From an uncultured Chloroflexia bacterium (GTDB lineage: Bacteria; Chloroflexota; Limnocylindria; Limnocylindrales; CSP1-4): a stretch of DNA of 64,000 nucleotides. This document shows, piece by piece, positions 1 through 64,000 of this stretch. Under the pieces are notes generated by a model. That model ran no database searches. It was not told the DNA's origin and saw only the letters and a program-made list of their open reading frames with translations. Position 1 is the stretch's first letter. Every line of letters begins with the position of its first letter. A program made the translations under genes and the position numbers. The DNA lies in NCBI GenBank assembly GCA_963776865.1, contig CAVZOG010000003.1, forward strand, positions 233,269 to 297,268, in the 5' to 3' direction.

Positions 1-1941
<1,941 letters not shown>

Positions 1942-2084
1942 TTCGCCTCGAACGGGCTTCGGCCTCGAGGTGCCCATCCGACAAATGACTTACGCCGGTT
2001 TGCGACAGACGCGCGATGCGACCAGGTTGCGTCGCTGCCAAGGTGGTCGCCCGGGGGCAAGTGGGGCCGTGGGAGACCGTCGCG

Positions 2085-3731
2085 ATGTTGCACCGTTCCA
2101 TTCGAACCGTGGGTTTCCTCACGGCATTGATCCTTGCCGCTCTGTCGGCGCCGCTGAGTGCGTCGGCCGTCAACGATGAATGGCATGCGTTGGGGTCGAA
2201 CGGCGCTGGAGGCGGCGCGCTAACTGAATCAGTCAAGGCGATTGCGGTAATTGGCAACAACGTGTTCGTAGCCGGCAGCTTCGTCAATGCGGCAGGAATC
2301 GCCACGGCGGACTACATCGCTCGCTGGAATGGGAACTCCTGGTCGGCCCTCGGGACCAACGGCGGTGGCAACGGGGCGCTGAACTCGCAAGTGAACGCGA
2401 TGGCCGTCATCGGCAACGACCTGTATGTGGGTGGGACATTCGTCGACGCGGCCGGCATTGCCACTGCCGACTACATCGCGAAGTGGAACGGCAGCACCTG
2501 GTCTTCAGTTGGCTCCAATGGCAGTGGCAACGGCGCGCTCAACTTCTCGGTGAATGCGCTTGATGTGTCGGGCAGCAACCTGTACGTCGGTGGGCAGTTC
2601 ACCAATGCTGGAAACGTCGCAACCGCTGATTACTTTGCGCGATGGAATGGCAGCGCCTGGTCTGGCGTCGGATCGTTGGCCGGGAACGGACCGGTTGCGA
2701 ACACGGTCTGGGACATGGAGGTCGAGGGCTCGAGTCTCTACGTGGTTGGTGCGTTTTCCAACGTAGGTGGTGTTGACACGGCAGACGTCGTCGCTCGCTG
2801 GAATGGCAGCACATGGTCCGGGGTTGGTTCGGACGGCAGCGGGCACGGCATTCTTGGCTCGCCGTTTTCAAATGTCGGATACGCCATCGCGGTCGACGGC
2901 AGCAACGTGTACGTCGGCGGGAACTTCGTCAACATAGGCGGCGACCCGATAGCCGACTACCTGGTGGGCTGGAACGGGAGCACCTGGTCACGAGTTGGAT
3001 CGAACGGCGCGGCGCAGGCCCTCAGCACCATCGTTTACGCGCTGACCTTCGCCGACGGACTCCTGTACGCCGGTGGGCATTTCACGGGCGCCGGAGGTGA
3101 TACGACAGCCGACTACCTCGGTGTCTGGAACGGGAGTACGTGGGCCGGTCTGGGCTCGAACGCTGCCGGAACGGACGGGGCGCTTTCAGCCGGCGTATAC
3201 GCGATCACCGCCGACGGTCCTCATATCTACGCAGGCGGAAACTTCGCGAACGCAGCAGGTGTCGCAACCGCGGACCGCGTTGCCCGTTTCGGCCCAGTGA
3301 TGGCTTACCAGCCCGACGGTCGGATCAAGAAGGGCACCGGCTCACTGGTCGGCAACAACATCTATAACCAGACTGGCGACAACCAGGCGCGTTCGGGCGG
3401 CAAGGGCGTTGGCGGGACAATCACCTTCACGATCTCCGTTCAGAACGACGGCACCGACGAGGAACAGCTCTCGGTCTATTCGACCGGTGCATTCGCTGCC
3501 AATTTCGAGGTCACGTATTGGCAGGGCACGACCAACATCACCGGGCAGGTCGTGACCGGCACGTACCGGACGCCGTACCTGAACCCCGGCGCGACGTTCG
3601 CGATCCAGGCCAAGGTCAAGGTGCTCGCCGGCGCCACGGTCGGATCGTCGGTAACGCGGCTGGTGTCCCTGACGTCGGTTGCCGACCCATCCAAGGTGGA
3701 CGTGGTCCGCTTCACCGGCAAGCGCAAGTAG
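2085..3731 (+). CDS. secreted repeat protein: signal peptide, eight tandem ~48-aa repeats (W-N-G-S-x-W-S-x-L-G-S-N-G...LYVGG-x-F...ADYIARWNG; beta-propeller / delta-60-like), C-terminal DUF11/CARDB-like beta domain
   Basis: N-terminus MLHRSIRTVGFLTALILAALSAPLSASA. Repeats are visible by eye in the translation. RBS-like GGGAGA upstream of ATG 2085. Confidence 0.75.
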   Translation: MLHRSIRTVGFLTALILAALSAPLSASAVNDEWHALGSNGAGGGALTESVKAIAVIGNNVFVAGSFVNAAGIATADYIARWNGNSWSALGTNGGGNGALNSQVNAMAVIGNDLYVGGTFVDAAGIATADYIAKWNGSTWSSVGSNGSGNGALNFSVNALDVSGSNLYVGGQFTNAGNVATADYFARWNGSAWSGVGSLAGNGPVANTVWDMEVEGSSLYVVGAFSNVGGVDTADVVARWNGSTWSGVGSDGSGHGILGSPFSNVGYAIAVDGSNVYVGGNFVNIGGDPIADYLVGWNGSTWSRVGSNGAAQALSTIVYALTFADGLLYAGGHFTGAGGDTTADYLGVWNGSTWAGLGSNAAGTDGALSAGVYAITADGPHIYAGGNFANAAGVATADRVARFGPVMAYQPDGRIKKGTGSLVGNNIYNQTGDNQARSGGKGVGGTITFTISVQNDGTDEEQLSVYSTGAFAANFEVTYWQGTTNITGQVVTGTYRTPYLNPGATFAIQAKVKVLAGATVGSSVTRLVSLTSVADPSKVDVVRFTGKRK

Positions 3732-3799
3732 CGCCCCGGGCGCGGCGAACCTAGCCTGGCGTCACAGTCGAGCGCGCCGCTCCACCGGCGGCGCGCGGC

Positions 3800-4183
3800 T
3801 CAGGTCTGCGGGCTGCGCACCTGGCAGACGTCGAGCCGCAGCAATCGACTGATGCCCTGTCGGTTGTTGGCGACGGCGCGATACAGGAAGTCCAGGATGG
3901 ACATCGCCAGCGGTAGCCTGGCGAACACGCTGATCGGCCACAGGAACGGGACGTTTCGTGCCACTTCAACGGCGGCTGCGGCACCCACGAACCAGTTGCC
4001 GTCAGTGTCCACTGCGTGCAGCGCACCCACCAGGTCGTCGCGTGGCGGCATTCCGGGGAGCGCCGCTTCCTGAAGCGAAACGAGCCGCAATCGGCGCCGC
4101 GAGTCGAGCCGCGTCAACAAGCGCGCCGTCTGCGTGCAGACCCCGCAGTCGCCGTCGTAGAGAAGCGTCAGCTCGTGAGTCAT
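3800..4183 (-). CDS. DCC-family thiol-disulfide oxidoreductase (DUF393)
   Basis: MTHELTLLYDGDCGVCT... with CxxC near the N-terminus is typical of DCC/DUF393. Start taken at the internal ATG (4183). Confidence 0.7.
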   Translation of the reverse strand: MTHELTLLYDGDCGVCTQTARLLTRLDSRRRLRLVSLQEAALPGMPPRDDLVGALHAVDTDGNWFVGAAAAVEVARNVPFLWPISVFARLPLAMSILDFLYRAVANNRQGISRLLRLDVCQVRSPQT

Positions 4184-4278
4184 GCCGTCGCCAGTCTGCG
4201 CCGTCCGTGGCGAACGCACCGGCGCCGGGACTCGCAAGCAAATACCTCGGCCACAGGCGCGCGCCCTAGACTGTCGGA

Positions 4279-4755
4279 GTGCCGGACATTGAGTACGCGT
4301 TCCTGGCCGACGCCGCGGAGGCGCGGCCGGGGCAGAAGTTTGCCGTGATCGGCGGAGGGGTCTCGCGCCTTGGCGGACCGCGGTTCCCGTTGCGTCACCC
4401 ACACCTGGCTTTGATCTGCGGACTGAACGTTACGACGCCCGAATTCGGCGCCGAGCACGAGCTCCAGTTCGTGCTCCTGACGCCGGAGGGCAAGCAGCTC
4501 AGCAATGCGACTGCCAAGGTCCTGGCAAACGGCCCTCAGGACGGCCGGGACAGCGTGCTGACCTTCAGCCTCGACATGTGGAACCTGAGCTTCCCCGCGC
4601 CGGGCGACTATTCGATCCGCATCCTCGTCGACGGCTCGGAGCGCAAACGGCTGTCGCTCGTAGTCGAGCAGCGCGAGCCCGCCCAGGGTCAGGGGCAGGG
4701 CACACGAAAGGCGCCCAGCGAGCCGCCGTTCCCACCGCCGACCGGCCAGGCCTAG
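4279..4755 (+). CDS. hypothetical protein (158 aa)
   Basis: Clean ORF with high GC3 between annotated genes. No recognisable motif. Confidence 0.5.
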   Translation: MPDIEYAFLADAAEARPGQKFAVIGGGVSRLGGPRFPLRHPHLALICGLNVTTPEFGAEHELQFVLLTPEGKQLSNATAKVLANGPQDGRDSVLTFSLDMWNLSFPAPGDYSIRILVDGSERKRLSLVVEQREPAQGQGQGTRKAPSEPPFPPPTGQA

Positions 4756-4758
4756 GCG

Positions 4759-5451
4759 ATGCTGCCCGGTTTCGACCTCGAACAGATCCTGCTCAGTGGC
4801 GGCGCGATGCTTGCCCTGTTCGCCCTGTTCCTCATCATCTTCGCCGAGTCTGGCCTGTTCTTCGGCTTCTTCCTGCCCGGCGACAGCCTGCTGCTGGCGG
4901 CCGGCGTCATCTCGGCCGCAAATCCTGAAGCGTTTCCGCTGTGGGCAATCTGCGTCGTCTGCTTCATCGCGGCCGTGCTGGGTGACGCGGTCGGCTATGG
5001 CTTCGGTCATCGATATGGCCGGCGGCTGTATGCCCGGCCCGACTCGCGCTTCTTCAAGCAGAGCCACCTTCGCGCCGCCGAGGCGTTCTACGAGAAGCAC
5101 GGCGGCAAGACCATCGTCATCGCCCGTTTCATGCCCTTCGTCCGGACGTTCGCGCCGATCGTCGCCGGTGCGGCGTCGATGCCATATCGCCGGTTCGCCG
5201 TCTTCAACTTCACTGGGGCCGCGCTGTGGGCCGTCGGCCTGCCCGTCGCCGGCTATGCGTTGGGCAGCATCATCCCGCCCGAGATTCTCGACCGCTGGCT
5301 GATCGTCATCCTCGCCATCGTGGTGGCCCTCTCCCTGCTGCCCACCTTCATCCACGGCTACCGCAGCAATCGCGAGGAGATCCATGCTCGCGTCCGATCG
5401 CGGGGCCGGCAGGGAGCAGTTCGCCCTTTATCGGAGGAGCCTCCGTCGTGA
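4759..5451 (+). CDS. DedA/VTT (SNARE-associated) family membrane protein
   Basis: Multi-TM protein with the DedA signature region ...GYGFGHRYGRRL...IVIARFMPFVRTFAPIVAG. Confidence 0.85.
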   Translation: MLPGFDLEQILLSGGAMLALFALFLIIFAESGLFFGFFLPGDSLLLAAGVISAANPEAFPLWAICVVCFIAAVLGDAVGYGFGHRYGRRLYARPDSRFFKQSHLRAAEAFYEKHGGKTIVIARFMPFVRTFAPIVAGAASMPYRRFAVFNFTGAALWAVGLPVAGYALGSIIPPEILDRWLIVILAIVVALSLLPTFIHGYRSNREEIHARVRSRGRQGAVRPLSEEPPS

Positions 5452-6023
5452 CCGACGGGCGCCAACCAACCCGCGACGAAGCGTGGGCGCTGCTGTGTGA
5501 GTGGACCCAATCGGACGCGCTGCGCAAGCATGGCCGCGCGGTCGAGGGGGCAGTCGGCTGGTACGCCGAGAATCGGTTCGGCAAGAGCGGCGCCGAGCTC
5601 GAGACGTGGCGCTCCGCCGGGTTGCTGCACGACTTCGACTACGAACGCTTTCCCGACACGCACCCACTCCAGGGCGCCGACGAGCTGCGCAGCCGCGGCT
5701 ACCCCGAGGAGCTGGTCCAGGCCGTTCTCGGTCACGGTGATCACACGGGCATTCCGCGCACGACGGACCTGGCCCATGCCGTCTACGCGTGCGACGAGAT
5801 GAGTGGCTTCGTGATCGCGGTTGCGCTCGTTCGTCCAAATCGGAGCCTTGACGAGGTTGACGTACGCTCGGTGACCAAGAAGATGAAGGACAAGGGCTTC
5901 GCTCGCCAGGTGCCGCGCGACCAGCTCGAGAAGGGGGCCGAGGAGATCGGAGTGCCATTGGAGGAGCACGTGGCCAATGTGATCGAAGGTCTCAAGGCGG
6001 TTCGCGGAGATCTTGGGCTTTGA
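5448..6023 (+). CDS. HD-domain phosphohydrolase
   Basis: HD motif context (LLHDFDYERF...GHGDHTG). GTG start preceded by GGAGGAG RBS. Overlaps the dedA stop. Confidence 0.75.
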   Translation: MTDGRQPTRDEAWALLCEWTQSDALRKHGRAVEGAVGWYAENRFGKSGAELETWRSAGLLHDFDYERFPDTHPLQGADELRSRGYPEELVQAVLGHGDHTGIPRTTDLAHAVYACDEMSGFVIAVALVRPNRSLDEVDVRSVTKKMKDKGFARQVPRDQLEKGAEEIGVPLEEHVANVIEGLKAVRGDLGL

Positions 6024-6538
6024 CCGACCCGAAGGCCGCCAGCGACGCCGAAACCCTCATCCCGCTCAGTGATCCCGTACGCACCGTCCGCGCCCAGCGC
6101 CGGCTCGACGCCGAGCCGTACCGCGTCTACCGCGCGTGGTCGGCGCCCGAGGCGTTGAGCGAGTGGTTTCCCGACCGCGTCGAGGGATCACTGACGCCTG
6201 GCACGCGCAGCACTCTCGTCTTCCCGGACCAGCGCGTGTGGTGGGACGTCATCGAAGCCGATCCGAACAGTCGCTTCCAGTTCCGCTGGCCGTGGCTGGC
6301 CGACGACGCCTGGGTCACCACGGTCACGGTGACCATCACTCCCCGCGGCTACGGCAGCCTGCTCACGCTCGAGGACGGACCGTTCGACCTGACCCGGCCG
6401 GGCCTGCTCGACGCCTACGCCGAGTGTCTGGCGGGCTGGGAAAAGGCGCTGGCCACACTTCGGGCGCTGATCGATTTCTCGGTCGATTTGCGTGGCCGAA
6501 ACCCGAGTCCGCCGCAGACCGCCGGTCGCGAGCGCTAA
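6020..6538 (+). CDS. SRPBCC / AHSA1 (activator of Hsp90 ATPase homolog)-like protein
   Basis: ATGA overlap with upstream gene. Sequence is typical of the Aha1/SRPBCC family (...YRVYRAWSAPEALSEWF...). Confidence 0.7.
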   Translation: MTDPKAASDAETLIPLSDPVRTVRAQRRLDAEPYRVYRAWSAPEALSEWFPDRVEGSLTPGTRSTLVFPDQRVWWDVIEADPNSRFQFRWPWLADDAWVTTVTVTITPRGYGSLLTLEDGPFDLTRPGLLDAYAECLAGWEKALATLRALIDFSVDLRGRNPSPPQTAGRER

Positions 6539-6904
6539 ATCGTGGCTTCATGCAGCCGCCCTCCCGACGCCGCACGGGCCGTCCACATGACGTACGCCGG
6601 CATGCGACGACTCGACGATGTGCCGGGCAGCAGGTTGGACATAAGGTGAGTCGCAAAGAGTCAGTTGATTCCCAAGCGGAGCAACCTGCCATGTACGGAA
6701 ATGAATTGCTGGTCGAGCAAGTAAAGGCCGAGCCAGAGCTTGCCACCGAGCCGACACCCGAGCCAAAGAACTTGTCGTGGGTCGAAAACGAAGTAGAGAA
6801 TTCGGCGCCGGAGGCGAGGTCGGGACTCCGTTGGCGGTTGGCACTGTTCGCCTATCGCGGCCAAATGGGCCCGACGCGCCACGAAGATTGGCGAAACTTC
6901 CTGC

Positions 6905-8465
6905 CTAAGCGGACACGCTGTAGCGTCCGGCTTGGCAGGCCAAGCTCCGCGTCCGAGAAACGCCTCGCGCACGAAGACAGACGGGGCGGACAGGGTCGTA
7001 GACGATCGTCAGCGAGCGTCTCGCTCGCGTCCAGGCGACATACGCCAGTCGGCGTTCCTCCTCCAGCGCACGTCGCGGGTCATCGGCCTCCTCCAGCGTT
7101 CGCCGGCTCGGGAACACACCCTCGTCAAAGCCGATGCACGCCACGTGGTCGAACTCCAATCCTTTCGTGCCATGGCTCGTGGCCAGCACCAGCTGGGCGT
7201 CGTCGGAACGCAGACTGGCCCGAAGCGCTCTCGCCTGTTCAATTGACGCGCGCAGCTCGGCAACGGTGCGTACGCCCAGCGCCCAGCTGCATAACGCCCG
7301 TGCCAGCGGGTCGCGGCCGGCGTGCCGGGCGACGAGCAAGTGCCGGGGGCCGGTCGTCGGCGCGTGCCTCAAGCTCGGCGATCAGCGCGTCGAGCCCGGG
7401 GTGGTCGAGCATCAGCCCGTCCTCCGCCGCGCGATAGGCAATGCCACTTTCCAGTGCGACCGCCGCGAACGGCGCGAGCTGGGCATTGGTTCGGGCCAGC
7501 ACAGCGTGGACGCCCGGCGCCCGGCCGTACCAACGATTGAGCAGGCGCCGGGCGCGAGCGAGCTCGTCACCGGGATCGGGCGCCAGGATCAGCTGACCGG
7601 CCGCCGTCGGTCCGGCCCTGATCTCCTTTGCGAATCGCTCGCCGTTGATCTCGATGAGGCGCACGGCGCGCTCGACCACGGGCCGCGGACAGCGGTAATT
7701 GGTGACGAGGTCGACGCGGCGCAGGCCCGGCAGTCGGCCGGCGAGGTCGAGCACGCGGCGCACATCTGCAAGGCGCCACGCGTAGATCGTCTGGTCGTCG
7801 TCCCCGACGAGGAAGATGTCGCGCCGCTCGCCGCACAGCAGCACGGCAAGCTCGAGCTGACTCCGATCGACGTCCTGAACCTCGTCGACGAGCAGCGTCG
7901 AGCAACGCTCGCGCCAGCGATCGAGCAGGGCAGCGTCGGACTGAAGAGCGGCCAGTGCTCGCCGAACGAGATCGTCGAAGTCGAGCGCGTCGTTCTCAGC
8001 CAGCCACTCTTCGTAGTGGATGAAGCGGCCGATCACGTCCGCCGGCAAGTTATGTGTCGCCTCCGGCTCGTCGAGCATCTGCCGCGCCCGCGCCACGTCG
8101 ACGCCGAGGTCGAGCTTGAGGCGCGAGAACCCGTCGTCGAGCCGGCGCAGTTGCGCTCCCGAAAGTGGCCGGCCATTGATCGCCGCCAGCGCCTCGGACC
8201 TGTCGACCAGGTTGCGCACACTCACCCCGGCGTCGGCGAGGATCTCGCGACCGAGAGCATGGAACGTCCGCACTCTGACTGCCGGCTCGACGACGCCGAG
8301 CGGCTCGAGGGCAGTTGCCAGGCGCTCGCCCAGCTCGTCTGCGGCGCGCTTGTTGAACGTGACCGCGGTGACGCGGCCCGGATCGGCACCGGTAGCTACA
8401 AGCCAGCAAATGCGCGCGACCAGGGTCGTCGTCTTGCCCGAGCCGGCCGGCGCTACGCATAGCAC
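6905..8465 (-). CDS. UvrD/PcrA-like ATP-dependent DNA helicase, split by a frameshift at ~7240-7380; possible additional N-terminal problem
   Basis: N-terminal ORF has Walker A VLCVAPAGSGKTT, motif TFNKRAA and DEVQD. C-terminal ORF has ...GTKGLEFDHV...YVAWTRARRSLTIVYDP. The in-frame upstream region (LGKLAPDQRAAA) lacks a start codon because of a TGA. Confidence 0.8.
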
Positions 8466-8720
8466 AGGCCCGGGCGGCGCCGTGGCCGCAGCGCGCTGGT
8501 CGGGTGCCAGCTTGCCGAGTCGCTCTTCAACGGCGGGGTGCGATCACCCACTCACGATGGCGTCTGTCAGTTGGCTGCGGATTGCCTGTGAGTTGATCCG
8601 GATTTGCCGCCAATTGGCAAGAACTTCGATGCTCCGTTGCCGCCGAATCCCGGTAACATCCGACCCGTCCGCGCCCCGCCCCCAGCTCTCATGGGGCGCG
8701 CAATAGGAGGGATTCTCTAC

Positions 8721-10519
8721 GTGACCCGTAGACCCGTCGCCGCGCCACGCGGCCGTTTCGGAGCGCTCATTGCTGGCGCTGTGCTCGTCGCACTGCTCGT
8801 GCCCGGAGCAGCGGCCAAGCCCCCGACTTCTCTACCGATCCAGATTCTTGGTCTGAACGACTTCCACGGCCAGCTCGAGTGGGGTAATCCCACGGCCAGC
8901 TCGGGCTTCCGGCTCGGCACCCTGACCGATATCGATCCGAGTCCGACCGTTACCAACAATCGTGTCTCGCCCCGAGCTGCTATGCGGTGGGCGGCGTCGA
9001 GTACCTCTCGACCCACGTCGACAACCTGCGCGCAACGAACCCCAACAGCGTGTTCGTGTCCGCGGGCGACCTCATTGGCGCCACGCCGCTGCTCTCGGCA
9101 GCCTTCCATGACGAGCCGACCATCGAGGCGTTCAACATCATGGAGCTCGACTACAACGGCGTCGGCAACCACGAGTTCGACGAGGGCATCGCCGAGCTCA
9201 AGCGCATGCAGGAAGGCGGCTGCCACCCCGTCGACGGCTGTGGCGATGGCGACGGTTTTGCCGGAGCTGACTTCAAGTTCCTGGCCGCTAACGTCGTCTA
9301 CAAGAAGAACGACAAGCCGATCTTCCAGCCGTACAAGATCCACACCTTCCAGCACGGCGTGAAAGTTGCATTCATCGGCATGACCCTTGAGGGCACGCCG
9401 CTCATCGTCTCGCCAGACGGCATCAGCAACGTCAACTTCCTCGACGAGGCGGCGACGGTCAACGCGCTGGTCCCGGAGATCAAGGCGCAGGGCGTGGAGA
9501 CGATCGTGGTCCTGCTGCACGAGGGCGGAAGCCCCTCGAACACAGGCACCTCAACCCCGGCGACCTCCATCAATAGCTGCGTGAACCCCAGCGGTGCCCT
9601 GCCGCCGATCGTCAATGCGATGGACGACGAGGTCGACGTGGTCATCACCGGCCACACGAACTGGGCGGTCAACTGCCTCATTGACGGCAAGGTCGTCACC
9701 GGCGCCGCGTCCCAGGGCCGGCTGATCACGGACATCGACTTGACGGTCAACCGGGCCACTGGCGACGTGACCGGGCCGATCAACGTCAACAACGTGATGG
9801 TTACCCGCGACGGCGTCGCTGCCGACCCGGCGCTGACGTCGCTGATCGCCAAGTACAACGCGGTAATCGCACCAATTCGTGACGAAGTGGTCGGTCACAC
9901 CACCGGTGCGCTGACGCGTTCCGCCAACGCTGCCGGGGAGTCGACGATGGGAAGTCTCATCGCCGATGCTCAACTGGCGTCTACCCAGACTGACGCTCAA
10001 CCCGGCGTGATCGCGTTCATGAATCCGGGCGGGATGCGCGCCGATATCGCGTTCACCCCGCCGGGACCCGAGCCGATTACCCACGGCGAGGCGTTCTCGG
10101 TGCAGCCGTTCAGCAACATCGTGACGACCAAGACCTACACCGGTGCTCAGATCAAGACGATCCTCGAGCAGCAGTTCGTCGTAAGCACAGGCTCGCAGGC
10201 AGGCAACGCGCGGACTTTGGTCCTGCCCGTGTCGGACGGCTTCTCGTACACGTGGACGGCTTCGGCGCCGATCGGTAGCAAGGTCAGCAACATGATGCTG
10301 AACGGCAATCCGATCGTTACGACGGATAGCTATCGCGTCACCGCCAACAACTTCCTTGCTGGCGGCGGCGATGACTTCCCGGGCTTCACGGTCGGCACCG
10401 CCGAGCAGACCGGTCTCGACGACCTGGTCGCGCTCGAGGCATATCTCGCAGCTCACGACCCGTACACCCCGCTTGATCTGACCATTCCGGCGAATCAGCG
10501 GATCACGCGACTGCCCTAG
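8721..10519 (+). CDS. secreted 5'-nucleotidase / metallophosphoesterase (UshA/YfkN-like) with signal peptide; frameshift ~8965-8985
   Basis: GTG start after AGGAGG. Signal peptide. LGLNDFHGQLE, GNHEFDEG and 5'-nucleotidase C-terminal domain motifs. Reading frame changes between TVTNNRVSP and CYAVGGVEYLSTHV. Confidence 0.85.
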
Positions 10520-10544
10520 TCCTCTCAACCAAGAGAGACACCGC

Positions 10545-10577
10545 GAGGCCGGCCCGCAAGGGCCGGCCTCGTTGATT
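10545..10577 (+). terminator. rho-independent terminator (GAGGCCGGCCC-GCAA-GGGCCGGCCTC + GTTGATT)
   Basis: Perfect 11-bp GC stem followed by a T-rich tract, immediately after the nucleotidase stop. Confidence 0.7.
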
Positions 10578-10614
10578 CCGGTCCGGCCCCTGCGTCGCTA
10601 TCGTCTGTCCTGAA

Positions 10615-11169
10615 ATGCACAGGGTCGGACGGATCTTTGCCGCTTCTCTGCTGTTGCTTGCCATTTCTGCGGGAGCGGCGGCGGCTCACTTCGGGGCCCA
10701 GTCGTTCGTCTTCGTGACCGACGATGCGATCGATCCGGGCGAGCAGTTCACGCTCGTCGGATCGGATCTCGCGCCCGACTCGATGGTCGAGGTCAATGTT
10801 CGCCTGGAAGAGTACGCGGCGACCCTCGGGACCCTGCGGTCGGGTTCAGATGGTCACTTCGAGACGCTGCTGACCATGCCCGCCGAGGCCCCGCGCGGCT
10901 ACGTCGAGCTGATTGCGTCGAGCCCGGACGGGACCAGCGCATCCGCGTGGATCCACGTTGGACAGCGGACCGGACAGGAAGGAACGCCACCGGCTGCGAC
11001 CCAGGCAGGCTTCCCGATCGACCCGTCGCTGATCGTCCTCGGCGTCCTGCTCGCCGGCTCGGTCGGCGCCATCGGGTACATGCTCCTCCGTCGCCGACCC
11101 GCGGCGAGCCCGACGACCGTCGCCGCTCGGCGAGTGCCATCCAAGCGCGGCCGGCGCACGCACGGATAG
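10615..11169 (+). CDS. secreted protein with N-terminal signal peptide and C-terminal TM anchor (hypothetical)
   Basis: Signal peptide LLLLAISAGAAAAHF. C-terminal hydrophobic helix LIVLGVLLAGSVGAIGYMLL followed by RRRP. Confidence 0.6.
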   Translation: MHRVGRIFAASLLLLAISAGAAAAHFGAQSFVFVTDDAIDPGEQFTLVGSDLAPDSMVEVNVRLEEYAATLGTLRSGSDGHFETLLTMPAEAPRGYVELIASSPDGTSASAWIHVGQRTGQEGTPPAATQAGFPIDPSLIVLGVLLAGSVGAIGYMLLRRRPAASPTTVAARRVPSKRGRRTHG

Positions 11170-11291
11170 TCCACGTAGATATGTCGGCCCGCGGGTATTG
11201 CACGTGGCGAGAAAATCAATGACGCGCCCCGCGGATCTTGACCACCCAGCAACTTGGCGTCGGGGTGCAGTTCAAGGAGGGCGAAGGCAGC

Positions 11292-13005
11292 ATGGTCTCA
11301 TTTGCACGCTCGCGGTCCGGCCCGGCAAGACTCGTGGCGCTATCGATCGTGGCGCTGTTAGCGGTCACCTTGATCGCTGGTCCTGTCTCTGGCAAGCCGA
11401 CGAAGCCAGGCTTCACGACCAGTCAGCCATCGATGGTCACCAATCTGAGTGGTGGAAGCGTTAAACCGATAATCACCGTCGGCGACACGATCGGCGACTA
11501 CATGTTCGAGGCGATCCCCGACGGCATCGCCGTGTCCGCCAACGGAAATGGCACAGCAGATGTTTTCGTCAACCACGAAACGTCGACGGTTCCGTTCCCC
11601 TATAGCGTCTCGTCGCCGGCGAACAACGCCAACGACATGACCGACTCTCTGGTCAGCAAGCTGAAGCTGCACCAGCAGACCGCGGCCGTGATGAGCGCCT
11701 CAATCGTCATTGGCGACGATGAGAACTACCACCGTTTCTGCTCCAACTTCCTGGCAACGAGTGAGCACGGCTTCAAGCGATCGCTTTTGCTCACCAATGA
11801 GGAAGGAACCGATTGGGTCAACCGCACGGGCATGCAGTGGCCAACCACGCCGTACGCGGCGACCTCCCGCGAGATCGGCGTTGTCGTCGCCCATGACATC
11901 AACAACGGCAAGACCAAGCCGATTTGGGGCATGGGACGCCACAACCACGAGAACTCCGTCGCCCTGAAAGGCTTCGGCAAGCCGGTCGTGATCTCGGGCG
12001 ACGATACCTTCACGACGACGTCGGCTCAGTCGCAGGTGTATTCGTACATATGCCGATGACAGCGACGCAGTCTGGAACGACACCGGGACGCTGTACGCCT
12101 TTGTTTCGGACAACCCCGCGGTCAACGACTACTACGACTTCCCCGCCAACTCACCCATGAGCGTCAGTGGCAAGTTCGTCCCGGTGCCGAAGAACATCGC
12201 AACCGGACGAAATCCCAACGGGACAGACCTGATTTCCTCCGATGTCGGCTATCCGGCACCGTTTGGGCCGTGGGCCGTTCACCCGGGAACGACGACTCCG
12301 GTCGATGGTCCGCAATGGGTGCTCGAGCACTGGGGAGATACTCAGCCGGGCGGTGGCGTTTTCCAGTTCCTGCGCGTCGAGGACATGGCGTACGACAAGC
12401 GGCCGGGAATGTCGAACGTCGTCTACCTCGCCGATTCGGGTCGCGGCCTTGTGGGCGCTCCGGGACCTGGCGTGTCGACCAACGGGCGCATCTGGAAGAT
12501 GATTTTCGACCCCAACGATCCAACCATCGTCACGTCCCTGTCGATCTTGATCGACGGCGACGACGCGCCAGTCAAGACCCTGACCGAGGTGCGTCAGCCA
12601 GACAATCTTGAGACCACCCCGAACGGCCTGTACATCACCGAGGATCCGGGCAGCAGTCAGCAGTTCGCTCCCGGCGATCCGGCAGGCAAGAACGCACGTG
12701 TGTGGCAGTACAAGTTCGTGGGTGGCGTGCTGGCGCCGGTCATCGAGGTCGACCAATCAGCCGACGGCGGCCCGACCGACGCTCTGCCGGGAAGCATCGG
12801 CAACATGGGCGCCTGGGAAGCGAGCGGCATCGTCGACGTATCGTCGATCTACGGCCCAGGCTCGTTCCTGCTTGATGTTCAGGCGCACAGCCTGTGGATT
12901 GACGTGGAGCCTGGTCCCGACCTCGCCAATCCGCCGGCCGGCAACGATTGGACGTATAAGCGGGAGGGCGGCCAGCTGTTACTGGTCCAGATCCCGGGCG
13001 GCTGA
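11292..13005 (+). CDS. phoX: PhoX-family alkaline phosphatase (DUF839), secreted; frameshift ~12045-12055
   Basis: AGGAGG RBS. Signal-like N-terminus. PhoX-like motifs (GRHNHEN; RVEDMAYDKR; YITEDPG). Frame switches at ...QVYSYI / YADDSDAVWND. Confidence 0.75.
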
Positions 13006-13061
13006 GCTGACGCCACAATTTGCGGCGGCTAGTGCCGCATCCGCCATACAGCCCTAGCGCA

Positions 13062-13096
13062 GTGGCCCCGCCGACAACGGCGGGGCCACTCTTATT
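13062..13096 (+). terminator. rho-independent terminator (GTGGCCCCGCC-loop-GGCGGGGCCAC + TCTTATT)
   Basis: 11-bp GC stem plus T-rich tail after phoX. Confidence 0.7.
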
Positions 13097-13131
13097 GCTC
13101 CGACAGGCACAGCGCTAGCATCGAACCTCGA

Positions 13132-14987
13132 ATGAATCCTCAACTCCAGGCGACGCTGGCCAAGCTGCCCAACAAGCCCGGCGTGTACCTGCTCAAGGAC
13201 GCACGCGGTCGCGTCCTGTACGTCGGCAAGGCGCAGAGCCTGCGCAGCCGCGTCCGCCAGTACTGGCAGCACAGTCGCGGCTCGACCCAGCAGCCGCTGC
13301 GCATCGAGCAGGCGATGGACCGCGTCAGCGACGTCGAGTACACGCTGACCGACACGGTCAGCGAGGCGCTGCTGCTCGAAGGGACGCTCATCAAGCGCCA
13401 TCAGCCGCGCTTCAACGTCCGCCTCAAGGACGACAAGAGCTACCCGTACATCAAGATCACCCTGGCCGACGACTTCCCGCGCATCGAGCGAACTCGCAAG
13501 CTGCCCAACGACGGCTCGCGCTACTTCGGGCCGTACGCGTCGGCGTCGAGCGTGGACGAGGCGATGAACCTCATCCGCCGGCTGTTTCCCTTCCGGACCT
13601 GCACGATCGACATCAAGGACGGCAAGCGCGCCCTTGCCCGGCCGTGCCTGCTGTACCACATCAAGCGCTGCCAGGGCCCGTGCATCGAGGCGATCTCGAA
13701 GGACGACTACCGCGCCGACATCGAACAGGTGATGCTCTTCCTGGAGGGCCGCCAGGAGCTCGTCGCGCGCCACCTGCGCCAGGAGATGAGCCTCGCCTCC
13801 GAGCGGCTCGACTACGAACGCGCCGCCGACCTGCGCGACAAGCTGCGTGCGGTCGAGCGGACGATGGAGAGCCAGAAGATGGCCGCCTTCGCCAAGACCG
13901 AGCTGGACGTGCTCGGCTACGCGCGGCAGGGCAACGGTGCGGCCGTGCAGCTCTTCGCCATCCGCGACGGCACGACCGTGGCGCGCGACATCTTCCTGCT
14001 CGAGAACGTCGGCGACAGCCCGGATGAGGAGGCGCTGTCGGCATTCATCAAGCAGTACTACGCGGCGACCGCGTCGATCCCGCCGCGCATCCTCATTCCG
14101 CACACTGCTCGGTGATGCCGACGAGCTGACGTTGTTCCTCGAATCGCGCCGCGGTCGCCGCGTCACGCTGTCCGTGCCGCAGCGCGGCGAGGGTCGCGCG
14201 CTGATGTCGCTCGCGGCGCGCAACGCGGCCGAGACGCTGGCGCGCGAGCAGGCGCGCTGGCTGGCCGACGAGGGCAAGACGCTCGCCGCGCTCGAGGAGC
14301 TGGCCGGAGCGCTCGGGCTGACGGCGCTGCCGATGCGCATCGAGTGCTACGACATCTCCACCATCCAGGGCACGAACACGGTCGGCAGCATGGTCGTCTT
14401 CGAGGAGGGCCGGCCGCGCAGCGGGGAGTACCGCCGCTTCCGGATCAAGACCGTCCAGGGCACCGACGACTACGCCAGCCACCGCGAGGTGCTGCGCCGC
14501 CGCTTCCACCGCGCGCTCGAGGCGGAGGAGGGGGTCGCCGAGGAGCTCCGCTGGCGCCTGCCCGATCTCGTGGTGATCGATGGCGGCCTCGGCCAGGTCA
14601 ACGCCGCGCGCGGCGTCCTCGACTCGCTCGGATTGGCCGACATGCCGGCGATCGGCCTGGCCAAGGAGCGCGAGGAGGTGTTTGCTGCCGGGCTTGCCAC
14701 AGCCACTCGTGCTGCCGGCGACGAGCCAGGCGCTCTACCTGCTGCAGCGACTGCGCGACGAGGCCCACCGGTTCGCGATCACGTATCACCGCAAGCTGCG
14801 CGCCAAGAGCGCCGTGCGATCGGCGCTCGACGAGGTCGCCGGGGTCGGCCCGACACGCAAGCGCGCGCTGCTGCGCGTGTTCGGATCGACGCGCCAGATG
14901 AAAGGCGCGACGGTCGATCAGATCGCCGCGGTGCCAGGCATCAGCCGATCGCTGGCCGAGAAGATCCACGCCGACCTGAACGGCTAG
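13132..14987 (+). CDS. uvrC: excinuclease ABC subunit C (UvrC); two frameshifts (~14095 and ~14690)
   Basis: GIY-YIG N-terminus (GVYLLKDARGRVLYVGKA). UvrC central region. C-terminal (HhH)2 GVGPTRKRALLRVFGS. Frame changes at ...IPHT/LLGDADEL and ...EEVF/LPGLPQPLVLPATSQALYLLQRLRDEAHRF. Confidence 0.9.
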
Positions 14988-15059
14988 CGCAATCGACGGC
15001 GCCGCTCAGGGAACTCACAACCGACCGATTCCGGGTCCGCTTGCTATAGTCCCGGCCGA

Positions 15060-16409
15060 ATGCGTCGTTTCCTTCCCATTCTCATCGTGGTGGTCGGCCT
15101 TGCCGCGCTCGCCATCGATTTTCTGCCCCTTGATCGGCCTCTGAGCGATCCCCCGCAGCCCATCGAAACGCGGCTCGGGCTCGACCTGCAGGGCGGTCTT
15201 CGGGGTGAGTACCGCGCACTTCCGGACAACGGCGTGGCGGTGAACGCCGAGGAGCTGGCGACGATCCGGACGATCATCGAGAACCGCATCAACCAGTACG
15301 GCGTGGCCGAGCCGATCGTGCAGACCCAGGGCGGCGACCGGATCGTGGTCGAGATCCCCGGCGTCACGAATGAGCAGGACGTGCGCGGCCTGATCGGCTC
15401 GACCGGCCGGCTCGACTTCGTCGAGGTACCGCCGGCGCGAGCCAACGAGGTCATCCCCGGCGGTCGCATCCCGGCCGATCTGGAGGTCGTCTTCTCGGGC
15501 GACAAGATCGCCTCGGCCAGCGCAGGCTTCGATCCGCAGAATCGACGCGCGGTCGACTTCGTGCTGACCGAGGAAGGCGCCCGAATCTTTGCCGACTACA
15601 CCCGGAATCACGTCGGCGAGCAGTTCGCAATCGTGCTCGATGGCATCGTCCAGTCGGCCCCCGAGATCCAGAGCGCAATCCCAAGCGGACAGGGCCAGAT
15701 CTCGGGTACGTTCACCCAGGAAGAGGTCAACGCCCTCGTCACGGTGCTGCGCTACGGCGCGCTGCCGAACGCCATCGAAGAGGTGAGCTTCAGCAAGATC
15801 AGCGCGACGCTCGGCTTCGACTTCCTGCAGCAGAGCCTCGTCGCGGCGGCGATCGGCATCGCCCTCGTCTTCGCGTTCATGCTCATGCTCTACCGACTGC
15901 CCGGCGTGATCGCCTGCATCGCGCTGATCTTCTACTCGATCCTCGTGCTGGCGATCTTCAGGATCATTCCGGTCACCCTGACGCTGGCCGGTATCGCCGC
16001 GTTCGTGCTCTCGATCGGCATGGCGGTCGACGCCAACATCCTCATCTTCGAGCGCACCAAGGAAGAGCTTCGCGCCGGTAAGACCCTGGTGTCGGCGGTC
16101 GAGGCCGGCTTCAATCGCGCCTGGAACTCGATCTTCGACTCGAACATGTCGAGCATCATCACCGCCGCGATCCTGTTCTACTTCGGCTCGGCGGTCATCC
16201 GCGGTTTCGCGCTCGTGCTGATCATCGGCGTGCTGGTTTCGATGTTCACCGCGATCACCGTCAGTCGCGAGATGATGCGCTTCATCGTCCGCCAGCAATG
16301 GGCACGGAAGGCGTCGTACTTCGGCGTCCACGAGGACGAGTTCACCATTGCCGCGCCGCGAACGAGAGGGCGTGAGGCGGAGCGAGTCTCCGAGCCAACC
16401 CATGTTTGA
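15060..16409 (+). CDS. secD: protein translocase subunit SecD
   Basis: Characteristic SecD periplasmic domain and C-terminal 6-TM bundle. Overlaps secF start. Confidence 0.9.
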   Translation: MRRFLPILIVVVGLAALAIDFLPLDRPLSDPPQPIETRLGLDLQGGLRGEYRALPDNGVAVNAEELATIRTIIENRINQYGVAEPIVQTQGGDRIVVEIPGVTNEQDVRGLIGSTGRLDFVEVPPARANEVIPGGRIPADLEVVFSGDKIASASAGFDPQNRRAVDFVLTEEGARIFADYTRNHVGEQFAIVLDGIVQSAPEIQSAIPSGQGQISGTFTQEEVNALVTVLRYGALPNAIEEVSFSKISATLGFDFLQQSLVAAAIGIALVFAFMLMLYRLPGVIACIALIFYSILVLAIFRIIPVTLTLAGIAAFVLSIGMAVDANILIFERTKEELRAGKTLVSAVEAGFNRAWNSIFDSNMSSIITAAILFYFGSAVIRGFALVLIIGVLVSMFTAITVSREMMRFIVRQQWARKASYFGVHEDEFTIAAPRTRGREAERVSEPTHV

Positions 16410-17529
16410 CATCATCGGCAAGCGGCGCTGGTTCTACGCCTTCAGCCTGCTGATCATGATCCCGGGGATCATCTTCATCCTGCTCACGCCGCTCACCGGT
16501 GGCCGATCCGGCCTGCAGTTCTCGATCGACTTCACCGGCGGCACCGTCTGGGAGGTCCACTTCGCCGACGGGACGCCGACTACGGCGGAAGTTCACGAGC
16601 TGATGACAGAGCTCGGACTGCCGGGATCTGTCGCCATCACCACTGCCGGCGACCGGGAGTACGTTCTCATCCGGACGGAGCAGATCGGCCTGGCCGAGCG
16701 TCCGTCGCCCAGCCCGTCGCCCAGCGGCTCGCCGAGTACCAGCCCATCGCCGAGCGGCTCGGCCGATCCATCGGGCTCTCCAGCGACGTCACCGAGCCCG
16801 ACGACATCGGCCGGCGCCGGCGCATCGCCGAGCCCGAGTCCGTCCTCGTCGCCGGGGCCGGCAATCGTGCTGCCGACCGAGGGCCGACTGGCCGACTTGC
16901 GTTTCGCGCTCGAGGAAGAGTTCGGCCCGATCGACGAGGTCCGCCAGGAGGCCAACATCGGCCCGGTCATCAGCGGTGAGCTGGCGCAGCAGGCGCTGGT
17001 GCTCATCATCGTTGGCTCGCTCGGCATCCTGGGCTGGATGACGTTCCGGTTCAACGATTTCCGGATGGGCATGACCGCCATCGCCGCGCTGCTCCACGAC
17101 GTCGTCGTCGTAATCGGCATCTTCGCCATCGGCGGCACCTTCTTCGGCCTGCAGATCGATGCCCTGTTCGTCACCGCCATGCTGACCGTCATCGGCTTCT
17201 CGGTCCACGACACGATCGTGGTGTTCGACCGCGTGCGAGAAAACCGCATCCGACACGCCGGCGAGCCGTTCTCGGCAATCGTCAACCACAGCCTGCTTCA
17301 GACTCTCGGCCGGTCGTTGAACACCTCGTTGACGACGGTCATGGTGCTCACAGCCCTGCTGCTGTTCGGCAGCGAGGCGACGCGCGCGTTCGTGTTCGCT
17401 ATGGTCATCGGCATCGTGTCGGGCACGTACTCGTCGATCTTCAACGCCAGCGCGCTGCTCGTGACGTGGCACGAATGGGATGAGCGGCGGCGCCACGAGC
17501 GCGACCTCGTCCCGGCTCGGAGTCGCTAG
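16402..17529 (+). CDS. secF: protein translocase subunit SecF (with S/P-rich low-complexity insert in periplasmic domain)
   Basis: MFDIIGKRRWFYAFSLL... and SecF TM bundle (GFSVHDTIVVFDRVREN). 8-nt overlap with secD. Confidence 0.9.
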   Translation: MFDIIGKRRWFYAFSLLIMIPGIIFILLTPLTGGRSGLQFSIDFTGGTVWEVHFADGTPTTAEVHELMTELGLPGSVAITTAGDREYVLIRTEQIGLAERPSPSPSPSGSPSTSPSPSGSADPSGSPATSPSPTTSAGAGASPSPSPSSSPGPAIVLPTEGRLADLRFALEEEFGPIDEVRQEANIGPVISGELAQQALVLIIVGSLGILGWMTFRFNDFRMGMTAIAALLHDVVVVIGIFAIGGTFFGLQIDALFVTAMLTVIGFSVHDTIVVFDRVRENRIRHAGEPFSAIVNHSLLQTLGRSLNTSLTTVMVLTALLLFGSEATRAFVFAMVIGIVSGTYSSIFNASALLVTWHEWDERRRHERDLVPARSR

Positions 17530-17535
17530 CAACCA

Positions 17536-18363
17536 GTGACCTACCTCGAGCGGCTCACCGCCCGCGTCGAGGAAGTCGGCAATTGCCTTTGCGTTGGCCT
17601 TGATCCTGAACCCGGGTCGTTGCCGGCCGGCTACACAGCGGACGTGGCCGGGATCGAGCGTTTCGGCGGCCTGATCATCGACGCGGCGCTCGAGCGCGCC
17701 GCCGCAATCAAGGCCAATATCGCCTTCTTCGAGGCGTTCGGAAGTGCCGGTATCGGCGCGCTCGAGCGGCTCCGGGCACGCATCCCGGCAAGCGTCCCCT
17801 TCATCGCCGATGCCAAGCGCGGCGACATCGGCACCACCGCCGTGCGACAGGTAGTGGCGCTCTTCGACGCGCTCGGCGCGGACGCAGTTACGGTCAATCC
17901 CTACCTCGGCCGCGACGCCGTGGCGCCGTTCCTCGAGCGTGACGACCGATTCGTGTACGTCCTGTGCCGCACGTCGAACCCTGGCGCGGCCGAGGTCCAG
18001 AACCTCGACCTGAGCGGCGAGCCGCTTTATGTGCACGTCGCGCGCAGGGTCCGCGAGTGGGCCGGCGAGACGGCCAATGCCGGACTCGTCGTCGGCGCAA
18101 CGGCGCCGGACGAGCTCGTCCGCATTCGCGAGTCGGCGCCGGATCTGCCCTTCCTTGTGCCCGGCATCGGTGCCCAGGGTGGCGACGTGCAGGCCGTGCT
18201 GACAAGCGGCCCGGTCACGGCGGGCATCGCCCGTGACAGAAAAGGTGGCGCGCTGCTGGTCAACGTTTCACGAGGAGTCGCCGGCGCTGCCGCCCTATCC
18301 GACGATCCTGAGGTGGCCCTGCGCCAGTCCGTCGCTCACTGGGCAGACGTGCTCCGGTGCTAG
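17536..18363 (+). CDS. pyrF: orotidine-5'-phosphate decarboxylase (type 2)
   Basis: LCVGLDP, ADAKRGDIGTT and LVPGIGAQGG motifs. GTG start. Confidence 0.85.
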   Translation: MTYLERLTARVEEVGNCLCVGLDPEPGSLPAGYTADVAGIERFGGLIIDAALERAAAIKANIAFFEAFGSAGIGALERLRARIPASVPFIADAKRGDIGTTAVRQVVALFDALGADAVTVNPYLGRDAVAPFLERDDRFVYVLCRTSNPGAAEVQNLDLSGEPLYVHVARRVREWAGETANAGLVVGATAPDELVRIRESAPDLPFLVPGIGAQGGDVQAVLTSGPVTAGIARDRKGGALLVNVSRGVAGAAALSDDPEVALRQSVAHWADVLRC

Positions 18364-18372
18364 GATGGCCGC

Positions 18373-18630
18373 ATGCCTTTCAACATCGGGCCGTTCGAGC
18401 TTCTGCTGGTGTTGATCCTGGCCCTGCTGATCCTCGGCCCGGGCAAGCTGCCGGAGGTCGGTAGCGCTCTCGGCCGCACGATCCGTGAGTTCCGCAAGGC
18501 CTCGACCGACGTTGAGGACTCGCTGCGCGTCGATGCGACGCCGACCAAGGCCGATGCGGCCACAGCCGCCCGCCCGGTGACTTCTGCGGCCGACACGGCC
18601 GACGCCACCGAGGACCGCGCAGCCTCCTGA
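18373..18630 (+). CDS. tatA: twin-arginine translocase subunit TatA/E
   Basis: MPFNIGPFELLLVLILALLILGPGKLPE... is the canonical TatA. Confidence 0.9.
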   Translation: MPFNIGPFELLLVLILALLILGPGKLPEVGSALGRTIREFRKASTDVEDSLRVDATPTKADAATAARPVTSAADTADATEDRAAS

Positions 18631-18681
18631 CTGACACTCTCGGCGTGGACAGGCCGTCCGCGCTGCCTGCCCGACCCACCG

Positions 18682-19435
18682 ATGAGCGCCGAGCCCGAGA
18701 CCCCGCTCGCTGTCGATCCGGTGATGACGTTGACCGAGCACCTGAGCGAGCTGCGGCTGCGCATCTTCATCGGACTGCTCGCGATCGGCATCGGAACTGC
18801 CGTTGGCTGGATTCTCGCGCCGGCCGCGATCAACCTGCTCAAGGCGCCGATCGCCGGTCCGCTCGTCTTCACCGCGCCGAGCGGCGCATTCTTCCTGCAG
18901 CTCAAGCTGGCGTTGATGATCGGCGTCGCGCTCGCGTCGCCGGTCGTGCTGTACGAGCTGTGGGCGTTCGTGTCGCCCGGTCTGACACCGCACGAACGCC
19001 GCGTGGCGCGACCCTGGGTGCCGATGGCGCTCGTGTTCCTGGTCCTCGGCATCGGCGTGGCGTACCTGATCCTGCCGGCGACCGTCGGATTCCTGCTCGG
19101 CTTCGCGATCCCCGGAGTCGTCGAGCCGCTGATCACGGTCGACGCCTACTTCGGTTTCGTGACCACGATGTTCATCGCCTTCGGCCTCGTGATGCAGTTT
19201 CCGATCGTGATCGTGCTGCTGAGCAAGGTCGGACTGGTCAACGCCGACCGGCTGCGCCGCGGCCGGCGTTACGTCATCGTGGCCATATTCGCGGTTGCCG
19301 TCGTGGTTACACCCGGCGGCGACCCGTTCAGTCCGGTGATCATTGGCAGTCGTCATGTACCCGCTGTACGAGTTCACGATCTGGCTGGTGAGCCGATCAG
19401 AGCGTCGCTCTGGCCGCTCGATTACGGCATCCTGA
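18682..19435 (+). CDS. tatC: twin-arginine translocase subunit TatC; frameshift ~19350-19360
   Basis: TatC 6-TM sequence. C-terminal tail ...VVMYPLYEFTIWLVSRSERR is recovered in the +1 frame. Confidence 0.85.
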
Positions 19436-19441
19436 CAGCTG

Positions 19442-20331
19442 ATGTCGACCACGCCTCCGCCACGACCCCACGTAGCGATCATCAGCGGCCTGTCGGGAGC
19501 CGGCAAGACGGCGGCCAGCAAGCTGCTCGAGGACCTCGGCTACCGCGTCGTCGACAACCTGCCGGCAGAGCTGCTGCGCGACCTGGCCAGCTCGTCGTGC
19601 GCGACCCGAGCCGCTATCGAGCGAGTGGCGCTCGTGCTCGACGCGCGTGCCGGTGATGCGCCGGTGGCCTTCCGCGAAGCGCTGTCGTCGCTCGAGAGCC
19701 GCGGCATCAGCCCGCAGGTGTTCTACCTCGAGGCGCGCGACGACGTGCTCATCCGCCGCTTCAGCGAGACGCGTCACCGCCACCCGCTCGACAGCGACGA
19801 CCAGGGCGTGGCGGCGTCCATCGCCCGCGAGCGAGAGCTGCTGGCCGAGATCCGCGCCCAGGCGGACGTGATCATCGACACCTCCGAGCTGTCCGGGCGG
19901 CGAGCTGCGCGAGCGCCTGTACGGCGCCATCAACACGCCGCCCACGGGCAGTGGGATTGCGCTGCAGCTGGTCAGCTTTGGCTTCAAGAACGGCATCCCG
20001 CTCGAGGCCGACGTCGTGTTCGACGTGCCGCTTCATGGAGAACCCGTTCTACATCGACCGACTCAGGCCGCTGAACGGCATGGATGCCGACGTCCGCGAG
20101 TTCGTCCTTGGGCAGCCGATCACCAGCCAGTTCCTGGACCAGGTCCACGACATGCTCGTCCTGGCGCTTCCCGGCTATGAGTCCGAGGGTCGCGGCCGCT
20201 TGACGGTCGCTTTCGGCTGCACCGGCGGGCAGCATCGCTCGATCGCCATCGCCGAGGAGGTCGCCGCGCGCTGGCGAGCCGAGAATCGCGGCGCGGTCAG
20301 CGTCTGGCATCGCGAGCTGGAACAGGCGTGA
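19442..20331 (+). CDS. rapZ: RNase adapter protein RapZ (YvcJ/YhbJ P-loop ATPase); two frameshifts (~19890, ~20030)
   Basis: Walker A IISGLSGAGKTAA. C-terminal ...FGCTGGQHRSIAIAEEVA in a third frame. Confidence 0.85.
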
Positions 20332-21732
20332 ACGGGACCGGTAACGGGAACGGCGACCGGCTACGGAGCCGCGAACGGAGGCGGCGATGCCTCGCGTGTC
20401 GATGCCCAGCTGCGCCGGAGCGAGCGCAACCGTGCCCTGCGCCTATGGCTGCGCCCGGGGATCGGGATCAAGCGCTGGCTGGTGGTCGCCTTCTTCGGCC
20501 AGCTTCTGATCGCGCTGGCCGTGGCGCTTCTGCTCCAGGCCACGTTCGGCAGTGCTCCTGCCGTGGATGCGCCTACCGTCGGTCACAGCGCCGACGCTGC
20601 AGCTCGAGCTGCTCGTCTTCATCCTGTTCACAGTCGGTCTGGCGATCTTCGCCTACGGAGCGTGGCGCCTCCTGCGCGCGCTCGTCGAGCCCTACCAGGT
20701 CCGCCAGGAGCCGCTGGGCGAGCTGCTCTACCAGCGTCGGTTGCGCGCGCGCGGCCCGCGCGTCGTGGCCATCGGCGGCGGCACCGGGCTGTCGGTCCTG
20801 CTGCGCGGCCTCAAGGAGCAGACCAGCAACATCACCGCGGTCGTCACCGTGGCCGACGATGGCGGATCGTCGGGCAAGCTGCGCGACGAGATGGGCATGC
20901 CGCCGATGGGCGACATCCGCAACTGCATCGCTGCCCTGGCCGACGCCGAGCCGGCGATGAACAGCCTGCTGCAATACCGATTTCCAGCCTCGGACGGTCC
21001 AGAATTCGAGCTTCGCCGGCCACGCCTTCGGCAATCTGCTGATCGCCGCGCTCGACCGAGCGTCACGGGCGACTTCGAGGAGGGCGTCCGCCAATCCAAC
21101 CGCGTTCTCGCCGTACGCGGCAGCGTCGTTCCCGTGGCCGGCCAGCCGATCACCCTGCACGCCGAGCTCGGCGATGGCAGCATCCTCGAGGGCCAGTCGC
21201 GCATCGCCAGGCGCGCGGCCAATTCGGAGGGTGTGGATCACGCCCGACGGCATCGCGCCCTCGGAGGAGGCACTCGACGCCATCGCCAACGCCGATCTCG
21301 TCGTGATCGGCCCGGGCAGCGTGTACACCAGCCTGCTGCCACCGCTGCTCGTGCCCGGCATGCGCGATGCGCTGCGCAGGACGGGCGCGCGCGCGCCTGT
21401 TCGTGTGCAACGTTGCCACGCAGGTCGGCGAGTCCGAGGGGTTCAGCGTGTCCGACCACCTTGCCGCTCTGTCGGCGCACGGTCTGGGCGACGTGATCGA
21501 CGGTGTGCTGGTCAACGACAACTTCAAGGCGCGCGAGCCGGCGAACTACCCGGCCGCGCCGGTCGTCGTCGACGTGTCGCTGAGCAGCGCCGACGGGCCG
21601 CCGATCTTCGCGCGCGACGTCGTCGACGATGACAACGCCCACCACCACGACCCACGCAAGCTGGCGAGCGCGATCTTCGCGCTGCACGACGAACGGGTGC
21701 TCAGCCGGCGCGAGCAGGTGGCGGTCAGCTGA
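20328..21732 (+). CDS. yvcK: gluconeogenesis factor YvcK/CuvA (UPF0052, CofD-like); at least five frameshifts
   Basis: VVAIGGGTGLS...VADDGGSSGKLR...MPPMGDIRNCIAAL, HAFGNLLIAAL, VWITPDG...DLVVIGPGSVYTSLLP and VATQVGESEGFSV segments are spread over three frames. Confidence 0.8.
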
Positions 21733-22567
21733 CAGAGGCGCCCAGCCGGCGAACACCGCTCGGAGCTGCGCAGCGCGATCTGGTCGCGGCAGTCCGCGCC
21801 GAGCTGGCCGCGATCGAGCCGGCGCGCCAGTGCTGCCGCATCGCCGAGCGCGCCGGGCTTGGGCGCGGCAGGGAAGGGCAGGGCTCGAACGCCGACCGTC
21901 GGCCGGCTCGCGGTGCGACTCGACGATGCCGCCGCTCCGGACGAAGTCGAGGCGTTCGACTGGCGCCCGGCGGCGGCCCACTGCCGGATCGCCTACCTGC
22001 GCGGCGCCGTGCTGGCCCATGGCTCGCTGAGCGTCGCCGCGGCCGGCTCGCATCTCGAGCTCGTCGTGCCGGTCGACGAGCTCGAATCGCACGCTGAGCT
22101 GGCCGTGGCCGTCGGTCATCCGGCCGGCCTGCGCATCCGTCGCGGCCGCGGCGTGCTGACGTGGAAGAACTCCGAGTCGATCGTCGGCCTGCTGCGCCGC
22201 CTTGGGGCGTCGGCATCCACGCTGGAGCTCGAGTCGCGGCTCGTTGGTCGCGCCGTGCACGGCCATCTCAACCGGGTCGTCAACGCCGAGCACGCAAACC
22301 TGCGCCGTGCGGTCGCCGCGGCCCATCGACAGCTGAACGATATCGACGCGCTCGACGGACGTGGCGAGCTGGCGCGGCTACCCAAGCCGCGTCCGCCGCG
22401 TGGCCGAGGCGCGGCGCCGCGCTCCCGAAGCGACGCTCGCCGAGCTTGCCGCTGACCTCGATCTGTCGCGCAGCCAGGTGCAGCGCGCATTCCAGACGAT
22501 CGAGAGCGCGGCGCTCCATGGCGGCGAGGATGACGCCGGCCCGGACAGCACGGCTCGCCCGACATGA
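21733..22567 (+). CDS. whiA: sporulation/cell-division regulator WhiA; multiple frameshifts, start codon not identifiable
   Basis: VRAELAAIEPARQCCRIAE (WhiA N-terminal CC motif), LAGLID-like middle segments, and C-terminal HTH ...APEATLAELAADLDLSRSQVQRAF. Confidence 0.7.
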
Positions 22568-22573
22568 GGAGCT

Positions 22574-23363
22574 GATGGCCATCTCGCGACCGGTGATCGT
22601 CGCCGGAAATTGGAAGATGAACAGCACGCCCGACGCGCCGCTTCGCTGGCCGCCGCGATCGCGCAGGCCACGGAGGTCAGCGGCGTCACGCGCGTGCTCT
22701 GCCCGCCTTTCGTGTGCCTGGCAACGGTGCGCGACGCGCTGGCCGGCACGGACGTGGAGATCGGCGCCCAGAACGTCCATTGGGAGGCGGCCGGCGCCTA
22801 CACCGGCGAGATCTCGGCCCAGATGCTGGTCGGGCTGGCGACCTGGGCGATCGTCGGCCACTCGGAGCGGCGCCGCGATCAGGCCGAGGACGACGTGCAG
22901 ATCGGGCGCAAGCTCGTGCGCTGCATCGAGAGTCGGCATTCGGCCCATCCTGTGTGTCGGCGAGCAGCTCGCCGAACGCGAGTCGGGACGCGCCGAGTCC
23001 ACCGTGCGAGGCCAGCTCGAGGCGACTATCGCGGAGGTCAAGCGCCTCGGCTCCGAGCTGCCGGCCGACCTCGTCATCGCCTATGAGCCTGTCTGGGCGA
23101 TCGGCACCGGCCTGACGGCGCGTGGCAGCGACGCGGCCGCGATGGCCCAGCACATCCGGATGACGCTGACGACTGCCGGAGCAGCGGCAGACGACGTGCC
23201 GATCCTGTACGGCGGCAGCGTCACATCGGCCGCTATCGACGAGTTCCTGGCCGAGCCCGACATTGACGGCGCTCTCGTCGGCGGGGCGAGCCTGAAGGTC
23301 GACGAGATGGCCGGCATCGTCGCTCGCGCCGGTCTGACCGCGGCCGCCCGCCAAGCGGCGTGA
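22574..23363 (+). CDS. tpiA: triosephosphate isomerase; two frameshifts (~22640, ~22930)
   Basis: RPVIVAGNWKMN, AIVGHSERR, ILCVGE, IAYEPVWAIGTG and ILYGGSV motifs across three frames. GAGGAG RBS. Confidence 0.85.
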
Positions 23364-24898
23364 GTCGCCCGCGCCCGATCGTCCTCGTCGTTCTCGATGG
23401 CTTCGGCGTCGGGACTCGACCGCTCGACGACGCCATAGCCAACGCCAGGATGCCCGCCTGGCGCGCGCTGCTCAACGAGTGGCCCCACTCGCTTCTCGAG
23501 GCTTCAGGCGCAGCCGTCGGGTTGCCGCCAGGTCAGATGGGCAACAGCGAGGTCGGCCACCTCAACCTCGGCGCCGGGCGGCCGGTCGTGCAGGACCTGC
23601 CGCGCATCGACGCCGCGATCGCCGACGGATCGTTTGCCGTCAATCCGGCCCTGCAACAAGGCGGTCGCACGGGCAGCAGCGGGACATCGACTCCACCTCG
23701 TCGGCCTGCTCGGACCCGGTGGCGTCCACTCGGTCGACCGGCACGCCGTCGAGATCGCGCGCATGGCCCGGCTGGCCGGGGCCGCTGACGTCGTGGTCCA
23801 CGGACTGCTCGACGGCCGCGACACGCCGCCGCGCTCGGCGGACGTCTTCGTTCCTGATTTCGAGACCCGATTGGACGAAGCGCATCCGGGTGCACGCATC
23901 GCCACCATCGGCGGGCGCTACTACGGCATGGACCGCGATCGGCGCTGGGAGCGTGTCCAGCGCGCGTACGACGCGATCGTGCTCGGCCGTGGCCTTCAGC
24001 GCGTCGAGTGCCGCGGCAGCCGTCGCCGACGGCTACGCCCGCGGCGAGAACGACGAGTTCGTCCAGCCGACCGTGATCGACGGCGTCGACGGAACGGTCC
24101 GCGACGGCGACGTGGTGATCCACTTCAACTTCCGCGCCGATCGCGCGCGCCAGCTGACCCACGCCCTGGTCGACGGCGACGAGTTCGACGGCCAGGCATT
24201 CGACCGCGGCAAGCGGCCCCGAGATCTGCACGTCGTGACGATGGCCGATTACGAGGCCGGTTTGCCCGTTGCGGTCGCATTTCCGCCGCTGACGGTGACC
24301 AGCCTGGCCGAGATCTTCGCCGGCCTGGGCTGGCGCCAATTCCACGTGGCCGAGACAGAGAAGTACGCCCACGTCACCTATTTCTTCAACGGCGGCATCG
24401 AACCGCCCTTCCCGCACGAGGAGCGGCTCCTGGTGTCCGAGCCCGAGTGTGGCGACCTACGACCTCCAGCCAGAGATGAGCGCGGATGGAGTGACAGGCG
24501 GGCTGATCGACGCCATCACCAGCGACCGCTACGACTTCATCGTCGCCAACTTCGCCAATCCCGACATGGTCGGCCACAGCGGTATGTGGGACGCGGCGGT
24601 TTCGGCTGTCGAGTTCGTGGACGGATGCATCGCCCGGATCACCGCCGCGATGCCCGCCGGACGGTCTGCTGTGCATCACCGCCGACCACGGCAATGCCGA
24701 CGAGATGCGCGACGTGAACGGCAACCCGATGACCGCGCATTCGCTCAATCCGGTGCCGGTCGTGCTGATCGGCGACACCGTCCGCGGCCGAGTGTTGCGC
24801 GATGGCGTTCTGGCCGACGTCGGCGCCGACGCTGCTCGAGCTCGCGGGCCTGCCGCCGGCGGAGGGCATGACCGGCGACGAGCCTGCTCATCGGCTGA
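23360..24898 (+). CDS. gpmI: 2,3-bisphosphoglycerate-independent phosphoglycerate mutase (iPGM); about five frameshifts
   Basis: [10 protein letters not shown]...[17 protein letters not shown]; [13 protein letters not shown]; [18 protein letters not shown]; [13 protein letters not shown]; [12 protein letters not shown]; C-terminus ...TGTSLLIG in the shifted frame. Confidence 0.85.
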
Positions 24899-24926
24899 AC
24901 CTGACTTCCCTGCTATCCTCCCGGCC

Positions 24927-25250
24927 GTGCAGAACATCCTTCTCGTCGGCCAGGTCCTGGTCAGCATCGCGTTGATCGCGTCGATCCTTCTCCAGTCACG
25001 CGGCGCCGGTCTCGGCGCGACATTCGGTGGCGACTCATCGGTCTTCCGCAGCCGTCGTGGAATCGAGAAGCGGCTGTTCCAGTTCACGGTCGTCCTGACC
25101 GTCCTGTTCGTCATTTTCTCGATCGCGGCCTTCAAGCTCAGCCGAGCCCCTCTAGGCTCCGCGGCCGCGCTCAGCGGCCGTGCTAGACTTGGCCTTCGCC
25201 TGAAGGGTCCAAAAGGCCGTGAAAGGCTGCGCGCCGAGGTGGCGGAATAG
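24927..25250 (+). CDS. secG: preprotein translocase subunit SecG (3' end uncertain; ORF runs 18 nt into tRNA-Leu)
   Basis: GTG start. VQNILLVGQVLVSIALIASILLQSRGAGLGATFGG is the canonical SecG. Confidence 0.75.
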   Translation: MQNILLVGQVLVSIALIASILLQSRGAGLGATFGGDSSVFRSRRGIEKRLFQFTVVLTVLFVIFSIAAFKLSRAPLGSAAALSGRARLGLRLKGPKGRERLRAEVAE

Positions 25251-25319
25251 GTAGACGCGCTAGGTTCAGGACCTAGTGGCCGCAAGGTCGTGTGGGTTCA
25301 AGTCCCTCCCTCGGTACCA
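25233..25319 (+). tRNA. tRNA-Leu (anticodon CAG), type II with long variable arm, CCA encoded
   Basis: Acceptor GCCGAGG/CCTCGGT. Anticodon stem-loop CTAGG-TTCAGGA-CCTAG. T-loop GGTTCAAGTCC. Confidence 0.85.
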
Positions 25320-25321
25320 GT

Positions 25322-25406
25322 GCCCAGGTGGCGGAATTGGTATACGCGTACGTTTGAGGGGCGTATGACGAAAGTCATCCGGGTTCAAGTCCCGGCCTGG
25401 GCACCA
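25322..25406 (+). tRNA. tRNA-Leu (anticodon GAG), type II
   Basis: Acceptor GCCCAGG/CCTGGGC. Anticodon stem TACGT/GCGTA with loop TTGAGGG. Long variable arm. T-loop GGTTCAAGTCC. Confidence 0.8.
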
Positions 25407-25464
25407 ATTCCCTGAACGAGACGGCGGCCGAAAGGCCGCCGTTTAGACTTTGCGGCACACCTCC

Positions 25465-25541
25465 GGGCGGTTAGCTCAGTTGGTCAGAGCGTCTCGTTTA
25501 CACCGAGAATGTCGGGGGTTCGAGTCCCTCACCGCCCACCA
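25465..25541 (+). tRNA. tRNA-Val (anticodon TAC)
   Basis: Acceptor GGGCGGT/ACCGCCC. D-arm GCTCAGTTGGTCAGAGC. Anticodon loop TTTACAC. T-arm GGGGGTTCGAGTCCCTC. CCA present. Confidence 0.9.
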
Positions 25542-25614
25542 CTCATTTGAGCGTGAAAACGGCCCGCCTGGCACTTCGCCGGACGGGCCGTTGGTCGTTC
25601 TGATTACAGATTGC

Positions 25615-25790
25615 TCACACGCGGTCGGCGATCGCCTCGTGCGGCACCACGTCCAGGACGGAGTCGAGGTGCGCCGCTGGCGCTTCTTGGAGGCCCGGCA
25701 GAACGTGGCTGTACGTGTCGAGCGTGATCGAGACGCTGGCGTGGCCAAGCCGTTCAGCAACCTTCAGGATGGTCGCGCTGTCGCCATCAG
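25615..25790 (-). pseudogene. tyrosine recombinase (phage-type integrase) C-terminal fragment (~55 aa)
   Basis: ...ATILKVAERLGHASVSITLDTYSHVLPGLQEAPAAHLDSVLDV matches the integrase C-terminal box (LGH-S-TLDTYSHV). Upstream in-frame sequence is not integrase-like. Lies 74 nt from tRNA-Val. Confidence 0.65.
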
Positions 25791-25850
25791 GCGGACTCGG
25801 TGAACGACGAGGCCTTGCGCGAGGCGCAGAGGTCCGACACGCCGCGTCCG

Positions 25851-26129
25851 CTAGACGTCGTGGAGCATGAACAGCTCGACCGGGCCGCTCTCCCACGCGT
25901 CGAAGTCGTCGTCCTCGGTGGCGGCCGCCAGCGCGGGCCGCGCCGCGGCGAGGTCGTCGTTCGACCGCCAGATCGCGAGACCGACGAGCGCGTCGGACCG
26001 CTCGTCCTTGAACGTGTGCGCCTCGATCGCGCCCAGGCCGCGCGCCGCGACGCCGAACCGGTGCATCGAGTCGATCACGTCCTGCTCGTGCTCCGGCTTC
26101 GGACGGTGGATCGCGAATTGGTAGAGCAT
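25851..26129 (-). CDS. ABM (antibiotic-biosynthesis-monooxygenase / Dabb) domain protein
   Basis: MLYQFAIHRPKPEHEQDVIDSMHRFGVAARGLGAIEAHTFKD...LVGLAIWRS is an ABM fold signature. GGAAGGGGA RBS before ATG 26129. Confidence 0.65.
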   Translation of the reverse strand: MLYQFAIHRPKPEHEQDVIDSMHRFGVAARGLGAIEAHTFKDERSDALVGLAIWRSNDDLAAARPALAAATEDDDFDAWESGPVELFMLHDV

Positions 26130-26331
26130 CGGTCCCCTTCCTGAGTGGTGAGGCCGCTGGGGCATCCAAATCGGCGGCCTTAATTGCCTAGTTCAATCAA
26201 AGTACTCAAGGGGCGTGACCACCACGTCCGGCAGCTTGACCCCGGTGGCGTTTGCACCGTTATACCCGTTCGGGTTCTGCTCCGGCTACTGCAAATGAGC
26301 GTCCCAACCATCGAAGTCAGTTCACGCATAT

Positions 26332-26514
26332 ATGCGCCAATACTTGTTCGGCCTGACGCCCGAGCAGTACGCCTCGATGCTCGAAGCACAGGAAACCGCT
26401 GCGCGATATGCAGAACCGATACCCCTGGCAAGCGACGTGCTTGCGGTGCCCGACGCGACCGATCCCGAACTGGCCGCAGCCTGGCCGAGCCGGCGGTCCA
26501 GTTCGATTGGGTAG
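26332..26514 (+). pseudogene. family-C fragment (copy 1): carries the EQYA and DPELAAAW motifs, diverges and ends early
   Basis: ...LTPEQYASML...VPDATDPELAAAW. The DNA is homologous to 27137-27230 for about 90 nt, then degenerates. Confidence 0.4.
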
Positions 26515-26533
26515 CCTGCCGGGCCTCCCTCGA

Positions 26534-26757
26534 CTAGACCTTCGAGCGCAGAACCAGTGAGGGTCCGGTCGGACAGCCCGAACAAGGAGCCCGATGCTGA
26601 CCCGACCTTGTACTGGATCTTGACGGTGTGCTGCCCGGCCGGAACGCTGGCGACGAACTGCATGCTGTGCGCTCCTCCCTGAAGGTTGTCTCGGTCAAAG
26701 ACGATCTCGAGCGGGGGGATTACGTGGCCGTCGACCACGGCGCGGACCATGCAAGTC
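26534..26757 (-). pseudogene. family-B fragment (copy 1): C-terminal ~70 aa only, with internal 1-nt indel
   Basis: CMVRAVVDGHV...HTVKIQYKVGSASG...DRTLT(+1)LRSKV*, compared with the intact paralogs at 28233 and 37063. Upstream frame is closed by TGA. Confidence 0.5.
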
Positions 26758-27136
26758 CCGACGCACCGTCGAGGATGCCCATCCGCAGGGTGACGTGCGC
26801 TATTGCTCGCTGTACCGCAAAAGCCTCAACCCGGTTACGGCGGATACGCTGCAAAATCTCATGGCCGAGGTCCCGGCGACAGATGGGGTTCCGCTCACCG
26901 TGCGACTCACCGATACAACCATCGAGTTCGCGAAGGTCGACAACGCCAACTTTGGATATCACCTGCAGTGCCAGCTCAGCGAAGTTTCCTTCTACGGGGA
27001 GGCCTTGGGCATCTTCGGCGCTGTAGTGACCTACAAGATCACGGCGGCGAACGGCTGACGCGCCATCAGGCGGCCACTGTGTGAAAGCCGGTCGATAAGC
27101 CGCCGGTAAGTCGCGCCGGGTTACCTGGCACGAGAG

Positions 27137-27391
27137 GTGCCTACCGTGCCCGGCGTGACCGATCCCGAACTGGCCCAAGCTTGGGCTGAGCTGCACGCCT
27201 CGACGCCGCCCGGTTGGTGGGTCGGTAGCCCCGGTCCGCGACATGGCGGCACCTGGACGATGTATGCGTTCGATCAGACAGAGAAGGCGCACATCGGCCG
27301 GCGAAGACGCGAATGGACCACCGAAGCCCCGTCAGAGCTCGAGTGCGTTTACGAGATGGCGCGCTGTCTGCGGAAGATCAGTGAGGGCTAA
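27137..27391 (+). CDS. family-C small protein (84 aa), intact copy: VTDPELAQAW...PPGWWVG...TWTMYAFDQTEK...SELECVYEMARCL
   Basis: GTG start after GAGAGG RBS. The same motifs recur at 26362-26484, 30320-30447 and 37599-37700 with synonymous substitutions (ctg/cta, gcc/gct). Confidence 0.6.
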   Translation: MPTVPGVTDPELAQAWAELHASTPPGWWVGSPGPRHGGTWTMYAFDQTEKAHIGRRRREWTTEAPSELECVYEMARCLRKISEG

Positions 27392-27415
27392 GGATTCGAC
27401 TGCGGGAGTATCTTC

Positions 27416-28126
27416 GTGTCGTCGGAACAGACAGCCACGAGGAGGGATCCGATGTCGATCGACAGCACCGCGACACGTTCGCGACGCTCGCTCCTGTTCG
27501 CGGGGCTCGGAGCGCTGGGCGCAGCCGTCGGCGCCACGCTCGCGCGCCCATCGCCAGTGCACGCCGATGACCCCGACGACGTCACGTTGGGCGCCGCGAA
27601 CACCGCTCCCACGGCGACAGAGATCCGGAACACCGGCGATAGCCTGACCGCGATCCGAGGTGTCGGGACCACCGGCCCGGGTGTGACCGGGAGGAGCAGG
27701 GACCACCACGGGACCCAGGGCTTCAGCGACGACTTCACGGGAGTCTGGGGGCAGAGCACGTTCGACTACGGAGTGATCGGTTTCGCGCCGTCCGGGGCAA
27801 GGGCCGGCTCCCTCGGCTATTCGGCAGGGAACAAGACCGGCGTGTACGGCCTCAGCAAGGGCAACGGCGAGGTCCCGCGCACGACCCCCGACAAGACCGG
27901 CGTGTACGGACGTGCCGTCGGAGGCACGGCCGCGGTCGGTGTCCGCGGGGAGTCGGGCACCGGTCGGGGCGGGTACTTCATCGGGAACGTCGCCCAGCTG
28001 CGGCTCAAGCCATCAGACTCGCAATCGCATCCCCCGGCCGGACTGGCGGGCGACCTCTTCCTGGACAGCTCTAGACGCCTCTGGCTGTGCAAGGGCGGCT
28101 CCACGTGGGCGCGCCTGGACACGTAG
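27416..28126 (+). CDS. family-A Tat-exported Gly-rich protein (236 aa) with conserved C-terminal motif AQLRL-P...AGDLFLD-S-RRLWLCKGGSTW
   Basis: Tat signal SRRSLLFAGLGALGAAVGA. G-x-Y-G repeats. 25 nt downstream of the family-C gene on the same strand. Confidence 0.7.
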   Translation: MSSEQTATRRDPMSIDSTATRSRRSLLFAGLGALGAAVGATLARPSPVHADDPDDVTLGAANTAPTATEIRNTGDSLTAIRGVGTTGPGVTGRSRDHHGTQGFSDDFTGVWGQSTFDYGVIGFAPSGARAGSLGYSAGNKTGVYGLSKGNGEVPRTTPDKTGVYGRAVGGTAAVGVRGESGTGRGGYFIGNVAQLRLKPSDSQSHPPAGLAGDLFLDSSRRLWLCKGGSTWARLDT

Positions 28127-28232
28127 CGAGCGCTCCACGGTCGATCCGATCCCGAATAGGCCAGCCGGTACGCCGGGCTACTGTGTCGCGCTGAAAAGTT
28201 GCGCCGGGTGACCGTTCGCCGTGAGTGACCTC

Positions 28233-28751
28233 CTAGACCTTCGAGCGAAGCACGCTCAACGTCATGTCGTCCATCCGGAACGTGTAGCCGGGCGCACTTG
28301 CTGCGTACTGAATTTTGACGACATGTGATCCGGCCCCAAACGGGCCTGCAACCCAGTGCGTGCTACGTGTCTCATAGGTCTTACTGAGGGCCGGTCTGAA
28401 AGAGCTAATCCCCGGGCCGACGTTCACACCGTCGACCAGGGCGCGAACCGGGCAGACATGCTCCGACACTGCCCCGGACGCGACGCACGCCGCATTGGCC
28501 GAGAACTGGATCATGAACAGGGCGGTTGTGTTGCTCGGGACGTTGACCGACAAGGACATGTCCGGCACGTCGACATAGCTGAATGCCGTGGTGTTGACGG
28601 ACGTGTCGCGAGTGACCGCCCTCAACGCCGTTATCCCGCGGCCGCTCTTGGTGACCGTGGCCCCGAGTACGACGCCGCCCGTGAGCAGCAGCGCGCCGAG
28701 CAACGCGATGAGAACGATGAACGAGCGTGGATGCCTGAGCCGTGCGGACAT
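28233..28751 (-). CDS. family-B signal-anchored protein (~172 aa) ending ...VVKIQY...MTLSVLRSKV
   Basis: N-terminal TM/signal FIVLIALLGALLLTGGVVLGA. GGAGGG RBS. Paralogous to 37063..37590 (C-x-VRA-VVDG, VKIQY, LRSKV). Confidence 0.7.
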   Translation of the reverse strand: MSARLRHPRSFIVLIALLGALLLTGGVVLGATVTKSGRGITALRAVTRDTSVNTTAFSYVDVPDMSLSVNVPSNTTALFMIQFSANAACVASGAVSEHVCPVRALVDGVNVGPGISSFRPALSKTYETRSTHWVAGPFGAGSHVVKIQYAASAPGYTFRMDDMTLSVLRSKV

Positions 28752-28934
28752 GAGCCCTCCCGCGCCGCCTCGCAGCATTTCTGCGCTCGTCGCGCCGCGT
28801 GGGCGCAATCATGCGCCGGCTGTCGATAGACAAAAGTCCGGCTAGGCAGCAGGTGGATCATGACTGGCAGGACGTGCGACGCCGGTCAGCATCGTTCCCG
28901 CCGATCCGTTCGTGCGCCCCGAACGGAGGGCATC

Positions 28935-29715
28935 ATGTCCACGGATAGTGGGGCCGGGGATCTCGGGTCAGAGAGCTTCGGGCCGTCGCTCGAGTGTCTT
29001 CACCGGCGTCCTGGTTGCGACCCTGCTCGTCGTCGTCTCCGTGGTCGGTCAGGCCGCTGCGCACGACTCGGGCACGACCAGTCACCTGTGGGAGCACTTC
29101 AAGGGCTTAAAGGTCGCCGGGACGATCAATGCCGACACCAATCCCGTCGACTGGACGAAGCTCAAGGGCGTGCCCGCCGGGCTGGCCGACGGCGTCGACG
29201 ACGGCGTCACGGTGGCCGGCTTCGGCCTGAACAAGGTCCTCAGTGCGTTCTGGGTCGACCCCGAGGAGGTTCAGAAGCGCGTCACCACGGCATGCCCTGC
29301 GGGGCAGGCGATCAAGTCGATCAGGCAGGACGGCACGGCGGCGTGCGCGCTGGTCTCGCAGGGGGTCTCAAAAACGAGCGCCAGCACCGGGATCATCTGC
29401 AACGACTGGTGCGAAGAGGGGAGGGTTACCCTCAGTCCCGGCACATGGGCGGTAAGCGCCAAGATCGTTGTCTACAACTGGGGCCAGTTGCAGGAGGACG
29501 AGATCGAAGTCGACTGCCAGCTTCACGCCTCCGGTGCAATCGACAGGGCGTCGTTCTGGCTGGAAGACGACAGTCAGGCGACGCTGCACCTTCAGATTCT
29601 GGCGACCATAGCGCAAGGCGGCGACCTGGGCGCCTACCTCGACTGCAGGGACAATGACGTCGGGGACCTGGGTGGATCCGACCTTTCGATCATCGCCATC
29701 CGAACTGGCGGCTGA
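28935..29715 (+). CDS. Cys-rich secreted/anchored hypothetical protein (probable frameshift near the N-terminus)
   Basis: GGAGGG RBS before ATG 28935. The signal/TM segment SVFTGVLVATLLVVVSVVGQAAAHD sits in the adjacent frame (ORF 28912..29715). Eight Cys in the mature part. Confidence 0.55.
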
Positions 29716-29828
29716 ATCGCACGGATCGAGTGATCGGGCTCCCTGCCGCGGCAATCAGGAGCTTCGGGATGGACAGCAGGCGGAGAATCAGGGCCACGGC
29801 GCGCTGCCGCCGCCACATAGGTTTGCTG

Positions 29829-30275
29829 ATGGACGAATCTGCAATTCGAGAAGGGTTGATCCGCCACTGGCGCTATGGCGGCATTGACGAAGACAAGGCG
29901 CACGAGATCTACCACGACGATTCCATCCTGGAGTTCCCCCAATCGGGCGAGCGGTTCGTGGGCAAACAGACCTTCTTGGCCTGGCGCAGACAGTACCCCG
30001 CGAAACTCGACTTCCGGATCCGGCTGATCAGCCATGGCGGCGACCTGTGGGTCGCCGAGAACCTCATCTCATACGACGGCGGGCCTTGGATGTTTGCGGT
30101 CAACATTCTCCGGTTTCGCGGCGACAAGGTCGCTCACGAACGGCTCTATGTGATCGAGGGCTTCGAGGCTGCGCCCTGGCGTGCGGAGTGGGCGGAAAGG
30201 TTTGATCCGCTGGAGGCCATCACGCCGGCGGACTGGCGGGACGACGTGTTGGCCAGTCCTAAACAGGAGGCCTAG
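29829..30275 (+). CDS. SnoaL-like / NTF2-like (ketosteroid-isomerase fold) protein
   Basis: ...EGLIRHWRYGGIDEDKAHEIYHDDSILEFPQSGERF...ENLISYDGGPWMFAVNILRFRGDKVAHERLY matches the SnoaL polyketide-cyclase-like pattern. Confidence 0.6.
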   Translation: MDESAIREGLIRHWRYGGIDEDKAHEIYHDDSILEFPQSGERFVGKQTFLAWRRQYPAKLDFRIRLISHGGDLWVAENLISYDGGPWMFAVNILRFRGDKVAHERLYVIEGFEAAPWRAEWAERFDPLEAITPADWRDDVLASPKQEA

Positions 30276-30607
30276 CAGCGAGCTGACAAGGGGACGGTGC
30301 CTAGATTCGCGACAGTGGCGGATCCCGATCTAGCTGAAGCCTGGAACGAGCCACGTCAACGTAGCCGGTAGCCGTGGTGCTGACGGGCGTGCGCTCGCGC
30401 TTCGGCAACTGGCCCCTGATATCGTCCCAGCAGTACGCGCCCGACGAACGGGCATCATGCCGGTCTATGGCTCCGGAGGGGTAACGCTCGATGCCACAGG
30501 CTCCGATGCCAGGAATCCGGAGCACCGTCGATCAGAACTACCTCAATGGCACGGTCCTGGCGCCACTCAAGATCAAGAACAATCGCTGAGGTACGACCGC
30601 GCTGAGC

Positions 30608-31021
30608 GTGTCTCCAATCACGGCCGATGACGATCGGTCCGAGCCAGGCGCCGCAAAGAGCCCTCGTCGAACCGTCTTCGGTCGTCGGTCCATACCGACC
30701 AGTGTCTCGGTGCTCATCGCCACCATCGTCGGGTCCCTGGCGGCGATCTATTTGTTGTTCAACTCACAGACCCTGTCAGCGGCGGAACGCGCGTGGTGCG
30801 ACCAACACATGAGCCAGGTCGCCGTGGCGGCCATGCAAGTCAGCCCGCGGCCCACAGGGCTCATTGGCGAAACACTCGCCGAGCATGGCGCGAGCCAGGC
30901 GTATTGGGAGCCTGAATCCGGGGACCGGAACCTGGGCCAGCTGTGGCGCTCAGTCGACGAGGACACGTTCAACCGGGCCTGCAAGTTCGCGGTTGCCTTC
31001 GAAAAAGAGCGCAGCCGCTGA
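30608..31021 (+). CDS. small membrane-anchored hypothetical protein
   Basis: Single TM (VSVLIATIVGSLAAIYLLF). Local GC is lower than flanking DNA. Confidence 0.45.
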   Translation: MSPITADDDRSEPGAAKSPRRTVFGRRSIPTSVSVLIATIVGSLAAIYLLFNSQTLSAAERAWCDQHMSQVAVAAMQVSPRPTGLIGETLAEHGASQAYWEPESGDRNLGQLWRSVDEDTFNRACKFAVAFEKERSR

Positions 31022-31143
31022 ACGGTTTGCCGCGACTCGGGACACGACCTACGACTGCCCGGTCACGCGACTATCCTGTCATTGCGTGCCCGACCAGTTG
31101 CGCCCTTAGATGAGGCGCTAACCGTCACTGCCTGGGAGGGCTC

Positions 31144-31869
31144 ATGAATCTGCAGAGCGTTCTGCATCACTCGAGCAGGATTACCGCGATCTTCGGCGCC
31201 CTGTTTCTTGTCGCCTGCTCGGCCGCCCCGGCAGCCACTTCACCCGGCACATCGCCGACTCAGCCGCCCGTCGTGATCGAAGCGTCAAAGCTGATCACGT
31301 GGCCCATAACCGAGGGCGGCGTCGTAGGCGTGATGGTCATCCAGCAGGTCCACAACGTCGGTGAGGACTGGGTCCAGATCGCGGCGCGCGACAGCACGTA
31401 CGAGATCAAGGCGCCCAACGGCAACGTCGTGGCAGCGAACAACTTCAGGCATGCCTACCCCACCTATCTCGGCCCAGGCGACGTCGGCTATCTCGTCGAC
31501 CAGTACCTGGAGGGTTCAGTGCCGATCGAGAACATCACCACGCTGACCGTCAGTCCCCGGTTTCGTGATCTCGAACAACGTCCCGAGCGCCGCCTGAACA
31601 CGAAAAACCTCACCTTGCGCAGCGACGATCTGCCCGGCGGGCTATATGTGACCGGCGAGGCCGAGAACGTGGGTGAAGCGGATATCGCCAGCGGTCATGT
31701 TGGCGCTGTGTTCTTCGATGCCGCAGGCGAGATAATCGGCGCCAGCACGACGGACCTGCTCGAGCATGTCGCCGTCGGCGAGTCGGGGGCCTTCGAGACG
31801 AGGCCGTCGAACCCGCTCGATGAAGCGGCCGTTGCTGACTACGTCGTGATGGCCTCGCCGACGCTCTGA
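31144..31869 (+). CDS. lipoprotein (hypothetical)
   Basis: Signal peptide with lipobox LFLVAC-S. Confidence 0.6.
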   Translation: MNLQSVLHHSSRITAIFGALFLVACSAAPAATSPGTSPTQPPVVIEASKLITWPITEGGVVGVMVIQQVHNVGEDWVQIAARDSTYEIKAPNGNVVAANNFRHAYPTYLGPGDVGYLVDQYLEGSVPIENITTLTVSPRFRDLEQRPERRLNTKNLTLRSDDLPGGLYVTGEAENVGEADIASGHVGAVFFDAAGEIIGASTTDLLEHVAVGESGAFETRPSNPLDEAAVADYVVMASPTL

Positions 31870-31895
31870 ACGGGGCAACAGGGAGAGACGGACGA

Positions 31896-32480
31896 ATGGC
31901 CGATATTGAGTTCACGGCCTACGCTGACGACTGTCTCTTCCACGCGCACCTCGACCTGCCCGAAGGGGCCCGTCTGACCGACCATCTCAACGAGCTGGAC
32001 AAGGTCGCGTTGACCGACGTCCAGCTCCTCGCCCTGGAGGACGGCCACCTCGTCCGCCAGGAGTCGCTTGCGCTGGACGTGTACGACATCTTCGCCGTCG
32101 AGGCGCCGGCGGCAAGCTTGCCGACGACTCAACGGATCCGCACCCGAACCTCGCGCGTGGAGGTAGAGCTCGGACCGTACCGCGTTCTCGGCCATCTACA
32201 TGGACCAACCAGCGGCGACCCGTTTGCGGCGATCACGCGTCGCAAGCCGATGATCCCGATCACCGAGGCGACTGTCGCGTTCACGCTCAACGGCAAGGCC
32301 CGCATGCGCGACGTCGACGTGGTCATCATCAACAGACTCCGAGCGAGCCTGGTTCAGCGTGTCGTGGCCGAGCCCGACAGGCTGGCCGACTTCGGCCTCG
32401 CGCCCGTCGACCCGAATGCCAAGGACCTGACCCACGAGCTTTCGTACGGAATACGCGACCCGTCCGAGAACCAGGGCTAA
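31896..32480 (+). CDS. hypothetical protein
   Basis: 194-aa ORF with good codon bias. No recognised motif. Confidence 0.5.
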   Translation: MADIEFTAYADDCLFHAHLDLPEGARLTDHLNELDKVALTDVQLLALEDGHLVRQESLALDVYDIFAVEAPAASLPTTQRIRTRTSRVEVELGPYRVLGHLHGPTSGDPFAAITRRKPMIPITEATVAFTLNGKARMRDVDVVIINRLRASLVQRVVAEPDRLADFGLAPVDPNAKDLTHELSYGIRDPSENQG

Positions 32481-32495
32481 TCCCGGCTCCGCCGC

Positions 32496-33854
32496 TCAGG
32501 CCAGACGGGCGACGTTCCATAGCGCGGCGGGATCGCTGAGCGGGTCGCCGTCGACCAGGAAGAAGTCGGCCGGACCGCCTTCACGGATCCTGCCTGCGTC
32601 GGCATTGCCGAGCAGGTCGCCGCCGCGCCAGGTGGCGGCGCCGAGCGCCTGCCACGGCTGCATGCCGGCGGCGACGAGCGACTCGACCTCCCACGCCAGC
32701 TGACCGGCGCGCGGCGAGCCACCGCCGAAGTCCGTTCCGGCCGCGATCTTGACGCCCTTCTGGCGCGCGATCGCCACGGAGTCCTCGCCCGCCGCGAGCA
32801 TGTTGCGTGCGTAGCGCTTGCCGGCGCGGGTCGACCAGAAAGTGCCCGACGTCGTCGTCCCGAGGCGCAGCCAGTTGCGCGGCACGATCAGCGTCGATAC
32901 GAGGTAGGTGCCGCGGCGGGCCATCTCGGCGCACGCGTCGGCATCGAGGTGAAAGCCGTGCTCAATCGCGTCGACGCCACCGAAGATCGCGGCACGGGCG
33001 GTCTTGAGCCACATCGCATGCGCCGTGACCCTTGCGCCGCGGCCGTGGACGGCATCGACGACGCGGCGGATGTCCGCCGCCGTCCACGGCGACTCGCGGC
33101 CCTGGCGGCTCTCCACGTAGAGCTTGACGAGGTCGGCGCCCTGGTCGAGCTGCAGATTGGCTGCCGCGACCATCTCGTCGGCGTCGCGGACGACGATCCC
33201 GAGGCCCGACTCGAGGCCGCCTGGCGCGGCGATCCACGTACCGGCAGCGGCGACCTTGGGCCGGTCAGCGCGACTCGCCCACCGATCGCGGATGCCCAGC
33301 GCGAGCGCGCGGCGCCGGCCGTCGATCGGGTCGACAACCGTTGGGCTGCCCGCGTCACGTAGCCACGCCGCGCCTGACTGGCGCGCGAGCGTGCCGTTGC
33401 GCTCGGCCGTCTCGAGCAGCTGACGCGGCGGATCCGAGAATCGCTCGATGTACCGCTTCCCGCCGGGGGAGGTGAGGTGGCAGTGTGCGTCGACCATGCC
33501 CGGAACGGCTGTCAGGGCGCGCGAATCGACGATCTGCAGGCCGTCGGTGGGTCCGGGATTCTCCTCTGCATCGGTCGGCCGGATCCAGGTGACTCTTCCG
33601 TTCTCAACCAGGATGCTCTGGGCCACTCGTCGCGTTGCCGAGCGGCCGTCCGCGATTGCGCAGCCACGGTAGAGGACGCGCTTCGACACCGCCGTCGCGA
33701 CAGTCGTCGTGCCGCCGGACGGACCCTCACCTTCGCCGACCAGCGATTCGGCCGCGACACGAAGCGCACCAGGTCCGAGGCTGCCCGCGACGGCCGCCGC
33801 GGCACCCAGGCCGAGCACCCGCCGGCGTGTAAGCCGCTGCCCGATGCCAACCAT
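32496..33854 (-). CDS. Tat-exported amidohydrolase-family metal-dependent hydrolase
   Basis: Tat motif TRRRVLGLGAAAAVAG. Amidohydrolase metal-binding segments (VDAHCHL...; ...GTDFGGG). Confidence 0.75.
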   Translation of the reverse strand: MVGIGQRLTRRRVLGLGAAAAVAGSLGPGALRVAAESLVGEGEGPSGGTTTVATAVSKRVLYRGCAIADGRSATRRVAQSILVENGRVTWIRPTDAEENPGPTDGLQIVDSRALTAVPGMVDAHCHLTSPGGKRYIERFSDPPRQLLETAERNGTLARQSGAAWLRDAGSPTVVDPIDGRRRALALGIRDRWASRADRPKVAAAGTWIAAPGGLESGLGIVVRDADEMVAAANLQLDQGADLVKLYVESRQGRESPWTAADIRRVVDAVHGRGARVTAHAMWLKTARAAIFGGVDAIEHGFHLDADACAEMARRGTYLVSTLIVPRNWLRLGTTTSGTFWSTRAGKRYARNMLAAGEDSVAIARQKGVKIAAGTDFGGGSPRAGQLAWEVESLVAAGMQPWQALGAATWRGGDLLGNADAGRIREGGPADFFLVDGDPLSDPAALWNVARLA

Positions 33855-33939
33855 GCTGGGGTCATGGTAGTCACGGACACGCTGCTAGACTTTTGAGGCA
33901 GGCCGATCGTCACCCGCGCCGCATTACGCCGGAGACCAA

Positions 33940-34530
33940 ATGGAAACAGCCCTGATCATCCTCCTCGTCGTCATCGCCGTAATCGTTGTCGGCGGCATCC
34001 TGATCTACAACGGCCTCGTCCAGCGCCGGCTGCGCATCGATGAAGCGTTTGCCCAAATCGAGGTCCAGCTCAAGCGCCGCTGGGACCTCATCCCGAACCT
34101 GGTCAACGCCGTGAAGGGCTACATGGGATTCGAGCAGTCAGTGCTCGAGAACGTGACCCAGGCGCGCGCCAACGCGGTCACCGCCGGCGCTCGCGGCCCG
34201 GCCGAGCAGGCTGCCGCCGAGAACGCGCTGACGGGAACGCTGCGCTCACTGTTCGCCACGGTCGAGAACTATCCCGAGCTGAAGGCCAACCAGAACGTGC
34301 TCGAGCTGCAGGAGCAGCTGACCACGACGGAGAACCAGATCGGTTTCGCACGCCAGCACTACAACGCCGTCGTGCTCGACTACAACACCTCGATCGCTAC
34401 CGTCCCGAATGTGCTGATCGCCGGCCCACTCGGCTTCAGCAAGCGCGAGTTCTTCGACGCCGAGCCCGAGGCGGCGCAGGTTCCGCAGGTCGACCTGGGC
34501 AACTTAAACAGCCCCCCGCCGGTCGGCTGA
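33940..34530 (+). CDS. lemA: LemA family protein
   Basis: N-terminal TM plus LemA signature (...RRWDLIPNLVNAVKGY...NQIGFARQHYN). Confidence 0.85.
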   Translation: METALIILLVVIAVIVVGGILIYNGLVQRRLRIDEAFAQIEVQLKRRWDLIPNLVNAVKGYMGFEQSVLENVTQARANAVTAGARGPAEQAAAENALTGTLRSLFATVENYPELKANQNVLELQEQLTTTENQIGFARQHYNAVVLDYNTSIATVPNVLIAGPLGFSKREFFDAEPEAAQVPQVDLGNLNSPPPVG

Positions 34531-34585
34531 CGACAGTCCCACCCGTCCTGAGCGCCCGCCGGCTCGACCGGCGGGCTGATCGAGC

Positions 34586-35588
34586 ATGAGCACCCAGCCA
34601 GTCCAGAGCTTCTACGCGCAGATCGGCGCCAACCGGCGCAACTCGGTCGTGCTTGTCGTGATCCTGACCGCCCTGTTGGGCGTGTTCGGCTTTGTCGTCG
34701 GCTTTGCCCTGAGCGGGGCGTGGCAGGGTGGCCTGCTGGCGGTGTTCATCGCGGTCGTGATTGCGATGCTGCTGTCGGCCATCTCGTACTACAGCGGTGA
34801 CAGCATCGTCCTCGCCGCGTCGAGCGCGCGCGAGGTCAGACTGATCAGACCGCGCCGCAGCTGATGAACGTCGTGCGCGAGATGGCGATCGCGGCCAACA
34901 TCCCGATGCCGCGCGTCCACCTGATCGAGGACACGCGCGCCGAACGCCTTTGCAACCGGCCGCGATCCGCAGCACGCCAGCGTGGCGATCACCACCGGCC
35001 TGCTCCAGAAGCTGGACCGCGAGGAGCTGCAGGGCGTGATCGGCCACGAGCTCGCGCACGTGCGCAACCTCGACATCCGCTTCACGCTGCTCGTGGCGAC
35101 GCTGGTCGGCTCGATCGCGCTGCTGGCCGACTTCTTCCTGCGCTTCACGTTCTGGAGCAGCGTGACCGGCGGCAGCCGATCGCGGAGCAGTCGTGACAGC
35201 GGCGGCGGCGGACTGCAGATCATCATGCTCGTGGTCGGGATCGTGCTGGCGATCATCGCCCCGATCATTGCCCGCATGGTCCAGCTTGCGGTCAGCCGCC
35301 AGCGCGAGTACCTGGCCGATGCCTCGAGCGTCGAGCTGACCCGTAACCCGTACGGCCTCCAGCGGGCGCTGGCCAAGATCAGCTCCGACAGCGAGGTTCT
35401 CGAGGTCGCCAACCGCGCCACCCAGCACCTGTACATCGTTAACCCGATCAAGAAGTTCGAGAAGCGCGCCGCCGGGCTTGACGTCGACCCACCCACCGAT
35501 CATCGATCGAATCAACCGACTGCGGTCGTTGACCGGCGAGGCGCCGGTGGACCCGCAGGCGATGGGCGCGCTGGCCGGCCTCGACTGA
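34586..35588 (+). CDS. htpX: zinc metalloprotease HtpX (peptidase M48); two frameshifts (~34850, ~35000)
   Basis: HELAHVRNLD (HExxH). Four TM segments. C-terminal ...NPIKKFEKRAAGL then THPPIIDRINRLRSL in the shifted frame. The lemA-htpX pairing is common. Confidence 0.8.
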
Positions 35589-35669
35589 CCGGTGAGCTCG
35601 ATGGAAGGGCTTCCGGTGTTGTGGTTCAATAAGACCGGTCGTTGCCGCGACCGGTAAAGGTCTGGACGC

Positions 35670-35745
35670 GCCGAGATAGCTCAGTTGGTAGAGCACGCGA
35701 CTGAAAATCGCGGTGTCGCCAGTTCAATTCTGGCTCTCGGCACCA
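35670..35745 (+). tRNA. tRNA-Phe (GAA)
   Basis: Acceptor GCCGAGA/TCTCGGC. Anticodon loop CTGAAAA. T-loop GGTTCAATTCC. CCA encoded. Confidence 0.9.
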
Positions 35746-35777
35746 CCACATCTGGCCGGTCGGGCAGATGTGCTCCG

Positions 35778-35853
35778 AGCGGGAGTGGCTCAGCTGGTAG
35801 AGCGTCACCTTGCCAAGGTGAAGGTCGCGGGTTCGAACCCCGTCTCCCGCTCC
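35778..35853 (+). tRNA. tRNA-Gly (GCC)
   Basis: Acceptor GCGGGAG/CTCCCGC. Anticodon stem TCACC/GGTGA with loop TTGCCAA. T-loop GGTTCGAACCC. Confidence 0.9.
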
Positions 35854-35899
35854 ATTCTTCCAACCGAACCAGCCGGCATGGCCGGCCCATGAGCACCGC

Positions 35900-35973
35900 T
35901 GGCCCTTCGTCTAGTGGTAGGACAGCGGACTTTGGATCCGTGAACCGAGGTTCGAATCCTCGAGGGCCAGCCA
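35900..35973 (+). tRNA. tRNA-Gln (TTG)
   Basis: Acceptor TGGCCCT/AGGGCCA. Anticodon loop CTTTGGA. T-loop GGTTCGAATCC. Confidence 0.8.
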
Positions 35974-35986
35974 ACACAAGCTTCCG

Positions 35987-36062
35987 GGCGACGTACCCAA
36001 GCGGTTAAGGGGGAGGTCTGCAAAACCTCTATTCACCGGTTCGAATCCGGTCGTCGCCTCCA
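35987..36062 (+). tRNA. tRNA-Cys (GCA)
   Basis: Acceptor GGCGACG/CGTCGCC. Anticodon stem GAGGT/ACCTC with loop CTGCAAA. T-loop GGTTCGAATCC. Confidence 0.85.
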
Positions 36063-36074
36063 GAAATCACACTC

Positions 36075-36106
36075 AGAACCGGCCTGAAAGGGCCGGTTCT
36101 TTGTAT
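36075..36106 (+). terminator. rho-independent terminator AGAACCGGCC-TGAAAG-GGCCGGTTCT + TTGTAT
   Basis: 10-bp stem plus T-rich tail after the tRNA cluster. Near-identical copy at 41679-41712. Confidence 0.7.
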
Positions 36107-36184
36107 CGCGTGGTAGCAACGCGATAGCAACCGCCCGATACGGCAGGGGTGACGCTTGCACGGAGATGTCGGGGATTCGAGAAT

Positions 36185-36880
36185 CTAGCCCAAAGCCAAC
36201 CAAGCGATGGCTGTGGCGCTGCTACGCGACGAGCTGATCTTGATCGTGAACTGGTGCGTCGTTCCATTGACGGTCTGGAACCACAGGCTGCGACCGCTGA
36301 GGTTCACCTTCGGTGTGAGCAGCACGAATGTGTTGGCGTTGATCACATTTGACGTGACGACGACGGACGTCTTGCCGGCACCAATGGTCGCCACTCCGCT
36401 CGCACTGAATTCCAGCCTGCCGTTGGCACGCAGGGCAATGGGGCCAAGGGCCGTGACTGCGACGCCCTCGCTCGAGGAGCCGTAAAGACCGTATCCGGCG
36501 TTCTCGGCGATCCCTGCGACGCCGATACCGCTGCCGTCGACATAACCCAACACGCCGTTGCGCCCCGCCTGGCCAAATCCCAACACCGCCGAGCCGTATG
36601 TGTCCTTGGCGTGCCCGGCGATCGCAGCGCTATCCGGAAGAGCATTAACGCCCTTGTCGGTCACCGCGAAGCCGTAGATGCCGGGACTCTGATTCTGGGT
36701 CACGACGAGGGCAGTCGGCGAGGTGCCGGTCTTCGTCTGGCCGACTGTCACCGCTTCGCCATTGGCGGCCGAGGATGGAGTTGGGCGACCCAACGCATTC
36801 GCTGCCAGTGCGGCAGCTCCGCCGACCGCGGCGGCGAGGATTCCTCGACGCGAACGTTGCGTCATCTCGGGGCTAGACAT
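36185..36880 (-). CDS. Tat-exported Gly-rich protein, divergent member of family A (231 aa)
   Basis: Tat motif QRSRRGILAAAVGGAAALAANA. G-x-(Y/L)-G repeats. C-terminal ...GRSLWFQTVNGTTHQF relates to the RRLWLCKGG motif. Confidence 0.65.
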   Translation of the reverse strand: MSSPEMTQRSRRGILAAAVGGAAALAANALGRPTPSSAANGEAVTVGQTKTGTSPTALVVTQNQSPGIYGFAVTDKGVNALPDSAAIAGHAKDTYGSAVLGFGQAGRNGVLGYVDGSGIGVAGIAENAGYGLYGSSSEGVAVTALGPIALRANGRLEFSASGVATIGAGKTSVVVTSNVINANTFVLLTPKVNLSGRSLWFQTVNGTTHQFTIKISSSRSSATAIAWLALG

Positions 36881-37062
36881 CGTTCCCTCCTAGCCCCCAA
36901 TTCGGCCGACTGTATCAGTGGCCTTTCTGGGCGTGACCGATCTAGAAGTGACCGTCGCCTGGGTCCACAGGCTTCTCATTGACGAACGCCCGATGCTCCC
37001 CGTATCTGAGGGGATGGTCACGGGTACGAGGGGACCTGTATGTCACACGCGAGAGGTGAGAG

Positions 37063-37590
37063 ATGGCGAACTTCAAGCTAGGCCGCTTACATATGACGCA
37101 TAGCGTCACGCGGCGCGCGCTTGCCCTGCTCGTGATCGGGTTATGCCTGGCCCTGACCGCTGAGACCGTTGTTCTTGCCGCCGCCGTGAAGCGCAACGGC
37201 GGAGCAGTGACGGCCGTTCGCACCGCAGTCAACCCCGGCTACGACAACTGGACGCAGTCGGCAACGCCCACTGACGTGGTCGGCATGTCGGTCACGGTTA
37301 AGGTTCCCGCCGGGGAACGCGCGCTCCTGGTGGCCACGTTCTCGGCGACGAGCGTATGCGATGGCGGCTGTTTCGTTCGCGCCGTGGTGGGAAGCACGAC
37401 ACTGACGCCCGACCTAGCGATCGTCGATTCCCCGGATCGCCATGTGCCGATGAGTCGGCAATGGGTGTCAGCGGTGCTCAATCCCGGCGAGTACACCGTG
37501 AAGATTCAGTACTGGGTGGGTGACAGCGACGGCAACATCTTCATCCTCAAGGACCGCATTCTTACGGTGCTGCGTTCCAAGGTGGTCTGA
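37063..37590 (+). CDS. family-B signal-anchored protein (175 aa), paralog of 28233..28751
   Basis: GAGGTGAGAG RBS. TM ALALLVIGLCLALTA. C-FVRAVVG, YTVKIQYWVG and RILTVLRSKVV motifs. Confidence 0.7.
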   Translation: MANFKLGRLHMTHSVTRRALALLVIGLCLALTAETVVLAAAVKRNGGAVTAVRTAVNPGYDNWTQSATPTDVVGMSVTVKVPAGERALLVATFSATSVCDGGCFVRAVVGSTTLTPDLAIVDSPDRHVPMSRQWVSAVLNPGEYTVKIQYWVGDSDGNIFILKDRILTVLRSKVV

Positions 37591-37591
37591 G

Positions 37592-37818
37592 CACCTGGGA
37601 GCAGTACGCCTACGACACGACCGAGAAGCAGGTCGGCAAGCGCAGCCGTGAGCGGACGGCTGAGGCTTCATCAGAGCTCGAGTGCGTCCACGAGATGGCG
37701 CAGTATTTCGGGAGATCAATGAGGGCCGGGCTCCAGGGCAAGCCGGAAAAGCTTTCGCTGACCGGCCTACGCCTTGACGACGATCTTCACCCAGCTTGTT
37801 CCGCCCTTGCATAACCAA
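37592..37818 (+). pseudogene. family-C fragment (copy 3): TWEQYAYDTTEK...SSELECVHEMAQY, lacks the DPELA N-terminal part
   Basis: Homologous to residues 40-80 of 27137..27391. Begins inside the stop of the preceding gene, has no own start, and its 3' part overlaps the family-A gene on the opposite strand. Confidence 0.45.
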
Positions 37819-38460
37819 AGGCGCTTGGACTTGTCGAGGTAGATGTCGCCGGCCTCGCCCGACGCCGGATGTGTGGTCGTCGTGGCGGGCTCGAGCCGGA
37901 TCTGAGCGGCCTTGCCCTTGAAGCGACCGCCACGGCCGTTGTCAGACTGGCCATAGACACCCGAGCCCGTGCCACGGGCAACGCCTGACGTGCCATTGCC
38001 AGCGGCCAGGCCCTCGCCGAAGACAGCCGGCCCCGACCCGTTCGTGATCCCGTACACAGCGGCGAAGCCGTTGCTTGCATGGAGATTCTTCACCCTTGAC
38101 CGCAGGCCCGGTGTTGGCGAACTTCAGGCCGTGCACGCTGATGCCTTCGTCAGAGACGGCGAGGCCCTGCAAGCCTTGGGGGCCCTGGACGATGGCTCCG
38201 ATGTCGTTGTCCGATATCGCGACCAGGCCCATACCATTCCCCGTGTTGCGGGCGAGCAGCGTCTGGCCGGAGCTAGTGGACGAGATGGACGTGCCCGAGG
38301 TCCCAGCATCGTTTGGCGTGCCGAGTATCACCGGATTGCCTGCGGCGGCCGCAGTCGGCAGTGGACGCAGGACCGCGCTGGCGACCAACGCCGCCAGTCC
38401 CGCGAAACCTCCGGTCAGTAGCGCCCTGCGCGATCTAAGCTCCAGTGCTGAATCAGACAT
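37767..38460 (-). CDS. family-A Tat-exported Gly-rich protein (copy 3), frameshift ~38095-38110
   Basis: N-terminal ORF has Tat motif LRSRRALLTGGFAGLAALVASA. C-terminal ORF ends ...AAQIRLEPATTTTHPASGEAGDIYLDKSKRLWLCKGGTSWVKI. Confidence 0.65.
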
Positions 38461-38749
38461 GTGACCCTCCGGCGCGGCACCGCCCCTCGACGGTGTTGGG
38501 CGGGCTCGCCTGAGGCGGGTCGACGCACAAAGCGTTGGCCGACTCTACACGCAGCCGACTTGGCGATCGGCGAGACAGCGGTCGACTGCTGCTCGAGATG
38601 GCGCGTTGTCAACGGATCATCGCCGAAGGCGGCGTCCCGAAGTAGTGCTTGTCGCTCCGGGTCACGGCCCTCGGTTGCGACCATGGTCACGACGATTTTC
38701 ACGCTTGACCGAAGGATTCCACCAGTTGTTGGACGACTACTGTCATGAG

Positions 38750-39304
38750 ATGCGGAGCCGCGAGCAAGCAGAGAGCCCTCAACGCGTTGTGGCGTTCGCG
38801 AAGCCGCTCGCCGCTGACGACGCCGCATTTCGCGCTTGGTACGACACCTCGCTGCCGCGCGTGTATTCGTACCTGTTCACGCGCTGCGGCCGCAATACGG
38901 ATCTCGCCGAGGAGCTGACGCAGGAAACGTTTGTGGAGGCGGTCAGATCACGCCCGACCGCTACTGCGGAGCAATCGCTCAATTGGCTGATCGGAATTGC
39001 GCGCCACCGGCTGCTCGATCACTTCCGCAGCGTCGAGCGGCGCGAGCGGCGCTTCGTGCGGCTCGTTGCCAGTCGTCGGCCGCAGAGCGTCTGGATGGAC
39101 GACCCGGACCCGCTGGGTCACATCCAGGACGCACTCGGGCGGCTACCAGCGGCTCAACGGGCGGCCGTGGTGCTGTGCTATGTGGACGGGCTGGCCGTCC
39201 GTGATGCCGCCGCGCTGTTGCATCGCACGGACTCGTCCGTTGAATCACTTCTTGGCCGCGCACGCGCCTCGCTACGCGATTCACTTTCGGAGGAGCCGCG
39301 ATGA
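38750..39304 (+). CDS. ECF-type RNA polymerase sigma factor (sigma-70 family, group 4)
   Basis: Region 2 (FRAWYDTSLPRVYSYLFTRCG...AEELTQETF) and region 4 HTH (AAVVLCYVDGLAVRDAAALLHRTDSSVESLL). ATGA overlap with the next gene. Confidence 0.85.
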   Translation: MRSREQAESPQRVVAFAKPLAADDAAFRAWYDTSLPRVYSYLFTRCGRNTDLAEELTQETFVEAVRSRPTATAEQSLNWLIGIARHRLLDHFRSVERRERRFVRLVASRRPQSVWMDDPDPLGHIQDALGRLPAAQRAAVVLCYVDGLAVRDAAALLHRTDSSVESLLGRARASLRDSLSEEPR

Positions 39305-40722
39305 ATACGCGCGAACAGTGGAGCGATCAGGAGCTGATCAGTGCGCTGCGCGGCATCGACCAAGACCTGCAGCCGCGGCCCGAGTTCGCGGACCGTCTGT
39401 TCCAGGTCGTCCTCCGCGAGAAAGCCGCGCGCCGGCGCCCCACGTTCCTGTTCATGGCCGCCGCGGCGCTGCTGGTGGCCTCCATCGCCGGTGCGGCTGT
39501 GTTCGGCAGCGGTCCGTTTCGCGACCCGAACGTCCGCACCGTCATCATCGCACCGACCGCGTCGGCCCCTACGTCGACACCTACTGCGAGCGCCATGGCA
39601 ACTGCCGGCGTGTCATGGACCGGCGCAGTACGCGCCGACGCAGACACGATGCCGCTGTTAACCATGGACGGTCCCGCTGTATGTTCCGCCGAGAACCCAA
39701 TCAGTTGGGAGGATGAGCTCGAGTCCCCGACGGGATTTGTCGACATCATCGAGACACGTTGGTCACCAGGCCCGGGTACCAGTCTCCCGGTCCTCATGCT
39801 CTCCTCGAAGCCGCCGCCTGCTTTGGAGCTGGACCCAAGCCTCGCGCTGATCGAGTACGGGCTGGTGTTCGATGAGAATCTTGACGGCACACCGGACTAT
39901 GAATTAGGTATCAACAACTCCCCGGACGGCGCCTCATATCGCGTCTGGGTAACCGATCTGGCCCGTGGTGGAACGGTGGAACAAATCGGCCCCCCGTACG
40001 GCGCGCCGGTTGAGTTCAGGCATCCGGACGAGCAGGACGCGGGCGAGTCTCCATCCATGTCGTTCGTGTTGCTAACCGGCGTCCCCACACCCCTCGCGCT
40101 CGGTCGCGAGTACCGCTACTACGCTTGGTCTTCGTACTCCGAGAACGGTTCTGTCGTGGCATGGGATTACGCGCCCAACTTCGGCTGGCTGCAACTGCCC
40201 ACCTGCCAAGCTTTGCCTCGGGCTTCCGAGGAGACCGTGCCGCCCGGCTGGACGCTCCATGACCGGCCACTACCCGGAATGGGCAGCAACAAGGCCGGCG
40301 AATACGGATGGACTGGCGCACTGGGTTCCAGAAGTTGGATGCACAGCGTGATAACCGATCCCACTTATGGTGATGGCTACCGACAGACCCAGCTCACCTT
40401 TGCCATCCAGGACGATTGCTTCCCTCGGGCAGCAGGTGCAGAGCCGACGTCGTTGAGAGTAGCCGGGCTCGACGGCCTATACCTCGTGCCCTACCACGAT
40501 CCGAGCGTGCTGTTGTTCTCCAAAGGCGGCAAGACGACCGGAGCGTATGCCCTGCCTATCGGCGACCGAACGCTGTGCGCCTACGTCACATGGGACGCGG
40601 CGACGACACCGGAAGAACTGAGCGCAGCGCACGCGGTGGTGGGTTCCATCCGCGGCCAGCCCTTCGGGGGGAACGGTATTCGCATCAACTTCACGCTGCC
40701 TGCCGGTTGGGACACCGGATGA
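39301..40722 (+). CDS. anti-sigma factor: cytoplasmic N-terminal domain, single TM, ~400-aa extracytoplasmic domain
   Basis: Translationally coupled to the sigma gene. TM TFLFMAAAALLVASIAGAAVF at residues 48-68. C-terminus ...INFTLPAGWDTG. Confidence 0.75.
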   Translation: MNTREQWSDQELISALRGIDQDLQPRPEFADRLFQVVLREKAARRRPTFLFMAAAALLVASIAGAAVFGSGPFRDPNVRTVIIAPTASAPTSTPTASAMATAGVSWTGAVRADADTMPLLTMDGPAVCSAENPISWEDELESPTGFVDIIETRWSPGPGTSLPVLMLSSKPPPALELDPSLALIEYGLVFDENLDGTPDYELGINNSPDGASYRVWVTDLARGGTVEQIGPPYGAPVEFRHPDEQDAGESPSMSFVLLTGVPTPLALGREYRYYAWSSYSENGSVVAWDYAPNFGWLQLPTCQALPRASEETVPPGWTLHDRPLPGMGSNKAGEYGWTGALGSRSWMHSVITDPTYGDGYRQTQLTFAIQDDCFPRAAGAEPTSLRVAGLDGLYLVPYHDPSVLLFSKGGKTTGAYALPIGDRTLCAYVTWDAATTPEELSAAHAVVGSIRGQPFGGNGIRINFTLPAGWDTG

Positions 40723-40823
40723 CACGGCCCAGGCGCGACTGACGGACGCGACCGAACTACTTCTCGCCAAGGGACGAAATCCACCCCACCAATGGACGCT
40801 CGAATCAGAGCAGGAGGTAAGCG

Positions 40824-41669
40824 ATGTCCCGTACGCGCTTCAGTCTCGCCGCGACAGCGCACATCGTCGTCGCGAGCTGCTTGATGATCGGATGCACCAG
40901 CGGTGCGCCGTTGGCGACAGCCACGCTCGCTCAGCCGTCACCAACGCCTGTCGACATAGTCACCTCATCGCCAACGCCTCCGCCGACAAACGCGCCCACG
41001 GCGTCTCCAGACGACGCCTCATCGGCACCGGCGGCGCAGAACATCGAGGAAATGAATGCCTTCGGAGAACTCCCTCCCGGCACCTATTGGGTTGCTGGTG
41101 AACCGGACAACACCTGGCGCGTGCAATTCAGCGTCCGCTCTTCCGGGTGGAGCGCGTTCCTGGGACCGTTCAAACAGGAGACGGCCGAGGGCAAGACCCA
41201 CCGGATCATGACCCTGAACTTCTTCGACATCCGAAACACCGTCAAGGACGCATGCACCGATCACAAATACCGCGATCCCGCGGTAGGTCCGTCGGTGGAC
41301 GACTTGGCGGAGGCTGCGTCCTCGCTCTCACCATTTGTCGTCAAATCCGCGCCCACCGACGTAACGGTATTCGGCTACTCCGGCAAACACCTCATCCTGG
41401 AGGTCCCGGATGTGCCGTTCAGCGTCCGCAACGGACAGCCTTCATTTGCCGAGTGCGACACAGGCGGCCTCCTCAAATCCTGGATCGGGCCACCGCTGTC
41501 GTACGCGTACTACGGCTACGCGGAACCGGGCCAAACGGAGGAGCTCTGGATACTCGATGTCGAGGGGAAGCGGCTCACGATAAGCAGGCTCTCGCACCCC
41601 GACTCGCCACCGCAAGACGTTGCGGAGCTCAACGAAATCTTCGAATCGATCGAGATCTATCCAGAGTGA
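40824..41669 (+). CDS. lipoprotein carrying the ~190-aa domain shared with the anti-sigma 43972..46041 C-terminus
   Basis: Lipobox LMIG-C-TSG. WRVQFSVRSSGWSAF ... EELWILDVEGKRLTISRL...DVAELNEIFESIEI aligns with ARFTLPAGWST ... EVWIVDPDRESIVLHTW...DRAELQGILESLSL. Confidence 0.7.
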   Translation: MSRTRFSLAATAHIVVASCLMIGCTSGAPLATATLAQPSPTPVDIVTSSPTPPPTNAPTASPDDASSAPAAQNIEEMNAFGELPPGTYWVAGEPDNTWRVQFSVRSSGWSAFLGPFKQETAEGKTHRIMTLNFFDIRNTVKDACTDHKYRDPAVGPSVDDLAEAASSLSPFVVKSAPTDVTVFGYSGKHLILEVPDVPFSVRNGQPSFAECDTGGLLKSWIGPPLSYAYYGYAEPGQTEELWILDVEGKRLTISRLSHPDSPPQDVAELNEIFESIEIYPE

Positions 41670-41678
41670 GTGGACTCT

Positions 41679-41712
41679 CAGAACCGGACCGAAAGGGCCG
41701 GTTCTTTGTAGA
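41679..41712 (+). terminator. rho-independent terminator GAACCGGACC-GAAA-GGGCCGGTTC + TTTGTA (twin of 36075..36106)
   Basis: Stem-loop plus T tract 10 nt after the lipoprotein stop. Confidence 0.7.
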
Positions 41713-41945
41713 CGCGGTCAACTCACTCCGGGAAACACTCGTCCGTGGCATACAGCGTGCTCCGGAGAGGAAAGCCCTGCTACGGCCGGAAGTCGGAAGT
41801 GGTGGGACCTTGGCCCGAACGTAATGGATGCAGTGGCGGCTCGGGATCGCAGCACGAAATGGGAGTGTAGGGTGCAGACAAGAGGTATCGCGCGACCTGG
41901 GTCGAGAGGGAGCACATCGGCGCACAGCACAGAGGGGGTTGTCCT

Positions 41946-42488
41946 ATGAAGCTCCGCGTCGCAGTCGCACTCGCTCTCGCCATGACCTTACTGTTGCCTG
42001 GTCTGGCGCTCGCAGACACCAAAATTCGGGACCAAGGACTGTTCGGCGAACACAGGCTGCGCGACCGGTGGAGCAACCCGGGTGCAATCTGTACCTACGA
42101 CAATTCGTGGGGGCAGCTTCAGTCGATCGAGGTCCGGGCGCCGCGCGTTCTGGCTCGTGACGTGAGTTCGAGCGAGGACTCGCAGAATGTCGGGTGGCAG
42201 TTCTCGATCAAGCGTCGCTTCGAGGACGGCCGCCAGGTGACCGTGTATGCGAGCTCCACGCAGATCGCAACCGCCACGGACACGGCCGCTGCCCCGTTCG
42301 CAAGGATGTCTACCGCCTTCGTCCCTGACTACCCCGGTCCTTTCAAGGTGGTAGTTCGAATGTTCTGGTACGAGACAGGCGGGGCTATCGAGGGTATGGC
42401 CAAGCACCGGATCGATCACTACACCCGCATCACCGCTGAGGATTCCAACGCTCCTCACGAACGGGTGTGCGAGACCGGCTACGTGTAA
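41946..42488 (+). CDS. secreted hypothetical protein (signal peptide)
   Basis: MKLRVAVALALAMTLLLPGLALA signal. 180-aa ORF. Confidence 0.6.
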   Translation: MKLRVAVALALAMTLLLPGLALADTKIRDQGLFGEHRLRDRWSNPGAICTYDNSWGQLQSIEVRAPRVLARDVSSSEDSQNVGWQFSIKRRFEDGRQVTVYASSTQIATATDTAAAPFARMSTAFVPDYPGPFKVVVRMFWYETGGAIEGMAKHRIDHYTRITAEDSNAPHERVCETGYV

Positions 42489-42872
42489 GCGACGAGCAGG
42501 CCTCGCCAAGGGGTCGGTGTTCCGGCCCCGCTGGATTCCCAAAAGGCCCAGTTGGGCGCGTCGTCGACTGGGCCAGCGCCTTGGCGTAAAGCTGTACACG
42601 GCGAACGAGTCGCTCGGCATGAGCCGCTCAGCCGTGGTCAAGGCCAAGTAATAGCGCCTGGCAATCTCGAGGCGCAGGCGCTCCAAGCGGTCGAAACCTG
42701 ATCGCCGTTCTGACTGTCGTCGGCTCAGACGTCGGTGCTCTCCTGAAACGACGATCTACGTCGCCAGGAGCGAGCGATCAGAACCTTGTTCGAGCCTGGC
42801 AGACGATGGAGACTTATATCGGGCGCGCTCCGAGCACGCTTCTGGGCGCCATCCTGAGCCAGACATTGCGGT

Positions 42873-43214
42873 CTAGACCGACCCGCGCTCTCCTTCGTCG
42901 GGCTCGTTGGTTCTCGCCCCGGGCACGTCTTCGTCACTCACCCGCGCCATGCCCCAGATCTCGGACGCTATCTCCATCTCCTCGCGTGCCGCTCGATGGT
43001 ACGGCGCTGTGGATGGCGTCTCGGTCTTCCGTCGCCCTTCTGCATCTCGGAGTGCGTCGATGCGGTCCATCATGTACTCGGCCGACAGCTGTTGGAAGCG
43101 CTGGCGGTGTTCCTCGACCTCGGCCTTTAGAGCCTCGAGCTCGCCGTCCGTCGTGCCGTCCAGGCGCCGCTGAGCATCGCGCCAGTCTGCGAGGGACTCT
43201 TCTATCTTGCGCAT
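42873..43214 (-). CDS. small coiled-coil hypothetical protein (113 aa)
   Basis: Charged, heptad-like ORF (MRKIEESLADWRDAQRRLD...) divergent from the sigma factor gene. Low confidence. Confidence 0.4.
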   Translation of the reverse strand: MRKIEESLADWRDAQRRLDGTTDGELEALKAEVEEHRQRFQQLSAEYMMDRIDALRDAEGRRKTETPSTAPYHRAAREEMEIASEIWGMARVSDEDVPGARTNEPDEGERGSV

Positions 43215-43396
43215 CTGGTTGAAATTATGGCGCGGACATCAACTGGCTGTCACGGCGCCGCATGGGAACGTTTCAATGGCGAAGCGTTCACCCTGCGTCG
43301 CCCAGTCGGTTTCCAATTCCGAAGCATTATCCAATGCAGCGCGAAGATTGAACCGCTGAGGGCCTGTCCCAAGTCATAGGGTTAGAGGCCGGTTGA

Positions 43397-43975
43397 ATGA
43401 CCGGCACGCACCACGGCGGCTATGGCATGCGGCAGGAATTAATCGAACGGGCGATGGCCGGCGATCGGGATGCCTTCGGGCAACTCGCCGCGCACGATGT
43501 CGACCGTCTTCATGCCGTAGCGCATTTGATCCTGCGCGATTCCCACCTCGCTGAGGATGCCGTTCAGGAAGCACTGATCAGGTGTTGGCGCCAGTTGCCC
43601 AAGTTGCGCGATCCAGCGAGCTTCGACGGCTGGCTGTATCGCATCCTGGTCCACGCCGCAACGGACGAGCACAAACGTCGCCGGCGTTTCGCGGGCAGCG
43701 TCCAGAACGTCCGATTCGAGCCTGCAGCACCCGACGAGACGCGAGCCGTGGCCGACAGAGAGCAACTCGATCAGGGTTTCGAACGGCTGTCACTGGATCA
43801 TCGGGCAGTGGTCGTGCTGCATCACTTCGCGGACCTGCCGCTTGTCGAGGTGGCCGCGGCGCTCGGAATCCGAGAGGGCACGGCCAAGTCCCGGTACCAC
43901 TACGCGATGGCGTCGCTGAGGGCCGCCCTAGATGCTGAAATCCGACTTGCTGCTGCAGAAGGGGCACAGGCATGA
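43397..43975 (+). CDS. ECF-type RNA polymerase sigma factor (second copy)
   Basis: Region 2 (AFGQLAAHDVDRLHAVAHLILRD...AEDAVQEALI) and region 4 (AVVVLHHFADLPLVEVAAALGIREGTAKSRYHYA). AGAGG RBS. ATGA overlap with the next gene. Confidence 0.85.
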   Translation: MTGTHHGGYGMRQELIERAMAGDRDAFGQLAAHDVDRLHAVAHLILRDSHLAEDAVQEALIRCWRQLPKLRDPASFDGWLYRILVHAATDEHKRRRRFAGSVQNVRFEPAAPDETRAVADREQLDQGFERLSLDHRAVVVLHHFADLPLVEVAAALGIREGTAKSRYHYAMASLRAALDAEIRLAAAEGAQA

Positions 43976-46041
43976 ACGCCGAGCGAACCGTCACCGACTG
44001 GCTGAACGCCCAGGCTCCCACCCACGCTCCGGCGGGCCTGATCGGCGAGACGATTGACCGTATCGCCGCCGTACCTCAGGAGCGCGTCCTGTGGAGACGA
44101 CCCTTGGCTGCGGCGCACCGCGGCAAGTCACGATCGCTGCTTGCGCTAGTTGGGGCGATCCTTGCGATCAGTGTTGTGGGCGGCCTCGGAGTGGTCGGCG
44201 GGATGAACATCCTGATTGGACCGTCGGAGTCATCCTTGCCAACGACTTCGCCACCAGCGTCACCGTCCCCCGAGGCGACAGCATCACCGCAGCCGACGGG
44301 GTCGCCCCTTTCAATTGCGCCGCCAGGCGGCGGGCGAATCGCGTTCAGCACGAATGGAACCGACCCGGCGAAGGAAGGCGACATCTACCTCGTGACGCGT
44401 GGACAGGTACGCAGAATCGTCGGCTCGGATGCCGACTCCCTCAACGAACGCTGCCCAGCGCTGTCAGCGGATGGCACACAGCTGGCCTACGGCCAGGCAC
44501 GCGGCACCGATCAGGACGGACATACAGACGCCGCCCTGGTCATCGCGGATCTCGATGACTTGGGAAACGTCATCGCCACGCGCGGATTCGGGTTAAGCGG
44601 CTCCGGAGTTGATGAATCCGCGGCACCGCCGTGCGCGATCTGGTCGCCCGACGGTCAGTGGCTGGCGTTCGGCGTGGCCGTCTGGAAGGAGAGACCGGAC
44701 GGCGAAGTGGCGATCAACACGAGCGAAGTCCGGATAATCCCCGTCGGGGGACAGTCGATGACCTCACTCCCCGTGTCCGCCACCGATCTCGAGTGGTCGC
44801 CGGACAGCTCGCAGCTCGCGGTCGCAAGCGGTGTAGAGATAAGCATCTACCCGGTGGCGATGCCAGAACCGCACGAAACCCTATCGGGCACGCAAGGCGC
44901 AACCCAAATCAGCTGGTCGCCTGATGGCCAGTTCATCGCCTACCAGCGCGGGGAGCAGGACCAGCTGGTGGTGCACGACATCGTCACGGGTGAGAACCAC
45001 GTATTGGCGAGCGGATTCTCGATCGTCCATGGCATCGGACCAGTTTGGTCGCCAGCCGGAGATCAGATCGTGTACCAGCGGGTCTGCAATTCCTACATCA
45101 CCGAGGACGGAACGACCAAGCCGTGTCGCGAGCAGAGCGACGTGGTTCTGCTAGAGGCGGGTGCGGGTTCGAGCTGGCGACCGACCGAGGTGACGGAGCG
45201 GCTCATGCCCCCGTTCGTGCCGGATGGCCACAAGGAATTCGGGCCTTTGCCATCTCGCGTGACCTGGTCACCCGATGGCGACAGCCTCCTATACGCAACC
45301 TTTTTCGGGACGCTCGTTGCGGTTCCCGTCTCGGGTGATCAGACCGCCGTGGTTCTTGCGCAACACGACGACATGTCGGTCCATGAGGGAGGCTTCTCCA
45401 TTCCGATCCAGATTTGGGGTGTTCAACCAGCAGTGGTCATTCCGTCAATACCGGCTGAGTCCGTCTTGTTGGAGCCGGGCACGCACACTATTGCCCAGGG
45501 CACCTGGACTTCTCTGGGCCGGTTCCCACCGATGACTGGGCAGGCCCGGTTCACGCTCCCCGCAGGCTGGTCGACAGACAGCCGCGGCCGGGTATTCAAG
45601 GGAAGCGAGAACGGCCCGAGCGGTATCGGTCTGCAGTTCGGCACGATCAAGGACGTGTACGCCGATCCGTGCAGCTGGTCGGCAGGTGCTGTCGAGATCC
45701 AGCCAGGCTCGACTCGGTCCGGGTCCTTTGACGTGGCCACCGCGCTCGCCGGCGATGAGACGACGCTATCACGGGCGCGGCTGGGGTCGGACTTGGCCTA
45801 TCACCTAACCCTTGCCGTGCCGGCAACTATTTCCGACTGTGACAATGAAGAGTTCCGCAGATGGAACGCCCCTGACGGCCGTCGCACGTTCGAGCATCGC
45901 GCCGGCCAGATCGATGAAGTATGGATCGTCGACCCAGACCGTGAGTCGATCGTTCTGCACACCTGGTATTTCGCGGGCACCACAGCCGAAGATCGAGCGG
46001 AGTTGCAGGGGATCCTCGAATCCCTCTCGCTGCCCATGTGA
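43972..46041 (+). CDS. anti-sigma factor with TM, Ser/Pro linker, TolB/WD40-like beta-propeller (WSPDG repeats) and C-terminal ~190-aa domain shared with lipoprotein 40824..41669
   Basis: Coupled to the sigma gene. TM LLALVGAILAISVVGGLGVVGG. Repeated ...WSPDG(Q/S)... blades. C-terminal ARFTLPAGWSTDS...ELQGILESLSL. Confidence 0.75.
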   Translation: MNAERTVTDWLNAQAPTHAPAGLIGETIDRIAAVPQERVLWRRPLAAAHRGKSRSLLALVGAILAISVVGGLGVVGGMNILIGPSESSLPTTSPPASPSPEATASPQPTGSPLSIAPPGGGRIAFSTNGTDPAKEGDIYLVTRGQVRRIVGSDADSLNERCPALSADGTQLAYGQARGTDQDGHTDAALVIADLDDLGNVIATRGFGLSGSGVDESAAPPCAIWSPDGQWLAFGVAVWKERPDGEVAINTSEVRIIPVGGQSMTSLPVSATDLEWSPDSSQLAVASGVEISIYPVAMPEPHETLSGTQGATQISWSPDGQFIAYQRGEQDQLVVHDIVTGENHVLASGFSIVHGIGPVWSPAGDQIVYQRVCNSYITEDGTTKPCREQSDVVLLEAGAGSSWRPTEVTERLMPPFVPDGHKEFGPLPSRVTWSPDGDSLLYATFFGTLVAVPVSGDQTAVVLAQHDDMSVHEGGFSIPIQIWGVQPAVVIPSIPAESVLLEPGTHTIAQGTWTSLGRFPPMTGQARFTLPAGWSTDSRGRVFKGSENGPSGIGLQFGTIKDVYADPCSWSAGAVEIQPGSTRSGSFDVATALAGDETTLSRARLGSDLAYHLTLAVPATISDCDNEEFRRWNAPDGRRTFEHRAGQIDEVWIVDPDRESIVLHTWYFAGTTAEDRAELQGILESLSLPM

Positions 46042-46168
46042 CGCGTTCTTGTTCTCAACGGGCCGCGGCAAGCTCACGGCGTGCAGGCGCCGCTGTCTTG
46101 ACATCGATACCTTGGTGCAGGTGTAAGTTGCCTCCAGCGACCATTCGAAACGCTTAGCTGGAGCCCCG

Positions 46169-46522
46169 ATGAGAACCCTCAGCGTCGTCGACACATCAGC
46201 AGACATCGCCTGCACTCTTCCGGTCAACGAGATGCGTGATCGTCTCAGGGAGCTACAGGGACTTGTTGGCGATCGCCTCGAGAGTGCGATCCTCGTTGGC
46301 GACAAACTTCGGATCCGCATGGATCGAGACGGCGACGAGGATCTCGACCGCAAGGTCGTCGCCTGGGCTGAGGTCGAGAAGGGCTGCTGCGCATTCCTCG
46401 GCTTCGCCATCGAGTCGGATTTGGACGTTGTGACGCTGGAGATCGCCGCGCCCACAGAGGCAACCGCGACGCTTGAGGGTATCGAGTGGATCTTCCAGGC
46501 AGCCGGGCAGATGCCCGCGTGA
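46169..46522 (+). CDS. hypothetical protein (117 aa) co-transcribed with the MerR-family regulator
   Basis: Stop overlaps the GTG start of the next gene (GTGA). Contains EVEKGCCAF. Confidence 0.45.
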   Translation: MRTLSVVDTSADIACTLPVNEMRDRLRELQGLVGDRLESAILVGDKLRIRMDRDGDEDLDRKVVAWAEVEKGCCAFLGFAIESDLDVVTLEIAAPTEATATLEGIEWIFQAAGQMPA

Positions 46523-46956
46523 CCGACGGGCTTCGCATCGGCGACGTCGCCCGATCTGCCGGGGTCAACGTCCAGACACTCCGCTATTACGAGCGCCGCG
46601 GCCTCGTTGTACCGAGCTTTCGGCGGCACTCCGGCCAGCGCGAGTACGACGAATCTGACGTGAGCCGAGTCAAGGTGATCAAGGCCGCACAACGCCTCGG
46701 TTTCACCTTGGCTGAGATCCATGAGATGTTCGACCTCTCCGCTCACCGTCACAGCACTGGCGAGCTTCGGACACGCGCCGCCGCCAAGGTCGCCGAGATC
46801 GACGGACGAATCGATCGTCTCAAGTCGATGCGCGCCGATTTGTCGGCAGTTATCGCTGCCGATTGCGACTCGTTGACCGACTGCTCTTGCGGACTGGGCT
46901 GTCCGCTGCCATTCGTCGAGCTGAGCAAGCAGAGGAAGACACATGCCCGAGATTGA
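46519..46956 (+). CDS. MerR-family transcriptional regulator with Cys-rich C-terminus (CDSLTDCSCGLGCP)
   Basis: HTH IGDVARSAGVNVQTLRYYERRGLV and coiled-coil dimerisation region. The C-terminal Cys cluster suggests metal sensing. Confidence 0.8.
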   Translation: MTDGLRIGDVARSAGVNVQTLRYYERRGLVVPSFRRHSGQREYDESDVSRVKVIKAAQRLGFTLAEIHEMFDLSAHRHSTGELRTRAAAKVAEIDGRIDRLKSMRADLSAVIAADCDSLTDCSCGLGCPLPFVELSKQRKTHARD

Positions 46957-47164
46957 CCGGACGGGAGCAGCCGTCGTTGCCGTGGCCTGCGTCGCGTGTT
47001 GCCTGCCGCTCGTAATCGCCGCTGGTCCCGTGGCGATCGGGGCCGGTGCTGTGGCCGCGACAGTTGGCGTCGGGGTCGGGATCGCGCACAAGATGCGCCG
47101 CACTAGGCCCGACCGAACTGAGGTCGTAACCGAGGTCGACAAGGAAACGTACCCGGCCCGCTGA
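46943..47164 (+). CDS. small membrane protein (73 aa) with CVACC motif
   Basis: ATG overlaps the MerR stop. One or two TM segments (AAVVAVACVACCLPLVIAAGPVAIGAGAVAATVGVGVGIA). Confidence 0.45.
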   Translation: MPEIDRTGAAVVAVACVACCLPLVIAAGPVAIGAGAVAATVGVGVGIAHKMRRTRPDRTEVVTEVDKETYPAR

Positions 47165-47199
47165 CCCACCGGATGGGGTGATGCCGCGCGGAGCGACGC

Positions 47200-48936
47200 G
47201 TGGTCCGATGTCGGCCAACGATGAACGCCACATCAGCCGTCGCCAGCGTCAAGGGCTACTACAGCACGCGTTTCCGACGCGAATGGATCGGCCGCGACGT
47301 AGTGGCTGGGCTCGTGCTGGCCAGCCTGCTGGTGCCGCAGGGCATGGCCTACGCCGAGCTTGCCGGCCTGCCGCCGATCACCGGCCTGTACACCTCGATC
47401 CTGTGCCTCGTCGCCTACGCGCTCGTTGGCCCGTCGCGGATCCTGGTCCTCGGCCCCGACTCGTCACTTGGGCCGATGATCGCGGCGACGATCCTGCCGC
47501 TGATGGTCGCCGGCGGCGATCCGCAGAAGGCGGTCATGTACGCATCGGCGCTGGCGCTCATGGTCGGCGTGGTGATGCTCGTCGGCGCGCGGGCAGGTCT
47601 GGGCTTTATAGCCGACCTGCTCTCCAAGCCGACCCAGATCGGCTACATGAACGGCCTCGCGCTGACGATCTTCGTCGGCCAGCTGCCCAAGCTGTTCGGC
47701 TTCTCGAGCGACGCGAACGGTCTGATCGACGAGACGATCGCCTTTGTGCGCGGGGTGGCCGAGGGCCAGACGGTGCCAGCCGCGCTTGCTGTCGGCCTGA
47801 TCAGCATCGCGATCATGGTCGTCTTGGGCCGCTGGTTGCCCAAGATCCCGGCCGTGCTGGTTGCGGTCGTCGCGGCGATGGCCATCGTTGTCGCGTTCGA
47901 TCTCGGCGCCGCCGGCGTCTCGCTGGTCGGCACACTGCCGGCCGGACTCCCGCCGCTGACCATCCCGCTCGTTCCTTTGGCCGACATAGGTTTGCTGATC
48001 GCCGGCGCGTTGGGTATCGCCGTCGTGTCGCTGGCCGACACGATCTCGACCTCGTCCGCCTTTGCGGCACGCACCAAGCAGGAGGTCCATGCCGACCGTG
48101 AGATGGTCGGCATTGGAGCGGCCAACATCGCCGCCGGTTTCTTCCAGGGCTTCCCGGTCAGCACGAGCGGCTCGCGCACGGCGGTTGCCGAACGAGCCGG
48201 CGCGCGATCGCAGCTGACCGGTCTGGTCGGCGCAGCAGTGATCGCCGCGATGCTCATCTTCCTGCCCGGACTGTTCCAGTTCCTGCCCCAGCCGACGCTC
48301 GCCGCGGTGGTCATCATCGCCTCGATCAGCCTGGCCGACGTGCCGGGAACAATGCGCCTGTTCCGACAGCGACCGGCCGAGTTCGCCATCTCCCTCGCGG
48401 CCTTCCTGGGCGTGGCCCTGTTCGGCGTTCTACCCGGCGTCGCAATCGCGGTCGGCATCTCGATCATGGCCGTCTTCCAGCGCGCGTGGAACCCGTACCG
48501 CACGGTTCTCGGCGACGTGCCCGGAGTTCGGGGCTACCACGACGTGCGCTCCTATCCGCAGGCCGAACAGCTGCCTGGGCTGGTCATCTATCGCTTCGGG
48601 GCGCCATTGATCTTCGCCAACGCGCCGACCTTCCGCGACGAGATCCGCGAGTTTGCCAAGGCAGATCCGCCCCCGACCTGGATCGTCATTGCCGCCGAGC
48701 CCATTACCGACATCGATATCACCGCCTCGGACATGCTCGACGAGCTGGACGCCGAGCTTGAGGCGGCGGGCATAGCCCTCGTCTTCGCGGAGCTCAAGGA
48801 CGCGGTGCGCGACAACGTCGACGACTACGGCATGCGCTGGCTCCAGCGTCGCGACCGTTTCTACCCGACCCTCGGAGCGGCGGTCACGGCGTACCGAGAG
48901 CAGGCGGAGTCACCCACGCGGGGTGATGAATCGTGA
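47200..48936 (+). CDS. SulP-family anion permease with C-terminal STAS domain
   Basis: ...VAGLVLASLLVPQGMAYAELAGLPPITGLYTSI... is the SulP signature. STAS-like C-terminus (...IDITASDMLDELDAELEAAGIALVFAELKD). Confidence 0.85.
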   Translation: MVRCRPTMNATSAVASVKGYYSTRFRREWIGRDVVAGLVLASLLVPQGMAYAELAGLPPITGLYTSILCLVAYALVGPSRILVLGPDSSLGPMIAATILPLMVAGGDPQKAVMYASALALMVGVVMLVGARAGLGFIADLLSKPTQIGYMNGLALTIFVGQLPKLFGFSSDANGLIDETIAFVRGVAEGQTVPAALAVGLISIAIMVVLGRWLPKIPAVLVAVVAAMAIVVAFDLGAAGVSLVGTLPAGLPPLTIPLVPLADIGLLIAGALGIAVVSLADTISTSSAFAARTKQEVHADREMVGIGAANIAAGFFQGFPVSTSGSRTAVAERAGARSQLTGLVGAAVIAAMLIFLPGLFQFLPQPTLAAVVIIASISLADVPGTMRLFRQRPAEFAISLAAFLGVALFGVLPGVAIAVGISIMAVFQRAWNPYRTVLGDVPGVRGYHDVRSYPQAEQLPGLVIYRFGAPLIFANAPTFRDEIREFAKADPPPTWIVIAAEPITDIDITASDMLDELDAELEAAGIALVFAELKDAVRDNVDDYGMRWLQRRDRFYPTLGAAVTAYREQAESPTRGDES

Positions 48937-48973
48937 CCTCGCGCAATGTTGAATTCGTAGTCACGTCGACCGC

Positions 48974-51787
48974 ATGTCACGGCGGCCTTCCTATTCACGC
49001 CCGGGAGACGGGCACTGGCGACGAGAGGTGAGCGACTTGACCGAGGAACGAACGCCGGCCGCGCCGACTGCCTGGCACGCGCTGACCACCGACGAGGCGC
49101 TCGAACGCCAGAAGGTGGCGGTCGACGCCGGCCTGAGCGCAACCGAGGTCACCCGACGCCAGTCGGAGTACGGGCTGAACAGGTTCGACGACGCGCCTAA
49201 GGAGCCACGCTGGCGTGCATTCCTGCGTCAGTACACGGACCCGATGCAGATCGTTCTGCTGATCGCTGGCATCGTCAGCCTATTCATTCCCAGTCAGTTC
49301 GCGACTGGCGTCCTGCTCATCGGACTGACGCTGTTCAACGCTGCGTTGGGCCTGAGCCAGGAAGGCAAGGCATCGGCCAGCGTCGCCGCGCTCCAGACGA
49401 TGATGGTCGTCAAGTCAAAGGCTCGCCGCGACGGATCGCTCGTCGAAGTGCCGATGGAACAGTTGGTGCCAGGCGACATCGTCAACATCGAGGCCGGTGA
49501 CCTTGTTCCTGCGGATTCGCGGGTCCTTACGTCGGCCACGCTGGAGATCGACGAATCGGCGCTGACCGGCGAAAGCGTGCCTGTGCCCAAGCAGGTCGCC
49601 CCTGTAGCTGCGGACTCTGCCCTCGGCGACCGTGTAGACCTCGCTTTCATGAACACCCAGGTGACGCGCGGCGCGGGAACGATTCTGGTCGTCAAGACCG
49701 GGATGGAAACCGAGGTCGGACACATCAGCGGCATGCTGCAGGTCGCCAAGGACGAGGTGACCCCTCTCACCAAGCAGCTGAACAGCCTCACCAACCAGAT
49801 CCTGATCATTGCCGGTGTCTCCCTCCTGGCATCGATCGGTCTCGGGCTGTGGCGCAACACACCATTCTCAGAGCTGTTCCTGACGGCAGTGGCATTCTCG
49901 GTGTCCGCGATTCCGACCGGTCTACCGGCCGTTGTTACCGCCGTCCTTGCGAGCGGCACCCAGACGCTGGCCGCAGCAGGCGCCATCGTGAAGCGCCTCC
50001 GTTCCGTGGAGACGCTCGGATCTACGAGCGCCATCAACTCCGACAAGACGGGCACGCTGACACTTAACCAGATGACCGCCGTGCAGATGGCCGTCGTGGG
50101 TCGCAGATACGCGATCACGGGTGAGGGTTACTCCACCGAAGGACAGATAACGCACGTTGGTGGCGCGCCGGATGTCCCGCTCGATAATCTGCTGTTGCCC
50201 ATGGCGTTGTGCGCCGACGCCGAGATCAAGGACGGCGCGATGATCGGCGATCCGACTGAGGGCGCCCTGGTCGTCCTGGCCGCCAAGGGCGGCGTCGATC
50301 CGACGCTCACTCGACAAACCTACCCGCGCGTGGCGACCCTGCCATTCGACGCCGCCTACAAGATGATGGCCACGTTCCATCGAATGAAGGACGACGCGGG
50401 CAAGGACGTCATCCGCTGCTATGTCAAGGGAGCGCCCGACCAGCTGCTGGCACGCGCCACGACGGCCCACGGTCCGGATGGCACAGATGTAACGGTCGAC
50501 GACAACGGTCGAGCTACTTACCTGGCCGAGAACGAGCGTCTTGGCGCCCAGGGCCTGCGTGTCCTGGCCACGGCCCAGCGAGATTTCGACCCACAGACAT
50601 TCAACGCGGATGCTGACTTGCTGCCGTTGATCTCGGACCTCAAGCTGCTGGCGCTCGTCGGCATCGTCGATCCACCGCGTGTCGAAGCTCGTGACGCGAT
50701 TGCGCGCGCGCATGCGGCCGGTATCCAGGTGCGGATGATCACCGGCGATCACGCCATCACCGCGGAGGCGATCGCCCGCCAACTCGGAATCACCGGCCGC
50801 GCGATCACCGGTGCCGAGTTCTCGGCGATGTCAGAGGAAGAAGCCGATCGCCAGATCGATGACATTGGCGTCATCGCCCGCGTCGCTCCGGAGGACAAGG
50901 TCCACCTGGTCGAGATCCTTCGGCGCAAGGGTCACATCATCGCCATGACCGGCGACGGTGTTAACGACGCGCCGGCACTCAAGCGCGCCGACATCGGCGT
51001 GGCGATGGGCATCACCGGCACCGAGGTCTCCAAGGAGGCCGCGGTGATGATCCTGACCGACGACAACTTCGCCACGATCGTCAAGGCCGTCGAACTTGGC
51101 CGGGCCCTGTACGACAACCTGTTGCGCTACATCCGCTTCCAGATGACCTGCCTCTTCGGGTTCATCGGGACATTCCTGGGGGCAAGCATCTTCAACATCC
51201 TGGGCGGCGTCCCGTTCCTGCCGTTGCAGACGCTGTGGATCAACTTCACGGTCGACATCTTCCAGGCCATCGGCCTTGGCTACGGCAAACCGCGTGAGGG
51301 CCTGATGGAGGAGGCCCCTCGGCCCAAGGATCGCCAGATCCTGCCGAGACCGTTGTTCCTCTGGCTGGCTGCCGTCGGCATATACATGGCCGCGTGGACG
51401 CTCGGAGTCATCGTCTGGGCCGGCAACAACCATGGTGAAGCGGTCGCCCACACGATGGGCCTGGTCACGTTCTCGCTCTTCCACCTGTTCTATTCACTCG
51501 AGACGTCCAATGCCGAACGCACCCTGTTCAGCAGCGAATTGCTGGAGAATCCGACGTTGGTCAAGACGACGTTGCTCTCTGCACTGACGATCTTCCTGGC
51601 TGCGTCCTTCGCGCCGCTCCAGCGTCTGCTGGACACGGTCGATCTGTCACTTGAGCAGTGGGCGATCTGCATCGGCGCTGGGGCCACGATCATCGTCGTC
51701 GAGGAGATCCGGAAGTTCATTCGTCGGCGATCGCAGCCGAAGCCGGCGGAAGCACCGGTTCAGGCAGCCGCGCCGGTGGCAGCGTGA
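48974..51787 (+). CDS. P-type cation-transporting ATPase (P2-type, Ca2+/Mg2+-like); true start probably GTG/TTG at ~49027-49036
   Basis: TGES, DKTGTLT, KGAPD and MTGDGVNDAPAL motifs. Ten TM segments. N-terminal cation-ATPase domain. Confidence 0.85.
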   Translation: MSRRPSYSRPGDGHWRREVSDLTEERTPAAPTAWHALTTDEALERQKVAVDAGLSATEVTRRQSEYGLNRFDDAPKEPRWRAFLRQYTDPMQIVLLIAGIVSLFIPSQFATGVLLIGLTLFNAALGLSQEGKASASVAALQTMMVVKSKARRDGSLVEVPMEQLVPGDIVNIEAGDLVPADSRVLTSATLEIDESALTGESVPVPKQVAPVAADSALGDRVDLAFMNTQVTRGAGTILVVKTGMETEVGHISGMLQVAKDEVTPLTKQLNSLTNQILIIAGVSLLASIGLGLWRNTPFSELFLTAVAFSVSAIPTGLPAVVTAVLASGTQTLAAAGAIVKRLRSVETLGSTSAINSDKTGTLTLNQMTAVQMAVVGRRYAITGEGYSTEGQITHVGGAPDVPLDNLLLPMALCADAEIKDGAMIGDPTEGALVVLAAKGGVDPTLTRQTYPRVATLPFDAAYKMMATFHRMKDDAGKDVIRCYVKGAPDQLLARATTAHGPDGTDVTVDDNGRATYLAENERLGAQGLRVLATAQRDFDPQTFNADADLLPLISDLKLLALVGIVDPPRVEARDAIARAHAAGIQVRMITGDHAITAEAIARQLGITGRAITGAEFSAMSEEEADRQIDDIGVIARVAPEDKVHLVEILRRKGHIIAMTGDGVNDAPALKRADIGVAMGITGTEVSKEAAVMILTDDNFATIVKAVELGRALYDNLLRYIRFQMTCLFGFIGTFLGASIFNILGGVPFLPLQTLWINFTVDIFQAIGLGYGKPREGLMEEAPRPKDRQILPRPLFLWLAAVGIYMAAWTLGVIVWAGNNHGEAVAHTMGLVTFSLFHLFYSLETSNAERTLFSSELLENPTLVKTTLLSALTIFLAASFAPLQRLLDTVDLSLEQWAICIGAGATIIVVEEIRKFIRRRSQPKPAEAPVQAAAPVAA

Positions 51788-53297
51788 CCGAGGAGACTCA
51801 CTGGCGCTGGGAGTGGCGCACATTCGGCGACTTCTTCGGCCGGGCCGATGAGGCGTTCGCGGCCCTGACGCCCACCGGCATCCAGGAGAGTGACGAGCAG
51901 TACTTCCTGTCCGTCCGCCACAGCCCGGACATCAACATCAAGGTCCGCTTCGACCTGCTGGACGTCAAGACCCTGGATGCGGTCAACGAAGACGGTCTGG
52001 AGCAGTGGCATCCGATCCTCAAGGCGAACTTTCCGATCGACCGGGAATACCGCCGCCGAGATCCTCAAGGCACTCGGCATCGACCGCGTGCCGGAGCAGC
52101 GACAGCTACACCCTCGAGGAATTCACAGATGCGAGTCGCCTCGCTTGCTGATCTGCGGTCGGCAAGTGTCCACAAGCGCCGCGTTCGATACGTCGTAGGC
52201 GGTTGCACGTCCGAGGTCAGTGACGTCGAAGTCGACGGACGACGCACACGGACCATCGCGATCGAGTCCGAGGATGCTGATGCGGTCCGGGCTGCTGTCG
52301 TATCGGTTGGCCTCAAGGACTATCTGAACACCAGCTACGGCATCGGCCTGCTCGCGACGCTCGCCGGGCAGACCGAGCGCTACGCGATCATCGACGTGGG
52401 CACTAACTCGGTGAAGTTCCACATCGCCGAACGCAGGGACGACGGGACGTTCTCGAGGGTGCGGGATCGAGCCGAGATCACGCGCATCGGCGAAGGGCTG
52501 GACGAGTCGGGACGGATCGCGCCGGAGCCGCTGGACCGAACGGCAGATGCGATCGCCGACATGGTCGGCGAGGCGAAGCAGGCCGGAGCACGCGCCATCG
52601 CGGCGGTTGCCACGGCGGCCTTCCGCATCGCCGAGAACAGTGACGAGGCAGTCGCCCGGGTGCGAACCCGCACCGGCGTGACCATCGAGCCGATCTCCGG
52701 TGACGACGAAAGCCGCCTCGCCTACATCGGCGCCGTCGGCGACGCCGGGTGGGGGAGGGCACCACCCTCGTCTTCGACACTGGCGGCGGCAGCTCGCAGT
52801 TCACCTTCGGTCACGGCGCGACGCTCGACGAGCGTTTCAGCGTCAATGTCGGCGCGGCGCGCTTCACCGAGCAGTTCGGACTCGACCAGAAGGTGTCAGC
52901 CGAGGTGGTCGCCGAGGCCCTGGCAGCGATCTCGGCGGCCCTGCCGGAGCTCGACGACCGGCCCCGACCAGACGCCGTGGTGGGCATGGGCGGCGCGATC
53001 ACCAACATGACCGCGGTCAGCCTGACGATGCCCGCATATGACCCGGACGCGATCCATGGCGCGAGACTCGACCTGGCCGAGATCGATCGCCAGATCGAGC
53101 TCTACCGGACCCGCTCGGCCGATGAGCGGCGAGCGATCGTGGGCCTCCAGCTCAAGCGGGCCGAGGTGATCCTCGCCGGAGCGTGCATCGTGCGCACCGT
53201 TCTCGAGAAGCTCGGGCAGGATTCGCTCAAGGTGAGCGATCGCGGGCTGAGGCATGGCATCCTGATAGAGCGCTTTGGGATCAAGAGCTCCGATTAG
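51784..53297 (+). CDS. CYTH (triphosphate tunnel) domain fused to Ppx/GppA exopolyphosphatase; three frameshifts
   Basis: GTG overlaps the ATPase stop (GTGA). N-terminus WRWEWRTFGD...VRFDLLDVKTL is CYTH-like. YAIIDVGTNSVKFHIAE...EPISGDDESRLAYIGAV, then ...GTTLVFDTGGGSSQF... in another frame, is Ppx/GppA. Confidence 0.75.
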
Positions 53298-53483
53298 AAG
53301 CGCCTGAAGGAGGCTGACTTGCGAGACGCAGCCAGGATCGCCGTCGTCATCGTGCTCGTCGTGGGCCTGGCCTTCGCCGCCTACTGGGCGCTGATCACCT
53401 TCGGACCGGGCGCCGCGTCGCTCACCGGCGCGGCCTACTAACGGTGTCGCATCCGTCGATAGCCATGCGGCTGCCGCAGCCGA

Positions 53484-54048
53484 CTACGGCAGCTGGGCGA
53501 GCGCCTCGTCGACCAGGTTCGGAGCGCCGCTGACCAGGAAGACCGCGTCACCGGACGGATAGAGATACACAGAGTCCGTCGCGTCCTGCGCATTGCTGAT
53601 TGCCGTCACCGTCTTGCCGGCGCGCTCCTGCTCGGCGACGACCGTGTTGGGCACGTCGGAGCTGACCAGCTGGGCGAGCCGATCCTGCGTCGTCGCCGCT
53701 TCGACGCCCGCAACCCGAATCGCAATCATGCCCAATCCGGATTCCAGGGCGCCATCCGCCGAGATGAGCGAGCCGGTGGCGACGCTGAGCTGTTCGCGCG
53801 TCGCACCGAGATCCAGCAGGAACTGGTCCAGCCCAGCCGGGTTGCCGTCGCCGAAGACCGACAGCCCGGCCTCGCCGCGGGCGCTCGAAACCGTCATCTC
53901 GAAGCCGCCGACGCGCTCCGGAAACAGGCTCTCCAGCTCGGTATCGGGCGCGGCGGTCGGGCCGGATGTCGGCGGCGATGCAGGGCGCCGCACTGCAGGC
54001 GAGCGCTGACACACACAGTGCCAGCGCCAGAACTGCAAGTCGCACCAC
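53484..54048 (-). CDS. lipoprotein (hypothetical), frameshift near the N-terminus
   Basis: MVRLAVLALALCVSALA-C-SAAP lipobox ORF (53548..54048) joins the 53484..54038 ORF. Confidence 0.55.
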
Positions 54049-54059
54049 GCGAGGAGGGG

Positions 54060-54677
54060 TTAGGAAAGGCCGGCGAAAACCACCTCGGCCTGCTCAGGCG
54101 TAGCGTCGGCCAGGAACCAGGCCCAGTCACCGGTGACGTAGTAGTACTCGACGTCGCCGTCGCTGTCCGTCGCCACGGTCACGTTCTTGCCACCGATCGT
54201 CTGCGTCGACAGCGTGGGCGGATCATCGGGCTCGTCGATGCGCACCAGGGCATCAAGGGCAGCCCCGGCGTTGCCACCCGGGAAGCGAACCGCCTGAACG
54301 TTGACCGGTTCATCGTCCACCGTGGCCGTCGCGGAGCCGAACCCAACCGTGGCCGGATCTATGCCGAGGCCCTGCATCGCAGCGACAAACCTGTTGATCA
54401 ACTCCGGGTCAAAGTTGAACGACTGCAGAACGGCCATGAAGTTGGCCGATTCGAGGTCGCTGAGCGGCTGGCCGTCGATCTGGGCTGGAAAGCCTGCTTC
54501 GACAGCCGGATCCGGAGCGAAGCTGGGGATCTGGAAGCTGCCACTCGGGATGGCGATCGAGGGAACTTCAACGGGCGGAGCGGTTGGCACGGCCGTGACA
54601 CTCGGGCTGCCGCCGCAGGCGAGCGCGAAGAGTCCGGCAAGGACCAGGCCGGTCGCCCGGCGCAGTGCAGTCGTCAT
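54060..54677 (-). CDS. lipoprotein (hypothetical), paralog-like neighbour of 53484..54048
   Basis: LVLAGLFALA-C-GGSP lipobox. Similar C-terminal architecture (...YYYVTGDWAWFLADATPEQAEVVFAGL). Confidence 0.6.
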   Translation of the reverse strand: MTTALRRATGLVLAGLFALACGGSPSVTAVPTAPPVEVPSIAIPSGSFQIPSFAPDPAVEAGFPAQIDGQPLSDLESANFMAVLQSFNFDPELINRFVAAMQGLGIDPATVGFGSATATVDDEPVNVQAVRFPGGNAGAALDALVRIDEPDDPPTLSTQTIGGKNVTVATDSDGDVEYYYVTGDWAWFLADATPEQAEVVFAGLS

Positions 54678-54813
54678 CAGTTTGTCTCCAGTTCATGTTC
54701 GGCTGCCGGTTCATGTTCGGCCACCGGCAGAGAGTGACGTCGGTGCTTCGGATGGTCGCCGCCAGGGCGGGTCCGTCCATCGGCGGTAGACTCGACGAAG
54801 GTTACAGTCACCT

Positions 54814-54900
54814 GCCGAAGTGGCGGAATGGGAGACGCGGCGGACTTAAAATCCGGCTGCCCGCAAGGGCGTGTGAGTTCGAATCTCACCTTCGGCACCA
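54814..54900 (+). tRNA. tRNA-Leu (TAA), type II
   Basis: Acceptor GCCGAAG/CTTCGGC. Anticodon loop CTTAAAA. Long variable arm. T-loop GAGTTCGAATCTC. CCA encoded. Confidence 0.85.
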
Positions 54901-54936
54901 GCGCCAGGTGGCACGCAGATCAGAAAAGGGGCGGAG

Positions 54937-55656
54937 ATGTTGCGTATCGCATCCATCCTGGCGGTCATCGTCATAGGTCTGATAGCGGCACCTGCGGCCG
55001 CGGCGCGGCCACTGACGGGCGAGGCGGGGCAGGTAGCCACGTCGACCGGCGCCGGCGGCTCACCGAGTGCCTGCGGCGACAGCCGCTTCAAGTTCCTCGG
55101 CGGTGGTGCCCACTGGCAGTCGCGCCTTGATTGGCGCTTCAGGATGTCATCCGTGCCCGGCGGTCTCAACGCGGGGAACACGCGCGACGTGATCAAGAAG
55201 TCGTTCCGCAACGTCGTCAACTCGCGCAACGACTGCGGGCTGAGCGATCAGGTCGGCGCCACCCAGAGCTATCTCGGCACCACCTCGCGGCGTCCCAACG
55301 TCAGCGCCAACGGCGCGTGCACGGCGAGGGACGGTCGCAACGTCGTCGGCTTTGGTGAGCTCAACGGTGGCTTCAGCGGCTTCACCTGCATCTGGTGGGT
55401 CGGCGATGAGATTGTCGAGGCCGACATACGCCTGGACACCAACACGCCATGGGCGCTGACGCTTGGCAGCTGCAGCGGCGAGCTGATGCTGGAAGCGCTC
55501 GTCACCCACGAAGTCGGCCACGCGTACGGCCTCGGCCACGTTGGCGAAGCGAGCCACGGCCGCCAGACGATGAGCACCTTCATCGACGGGCTGTGCGAGA
55601 ACCAGGAGGCCACGCTCGGCCGCGGCGACGTCCTGGGGCTGCGCGCCCTGTATTAA
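54937..55656 (+). CDS. secreted metzincin zinc metalloprotease (matrixin/M10-like)
   Basis: Signal peptide. HEVGHAYGLGH motif (HExxHxxGxxH). Confidence 0.8.
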   Translation: MLRIASILAVIVIGLIAAPAAAARPLTGEAGQVATSTGAGGSPSACGDSRFKFLGGGAHWQSRLDWRFRMSSVPGGLNAGNTRDVIKKSFRNVVNSRNDCGLSDQVGATQSYLGTTSRRPNVSANGACTARDGRNVVGFGELNGGFSGFTCIWWVGDEIVEADIRLDTNTPWALTLGSCSGELMLEALVTHEVGHAYGLGHVGEASHGRQTMSTFIDGLCENQEATLGRGDVLGLRALY

Positions 55657-55892
55657 GGAGGTTGTGGTCCGGCCAACCCGGCGCGACCACCTCTTCGGCG
55701 GATTGGCCGTTCACGCTCAGCAACAGAACACGCGATGGCATCTGCGACATCCGCTCCACAGCCTCAGGGTTCCCGGCACGCCTCGGCGAGTCAACGTACC
55801 GGCTCGGCTATACTTCCGATTGACCTTTCTGCTCCACAGCAGACCGCCCGGTCGAGTTGAGGGGCACACCCCATGGGAAGGAGAACCCAATC

Positions 55893-56333
55893 TTGCGACG
55901 CTATGAGCTGATGCTCGTCGTGCGTCCGGACACGCCGGACGACCAGGTCCAAACAGTCATCGACAAGGCAACGCGCTCCGTCACGGGCGCCGAGGGCCAG
56001 ATCGTCAAGGTCAGCCCGTGGGGCCGTCGACGGCTGGCGTATCCGATCGGCCAGTACCGCGAGGGCTCGTACTTCATCGTCCTCTTCGACGCACCGGCGC
56101 CGGCCGTGCTCGAGCTCGAGCGAGGCCTGAACATCACCGAGGAGGTCATGCGCCACCTCGTGACGCGCGTCGACCGACCGCTGTCGCGCCGACCGCAGGC
56201 CGGCCTCGACGATCTCGAGCTCGAGGATGACGGCGTTGCCGGGCCGCCGCCCGAGGACGACCTGGAAATTCCCGACACCGAGTTCATCGACGAGTCGGAG
56301 AGCGAGGCCGCTCCCGCCGCCGCCGATCGCTGA
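55893..56333 (+). CDS. rpsF: 30S ribosomal protein S6
   Basis: TTG start after AAGGAG RBS. LRRYELMLVVRPD... is the canonical S6. Acidic C-terminal tail. Confidence 0.9.
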   Translation: MRRYELMLVVRPDTPDDQVQTVIDKATRSVTGAEGQIVKVSPWGRRRLAYPIGQYREGSYFIVLFDAPAPAVLELERGLNITEEVMRHLVTRVDRPLSRRPQAGLDDLELEDDGVAGPPPEDDLEIPDTEFIDESESEAAPAAADR

Positions 56334-56350
56334 CCGCAGGAGACGTTGCT

Positions 56351-56806
56351 GTGTCGCTGAACAGATGCATGATCATCGGCAATCTGGGTAAGGACCCGGA
56401 GATGCGCTACACGCCGAGCGGCCAGGCGGTGACCCAGTTCTCGGTCGCCGTCAACCGCACCTACAAGGACTCCCAGGGCGAACGCCAGGAAGAGACCGAG
56501 TGGTTCCGCGTGGTGGCCTGGGGCCAGCAGGCGGAGTTCGCTGCCGAGTACCTGCGCAAGGGCGCCAAGGTGTACGTCGAAGGCCGCATCCAGACGCGCC
56601 AGTGGGAAGGCCAGGACGGCCAGAAGCGCTACACCACCGAGCTCGTCGCTAACACGATCCAGAACCTCGAGCGTCGTCCGCGTGAGGACATGGGCGACGC
56701 TGGCGGCAGCCAGCTCGAGCCCGCGTCACGACCGCAGCGGCCGTCGCGCCCGGCCGACCAGGAGCAGGCTGCTCCGGCCGAGGACTACGACGACCTGCCG
56801 TTCTGA
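56351..56806 (+). CDS. ssb: single-stranded DNA-binding protein
   Basis: OB-fold N-terminus (NRCMIIGNLGKDPEMRYTPSG...TEWFRVVAWG). Acidic C-terminal tip DYDDLPF. Confidence 0.9.
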   Translation: MSLNRCMIIGNLGKDPEMRYTPSGQAVTQFSVAVNRTYKDSQGERQEETEWFRVVAWGQQAEFAAEYLRKGAKVYVEGRIQTRQWEGQDGQKRYTTELVANTIQNLERRPREDMGDAGGSQLEPASRPQRPSRPADQEQAAPAEDYDDLPF

Positions 56807-56885
56807 TCCTGACGACCACTGACTGACGACAGAAAGGAACCTTTACCCACATGCCTCCCCCAGCCGAAGCAAGAAACGCGATGAC

Positions 56886-57119
56886 ATGTATCGCGATCGC
56901 CGCCGCCGCAAGGTGTGCGCCTTCTGCGCCGACAAGACCGCGCAGATCGACTACAAGGAGATCAACCGCCTGCGCCGCTACCTGTCGGAGCGGGCCAAGA
57001 TCGAGCCGCGTCGCAAGACCGGCACGTGCGCGGAGCACCAGCGCCAGCTGGCCGTCGCGCTCAAGCGTGCACGGCACGTTGCCCTGCTGCCCTACGCGCC
57101 AGAGCACCTGCGCGCCTAG
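56886..57119 (+). CDS. rpsR: 30S ribosomal protein S18 (start possibly at ATG 56851 with a frameshift)
   Basis: [35 protein letters not shown] is the S18 signature. Confidence 0.85.
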
Positions 57120-57158
57120 TCAAGCGGCCCATCAACCCCGCTGACTGAGCGGAGCAAA

Positions 57159-58223
57159 GTGCAGATCCTCGAGCTTCTCATCGCCCTCGCGGTAATCCTG
57201 ATTGCCGCCGAGCTGTTCACCAACGGCATCGAGTGGTTCGGCCACAAGCTGAACCTCGCCGAGGGTGCGGTTGGAAGCGTCCTCGCGGCCGTTGGCACGG
57301 CCCTGCCCGAGACGATGATCCCGCTCGTGGCGATCCTCTTCGCCGCGCCCGGCGACGAGGGCAGTGCCGCGCACGAGATCGGCGTCGGCGCCATCCTCGG
57401 CGCGCCGTTCATGCTCGCCACGCTGGCCATGTTCGTGACCGGCCTCGGCGTGATACTGGCCCGGCGTCGGCGCCCCACCGGCAGGGTCATGCCCGTCGAT
57501 ACAAGAGTGCTGGGCATGGACATCCGCTACTTCTTCGTCGCCTACGGCCTGGCCGTGGGCGCAGCCTTCGTGCCCGCGGATCTCGTCGTGCTGCGCTACG
57601 TCGCGGTGGTGTTCCTGATCGGCATCTACGCCTGGTACGTCAAGAAGCACTTCGAGGGCGAGTCATCGGGCGGGGAGGGGATGGACCTCGCGCCGCTTCG
57701 CTTCCACCGCATGGACCGCCGCGCCCATCGAACCGACCCCGAGGTACCGCGCCTGCGGGTGGTCAACTTCCAGGTGCTCGTCGCGCTCGGCATGATCATC
57801 GGCGGCGCCGTCGTCTTCGTCGACGCAGTTGAGCATCTCGCATCAGGCGCAGGGCTCGACCCGGCACTGCTGGCGCTGGTCATCGCCCCCATCGCGACCG
57901 AGCTGCCCGAGAAGTTCAACAGCCTGATCTGGGTCCGCCAGAGCAAGGACACGCTGGCGATGGGCAACATCACCGGCGCGATGGTCTTCCAGTCGTGCAT
58001 CCCGACGGCGATCGGCGTCGTCCTCGCGGCCGAGGCGTGGTCCATCTCGCAGGACACGCTGCTCACCTTTGCCTCGGCCGGCATCGCGTTCGCGTCGACT
58101 GCGGCGATCTTCATCCCGATGGTCCGCCGCGGATCGTTGACCGGCAATCATCTTTTGATCGGAGGTCTGTTCTACGTGGCGTACCTGGTGCTCGTATTGA
58201 CCAAGCTCGGCGGCGTCTGGTGA
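57159..58223 (+). CDS. CaCA-family cation/Ca2+:H+ antiporter (YrbG/ChaA-like)
   Basis: Two alpha-repeat signatures (GTALPETMI and IATELPEKFNS). Confidence 0.8.
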   Translation: MQILELLIALAVILIAAELFTNGIEWFGHKLNLAEGAVGSVLAAVGTALPETMIPLVAILFAAPGDEGSAAHEIGVGAILGAPFMLATLAMFVTGLGVILARRRRPTGRVMPVDTRVLGMDIRYFFVAYGLAVGAAFVPADLVVLRYVAVVFLIGIYAWYVKKHFEGESSGGEGMDLAPLRFHRMDRRAHRTDPEVPRLRVVNFQVLVALGMIIGGAVVFVDAVEHLASGAGLDPALLALVIAPIATELPEKFNSLIWVRQSKDTLAMGNITGAMVFQSCIPTAIGVVLAAEAWSISQDTLLTFASAGIAFASTAAIFIPMVRRGSLTGNHLLIGGLFYVAYLVLVLTKLGGVW

Positions 58224-58293
58224 GCCAGTCAGTCCCAGATGTAATGACGACAGGCTCATCGCGGGCGGCTTTGCCCGGCGTATACTCCGGCCG

Positions 58294-59268
58294 ATGCTGA
58301 CGCACAAGGCGGCCAGGTCACCGCTTCCCGCGACCGGCGCCCGTCCAGCTGACGACACGATCGTCGCCTACTTCGAGGGCGAGTTCGTTCCGCTCTCGGA
58401 AGCCAAGATCCCGGTCATGACCCACGGCTTCCTGTATGGCACGGCCACTTTCGAGGGCATTCGCGCCTACTGGAACGAGGAGCAGGAGCAGCTCTACGGG
58501 CTCAAGCTGCTCGAGCATTACCGGCGCATGGCCAACTCGGCCAAGGTGCTGCTGATGAAGACGCCCATGTCGCCCGAGGAGATGGTCGACCTGACCGTCG
58601 AGCTCCTGCGCCGCAACGGCTTCCGCCAGGACGCCTACATCCGGCCGACGATGTACAAGTCGACCGAGGCGATCGGCGTCCGGCTGCACAACCTCGAAGA
58701 GAAGCTGCTCATCTTCAGCGTGCCGTTCGGCGAGTACATCGCCATCGATCGCGGCATCCGTGCCCAGGTCGTGTCCTGGCGGCGCAACAGCGACCAGTCG
58801 CTGCCGGCGCGAGCCAAGATCACCGGTGCCTACGCCAACAGCGCCTTCTCCAAGACGGAGGCGGTGCTCAACGGCTACGACGAGGCGATCGTGCTGACCA
58901 TCGACGGACACGTGTCGGAGGGCAGCGCCGAGAACTTCTTCATGGTCCGCGACGGCAAGCTGATCACGCCCTCGATCACCGACGACATCCTCGAGGGCAT
59001 CACTCGCACCGGGCTGATCCAGCTCGCACGCGAAGAGATGGGCGTGGAGGTCGTTCAGCGCACGATCGACCGGACCGAGCTGTACGTCGCCGACGAGGCC
59101 TTCCTGTGCGGCACCGGCGCCCAGCTGTCGCCGGTCGTCGAGATCGACCACCGGGCGATCGGCAACGGCGAGGTCGGGCCGATCACGCGGCGCCTGACCC
59201 AGCTCTACTTCGACACCGTTCGCGGCCGCATGCCGGCTTACAGCGACTGGCTTACGCCGATCTACTAG
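58294..59268 (+). CDS. ilvE: branched-chain amino acid aminotransferase
   Basis: Fold-type IV aminotransferase motifs (EGIRAY; ...AKITGAYANS...; ETGE-like region) and length. Confidence 0.85.
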   Translation: MLTHKAARSPLPATGARPADDTIVAYFEGEFVPLSEAKIPVMTHGFLYGTATFEGIRAYWNEEQEQLYGLKLLEHYRRMANSAKVLLMKTPMSPEEMVDLTVELLRRNGFRQDAYIRPTMYKSTEAIGVRLHNLEEKLLIFSVPFGEYIAIDRGIRAQVVSWRRNSDQSLPARAKITGAYANSAFSKTEAVLNGYDEAIVLTIDGHVSEGSAENFFMVRDGKLITPSITDDILEGITRTGLIQLAREEMGVEVVQRTIDRTELYVADEAFLCGTGAQLSPVVEIDHRAIGNGEVGPITRRLTQLYFDTVRGRMPAYSDWLTPIY

Positions 59269-59490
59269 CCCGCTCACCCAGGAGGCCCCTGGGTTCGATG
59301 CGGCCGGCTCGATCGACCAAGCTTCCAAGGTTCTTTCCAACGGTGGTCCCGGCAGGTGAAGCCCGCGCTGGCTCTGCTGCATCCACTGGTCGCGCTTCAG
59401 CTCGCGCTGCGTCCGAGGCGGTAACAATTCGTCGAGACTGACGGCTTACGGCCTATTCGCAGGGCGCATATTCGTGTTAGTCTCCCTAAC

Positions 59491-60085
59491 GTGAATATTG
59501 CCAATCGACGCTACCAGATGGGCCGCCGCGCTCAGTCCACCGAGCGGACGCGAACGGCGATCGTCGACGCGGCGACTCGGATCTTCTGGGATGAGCCCGC
59601 TCGAGAGCCTGACCCTGGACGGGATTGCGCGCAACGCCGGCGTGACTGTCCAGACCGTCATTCGCCACTTCGGCGGTCGCGACGGCGTCTTCGAGGCGGC
59701 CGTCGAGAGCGAGATGAGTCGCGTGAGCGACGAGCGCGACCCGGGAGCGGTGTCCACTCCGGACCAGGCGGTCCGTCAAGTCGTCGCCCACTACGAGCGG
59801 ATGGGCGACAAGGCGATCCGGCTGCTAGCCGAGGAGCATCGCTCCCCGACGGTCGCGAGCCTCACCGCCCAGGGCCGCGCCTGGCATCGGTCATGGTGCG
59901 AGCAGGTGTTCGAGACGACCCTGTCGCGACTGAGCGGCAGCTCGAGGCGCCGTCGGCTCGCCCAGCTCGTCGCCGTCTGCGACGTGTACACGTGGAAGCT
60001 GCTGCGTCGTGACGCCCGATTGGACAGGAAGTCAACTGAGTTCGCGATGCTCGAAATGCTCACCCCACTGCTGGAGGTTTCGTGA
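59491..60085 (+). CDS. TetR-family transcriptional regulator; frameshift ~59590
   Basis: GTG start. N-terminal ...TRTAIVDAATRIFWDEP then HTH LTLDGIARNAGVTVQTVIRHFG in the next frame. Confidence 0.7.
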
Positions 60086-61327
60086 TGCCCCGGGTCCTCG
60101 CCTACACCTCGCCGGCGCGCGGCCACCTTTATCCGATCGTTCCGATCCTCGACGTGCTGCGCGGGCGCGGCCATGAGATCCATGTCCGCACGCTGGCGGC
60201 CGAGGTGGAGCGACTAGCAGCCCGCGGCTTCGACGCGCACCCCATCGACGCCAGGATCGAGGCCCTCGAGCATGACGATTGGAAATCCAAGGGCGCCCGG
60301 GCGTCGCTGGCCGCCTCGACGGCGGTGTTCGTCTCTCGCGCTCCGCATGACGCCGACGATCTACGCGCGGCCATTGACGACGTGGACCCGGACCTCCTCG
60401 TCCTCGACATCAACGCCTGGGGTGCGAATGGCGGTCGCGGAGGGGTCGGGGCGCCCATGGGCCGCCGTGGCGCCGTACCTACTGCCCGATCAGCTCTCCG
60501 GACGTGCCACCGTACGGCCCCGGTCTTGCTCCGGCGCGCGGTCCCCTCGGGCGGCTGCGCGACGCCATAGCCCGACCGCTCGTGATCGGAGCGGTGGAGC
60601 GGACGATCCTCCCCCGATTGAACGCCGTCAGAGCTGTGATCGATGCGCGCTTGCCGGCGATCCGAAGCGCCGACGATCTCTACGCTCGACCGCCGCTCTT
60701 GCTGTACCTGACCGCCGAGCCATTGGAGTACCACCGCCGCTCATGGCCGGGCAACGTGCGGATGGTCGGGCCCTGCGCCATGGGAGCCCGAACTATCTCC
60801 GCCAGCCTGGCTGGATACGCTCGAGCCACCGATCGTGCTCGTCGCAACGTCGTCGGAGTACCAGGCCGATGCGATCCTGGCGCAGACCGCGTTCGATGCC
60901 CTGGCCGGCACGGAGATGTCAGTCATCGCCACCCTGCCGTCGAACGATCCGACCACGCTGCGGGTTCCGACGAATGGGCGCGCCGAGAGGTTCGTGCCGC
61001 ACGGCCCGATCCTCGCCCGGGCCAGCGTGGCGATCACCCATGGTGGCATGGGGGTCACGCAGAAGGCCCTCGCCGCCGGCGTGCCCGTCGTCGCGGTGCC
61101 GTTTGGGCGCGACCAGCCCGAGGTTGCGAGACGGGTCGAGGTAGCCGGGGCCGGCGTGCGTCTGCCTCGTGCTCGGCTTCGGCCGGACACGTTGCGAGCC
61201 GCCGTCGCCAACGCGATGGAATCGTCGTCGGGGGGCTTTGGCTGTCGCCGAAGGCTATCGTGCGGCGGGAGGTCCGGAGGCTGCCGCCTCCCACCTCGAG
61301 GCGCTGCTCGGGATACGAACCTCGTGA
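60082..61327 (+). CDS. MGT/UGT-family glycosyltransferase (GT1); about three frameshifts
   Basis: N-terminus RVLAYTSPARGHLYPIVPILDVLRGRGHEIHV. C-terminal nucleotide-sugar site ...ITHGGMGVTQKALAAGVPVVAVPFGRDQPEVA. Confidence 0.75.
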
Positions 61328-62616
61328 CATTGCTCGACCGAGCGGACCGCCTTCCGACGCTCCTTCCCGGTTGGGATCGACGCAATCTGTGGACGCTGCG
61401 GTTTGTCGAGCCAGAGCTCGAGCTCCGGTACAGGGCGGCAATGGCGGAGCCGGGCCGCCAGCGCCTCCGGATCGCGATGGCGGTCGGCATTGGGATCTGG
61501 ATCACGGCCGGCCATCATTGGGCCGCCTCTCCTCAATATCCCGGCGCCGCCGTTCTACGCGGCGGCCGCGGTAATGACGGCGTGGAACACGTTCGTGATC
61601 TTCCTGACGCTCCGCGGCATCAGTCTCGCGTGGGTTTGGACACTTGTCGTCATCACGCAGGCGTTGAGCACATTAAACGTCGTCATCGCCTTCGGGACGG
61701 GTCCGCTGTTTGTCAGCATTGGCGCGCCTGCACTCATGACCGGTCTTGCCTTTGGAGTTGCGCTGGTCCGCCCCGCAGCCTGGACGGCGGCCGTACAGAG
61801 CGCCATGACCGTTGCGCTGTTCGCGACCGTTGTGCTGTCGACCTGACTGGCGTGGGCGCATTTCAGACGTACTTGCTGGGGGGCCTGGCCGCGGGCGTCA
61901 CCATCGGCGCCCGGTACCTCGAAGCGGGCGAGCGCACCGCCTTCGCCCAGGCCAATCTCGTCGCCGATCTCCACCGGCGGATCGATCGGCTCTTCCGCCA
62001 GTACCTCTCGCCAGACGTTGCCCAGGCGCTGGTCGACGACCCATCCCGCGCCAACCTCGGCGGAGAGGTGGCGGAGGTCAGCATTCTGTTCGCCGACCTG
62101 GAGGGCTTCACTTCATTCTCCGAGCGCACACCGGCACCGCAGACTGTGGCCATGCTCAACGACGCATTCGGAGTGGCGGTGCCAGCGGTGTTTGCGGAGG
62201 GCGGGACGGTGGTCCAGTTCATGGGCGATGCACTGATGGCGGTCTTCAATGCGCCCATTCGCCAGGCCGATCACGCCCTCCGTGCCTGTCGCGCCGGGTT
62301 GGCCCTCCAGCAGGCCATGGGAGGAGACGGAGCCGATGGGACTCCGCGATTCCGGGTCGCGATCAACACCGGCCCGGCACTGGTGGGCAACGTCGGGAGC
62401 GAGGAGATGCACAACTTCCTTGCCATTGGCGACACGACAAACGTCGCTGCTCGATTGCAATCGCTCGCGCCACCCGGCAGCGTGGTACTTGGCCAGAAGA
62501 CGTACGACCTGGTCCGCGACGGCGTCGATGTCCGTTCGCTCGGCACGCCGACTCTCAAGGGGAAATCGCTACCGACAGAGGTGTTCGAGCTGGTCGGTTT
62601 TCACAAGAACGCTTAG
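61324..62616 (+). CDS. class III adenylate/guanylate cyclase with N-terminal multi-TM domain; two frameshifts
   Basis: GTG overlaps the GT stop. TM helices in the 61403..61846 ORF. Cyclase homology domain ILFADLEGFTSFSE...QFMGDALMAVFNAP...INTGPALVGNVGS...GDTTNVAARLQSLA. Confidence 0.8.
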   Translation: MTLLDRADRLPTLLPGWDRRNLWTLRFVEPELELRYRAAMAEPGRQRLRIAMAVGIGIWITAGHHWAASPQYPGAAVLRGGRGNDGVEHVRDLPDAPRHQSRVGLDTCRHHAGVEHIKRRHRLRDGSAVCQHWRACTHDRSCLWSCAGPPRSLDGGRTERHDRCAVRDRCAVDLTGVGAFQTYLLGGLAAGVTIGARYLEAGERTAFAQANLVADLHRRIDRLFRQYLSPDVAQALVDDPSRANLGGEVAEVSILFADLEGFTSFSERTPAPQTVAMLNDAFGVAVPAVFAEGGTVVQFMGDALMAVFNAPIRQADHALRACRAGLALQQAMGGDGADGTPRFRVAINTGPALVGNVGSEEMHNFLAIGDTTNVAARLQSLAPPGSVVLGQKTYDLVRDGVDVRSLGTPTLKGKSLPTEVFELVGFHKNA

Positions 62617-62762
62617 CGAACCGCGTTCAAAGTCCGGCTTCGCTTTCCGAGGTCGCGTGACTCGCATGGGCGCGATGATTTGGTCGCTGCGCAGATCGCG
62701 CCGGGCCGGGGGTTGGCCGCCTGCACTCAGCTGGTTTGGTAGCGCATAGACTTGTCGGCCCA

Positions 62763-64000
62763 ATGTCAGTAGATCAACGCGTGGACAGCCCGTTTCGCCC
62801 TGTCGCGCGCCAACCCGACCTGCCCGCGCTCGAGCACGCCGTGCTCGAGCAGTGGCGCGAGCGCGCCACGTTCGCGCGGCTGCGCGCGCAGAACGCGGGC
62901 AACGAGCGCTGGTCGTTCATCGATGGGCCGATCACGGCAAACAACCCGATGGGCGTTCACCACGCGTGGGGCCGGACGTACAAGGACCTCTATCAGCGCT
63001 TCCACGCCATGCTCGGCCACGACCAGCGCTTCCAGAATGGCTTCGACTGCCAGGGTCTGTGGGTCGAGGTGAATGTCGAGCGCGAGCTCGGCTTCACCAG
63101 CAAGCGCGACATCGAGCAGTTCGGCATCGCCGAGTTCGTCAGCCTGTGCAAGCAACGCGTCCTGACCTACGCCGCGATGCAGAGCGAGCAGTCGATCCGG
63201 CTCGGCATGTGGATGGACTGGAACGATCCTGCCGAGCTGCGCCGGCTGCGCGACCTGCTTGCCGAGGATCCGGCGCAGCAGGTGACGGTCGAGGGACCCA
63301 ACGGCCCGGTCACCGACAGCGTCGAGATGATCGTCGGCCGCCTGGGCATGCCCGAGATCGGCGGCTCGTACTTCACATTCTCGAACGAGAACAACTATCT
63401 GATCTGGGAGTTCCTCGCCGAGTGCAACCGGCGCGGCTGGCTGTTCAAGGGCCACGACTCGATGCCGTGGTGCACGCGCTGCGGAACGGGCATCAGCCAG
63501 ATGGAGATGAACGAGGGCTACCAGGACCGCGAGGATCCCGGCCTGACCGTTCGACTGCCGCTCGTCGATCGGCCCGGGGAGTGGCTGCTGGTCTGGACCA
63601 CGACGCCCTGGACGCTGAGCGCAAACGTCGCCGCGGCCGTCGGGCCCGACCTTGCCTACGTGCGCGTCCGCCAGGGCGAGGATCAGTACTGGCTCGGCAA
63701 GGGCACGCTCAAGACCGCGTTGCGCGACCGGTTCGAGGTGCTCGAGGAGCGGCCCGGCCGCGACCTCGTCGGCTGGCGCTACCGCGGTCCATACGACGAG
63801 CTGCCCGCGGTAAACGCCGCATTCGCCGGCGGCTCGGGCGACGACGGTGGATCGGGCTACGAGCACCAGATCGTGCCGTGGACCGAGGTCAGCGAGGAGG
63901 AGGGGACGGGCATCGTCCACATCGCGCCGGGTGCCGGCGCGGAGGACTTCCAGCTCGGCAAGTCGCTCAACCTGCCGGTCATCGCGCCGCTGACCGAGGA
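62763..64000 (+). CDS. ileS: isoleucine--tRNA ligase-like class I aminoacyl-tRNA synthetase, 3'-partial; HIGH motif replaced by GVHH
   Basis: ...WSFIDGPITANNPMGVHHAWGRTYKDLYQRF...GFDCQGLWVEVNVERELG...IRLGMWMDWNDP...TTTPWTLSANVAAAVGP... parallels IleRS catalytic and CP1 regions. Continues past the window end. Confidence 0.75.
   Translation, partial: MSVDQRVDSPFRPVARQPDLPALEHAVLEQWRERATFARLRAQNAGNERWSFIDGPITANNPMGVHHAWGRTYKDLYQRFHAMLGHDQRFQNGFDCQGLWVEVNVERELGFTSKRDIEQFGIAEFVSLCKQRVLTYAAMQSEQSIRLGMWMDWNDPAELRRLRDLLAEDPAQQVTVEGPNGPVTDSVEMIVGRLGMPEIGGSYFTFSNENNYLIWEFLAECNRRGWLFKGHDSMPWCTRCGTGISQMEMNEGYQDREDPGLTVRLPLVDRPGEWLLVWTTTPWTLSANVAAAVGPDLAYVRVRQGEDQYWLGKGTLKTALRDRFEVLEERPGRDLVGWRYRGPYDELPAVNAAFAGGSGDDGGSGYEHQIVPWTEVSEEEGTGIVHIAPGAGAEDFQLGKSLNLPVIAPLTE

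Follow-up and report, generated by a model that had tools for sequence, protein, structure and literature searches.

Probable turnover of single-gene modules in a tRNA-Val-proximal flexible island of an uncultured Chloroflexia bacterium

Genomic islands targeted to tRNA genes lie directly 3′ of the tRNA gene beside a tyrosine integrase, vary in presence and content among related genomes and have a GC content below that of the adjacent core; some grow by tandem accretion. In Rhs C-terminal displacement, the orphan cdiA-CT/cdiI modules of CDI systems and the T6SS effector-immunity arrays of Vibrio cholerae, truncated copies of a conserved homologous anchor accumulate between diverse downstream genes, junctions are illegitimate, and the arrays differ between close strains; arrays produced by such displacement, anchored at one end and joined illegitimately at the other, have been described (PMC5361080). 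Integron arrays are composed of co-oriented, mostly single and unrelated small genes with a recurring element between them, and are characterized by IntI, attI, a promoter and attC palindromes with GTTRRRY cores.

The locus analyzed here resembles each of these systems in part. It lies in the window, i.e. the whole stretch of 64,000 nucleotides that was analyzed, from an uncultured soil bacterium; among named relatives, a Chloroflexia metagenome-assembled genome of the Microflora Danica project is the closest. The initial annotation had distinguished three protein families (A, B and C), present as one intact and one decayed set side by side, and had compared them with toxin/immunity arrays. 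Our best reading is that the intact and decayed trios are variable cargo of a fast-rearranging island and not such an array. We propose, with moderate confidence, that the locus is the tRNA-Val-proximal part of a flexible island that turns over single-gene modules by C-anchored recombination and illegitimate joins. Features of the locus are summarized in Table 1.

Table 1. Features of the tRNA-Val-proximal region and of the second A/B/C cluster (positions within the window)
Feature	Position	Strand	Description
tRNA-Leu (two genes)	25233-25319 and 25322-25406		Upstream of tRNA-Val
tRNA-Val(tac)	25465-25541	+	ARAGORN, Rfam; last of three tRNA genes
Tyrosine integrase remnant	25615-25770	-	C-terminal ~50 aa, ..LGHASVSITLDTYSHVLPG..; directly beside tRNA-Val
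C′	26424-26484	+	Truncated C paralogue: codons 1-16 preceded by 13 nt of upstream sequence
B′	26534-26765	-	Third B paralogue, of which the last ~75 codons are left
Y′	26765-27058	+	3′ half of a gene for a 194-aa exported protein; ORF called from 26795
Nested hairpin	27108-27159	+	Spans the ribosome-binding site and start of C1
C1 ORF	27137-27391	+	Intact; start at 27146 in the public collection, 81 aa
A cassette	27392-28135	+	C1-A1 spacer, A1 ORF (ATG 27452, stop 28126) and ~8 nt
A1 ORF	27416-28126	+	Intact; ATG 27452 in the public collection, 224 aa
B1 ORF	28233-28808	-	Intact; ATG 28751 in the public collection, 172 aa
X	28912-29715	+	267 aa, N-terminal signal or anchor
Second cluster	36185-38460		After tRNA-Phe/Gly/Gln/Cys genes; tRNA-Cys at 36062
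A3	36185-36880	-	
C 5′-like piece (weak)	36918-36965	+	76% over 34 nt, chance level not estimated
B2	37063-37590	+	Divergent from A3
C 3′ piece	37587-37709	+	Codons 38-76; abuts the B2 stop
A2	37767-38460	-	Frame break near 38075

The tRNA-Val gene is the anchor of the island. Synteny of two related contigs (L001 and L090) with the window stops just past this gene, the DNA directly 3′ of it varies in presence and content among six relatives (L001, L090, L005, L091, L004 and L007), and GC content is 62-65% in the island region, compared with 71-72% in the 3 kb upstream. The integrase remnant, which bears an LGH..TxxYxH box, lies within an ORF (25615-26169) whose residues 134-173 match the phrog_1 integrase (E=1.5e-4); it gave no full Pfam match. 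Position, variable content and lower GC are those of a tRNA-targeted island, of which the integrase remnant may be a further trace. The island would have been seeded by an integrase-carrying element targeting tRNA-Val, of whose integrase a 50-aa stump is left. Integration is proposed here as a historical event, because no active recombinase was found within the window, nor did a repeat search of the window reveal a far-end repeat of tRNA-Val. The locus also differs from tRNA-targeted islands in that it turns over single genes with sharp borders, and in that its arrays are punctuated by a small protein-coding family and not by tRNA fragments.

The intact trio, with C1 and A1 on the plus strand and a convergent B1, was confirmed from the ORFs and from the corresponding entries of the public collection, all three of which are carried by one 451,174-bp contig. 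C1 is a member of family C (81-84 aa, without a signal peptide). A1 has a Tat-type signal, decapeptide repeats rich in Gly (GxGVxGxSxx) and, at its C-terminus, the conserved motif AQLRL..HP..GDLFLD..RLWLCKGG..W. B1 is a signal-anchored protein of ~172 aa with conserved Cys residues and the motifs VKIQY and VLRSKV. The protein-coding nature of the repeat, proposed earlier, is supported by dN/dS values of 0.16-0.56 between intact copies. The neighbouring gene X represents a fourth lineage-specific family, found beside C again in L004 and L006; its relationship to B was considered and rejected (hhalign probability 0.2%).

A nested hairpin at the 5′ end of C1 is composed of an outer stem (GTCGCGCCGGG/CCCGGCGTGAC) and an inner one (GGCAC-GAGAG-GTGCC), with a predicted RNA folding energy of -37.1 kcal/mol (z=-3.6). 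The same architecture was found in L006 at 7230-7300 (z=-3.5). The pattern is confined to the C 5′ ends of close relatives and was rejected as a general feature of the family. The sequence TGGCACG-N4-GTGC upstream of C1, which we considered as a sigma-54-like candidate, was set aside; the same bases form the inner hairpin.

No match was found for families A, B, C and X in Pfam, NCBIfam, PHROGs, PADLOC or the PDB sequences; the description of A, B and C as uncharacterised in the initial annotation holds. With A, B, C, X, Y, Z and A3/B2 as queries, Pfam, NCBIfam, PHROGs and PADLOC yielded nothing informative apart from the integrase stump, and profiles of A, B and C produced only a signal-peptide-like match among PDB sequences. 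Neither phages (tblastn with A and C) nor plasmids (tblastn with a C relative) yielded a match, and a profile scan of viral contigs for C was negative.

Upstream of the intact genes, a truncated C copy and a B copy reduced to its end had been reported. A piece of a C paralogue (C′) does exist, but the homology is limited to its 61 nt, and the rest of the 60-aa ORF into which it has been absorbed (26332-26514) is unrelated to C. This piece is 82% identical to 27124-27184 at an exact offset of 700 nt (direct repeat D3), the repeat takes in the 13 nt upstream of the C1 start, and the two copies have a 17-mer in common (chance expectation 0.01). C′ was recovered by tblastn (E=0.016) and was not detected by the broad C profile. 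The description of the B copy proved accurate, including its 1-nt indel. Positions 26556-26762 match positions 98-165 of the 171-position B profile (E=3.5e-12), direct reading extends B′ to ~26765 with the motif C..G.C.VRAVVDG retained, and one extra G places its last seven codons, LVLRSKV* (stop at 26534-26536), in another frame. The order and orientation of C′ and B′, which face each other, are collinear with those of C1, (A1) and B1.

Near-identical contigs revealed three haplotypes at this decayed segment, represented by the window, L091 and L005. L091, which is 95-96% identical to the window, contains 918 bp more at 26764|26765; the additional DNA comprises a full-length B′ (L091 positions 3178-3669), a complete Y and one more fragment of C, and the junction, GACGCA|CCGTCG, shows 2-nt microhomology. 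A 918-bp deletion has removed the 5′ half of B′ and truncated Y′, the latter being 94% identical to the C-terminal 87 aa of the 194-aa L091 ORF (4035-4619) and 45% identical to the product of a 185-aa gene of L001. In L005, 98% identical to the window, positions 26429-26934 are missing (506 bp less), again with 2-nt microhomology at the junction, and just the last 40 aa of Y are kept. Such indels in contigs of 95-98% identity bear out the earlier view of a polymorphic, rearranging locus. Variable content at the same sites was also found in L001, L090, L004 and L007; indeed, no relative has the same genes as the window past tRNA-Val or past the A gene.

The homology of L091 to the window begins inside tRNA-Val (~25489). 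A 3′ half of this gene (~53 nt), without the 5′ half and not called as a tRNA, precedes the island in L091, with B, B and C fragments upstream of it. We read this displaced half as probable tandem accretion at the tRNA, as in accreting tRNA-targeted islands. Since the related contigs were assembled from Nanopore reads only and received a single round of Medaka polishing, single-base frameshifts in them are unreliable, and a misassembly at the L091 junction is conceivable.

The A cassette is 90% identical to its counterpart in L001 and 91% to that in L090, whereas the flanking core genes are 74-77% identical; dS between genomes is unusually low for A, at 0.24 versus 0.6-0.95 for core genes. The block has the same borders in four genomes, and unrelated DNA begins no more than 17 nt past the stop codon in each. 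On these comparisons, A behaves as a sharp-edged single-gene cassette common to several genomes. Its N-terminus, TRSRRSLLFAGLGALGAAVGATLARPSPVHA|DD, includes a twin-arginine motif of the S/T-R-R-x-F-L-K type (SRR.LL is conserved throughout the family alignment), a hydrophobic stretch and an A-x-A site, and by sequence A is a Tat-type, Gly-rich predicted exported protein. A confident structure model was obtained for the family, yet no solved fold matches it. The most conserved part of the family in the alignment is the C-terminal 45 residues.

In the second cluster, B2 is placed between the weak C 5′-like piece and the solid C 3′ piece, and gene order and orientation differ from those of the first. 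The three families cluster at these two sites of the window and in L004, L005, L006 and L091, so a functional A-B-C link is conceivable. Their recurrence as a group, noted previously, thus holds within this lineage, but it is not obligate, since L003, L088 and L089 (Nocardioides stalactiti) each carry A beside housekeeping or unrelated genes, with neither B nor C. Co-occurrence elsewhere was not upheld: the 405 representatives of family C (clusters at 50% identity) have diverse, mostly unrelated neighbours, and B, with six homologues, is known from this lineage only.

Family C has no specific link with A or B. In 80 metagenome loci its neighbours are almost all unrelated singletons, and a conserved partner gene was rejected (99 neighbours were essentially singletons; the commonest family, ECF sigma, occurred five times). 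A specific placement beside exported proteins was rejected as well (33% versus 30% background, p=0.8). Within 87 loci we distinguished 77 full C units, 29 3′ fragments, 11 5′ fragments and five internal ones, i.e. ~37% truncated, and 33 of these loci contain more than one unit. Adjacent units are co-oriented 32:7 with a median spacing of 870 nt, a ratio tested against a 50% baseline that neighbouring bacterial genes in general exceed. tRNA genes occur in 11 of 80 C loci (~1.7 expected), a roughly sevenfold enrichment nearby. That 3′ fragments outnumber 5′ fragments may in part reflect detection bias, because the C-terminus is the most conserved part of C. A directional displacement signature, with a full unit first and 3′ fragments downstream, is predicted by C-anchored turnover but was weak (7 versus 3, and five pairs of a full unit followed by a 5′ fragment), which counts against that reading. 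C is disrupted by other DNA in further loci: in L073 a 300-nt insert splits it, and in L004 an A3-like gene lies between C pieces.

C, whose predicted fold is dsRBD-like (alpha-beta4-alpha), would be a cytoplasmic protein that may bind nucleic acids or act as a small protein inhibitor. Compared with dsRBD-like small proteins (dsRNA-binding domains, the ribosome hibernation factors HPF/pY and phage T7 Gp1.2), C shows 3-15% identity and no profile match; the modelled likeness is of fold only and implies neither RNA-binding nor inhibitor activity. HicA also has a dsRBD-like fold. A HicA-like toxin reading of C was dropped, because there was no profile hit and no conserved His, the catalytic residue of HicA; dsRBD RNA-contact motifs were likewise not found in C. 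No domain fusions were detected by Pfam in 67 C relatives and 10 longer C-containing proteins.

Several other explanations have to be weighed against single-gene turnover. C could mark a cassette exchange of soil bacteria that has not been described, with the C gene or its 3′ end as the boundary, a site-specific enzyme located elsewhere and tRNA-proximal arrays of integron type, in which C might take part or have a regulatory role. We consider this unlikely. The invariant borders of the A block would fit it, as would the co-oriented arrays with one small gene between C units spaced ~0.9 kb apart, the presence of a discrete cassette in divergent genomes, and the last ~30 nt of C, whose nucleotide sequence is conserved down to tiny fragments. 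However, nothing is conserved past the C stop codons, truncation points are scattered, and the junctions observed have just 2 nt of microhomology. Copies of C within a locus are 50-80% identical and are therefore not recent insertions. No IntI and no attI was found here, the cassette borders, read directly without a covariance model, contain no attC-like palindrome or GTTRRRY core, and the repeat search found no recurrent inverted repeat. Unlike the element between integron cassettes, C is a protein-coding gene under purifying selection, truncated at variable points. No recombinase recurs among the 25 most frequent of the 59 Pfam families of C neighbours, and no intact one was detected in or beside either A/B/C cluster by ORF inspection and Pfam and PHROGs scans. 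Improbable to a similar degree is a three-gene module in which C is a regulator or chaperone, A a Tat-exported surface fibre and B its membrane anchor or receptor, duplicated and with one copy decaying. A, B and C do lie within 2 kb at both window sites and in L004, L005 and L091, A lies immediately after C or a C remnant in the window, L001, L005, L090 and L091, and an A-like gene in L068 overlaps the start of C by 4 nt. Against such a module are the solitary A genes, the hundreds of C relatives with unrelated neighbours, the background level of exported proteins near C and the varying order and orientation of the clusters.

The proposed toxin/immunity array, with A as the secreted toxin, B (perhaps also C) as immunity protein and the fragments as orphan modules, has quite a low probability in our view. 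It would account for 5′-truncated fragments adjoining intact genes, for tandem B paralogues (three in L006, two in L091) and for the two alternative C-terminal types of family A, and the formation of the arrays does resemble orphan-module displacement: a conserved anchor, truncated anchors between diverse genes, illegitimate junctions and differences between close strains. Nevertheless, A, at 224 aa, is not a large secreted protein with a variable C-terminal toxin; its conserved 45-residue C-terminus is too small for an enzyme. B is not a co-oriented gene downstream of A, being convergent with it (B1) or divergent from it (B2 and A3). The earlier statement that no toxin domain is evident holds, as no toxin, immunity or defence family was matched, and the suggestion of a toxin/immunity array is not supported. 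Further differences from orphan-module arrays are that the truncated pieces derive from C, a separate ORF of 80 aa outside any toxin gene and not the constant part of one, that C loci are linked to tRNA genes, and that no T5, T6 or T7 secretion apparatus for polymorphic toxins came to light in the examined part of the window. Moreover, ECF sigma factors and SnoaL-like proteins are among the cargo that lies between C units; one further cargo, without a profile hit, is presumably a HIT-like enzyme, judging from its HxHxH motif. It is highly improbable that the fragments are artefacts of collapsed or chimeric assembly of paralogues. Nanopore reads alone underlie the metagenome assemblies of the relatives and probably that of the window, and B′, A2, L005 and L091 contain single-base frame breaks. 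Nonetheless, the same arrangement is present in the independent contigs L005 and L091, other projects supplied a further 80 metagenome contigs with similar C fragments, and B′ is just 42-49% identical to B1 and B2 and so is not a collapsed copy.

Turnover of single-gene modules could proceed as follows. After the island was seeded, such modules would have been gained, exchanged and lost, through homology-facilitated illegitimate recombination for which diverged C paralogues provide the homologous anchor. A segment of incoming DNA that pairs C with cargo may cross over inside C and be joined illegitimately at its other end, which would add or swap cargo and leave partial C copies; microhomology deletions would then erode the redundant ones. 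C′ followed by B′ would be what two or more deletions have left of an older C-(A)-B module, paralogous to and collinear with the intact one. The most likely role of A, B and X is that of cargo encoding strain-variable proteins of the cell envelope or the extracellular space.

The four families without annotation defined here, A, B, C and X, are candidates for strain-variable cell-surface functions. If turnover of single-gene modules is the correct reading, the locus gives a sequence-level view of how islands change in abundant uncultured soil bacteria: single genes would move as sharp-edged modules between genomes of ~75% identity, a small conserved ORF family would serve as a recurring recombination anchor, and microhomology deletions would erode redundant copies within a population. 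Arrays of C could then be used as a marker of hypervariable regions in metagenome-assembled genomes.

The intact genes of the small protein families C, A and B named in the initial annotation were all found where it had placed them, both by reading of the open reading frames (ORFs) and by public protein matches. The products of C1, A1 and B1 (81, 224 and 172 aa, respectively) are exactly matched in a public protein collection, all on one 451,174-bp contig.

Features of the intact trio, its surroundings and the partial copies within the window (GC content ~65%)
Feature	Position	Strand	Basis or remark
tRNA genes Leu, Leu, Val	last one ends 25541		tRNA gene calling
Tyrosine integrase remnant, last ~50 codons	25615-25770	-	phrog_1, E=1.5e-4; directly after the tRNA trio
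C', partial C paralogue	26424-26484		61 nt only
B', partial B paralogue	26556-26762	-	profile search
C1, intact	27137/27146-27391	+	
A block	27392-28135		base after the C1 stop to ~8 nt past the A1 stop
A1	ORF from 27416, ATG 27452, end 28126	+	GGAGGG before the ATG
B1, intact	28233-28751	-	convergent with A1
X, fourth exported protein (predicted)	28912-29715		next after B1
A2	37767-38460	-	two ORFs

Searches of Pfam, NCBIfam, PHROGs, PADLOC and PDB sequences with A, B, C and X gave no match, in agreement with the earlier description of the families as uncharacterised. For family A, 28 relatives were found; every member has a twin-arginine signal, GxGVxGxSxx repeats in varying number and one of two C-terminal endings, and in the family alignment the A1-type ending is the most conserved portion of the protein. 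The AF2 model of A is confident (pLDDT 84; >90 at residues 80-230) and almost devoid of regular helix or strand. The six relatives found for family B all belong to the same lineage.

The ribosome-binding site of C1 and its start codon lie within a nested hairpin (27108-27159, z=-3.6). This structure is kept in the closest relatives only (L006 7243-7292 and L005 3356-3406), and may act in the control of translation or be bound by a protein. The A1-B1 spacer contains two short matches to the 5' region of C1 (28146-28162 and 28195-28212): CCGATCCCGAATAGGCC, with 2 mismatches to the 17-mer common to C1 and C', and a second, AAGTTGCGCCGGGTGACC, which alone is not significant. Their order is reversed relative to C1; either chance similarity or the scrambling of C remnants may account for them. 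Gene Z is followed by a weak match to the N-terminal part of C (30297-30350; 56% over 18 aa, E=0.04); in locus L007, unlike the window, a C(1-22) piece precedes the Z-like gene.

The decayed copy reported beside the trio was confirmed. B' covers positions 98-165 of 171 in the B profile (E=3.5e-12), and one extra G shifts its final seven codons (LVLRSKV; stop 26534-26536). The truncated C copy proposed for the 60-aa ORF starting at 26332 stood in part: C' is genuinely homologous to C, whereas the remainder of this ORF is unrelated to it. C' shows 82% identity to 27124-27184 at an exact offset of 700 nt, the homology taking in 13 nt 5' of the C1 start; the 17-mer shared with C1 has a chance expectation of 0.01 occurrences within the window. 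Since C' and the convergent B' are collinear with C1, (A1) and the convergent B1, they represent a paralogous module from which A and the greater part of C and B are missing. With identities of only 42% to B1 and 49% to B2 (the copy in a second cluster), B' is an old paralogue, neither a recent duplicate nor a collapsed repeat. Values of dN/dS among intact copies (0.16-0.56) confirm constraint at the protein level, and with it the view that the repeat is protein-coding.

Among named genomes, 'uncultured Chloroflexia bacterium MFD02840.bin.3.353' is the closest. The related contigs are Microflora Danica Nanopore assemblies polished with one Medaka round, so single-base frame breaks in them are unreliable. 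Three haplotypes were distinguished, i.e. the window and two near-identical contigs, L091 and L005. L091 (95-96% identity) carries 918 bp extra between 26764 and 26765, which supply the 5' halves of B' and of the exported protein gene Y plus a further C fragment, with 2-nt microhomology at the junction (GACGCA/CCGTCG). Here B' ends in frame (..DRTLTVLRSKV and stop), and Y is a full 194-aa gene, compared with an 87-aa stump in the window. L005 (98% identity) is without 26429-26934; on its left this deletion starts at the beginning of C', and again the junction shows 2-nt microhomology. Homology of L091 to the window starts within tRNA-Val (~25489), where no tRNA was called, and upstream of this point a cyclase-like gene is accompanied by C fragments and two additional B paralogues. 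We read this arrangement as a displaced tRNA 3' half in L091, and so as tandem accretion at the tRNA; the tRNA-half junction may instead be misassembled. The distant relatives L001 and L090 (core 74-77% identical) are syntenic with the window as far as tRNA-Val and again from gene R (31144); between these points their content is unlike that of the window. The earlier suggestion of a rearranging polymorphic locus is therefore borne out by both the indel haplotypes and the differing content of the distant relatives. In the tRNA-Val island of the latter (L090 2774-7654, L001 10793-11806), one to three DUF7640 paralogues flank the A cassette and replace B, X and Z.

L001 and L090 match the A block at 90-91% identity, versus 74-77% for their flanking core genes, and dS is 0.24 for A versus 0.6-0.95 across five core genes. 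To its left, L001 and L090 have a degenerate C 3' remnant. To its right, unrelated sequence begins at most 17 nt past the stop in 4/4 genomes (window, L001, L090 and L091).

Relatives of C numbered six in a word-indexed search, and 405 representatives at E<=1e-3 (171 at E<=1e-10) in an exhaustive profile search. A six-frame profile search located C units in 87 loci (77 full, 29 3' fragments, 11 5' fragments and 5 internal), 33 of which hold more than one unit, most contigs being just 1-5 kb. Neighbouring units are co-oriented in 32 cases versus 7 not (against a lenient baseline of 50%) and lie a median of 870 nt apart. Conservation at the DNA level marks the final 30 nt of the C ORF, tiny remnants included. 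tRNA genes occur at 11 of 80 metagenome C loci (17 genes in 241 kb; expected ~2.4 genes and 1.7 loci), most of them 200-800 nt 5' of C in the same orientation. In some cases inserted DNA splits the C gene, as does a 300-nt insert in locus L073. The only clear two-domain relative, P0091 (214 aa), combines C with a 135-aa N-terminal domain that has no Pfam match.

The second cluster (36185-38460), 3' of tRNA-Phe/Gly/Gln/Cys, is also variable between genomes. L007 has only the A3 tail and a C fragment there, followed by a jump to window 47159. The array of locus L004 (minus strand) consists of a C piece, an A3-like gene, C(19-84), a HIT-like gene (a reading of its HxHxH motif, without profile match), C(67-84), a signal-peptide protein, C(58-84) and a second signal-peptide protein. 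B2 of the window seems likewise to interrupt a C gene, with a weak C 5'-like stretch on one side (36918-36965; 76% over 34 nt) and C codons 38-76 on the other (37587-37709). The frame break of A2 lies near 38075 in aagggtgaag; as the relatives are Nanopore-only, it may be an error of sequencing, and A2 would then be intact. A 37-nt terminator-like hairpin directly 3' of tRNA-Cys (36069-36105) has a 92% identical copy 5.6 kb on (41674-41710). Between the two, which may be borders of an inserted segment, lie A3, B2 and A2 with the C pieces, as well as a 281-aa gene and an ECF sigma/anti-sigma pair. In the JGI soil contig L019 (1914-3855), tRNA-Leu(taa) follows tRNA-Phe/Gly/Gln/Cys after 1.4 kb containing solely a C(29-94) fragment, compared with 18.7 kb in the window (35670-54900), so much of 36-54.8 kb may be accessory DNA. 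Two ECF sigma genes, each followed by a large unannotated protein, are located at 38606-40722 and 43397-46041, the latter protein having PD40/WD40-like beta-propeller repeats; similar sigma-plus-propeller pairs occur in L004 and L089. Small C fragments lie closely 5' of ECF sigma genes at three loci (window 38586-38642, L006 543-593 and L004 14405-14467).

Several explanations of the locus were considered. A, B, C and X occur together repeatedly in this lineage only (twice in the window, and in L004, L005, L006 and L091). A functional C-A-B module, or the three-family cassette of the initial annotation, conflicts with the finding that A and C are distributed more widely. A stands without B or C among housekeeping genes in Nocardioides stalactiti (L089) and among unrelated genes in L088 and L003, while the 99 immediate neighbours of C at the 80 metagenome loci are essentially singletons (top family ECF sigma, 5 members) and show no enrichment of exported proteins (33% vs 30% background). 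The proposed likeness to toxin/immunity arrays found nothing in its favour except the fragments. That these fragments are an assembly artefact is contradicted by independent contigs with the same arrangement and by the divergence of B'; they are real. A further candidate was a dedicated system of cassettes moved by an unknown recombinase, but comparison of the C units revealed no conserved sequence 3' of the C stop codon that could be its site.

The locus is most simply explained as a flexible island anchored at a tRNA, whose modules would be gained or swapped by recombination, with diverged C paralogues as the homologous anchor and the other end joined illegitimately, and redundant pieces would later be deleted via microhomology. 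An anchor-plus-illegitimate-join mechanism has been proposed for the orphan arrays of Rhs, CDI and Vibrio cholerae T6SS loci (PMC5361080); here the anchor is different and the cargo is non-toxin. The mechanism is what we infer, while the indel haplotypes, microhomology junctions, sharp A-block borders and C array statistics are observed directly. The directional signature that it predicts (a full C copy upstream, 3' fragments downstream) is weakly present (7 vs 3). Islands of this type are already known; new here are four unannotated protein families and the behaviour of family C, which is array-forming, often truncated and tRNA-linked.

Follow-up and report, generated by a model that had tools for sequence, protein, structure and literature searches.

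The second of two loci that encode members of three protein families, which we call A, B and C, in a 64,000-nt stretch of DNA from a soil Chloroflexia genome (the window, whose numbering is used throughout) is best read as the tRNA-proximal portion of a variable island that is specific to its lineage and begins directly after tRNA-Cys, and its present gene order as debris of island turnover; we put the probability of this reading at roughly 60%. In this locus (36.1-38.5 kb, locus 2), three families without any characterisation recur in scrambled order beside a tRNA cluster, the first set being located at 26.3-28.9 kb (locus 1). The families were defined here and have no Pfam, NCBIfam, PHROG or PADLOC model; searches of Pfam, NCBIfam, PHROGs and PADLOC with A, B, C and their neighbours gave nothing above noise.

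Table 1 Features of the two loci and their borders in the window
Feature	Position	Strand	Basis and remarks
Tyrosine integrase, C-terminal remnant of ~58 aa	25615-25790	-	tblastn against phage records; left edge of island 1
Cx, C 5' remnant (ORF 26332-26514)	26424-26514	+	Repeat D3; tblastn E 5e-5
Bx, B 3' fragment, family positions 97-174	26535-26765	-	tblastn, HMM, repeat D13
C1b, sole complete C gene of the window	27137-27391	+	AF2 model, pLDDT 87.6
A1, intact A gene	27449-28126	+	ATG at 27449 preceded by GGAGG
B1, intact B gene, convergent with A1	28233-28808	-	tblastn, HMM
tRNA-Phe/Gly/Gln/Cys cluster	35670-36062	+	ARAGORN; variable island 2 has its left border at the 3' end
A2, twin-arginine leader (SRRGIL) and glycine-rich repeats	36185-36880	-	ORF list, tblastn
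C 5' remnant ('GVTDLEVTVAW') between A2 and B2	36930-36963	+	Repeat family D1
B2, intact, N-terminal TM helix and jelly-roll domain	37063-37590	+	ORF list, AF2, Foldseek
C2, 5'-truncated remnant, family positions ~39-90	37592-37777	+	tblastn, HMM
A3, full A-family gene with one extra base	37767-38460	-	ORF list, ortholog comparison
C3, decayed 3' remnant ('...RSRLGDRRDSGRLLLEMARCQRIIAEGGVPK', then stop) between A3 start and ECF sigma gene	38530-38645 (about)	+	HMM, repeat D9
ECF sigma factor and overlapping 473-aa ORF	38606-40722	+	Pfam Sigma70_r2/r4_2/ECF

Comparison of the window with its relatives indicates that both loci sit in lineage-specific variable islands directly after tRNA-Val and tRNA-Cys. 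Island 1 follows tRNA-Val (25541), island 2 follows tRNA-Cys (36062), and synteny with two relatives, L004 and L009, stops at about 36062-36099. In L009, a distant relative that is collinear with the window backbone, tRNA-Val is separated from LemA by 80 nt and tRNA-Cys from tRNA-Leu(taa) by 2.7 kb, compared to 8.4 kb and 18.7 kb in the window. L004 (74% nt backbone identity) has an OTCase gene directly after tRNA-Cys, which the window lacks, and in L017, with 95% backbone identity, the content behind the tRNA cluster is different. We identify the two sites, at tRNA-Val and tRNA-Cys on either side of htpX, as turnover hot spots of this lineage. The integrase remnant lies 74 nt after tRNA-Val; it gave 42 tblastn matches in phage records (best E 4e-7), with all eight listed matches annotated as integrases, and this very short piece had no Pfam match. 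In another relative (L063), a 415-aa ORF adjoining tRNA-Cys is a putative tyrosine integrase, as judged from its N-terminal sequence, and a C remnant is found at the far end of the tRNA-Cys island; this integrase did not match the window's remnant in tblastn. What counts against the island reading is that the window contains no integrase for island 2 and no integrase-like ORF near locus 2. When each tRNA with 30 nt added was compared with the window (blastn-short), no significant second copy of a tRNA 3' end that could serve as an att-type repeat was found, and the loci, at 62-65% GC, lie only a little below the backbone at 14-25 kb (66-72%).

The preliminary description of this DNA had placed four features in locus 2, A2, B2, a C piece and A3, behind a Phe/Gly/Gln/Cys tRNA cluster, and all of them were found in the ORF list and the sequence, with the cluster recovered by ARAGORN. 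The plus-strand order is C 5' remnant, B2, C 3' remnant, A3 (reversed), C 3' remnant and ECF sigma gene, so that the three families are indeed present again in an order differing from that of locus 1. B2 is intact, and C2 is a genuine 5'-truncated remnant: it begins within 1-2 nt of the TGA stop of B2, has no start codon and lacks roughly codons 1-38 of the family. The end set earlier at 37818 is artefactual: one nucleotide is missing between 37708 and 37709, and the frame had been read on past this deletion. The homology goes on in another frame ('FREINEGRAPG...') to the TGA at 37775-37777, and therefore the overlap of C2 with the 3' end of A3 is 11 nt and not 52. The HMM match of C3 covers 38583-38642 on the plus strand (E 6e-4). 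Both C2 and C3 are dead remnants. The C 5' remnant between A2 and B2 matches the 5' end of C1b at 26 of 34 nt, a match at the DNA level only that was undetected at the protein level; 200 simulated 64-kb windows reached 24 at most. In locus 1, Cx contains a 61-nt repeat that is 82% identical to 27124-27184 (D3), Bx carries a 1-nt indel near its end, and the ATG at 27449 is the likely true start of A1. At the right side of locus 2, the ECF sigma ORF itself spans 38606-39304, its true start being probably further downstream than 38606, and the 473-aa ORF is, from its position, a candidate anti-sigma factor; in L017 and L018, homologous pairs of these two genes have B, A2-like and C genes as neighbours. 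A scan of locus 2 for sigma-70 promoters and terminators was uninformative, with no promoters and one terminator-like site, below the expectation from shuffled sequence.

The similarity between the two loci is significant in tblastn within the window, and the family HMMs agree. The C-terminal part of A3 is 55% identical to A1 over 60 aa (E 4e-22), A2 is 32% identical to A1 over 139 aa (E 5e-9), B1 and B2 share 33% over 166 aa (E 1e-14), and C1b and C2 share 63% over 38 aa (E 3e-11), which gives a range of 32-63% amino-acid identity between paralogues of both loci. At the nucleotide level, identity is 68-76% and limited to short stretches (C, 72% over 140 nt; A, 68% over 178 nt). Judged from these alignments, the copies in locus 1 and locus 2 are true but old, diverged paralogues.

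The preliminary description had explained the different gene orders by repeated recombination among the copies. In its strong form, this would mean that both loci are copies of one cassette still recombining inside this genome, which would have produced the gene orders and the truncated C. All three families are found in both loci, the conserved 3' stretch of C includes 31 nt at 93.5% identity between C1b and C2, and 55 nt are 91% identical between C1b and a C remnant in L017. However, A and B copies share just 32-33% of their amino acids between the loci, the longest exact nucleotide run common to both is 17 nt, and no mosaic tracts of high identity were found between them. The C 3' stretch varies at third codon positions, which indicates conservation at the protein level rather than recent conversion. 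We therefore consider ongoing recombination between the loci improbable. What stands of the earlier explanation is that the region has been rearranged, as L017 shows: its A2-like gene is paired with a B1-like and not a B2-like gene, which suggests that partners were reassorted within the lineage. The sequences thus support reassortment across the lineage and give no support for recent recombination between these two loci.

A3 had been described as carrying a frameshift. One extra base is indeed present at 38089/38090 (GAAG in the window, GAG in the ortholog from L007, a related MAG), but it is probably not biological. The L007 ortholog, which is on another contig in another context and is 83% identical over the C-terminal 104 aa, is intact at this site. 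In housekeeping genes of the window (gpmI, tpiA and htpX), 10 or more frameshifts fall within about 7.5 kb, and at this rate error alone would put about one into 0.69 kb. Reading gpmI requires frames 2>3>1>2>3>1 and the rapZ-like gene 2>3>1, shifts occur in the yvcK-like gene and in htpX as well, the latter being visibly broken three times, and the Pfam domains of tpiA, gpmI and htpX were each only partly found. The single-base frameshifts in A3 and C2 are therefore most likely assembly errors. A Nanopore-only MAG is the most likely source of the window, whose relatives include MAGs of the Microflora Danica catalogue, which was built from Nanopore reads with Flye assembly and one round of Medaka (PMC12313526). 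Since the assembly is rich in indels, frameshifts in the window should not be read as biology. Errors of a larger kind, a chimeric join or collapsed repeats, could in principle account for the B2/C2 junction and the odd gene order, as many single-base errors are demonstrable and the family copies, being repeats, might have confused the assembly. Nevertheless, the copies are too diverged (at most 76% nt identity) for a long-read assembler to collapse or mis-join them, a truncated C abuts an unrelated stop codon in other assemblies as well (12934/12944 and 13611/13618 in L017; also in L020), and C pseudogenes are present in JGI contigs. We regard such an artefact as very improbable.

Proteins of family A have an SRR leader, glycine-rich repeats and a conserved C-terminal domain of ~50 aa. 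A3 shows all three parts, with an SRRALL leader and the C-terminal pattern HP..G.AGD..LD...RLWLCKGG..W. A2, which had been called A-like, has the twin-arginine leader and the repeat region but is related to A only across the N-terminal ~130 aa; the conserved C-terminal domain of the family is missing and replaced by a different one. Its nearest relatives are the A2-like genes of L017 and L018 (52% aa identity), which are also divergent to a B gene. A proteins are probably Tat-exported: as in Tat substrates, the N-termini of A1, A2 and A3 combine S-R-R-x-h-L with a hydrophobic stretch and, behind it, an Ala-rich cleavage region, and the twin-arginine motif is also visible in most homologues. 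Unlike established Tat substrates, they have no recognisable cofactor-binding domain, and the curated NCBIfam and Pfam Tat-signal models stayed below cut-off. The A profile had no match among PDB sequences.

B2 consists of an N-terminal TM helix and a beta jelly-roll domain of ~130 aa with two conserved cysteines, and its monomeric AF2 model has a pLDDT of 86. In Foldseek searches of the PDB, this model matched TNF/C1q-like folds, including the PLTL lectin (9ib6; E 9e-5, TMt 0.66), the N-terminal domain of BC2L-C, BclA, Pgp3 and C1q (2wq4 and 6tid among the matched entries), with E values for the B ectodomain of 5e-5 to 1e-3 and TM scores of 0.6-0.67 on target length. B is thus modelled as a single-pass membrane protein displaying a TNF/C1q-like jelly-roll domain, and this fold suggests that it is probably a trimeric, ligand- or glycan-binding surface protein. 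The predicted ectodomain resembles that of bacterial TNF/C1q-like proteins such as the BC2L-C N-terminal domain of Burkholderia and PLTL of Photorhabdus, as well as the C-terminal domain of Bacillus BclA and Chlamydia Pgp3. It differs from the TNF/C1q-like lectins by its N-terminal TM anchor and by the two cysteines, which are specific to B, and no sequence similarity to the solved lectins was detected, nor did the B profile match PDB sequences. A metagenome scan with B returned zero relatives; a possible piece of B in L037, weakly matched (E 8e-4, about 30 aa), was left out of account. The descriptive value of this result lies in a predicted membrane-anchored TNF/C1q-like family that has no library model.

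C is a predicted cytoplasmic alpha/beta protein of ~80 aa, with 253 clusters at 50% identity, and is typical of integrative-element and phage-like contexts. Its structural model gave nothing significant against the PDB (dsRBD-like and T7 Gp1.2-like matches only, TM 0.5-0.6), and uncharacterised phage proteins in BFVD, the best being an uncharacterised Caudovirales protein (E 5e-4, TM 0.74). A profile match in the PDB to designed Kelch repeats over a 23-aa stretch was regarded as spurious. Full and partial C copies occur in L017, L018, L020 and many JGI contigs, with about 8 copies in 15 kb of L020, all on one strand. C is a small and widespread gene of mobile contexts, and its complete and broken copies are marks of variable islands in soil Chloroflexia and relatives. 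The breakpoints of its remnants are scattered (family positions 34-73 for 3' pieces and 20-42 for 5' pieces), which fits decay and does not prove serial integration.

Alternatively, A, B and C might form a functional three-part module of an exported fibre, a membrane partner and a cytoplasmic helper or regulator, of which locus 2 would be a working variant lacking C. In the window, the stop of C1b lies 57 nt before the start of A1 on the same strand, A and C are adjacent again in L004, L005 and L012, and the divergent A2-like/B pair recurs in two contigs, L017 and L018, beside ECF sigma genes. Other loci do not show such a composition: B occurs without A or C in L001-L003 and among C copies without A in L020, and in 8 of the 12 A loci C is absent from the fetched flanks or present only at a distance, with B in none of these. 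Order and relative orientation differ in every case. Furthermore, C is far commoner than A or B (of 52 pattern-matched metagenome loci, about 43 had C and none a credible A or B match), and its neighbours include unrelated genes such as HIT, NYN, DNA methylase and SnoaL-like genes, Bro-N and NYN genes in L019, and, in an IMG/VR viral contig, a gene resembling primase-polymerase by eye. We consider a three-part module unlikely, and the families, which occur in other combinations and alone, give no support for treating the "cassette" of the preliminary description as a fixed unit. A role of C as Tat chaperone for A was dropped because C also adjoins the cytoplasmic HIT, NYN and methylase genes.

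Under the preferred reading of locus 2 as turnover debris, C-carrying DNA would have arrived successively at the tRNA sites, and gene replacement, inversion and deletion would have followed, leaving one intact C (in locus 1) and five C remnants. The present order of locus 2 would then result from this arrival and decay and not from recent exchange between the loci. A2, B2 and probably A3 are predicted to be functional envelope genes, and from their adjacency they may be controlled by the neighbouring ECF sigma factor. As posed, the finding amounts to ordinary island dynamics, with diverged paralogues and pseudogene remnants beside tRNA genes. A more speculative extension is that C copies serve as portable anchors of homology, or as favoured sites of insertion, when single envelope-protein genes are swapped into and out of these Chloroflexia islands. 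Several hints point in this direction: on the plus strand, B2 has a C 5' remnant on one side and a C 3' remnant on the other; a C remnant stands at either end of the A3 block that recurs in the related MAG (37789-38550); the A1 block, with 90% nucleotide identity to its L004 ortholog compared to only 74% for the backbone, starts exactly at the C1b stop codon; and C 3' remnants in other contigs begin 0-100 nt after the stops of unrelated genes. We give little credence to such anchoring, and just as little to its consequence, a cassette exchange without attC sites, but if true, it would be a new way of diversifying surface proteins, for which the evidence so far consists of hints.

Two known systems invite comparison. 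As in the gene-cassette arrays of integrons, a short conserved element recurs here between variable genes, mostly in the same orientation, at a hot spot of gene turnover. Unlike in integrons, this element is a coding sequence varying mostly at third codon positions, with no conserved secondary structure, single breakpoint or adjacent IntI-type integrase. RNAalifold found no pairs of an attC-like structure in 16 C 3' segments, and since these segments show no conserved structure, the integron-like reading was rejected. The second system is the tRNA islands of tyrosine-integrase elements, whose dynamics include tandem accretion and decay. The loci differ from these in that island 2 has no integrase or att repeats in the window, that the repeated landmark is the protein-coding C gene and not a tRNA fragment, and that the compositional shift is slight. 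Like such islands, both loci lie directly 3' of tRNA genes and vary among relatives, an integrase remnant is present at tRNA-Val and a relative's putative full integrase at tRNA-Cys, and the content consists of accessory and surface genes together with pseudogene debris.

All four features of locus 2 that had been described, namely A2, B2, a C-like piece (C2) and A3, were present in the ORF list and the sequence, and tblastn of the proteins within the window confirmed that locus 1 holds the same families. Protein similarity was significant for A1 and the C-terminal part of A3 (55% over 60 aa, E 4e-22), A2 and A1 (32% over 139 aa, E 5e-9), B1 and B2 (33% over 166 aa, E 1e-14), and C1b and C2 (63% over 38 aa, E 3e-11). 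At the DNA level, only two short stretches aligned, in C (72% over 140 nt, including 31 nt at 93.5%) and at the A C-terminus (68% over 178 nt), and the longest exact run was 17 nt. Judged from these alignments, the copies are real but old paralogues. Of the proposed repeated recombination among copies, rearrangement fits the data, but recent exchange between the two loci does not.

Features of locus 1 and locus 2 (window coordinates)
Feature	Position	Strand	Basis or remark
Tyrosine integrase C-terminal remnant ('ERLGHASVSITLDTYSHV')	25615-25790	-	phage integrase match, E 4e-7; 74 nt downstream of tRNA-Val
C1b	27137-27391	+	intact
A1	27449-28126	+	intact
B1	28233-28808	-	intact
267-aa secreted or membrane protein, fourth recurrent family	28912-29715	+	Pfam search without match
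Possible C 5' remnant ('TVADPDLAEAW')	30312-30345	+	C1b match 23/34 nt; borderline, score equalled in 16/200 simulated windows
A2	36185-36880	-	ORF list and sequence
C 5' remnant	36930-36963	+	26/34 nt match; score reached in 0/200 simulated windows
B2	37063-37590	+	ORF list and sequence
C2, C-like stretch without ORF	starts at B2 stop codon	+	ORF list and sequence
A3, in two ORFs	37942-38460 and 37767-38093	-	ORF list and sequence
C 3' remnant, decayed	38583-38645	+	ends in 'EMARCQRIIAEGGVPK*'
ECF sigma factor and overlapping downstream gene of unknown family	38606-40722		

C2 begins at family position ~39, 1-2 nt from the B2 TGA, and nothing upstream resembled the missing N-terminal half in any frame; about 115 nt of its 5' end are gone, as the reported truncation at the B stop implied. 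One nt is missing between 37708 and 37709; beyond this point, the family's C-terminal helix resumes in another frame ('FREINEGRAPG') and the reading ends at TGA 37775-37777. Because C2 continues to this codon, it overlaps the A3 stop (37767-37769) by 11 nt; the overlap with A3 is thus real, but does not extend to 37818. With the two added C remnants, the plus-strand order of locus 2 is therefore C-5' / B2 / C-3' / A3 (reversed) / C-3' / ECF sigma, with B2 between C 5' and C 3' pieces. The ECF sigma pair also occurs next to A2-like, B and C genes in related contigs, L017 among them (3010-4133 and 8576-10366), and the sigma factor is a possible candidate regulator of the neighbouring envelope genes.

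The frameshift in A3 is one extra base (GAAG versus GAG) in the alignment with the ortholog of a related MAG, L007; without it, the A3 protein (...TGPAVKGENLHASNGFAAVYG...) runs colinear with that ortholog, which is intact. Housekeeping genes broken by single-base frameshifts (rapZ-like, yvcK-like, tpiA, gpmI and htpX) occupy 17500-25200 and 34600-35640. With intact proteins of a relative on the JGI metagenome contig L048 as the reference, the frames run 2>3>1>2>3>1 in gpmI and 2>3>1 in the rapZ-like gene, and the yvcK-like gene and htpX are likewise shifted. In its own sequence, htpX switches frame three times. The tpiA, gpmI and htpX ORFs contain only partial Pfam domains, and secG is fused in frame to the end of gpmI. 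All changes relative to the intact reference proteins are +1, and this uniform direction suggests a systematic insertion bias of assembly or polishing. The shifted genes cannot all be dead. There are at least 10 shifts in ~7.5 kb; therefore, about one is expected in the 0.69 kb of A3 by error alone. The closest relatives are MAGs of the Microflora Danica catalogue, for which Nanopore reads were the sole input to a Flye assembly with one Medaka round (PMC12313526); to judge from protein matches on a 451-kb NCBI/ENA contig, the window presumably has this origin too. Because the window is full of shifts and its origin is apparently Nanopore-only, the frameshifts in A3 and C2 should not be read as biology, and that in A3 is probably artefactual. 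Single-base assembly errors cannot explain the 5' truncation of C2.

Locus 1 is patchy like locus 2: beside its intact genes, it holds remnants of an integrase and of a C 5' end, a B 3' fragment and an unrelated 87-aa ORF. An exact 19-nt direct repeat in A1 (27831-27849 and 27891-27909, 60 nt apart, 'KTGVYG' units) shows, at the sequence level, that its glycine-rich region is made of recently duplicated 20-codon units. The 267-aa protein is 66-82% identical to genes adjoining B and C copies in L017, L018 and L020, and in L020 its gene and B are swapped relative to the window.

Other Chloroflexi share the gene order of the window backbone. In one related locus, L009, lemA-htpX follows tRNA-Leu/Leu/Val within 80 nt, and tRNA-Phe/Gly/Gln/Cys is followed by a single A gene and, 2.7 kb on, by tRNA-Leu(taa); the equivalent intervals in the window are 8.4 kb and 18.7 kb. 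In L004 (74% nt backbone identity), OTCase directly follows tRNA-Cys and locus 2 is absent. L017, 95% identical at the nt level over lemA-htpX-tRNA, carries a different array beyond: two unrelated secreted-protein genes, each with a C 3' remnant behind, then HIT, one full C, a divergent pair made up of an A2-like gene and a B gene (nearer to B1 than to B2), and an ECF sigma pair. In L063, a putative full integrase adjoins tRNA-Cys and a C remnant lies at the island's far end. Both A/B/C loci thus lie in turnover hot spots beside tRNA genes. The window yielded no att repeats. Homology of L017 to the window ends inside tRNA-Gln, and L017 has only tRNA-Phe and tRNA-Gly (14480-14900) and no tRNA-Cys; close relatives therefore do not share one island boundary.

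The proposed fixed three-gene A/B/C cassette was not borne out. A and C are neighbours, in one order or the other, in L004, L005, L012 and the window; B was in none of the A loci fetched from reference genomes, stands alone in L001-L003, and is found with A2-like and C genes in L017, L018 and L020 only, the closest relatives of the window. L020 holds ~8 C copies or fragments in 15 kb, all on one strand, and JGI metagenome contigs hold several each, some with real internal frameshifts. C 3' remnants typically begin 0-100 nt past the stop codon of an unrelated gene, at family positions 34 to 73. On one JGI contig (L046, 1006-3264, minus strand), the C domain (family positions 25-87) is the N-terminus of a 752-aa ORF, through either fusion or a lost stop codon.

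Locus 2 most likely has a history of arrival and decay. C-carrying DNA would reach tRNA hot spots repeatedly, and gene replacement, inversion and deletion would follow; the outcome would be mosaics, locus 2 being one of them, that retain envelope genes (A, B and others) while most of their C copies decay. Single genes may also move: window 27389-28131, which covers A1 and the 57 nt before it, shares 90% nt identity with 9938-10680 of the related MAG L004, against 74% for the syntenic backbone, with third-position identity of 83% against 57-70% in backbone genes. This excess and the edge of the block, exactly at the C1b stop codon, suggest a recent exchange of A1 alone. The A3 block common to the window (37789-38550) and L007 (9193-10143) is flanked by two C remnants; identity is 84% in the 5' leader and upstream region and 77% in the 3' domain, and the central repeat region is replaced in L007 (535 nt there, 345 nt in the window). 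The L007 ortholog is solitary, and its surroundings, near dnaB, are core-like. We consider it improbable, though in keeping with the edge of the A1 block, the C remnants around the A3 block and the place of B2 between C pieces, that C copies are anchors or targets of single-gene exchange. Locus 2 is an ordinary, though uncharacterised, part of a variable genomic island; overall, the preliminary description was confirmed and extended in its observation and upheld in part in its interpretation.

None of the three families matched Pfam, NCBIfam, PHROGs or PADLOC. Family A has 28 relatives in the word index; most of them come from soil metagenomes, Chloroflexi and some Actinomycetota, Nocardioides among these. 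Its members begin with a twin-arginine leader, continue with GxGVxGxS-like repeats in varying number and carry an invariant module at the C-terminus; the domain GRGG.F.G..AQ.RL.PS...HP..G.AGDLF.D...RLW.CKGG..W defines A1, A3 and homologues. A2 shares the leader and repeat region but lacks this domain, so it is A-like only in those parts. Family C is much larger (253 clusters at 50% identity). Its model, a small alpha-beta(4)-alpha domain (pLDDT 87.6), had no significant PDB match; among viral proteins, the best match was to one from Caudovirales that is itself uncharacterised. C also lies beside Bro-N and NYN genes and, by eye, beside genes resembling a primase-polymerase (on an IMG/VR contig) and a DNA methylase. 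In the conserved C 3' stretch, variation falls mainly on third codon positions and no secondary structure is conserved; this points to conservation as protein rather than to an attC-like site. Family B is rare (14 relatives) and comprises a TM helix and a domain modelled as a jelly roll (AlphaFold, pLDDT 86), and this model resembles TNF-like lectins (PLTL, the BC2L-C N-domain), BclA, Pgp3 and C1q heads.

Follow-up and report, generated by a model that had tools for sequence, protein, structure and literature searches.

A lipoprotein beside one putative ECF anti-sigma factor shares an uncharacterised Mog1/PsbP-like domain with the ectodomain of another

Introduction

Few bacterial signalling systems are as abundant as ECF sigma factors, and the signals to which they respond are mostly unknown, notably in the uncultured Actinomycetota and Chloroflexota of soil and freshwater. 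The 64,000-nt stretch of an uncultured Chloroflexia genome analyzed here (the window; contig CAVZOG010000003.1, positions 233,269 to 297,268) raises a question of this kind, as a lipoprotein (LP) encoded behind one putative anti-sigma factor (AS1) resembles the C-terminal part of a second one (AS2) encoded approximately 3 kb away. How did the same domain come to be separate at one locus and fused at the other, and which role might the separate protein undertake? Below, we describe two ECF sigma/anti-sigma modules within the window, in which one uncharacterised extracytoplasmic domain is deployed in two ways.

Results

Organization of the two sigma/anti-sigma modules

The ORF positions of AS1 (473 aa), LP (281 aa), and AS2 (689 aa) were confirmed, and identical products were found in the source records. 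The first module opens with ECF sigma factor 1 (38606..39304, plus strand, given as the longest ORF), in which Pfam detected Sigma70_r2 (E 1.9e-11) and Sigma70_r4_2 (E 6.1e-13) and no region 3, and which reached 52.7 bits with the NCBIfam sigma70-ECF model against a cut-off of 42.9. Because region 2 starts only at residue 79, the true start is probably internal to this ORF. ECF sigma factor 2 (43397..43975, plus strand) opens the second module, with Sigma70_r2 at 2.7e-15, r4 at 3.2e-9, and 80.7 bits against the same cut-off, so that regions 2 and 4 (Pfam Sigma70_r2 and r4/r4_2) are the only ones present in either protein. A single pattern match upstream of sigma 2, GGAAC-N15-CGTT (43265..43288, plus strand), is a candidate ECF-type promoter. 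In both pairs, the stop codon of the sigma gene overlaps the start of the anti-sigma gene as ATGA, in keeping with co-transcription of each pair. The LP gene (40824..41669, plus strand) starts 101 nt 3' of AS1 and carries, as read from the sequence, its own GGAGG ribosome-binding site (40813..40817, plus strand) 6 nt before the start codon. The terminator scan returned no plus-strand terminator-like site in the AS1-LP interval. At 11 nt past the LP stop, a hairpin visible in the sequence, AGAACCGG-N10-CCGGTTCT followed by TTGT (41680..41705, plus strand), is a possible operon end, left uncalled by the scan because its T-tract is weak.

AS1 (39301..40722, plus strand) is a putative membrane-anchored anti-sigma factor, for which the AF2 model (pLDDT 80) shows two N-terminal helices (residues 9-22 and 27-43), a transmembrane helix at about 50-68, and two extracytoplasmic modules. 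Module A (about residues 110-300; 39628..40200, plus strand) is a CBM9/DOMON-like beta-sandwich, and module B (about residues 305-473; 40213..40719, plus strand) is considered below. No Pfam or NCBIfam model matched AS1, those for N-terminal anti-sigma domains (class I ASD, zf-HC2, RskA or similar) included; its homologues lie directly behind an ECF sigma gene in six further loci examined. The anti-sigma-like AS2 (43972..46041, plus strand) comprises an N-terminal cytoplasmic region, a transmembrane segment seen as a hydrophobic stretch (about residues 55-83), a PD40 beta-propeller (Pfam 2.3e-16), and the C-terminal domain in question. By this layout, AS1 and AS2 are both single-pass proteins with the N-terminus in the cytoplasm. 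Over residues 5-139, AS2 gave a weak, sub-threshold match to NCBIfam NF052375 'antisigma' (E 0.0038, 17 bits vs a cut-off of 100), and equally weak matches recur in six of ten family members (E 1e-3 to 0.08); AS1 and most family members stay below the threshold of every anti-sigma model in Pfam and NCBIfam.

A domain common to LP and AS2

LP begins with a signal peptide and a lipobox (LMIGC, Cys24) that is kept in about 60 homologues, followed by a Pro/Thr/Ser-rich linker and the LP-type domain of ~190 residues (residues 78-281; 41055..41666, plus strand), which bears two invariant cysteines (C144 and C211) and a VGPSVDDL motif. Pairwise BLASTP aligned only the last 90 residues of LP with AS2 (26% identity, E 2e-5). 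When a profile was built from 42 LP homologues with AS2 excluded, LP 79-278 aligned with AS2 496-687 (45457..46032, plus strand) over 180 columns (hhalign, 98.9%, E 2e-17), and hmmsearch of this profile among the 613 ORFs of the window found AS2 at a domain E of 1.6e-21. The two comparisons bear out the preliminary description, made from the letters of the sequence, in that LP and AS2 have a domain in common which one locus keeps separate and the other fused, and its three quoted pairs of LP/AS2 motifs do fall opposite each other in the hhalign alignment. Its extension of the match to the whole mature length of LP goes slightly too far, the linker of ~55 residues after the lipobox being unaligned.

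By three-dimensional fold, the domain belongs with the Mog1/PsbP-like proteins, the nearest being the actinobacterial MTC28 and LpqN. The same description had left the domain unrecognised, which stands at the level of curated families, as neither LP nor any of 27 domain members matched any Pfam or NCBIfam family at E <= 1, and does not stand at the level of the fold. A PDB sequence search with the LP-type profile gave no match. At E <= 1e-3, the family amounts to 5,687 clusters (50% identity). Among its 149 best representatives, 79 combine a cytoplasmic N-terminus with a transmembrane segment and one to three copies of the domain, and 35 are lipoproteins; the two-copy form is seen in 38 representatives. 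Two proteins served as negative controls for the profile comparison, namely the 180-aa secreted protein encoded downstream of LP (41946-42488) and the lipoprotein behind the AS1 homologue in locus L084; both scored below 1% against the domain family in hhalign and are not hidden members of it.

The C-terminal module of AS1

Pairwise BLAST of AS1 with LP and with AS2 returned a 12-residue motif at most and nothing significant, so that profiles were required. Profile against profile, module B and the LP domain aligned over 107 columns, in the C-terminal two thirds of the latter (98.4%, E 9e-15), in agreement with the earlier proposal that AS1 ends in a homolog of the second half of the domain. 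The final residues of AS1 had likewise been read as matching the start motif of the domain. The resemblance is real: the terminal INFTLPAGWDTG, followed by the stop codon, is similar to that motif and is modelled as a confident beta-strand at residues 459-466. When this last strand was moved to the front of the module, hhalign aligned 145 columns (score 78.6), compared with 77 (score 64.9) before the move, and placed the strand on WRVQFSVRSSGW of LP, in the first strand of its domain. Module B is a divergent and, judging from these alignments, probably circularly permuted copy of the LP-type domain.

The same strand could be taken for the leftover of a lost domain, and the preliminary description spoke of a sensor-domain fission with respect to a paralogous anti-sigma factor. 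Taken literally, an AS2-like ancestor would have split here into AS1 and LP, with the terminal FTLPAGW of AS1 as the stump; the likeness of this C-terminal motif to the first strand of the domain and the distance of just 101 nt between the two genes speak for such an event. At least 19 AS1 homologues, found in other samples, end in the same conserved strand, however, GIRINFTLPAGWDTG (40675..40719, plus strand; high pLDDT), and some of them have no LP downstream. Their ending in GWDTG makes the closing RINFTLPAGWDTG of AS1, directly before its stop codon, a conserved natural C-terminus, which also speaks against AS1 as a truncated pseudogene. LP, moreover, owns a first strand, a signal peptide, a lipobox, and a ribosome-binding site. 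Outside the LP-type module, no similarity between AS1 and AS2 was detectable, and their ectodomains differ (a CBM9/DOMON-like sandwich vs a PD40 propeller); the domain copies of LP and AS2 are only about 23-26% identical and fall into distant, deeply separated clades. This dissimilarity and the separation of the clades argue against a recent fission of an AS2-like gene and against paralogy of AS1 and AS2, and we hold the literal scenario to be very improbable. The LP-type domain forms a mobile family whose members are anchored in alternative ways, with no recent split within this genome.

Supply of the domain in cis and in trans

In module 2, the domain is thus supplied in cis, C-terminal to the PD40 propeller of AS2; in module 1, it is supplied in trans, as a lipoprotein encoded directly behind AS1. 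The alternation recurs elsewhere. A PD40 anti-sigma factor together with a separate LP, the split mirror of AS2, was found by Pfam in L013, L017, and L039 and by sequence inspection in L016, L019, and L030. Conversely, the modules of AS1 itself occur joined to the LP-type domain: P0082 is a fusion of module A with the domain, P0075 a lipoprotein with the domain and module B, and P0080 a lipoprotein with the domain and module A. The fused and separate forms stand side by side in L002, and in six loci (L024, L025, L036, L048, L054, and L070) an anti-sigma factor with one copy is followed by a lipoprotein with another. The parts are therefore fused in some genomes (AS2, P0082, P0075, P0080) and encoded by neighboring genes in others, which is the Rosetta-stone pattern. 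The anti-sigma ectodomains that precede LP vary, with PD40 propellers among them, and Kelch propellers occur in other family members; LP is not bound to the particular ectodomain of AS1, because an HMM of module A found almost no other anti-sigma factors beside LP homologues.

Genomic linkage to ECF sigma genes

The preliminary description had named linkage of the homologues to ECF/anti-sigma genes as one of two points on which its proposal would stand or fall. Linkage was found. The sample consisted of MAGs throughout, chosen by two peptide patterns from an alignment of close relatives; small HMMs of our own were used for scoring, and start codons were assigned heuristically. Among the 81 domain genes, 48 (59%) had an ECF sigma gene on the same strand within 3 kb upstream, compared with one of 81 (1%) for upstream ECF sigma genes on the opposite strand and 19 of 80 for downstream ones. 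The order sigma, anti-sigma, LP recurs in L002, L083, L085, L086/L087, and many of L003-L082, spanning MAGs of many uncultured Actinomycetota and Chloroflexota. In related loci, the lipoprotein gene starts at -29 to +153 nt relative to the end of the anti-sigma gene, frequently at -4 or -1; in L086/L087, 4-nt overlaps run through the genes for sigma, a 434-aa protein, and the lipoprotein.

These data bear on whether there is any functional connection at all. Extracytoplasmic proteins of a common fold might lie near each other by chance in an ECF-rich genome: two ECF sigma genes stand less than 5 kb apart in the window, and Actinobacteria carry about 18 ECF sigma genes per genome (PMC7826278). 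Chance proximity would not, however, account for a linkage that is specific to strand and position, for a gene order repeated across two phyla, or for the same modules appearing as fusion proteins, and we give this explanation very little credence.

A more serious competitor makes LP the output of the system. LP would then be a protein of the envelope, perhaps a chaperone for lipids or proteins of the LpqN or DcrB kind. Its gene would ride on an autoregulated sigma/anti-sigma operon and be expressed when sigma 1 is active, and the fused anti-sigma copies would be sensors related to LP by ancestry only. Target genes often sit behind the anti-sigma gene in ECF operons, and a regulon target would equally be co-transcribed with the sigma gene. 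The lipoprotein is, besides, facultative in AS1-family loci: an LP-type gene lies downstream in four of eight (the window, L002, L083, and L085) and is missing from the other four (L084, L088, and the P0058 and P0054 loci), the P0054 locus lacking it although the flanking HPPK gene is common to L083. Certain LP-type lipoproteins are encoded away from any sigma gene, such as the two in tandem in L001, and LpqN and MTC28, whose solved structures come nearest in fold, are themselves envelope or secreted proteins and no regulators. Against an output role, anti-sigma-type proteins with the domain as their ectodomain make up more than half of the 149 best representatives, and the domain is fused to AS1's own modules in P0082, P0075, and P0080. 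In addition, the lipoprotein gene often overlaps the anti-sigma gene by 4 nt, which suggests that the two proteins are made in stoichiometric amounts, and operons pairing a one-copy anti-sigma factor with a one-copy lipoprotein recreate the two-copy form of the 38 representatives. An output role for LP seems to us unlikely on this balance, though it deserves more weight than either fission or chance.

Discussion

Proposed role of LP

The reading that we prefer, at a rough probability of 0.55, is that LP is a sensing or partner component of the sigma 1/AS1 system that gates AS1, with an intramolecular equivalent in AS2. Sigma 1, AS1, and LP would be transcribed together, and LP would come to lie on the outer face of the membrane next to the AS1 ectodomain. 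There it may bind an envelope-derived or external ligand, or the AS1 ectodomain itself, and this binding would gate the inactivation of the anti-sigma factor and thereby the release of sigma 1, in a manner resembling that of RseB on RseA or of CseA on the Streptomyces sigE system. In AS2, the corresponding gating step would take place within one molecule. The recurrence of fused and adjacent forms marks the LP-type domain as a likely sensing or partner module outside the cytoplasm. The analysis shows the homology, the fold, the two kinds of anchor, the operon structure, and this recurrence; contact between the proteins, binding of a ligand, and an influence on proteolysis are inferred.

A bolder generalization would be that the ECF anti-sigma factors of Acidimicrobiia-type Actinomycetota and of Chloroflexota sense mainly through the LP-type domain, which would work in units of two copies. 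Tandem copies would then make an anti-sigma factor self-sufficient; where there is one copy, or the permuted partial one of AS1, the co-encoded lipoprotein would provide the missing part in trans, forming a heterodimeric ligand sensor that controls anti-sigma proteolysis. We offer this as speculation and consider it doubtful in so general a form. The finding nevertheless defines a large domain family, of thousands of clusters at 50% identity, outside the Pfam and NCBIfam models, and would place it where anti-sigma factors do their sensing, available either in cis or in trans. It gives a concrete basis on which to name the family, to predict systems made up of a sigma factor, an anti-sigma factor, and a lipoprotein, and to plan experiments on ligands and interactions.

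Comparison with known systems

No paper joining PsbP with ECF or anti-sigma factor terms appeared among the top-ranked full-text matches of a literature search, and the ECF reclassification paper, in its main text, makes no mention of lipoproteins or PD40 in ECF neighborhoods. The clostridial RsgI proteins are modular anti-sigma factors whose ectodomains contain carbohydrate-binding modules. The likeness lies in a single-pass anti-sigma factor bearing a string of exchangeable extracytoplasmic binding modules, as in the CBM9/DOMON-like module A of AS1 and in PD40 or Kelch among its relatives; RsgI systems differ in using SigI rather than an ECF sigma factor, in phylum, and in the modules themselves, and to our knowledge no accessory lipoprotein has been described for them.

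With respect to fold, LP is comparable to a set of Mog1/PsbP-like envelope proteins (MTC28 (Rv0040c), LpqN, Apa, DcrB, PA0094/DUF1795, and Tsi3), with which it is 5-13% identical. No curated sequence family of that fold in Pfam or NCBIfam, among them those of MTC28, LpqN, PsbP, DcrB, and DUF1795, matches LP or the 27 members, and the Cys pair, the VGPSVDDL motif, and the anti-sigma linkage are specific to the LP-type family. An interaction with MmpL3/MmpL11 has been reported for LpqN, which was also studied with a TMM lipid mimic (PMC7458404).

In gene order and anchor, LP is likened to CseA of Streptomyces coelicolor (sigE-cseA-cseB-cseC), an actinobacterial lipoprotein on the outer face of the membrane whose gene lies right behind that of the ECF sigma factor. 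CseA dampens the sigE promoter, possibly via the ectodomain of the sensor, and its loss raises pathway activity (PMC6767563). The CseA system, however, relies on a two-component sensor, works without an anti-sigma factor, and has been described as restricted to Streptomyces.

A parallel in arrangement is offered by RseB/MucB and RseA/MucA in Proteobacteria (sigma-E, AlgU), where the operon likewise encodes an exported accessory protein behind the sigma factor and the anti-sigma factor. By binding RseA, RseB keeps DegS from cleaving it until LPS binds RseB (PMC4102768); the accessory protein binds the anti-sigma ectodomain and gates site-1 cleavage on a lipid-type signal (PMC4102768), which for LP serves as a working analogy. 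The two share no sequence or fold relationship, LP being PsbP/Mog1-like and giving no match to Pfam MucB/RseB or to NCBIfam. Further, LP is lipid-anchored whereas RseB is soluble, and the LP-type domain also occurs fused to anti-sigma factors. That an accessory extracytoplasmic protein tunes an anti-sigma factor is a principle already known from RseB and CseA, and its present extension is useful to specialists rather than startling.

Organization of the two sigma/anti-sigma gene sets

Two ECF sigma factor genes, sigma 1 (38606-39304, plus strand) and sigma 2 (43397-43975, plus strand), both matched Pfam regions 2 and 4 and scored above the NCBIfam ECF cut-off, their products sharing 29% identity. 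Each is followed by a gene for a single-pass membrane protein, namely the putative anti-sigma factor AS1 (473 aa; 39301-40722, plus strand) and the anti-sigma-like AS2 (689 aa; 43972-46041, plus strand); in both pairs, the start codon of this second gene and the sigma stop codon overlap (ATGA). Downstream of AS1, after 101 nt, lies the gene for LP (281 aa; 40824-41669, plus strand), a lipoprotein with a lipobox-containing signal peptide. A GGAGG ribosome-binding site precedes LP, no plus-strand terminator-like site was found in the AS1-LP interval, and a hairpin (41680-41705) is located 3' of the LP stop codon. The source-record gene calls gave identical products for AS1, LP and AS2. A candidate ECF-type -35/-10 pair, GGAACGTTTCAATGGCGAAGCGTT (GGAAC-N15-CGTT; 43265-43288), situated ~130 nt upstream of sigma 2, may constitute an autoregulatory promoter; this simple pattern did not recur in the stretches scanned ahead of sigma 1, in the AS1-LP interval or after LP.

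The gene at 41946-42488 (plus strand), 277 nt downstream of LP, encodes a protein of 180 aa that begins with a signal peptide, is unrelated to the LP domain and has no significant Pfam/NCBIfam match. AS2 is followed by a MerR-family regulator (46486-46956, plus strand; Pfam MerR_1, E 1.5e-20) and a SulP-family sulfate permease with a STAS domain (47200-48936, plus strand; E 1.3e-81), ordinary genes with no evident connection to the sigma, anti-sigma and LP genes. On the minus strand, the ORFs 37942-38460 and 37767-38093, which overlap but lie in different frames, jointly resemble one gene (37767-38460) for a Tat-signal, Gly-rich secreted protein styled like that of 36185-36880 (minus strand), pointing to a frameshift or an error in sequencing close to 38,080; no Pfam match was obtained for any of these three ORFs.

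A PsbP-like domain shared by LP, AS2 and AS1

The preliminary description proposed that the ~190-residue domain of LP (LP-type domain, here found to have a Mog1/PsbP-like fold) recurs at the AS2 C-terminus and, in pieces, in AS1, and both proposals were borne out. BLASTP aligned only the last 90 residues of LP and AS2 (26% identity, E 2e-5); profile comparison, using 42 LP homologues with AS2 left out, equated LP 79-278 with AS2 496-687 over 180 columns (98.9% probability, E 2e-17), placing in register all three motif pairs cited in that description. When the LP profile was searched against the 613 ORFs of the window by hmmsearch, hits were limited to LP itself, AS2 (domain E 1.6e-21) and a faint match in AS1. 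Pairwise comparison of AS1 gave no significant match. The AS1 homologues have an ectodomain with two conserved modules, the CBM9/DOMON-like module A and module B (residues ~305-473), and the module B profile matched the LP-domain profile with 98.4% probability (E 9e-15); two unrelated neighbor proteins, used as negative controls, remained below 1%. Structure models reached pLDDT >90 for LP residues 78-281 and 80 for AS1, whose module B matched the structures 1tu1, 3hlz, 3lyd and 4luq.

The resemblance of the final AS1 residues to the domain start motif is real, since the ending GIRINFTLPAGWDTG is the conserved natural C-terminus of at least 19 AS1 homologues from other samples, forms a confident beta-strand in the model, and, when shifted to the N-terminus, extends the profile alignment from 77 to 145 columns (score 64.9 to 78.6), coinciding with the first LP strand, WRVQFSVRSSGW. 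The same shared ending argues against reading this terminus as the remnant of a domain since lost. Module B is probably circularly permuted relative to the LP-type domain, and plausibly descends from a tandem domain pair; in many anti-sigma-like proteins of 470-717 aa (P0083-P0098), two or three LP-type domains occur in tandem, which could be the raw material for such a permuted module.

Family size and architectures

Hallmarks of the LP-type domain are an invariant Cys pair (LP C144 and C211), a VGPSVDDL motif and a WILDV.G.R strand. Neither Pfam nor NCBIfam matched it in LP and 27 diverse members, nor did PDB sequences, and at the sequence level it falls outside every curated family. Searched against 1.84 billion cluster representatives, the profile retrieved 5,687 proteins with E <= 1e-3, of which 1,006 had E <= 1e-30. 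Among the best 149 representatives, 79 combine an N-terminal cytoplasmic region of 30 or more residues, a transmembrane segment and one (37), two (38) or three (4) domain copies, their N-termini showing recurring sub-threshold matches to the NCBIfam 'antisigma' model NF052375; 35 are lipoproteins, and the other 35 comprise 10 with either a signal peptide or a transmembrane segment near the start and 25 of other or partial architecture.

The modules of AS1 and the LP-type domain are also joined within single proteins, as an anti-sigma N-terminus with module A and the LP-type domain (P0082) or as lipoproteins pairing that domain with module B (P0075) or module A (P0080). Shuffling of the ectodomain modules is further indicated by the module B homologues P0066 and P0068, in which module A is replaced by a region matching LCCL (PF03815) and PF08642 in precomputed Pfam data.

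Genomic linkage to ECF sigma genes

Scanning GTDB species representatives with close-relative patterns yielded 80 loci, all from MAGs and mostly from Actinomycetota (Acidimicrobiia, Microthrixaceae, Ilumatobacteraceae) and Chloroflexota (Limnocylindria, CSP1-4). These loci were scored with HMMs of our own construction for an ECF sigma gene lying within 3 kb; one was located upstream of the domain gene on the same strand in 48/81 cases (59%), against 1/81 on the opposite strand, and downstream on the same strand in 19/80. Sigma-to-domain distances formed three clusters: ~0.3-0.45 kb, in which the domain is directly fused to the anti-sigma factor, ~1.0-1.4 kb, and ~1.6-2.4 kb, which fits the order sigma, long anti-sigma gene and lipoprotein, as in the window.

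The intervening anti-sigma factor varies among loci. It bears a PD40 propeller in L013, L017 and L039 (by Pfam) and in L016, L019 and L030 (by sequence inspection), the split mirror of the fused AS2; Kelch repeats in L057; regions unmatched by Pfam in L007 and L026; its own LP-type copy in L024, L025, L036, L048, L054 and L070, among others; and AS1 module A in L002. The anti-sigma stop and the lipoprotein start are separated by -29 to +153 nt, frequently -4 or -1. In L002 (ENA ERZ25039504 contig_52587, 3082-8756), fused and separate architectures occur inside 6 kb as two divergent, back-to-back ECF modules, one comprising sigma, an anti-sigma factor bearing only module A and an LP lipoprotein, the other sigma, an anti-sigma factor fused directly to the LP-type domain and a further LP-type secreted protein.

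These arrangements uphold the earlier view that the domain is used both in cis and in trans, whereas its derivation by fission of a paralogous anti-sigma factor is not supported. AS1 and AS2 show no detectable similarity outside the shared module and differ in their ectodomains, and the LP and AS2 domain copies, ~23-26% identical, fall in deeply separated clades of a neighbor-joining tree, which does not fit a recent split in this genome. Anchor type changes at least five times in this tree, a rough count given that the lipobox heuristic mislabelled some tips. The nearest relatives of the AS2 copy are four stand-alone proteins (242-291 aa), one of them encoded in an operon where the genes for sigma, a 434-aa protein and the lipoprotein overlap by 4 nt at every junction. 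The pattern is that of a mobile domain with alternative anchors.

Proposed role and comparison with known systems

We propose, with a probability of roughly 55%, that sigma 1, AS1 and LP act together as a three-part ECF signaling module. Sensing or partnering outside the cytoplasm would fall to the PsbP-like domain, which LP would provide in trans and AS2 contains in cis, and which would gate anti-sigma inactivation. Homology, fold, anchoring, operon structure and the choice between fusion and adjacency rest on the present observations, while binding, a ligand and control of proteolysis are inferred. The main rival, which we hold to be rather unlikely, is that LP is an output of the regulon. 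An LP-type gene lies immediately downstream in four of the eight AS1-family loci, namely the window, L002, L083 (E 3e-51) and L085 (E 8e-54), and not in the other four; the P0054 locus, which has the same flanking HPPK gene as L083, is among those without the lipoprotein, and L001 has two tandem LP-type lipoproteins without a nearby sigma gene. The lipoprotein thus recurs often without being required, which fits a modulator and, equally, an output gene carried along in the operon.

A large, unnamed PsbP-like domain family is thus tied to ECF anti-sigma factors and used in cis or in trans, which is useful for annotation and yields a testable hypothesis. The signaling principle itself is not new. 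Until LPS binds to it, RseB protects RseA against cleavage by DegS (PMC4102768), a mode of action comparable to the gating proposed here, and the lipoprotein CseA dampens the Streptomyces sigE system (PMC6767563), a tuning comparable to the role proposed for LP. Among fold relatives for which functional data exist, the nearest is LpqN, which reportedly engages MmpL transporters as well as a lipid mimic (PMC7458404); a ligand derived from the cell envelope would therefore be a reasonable guess for the LP-type domain.
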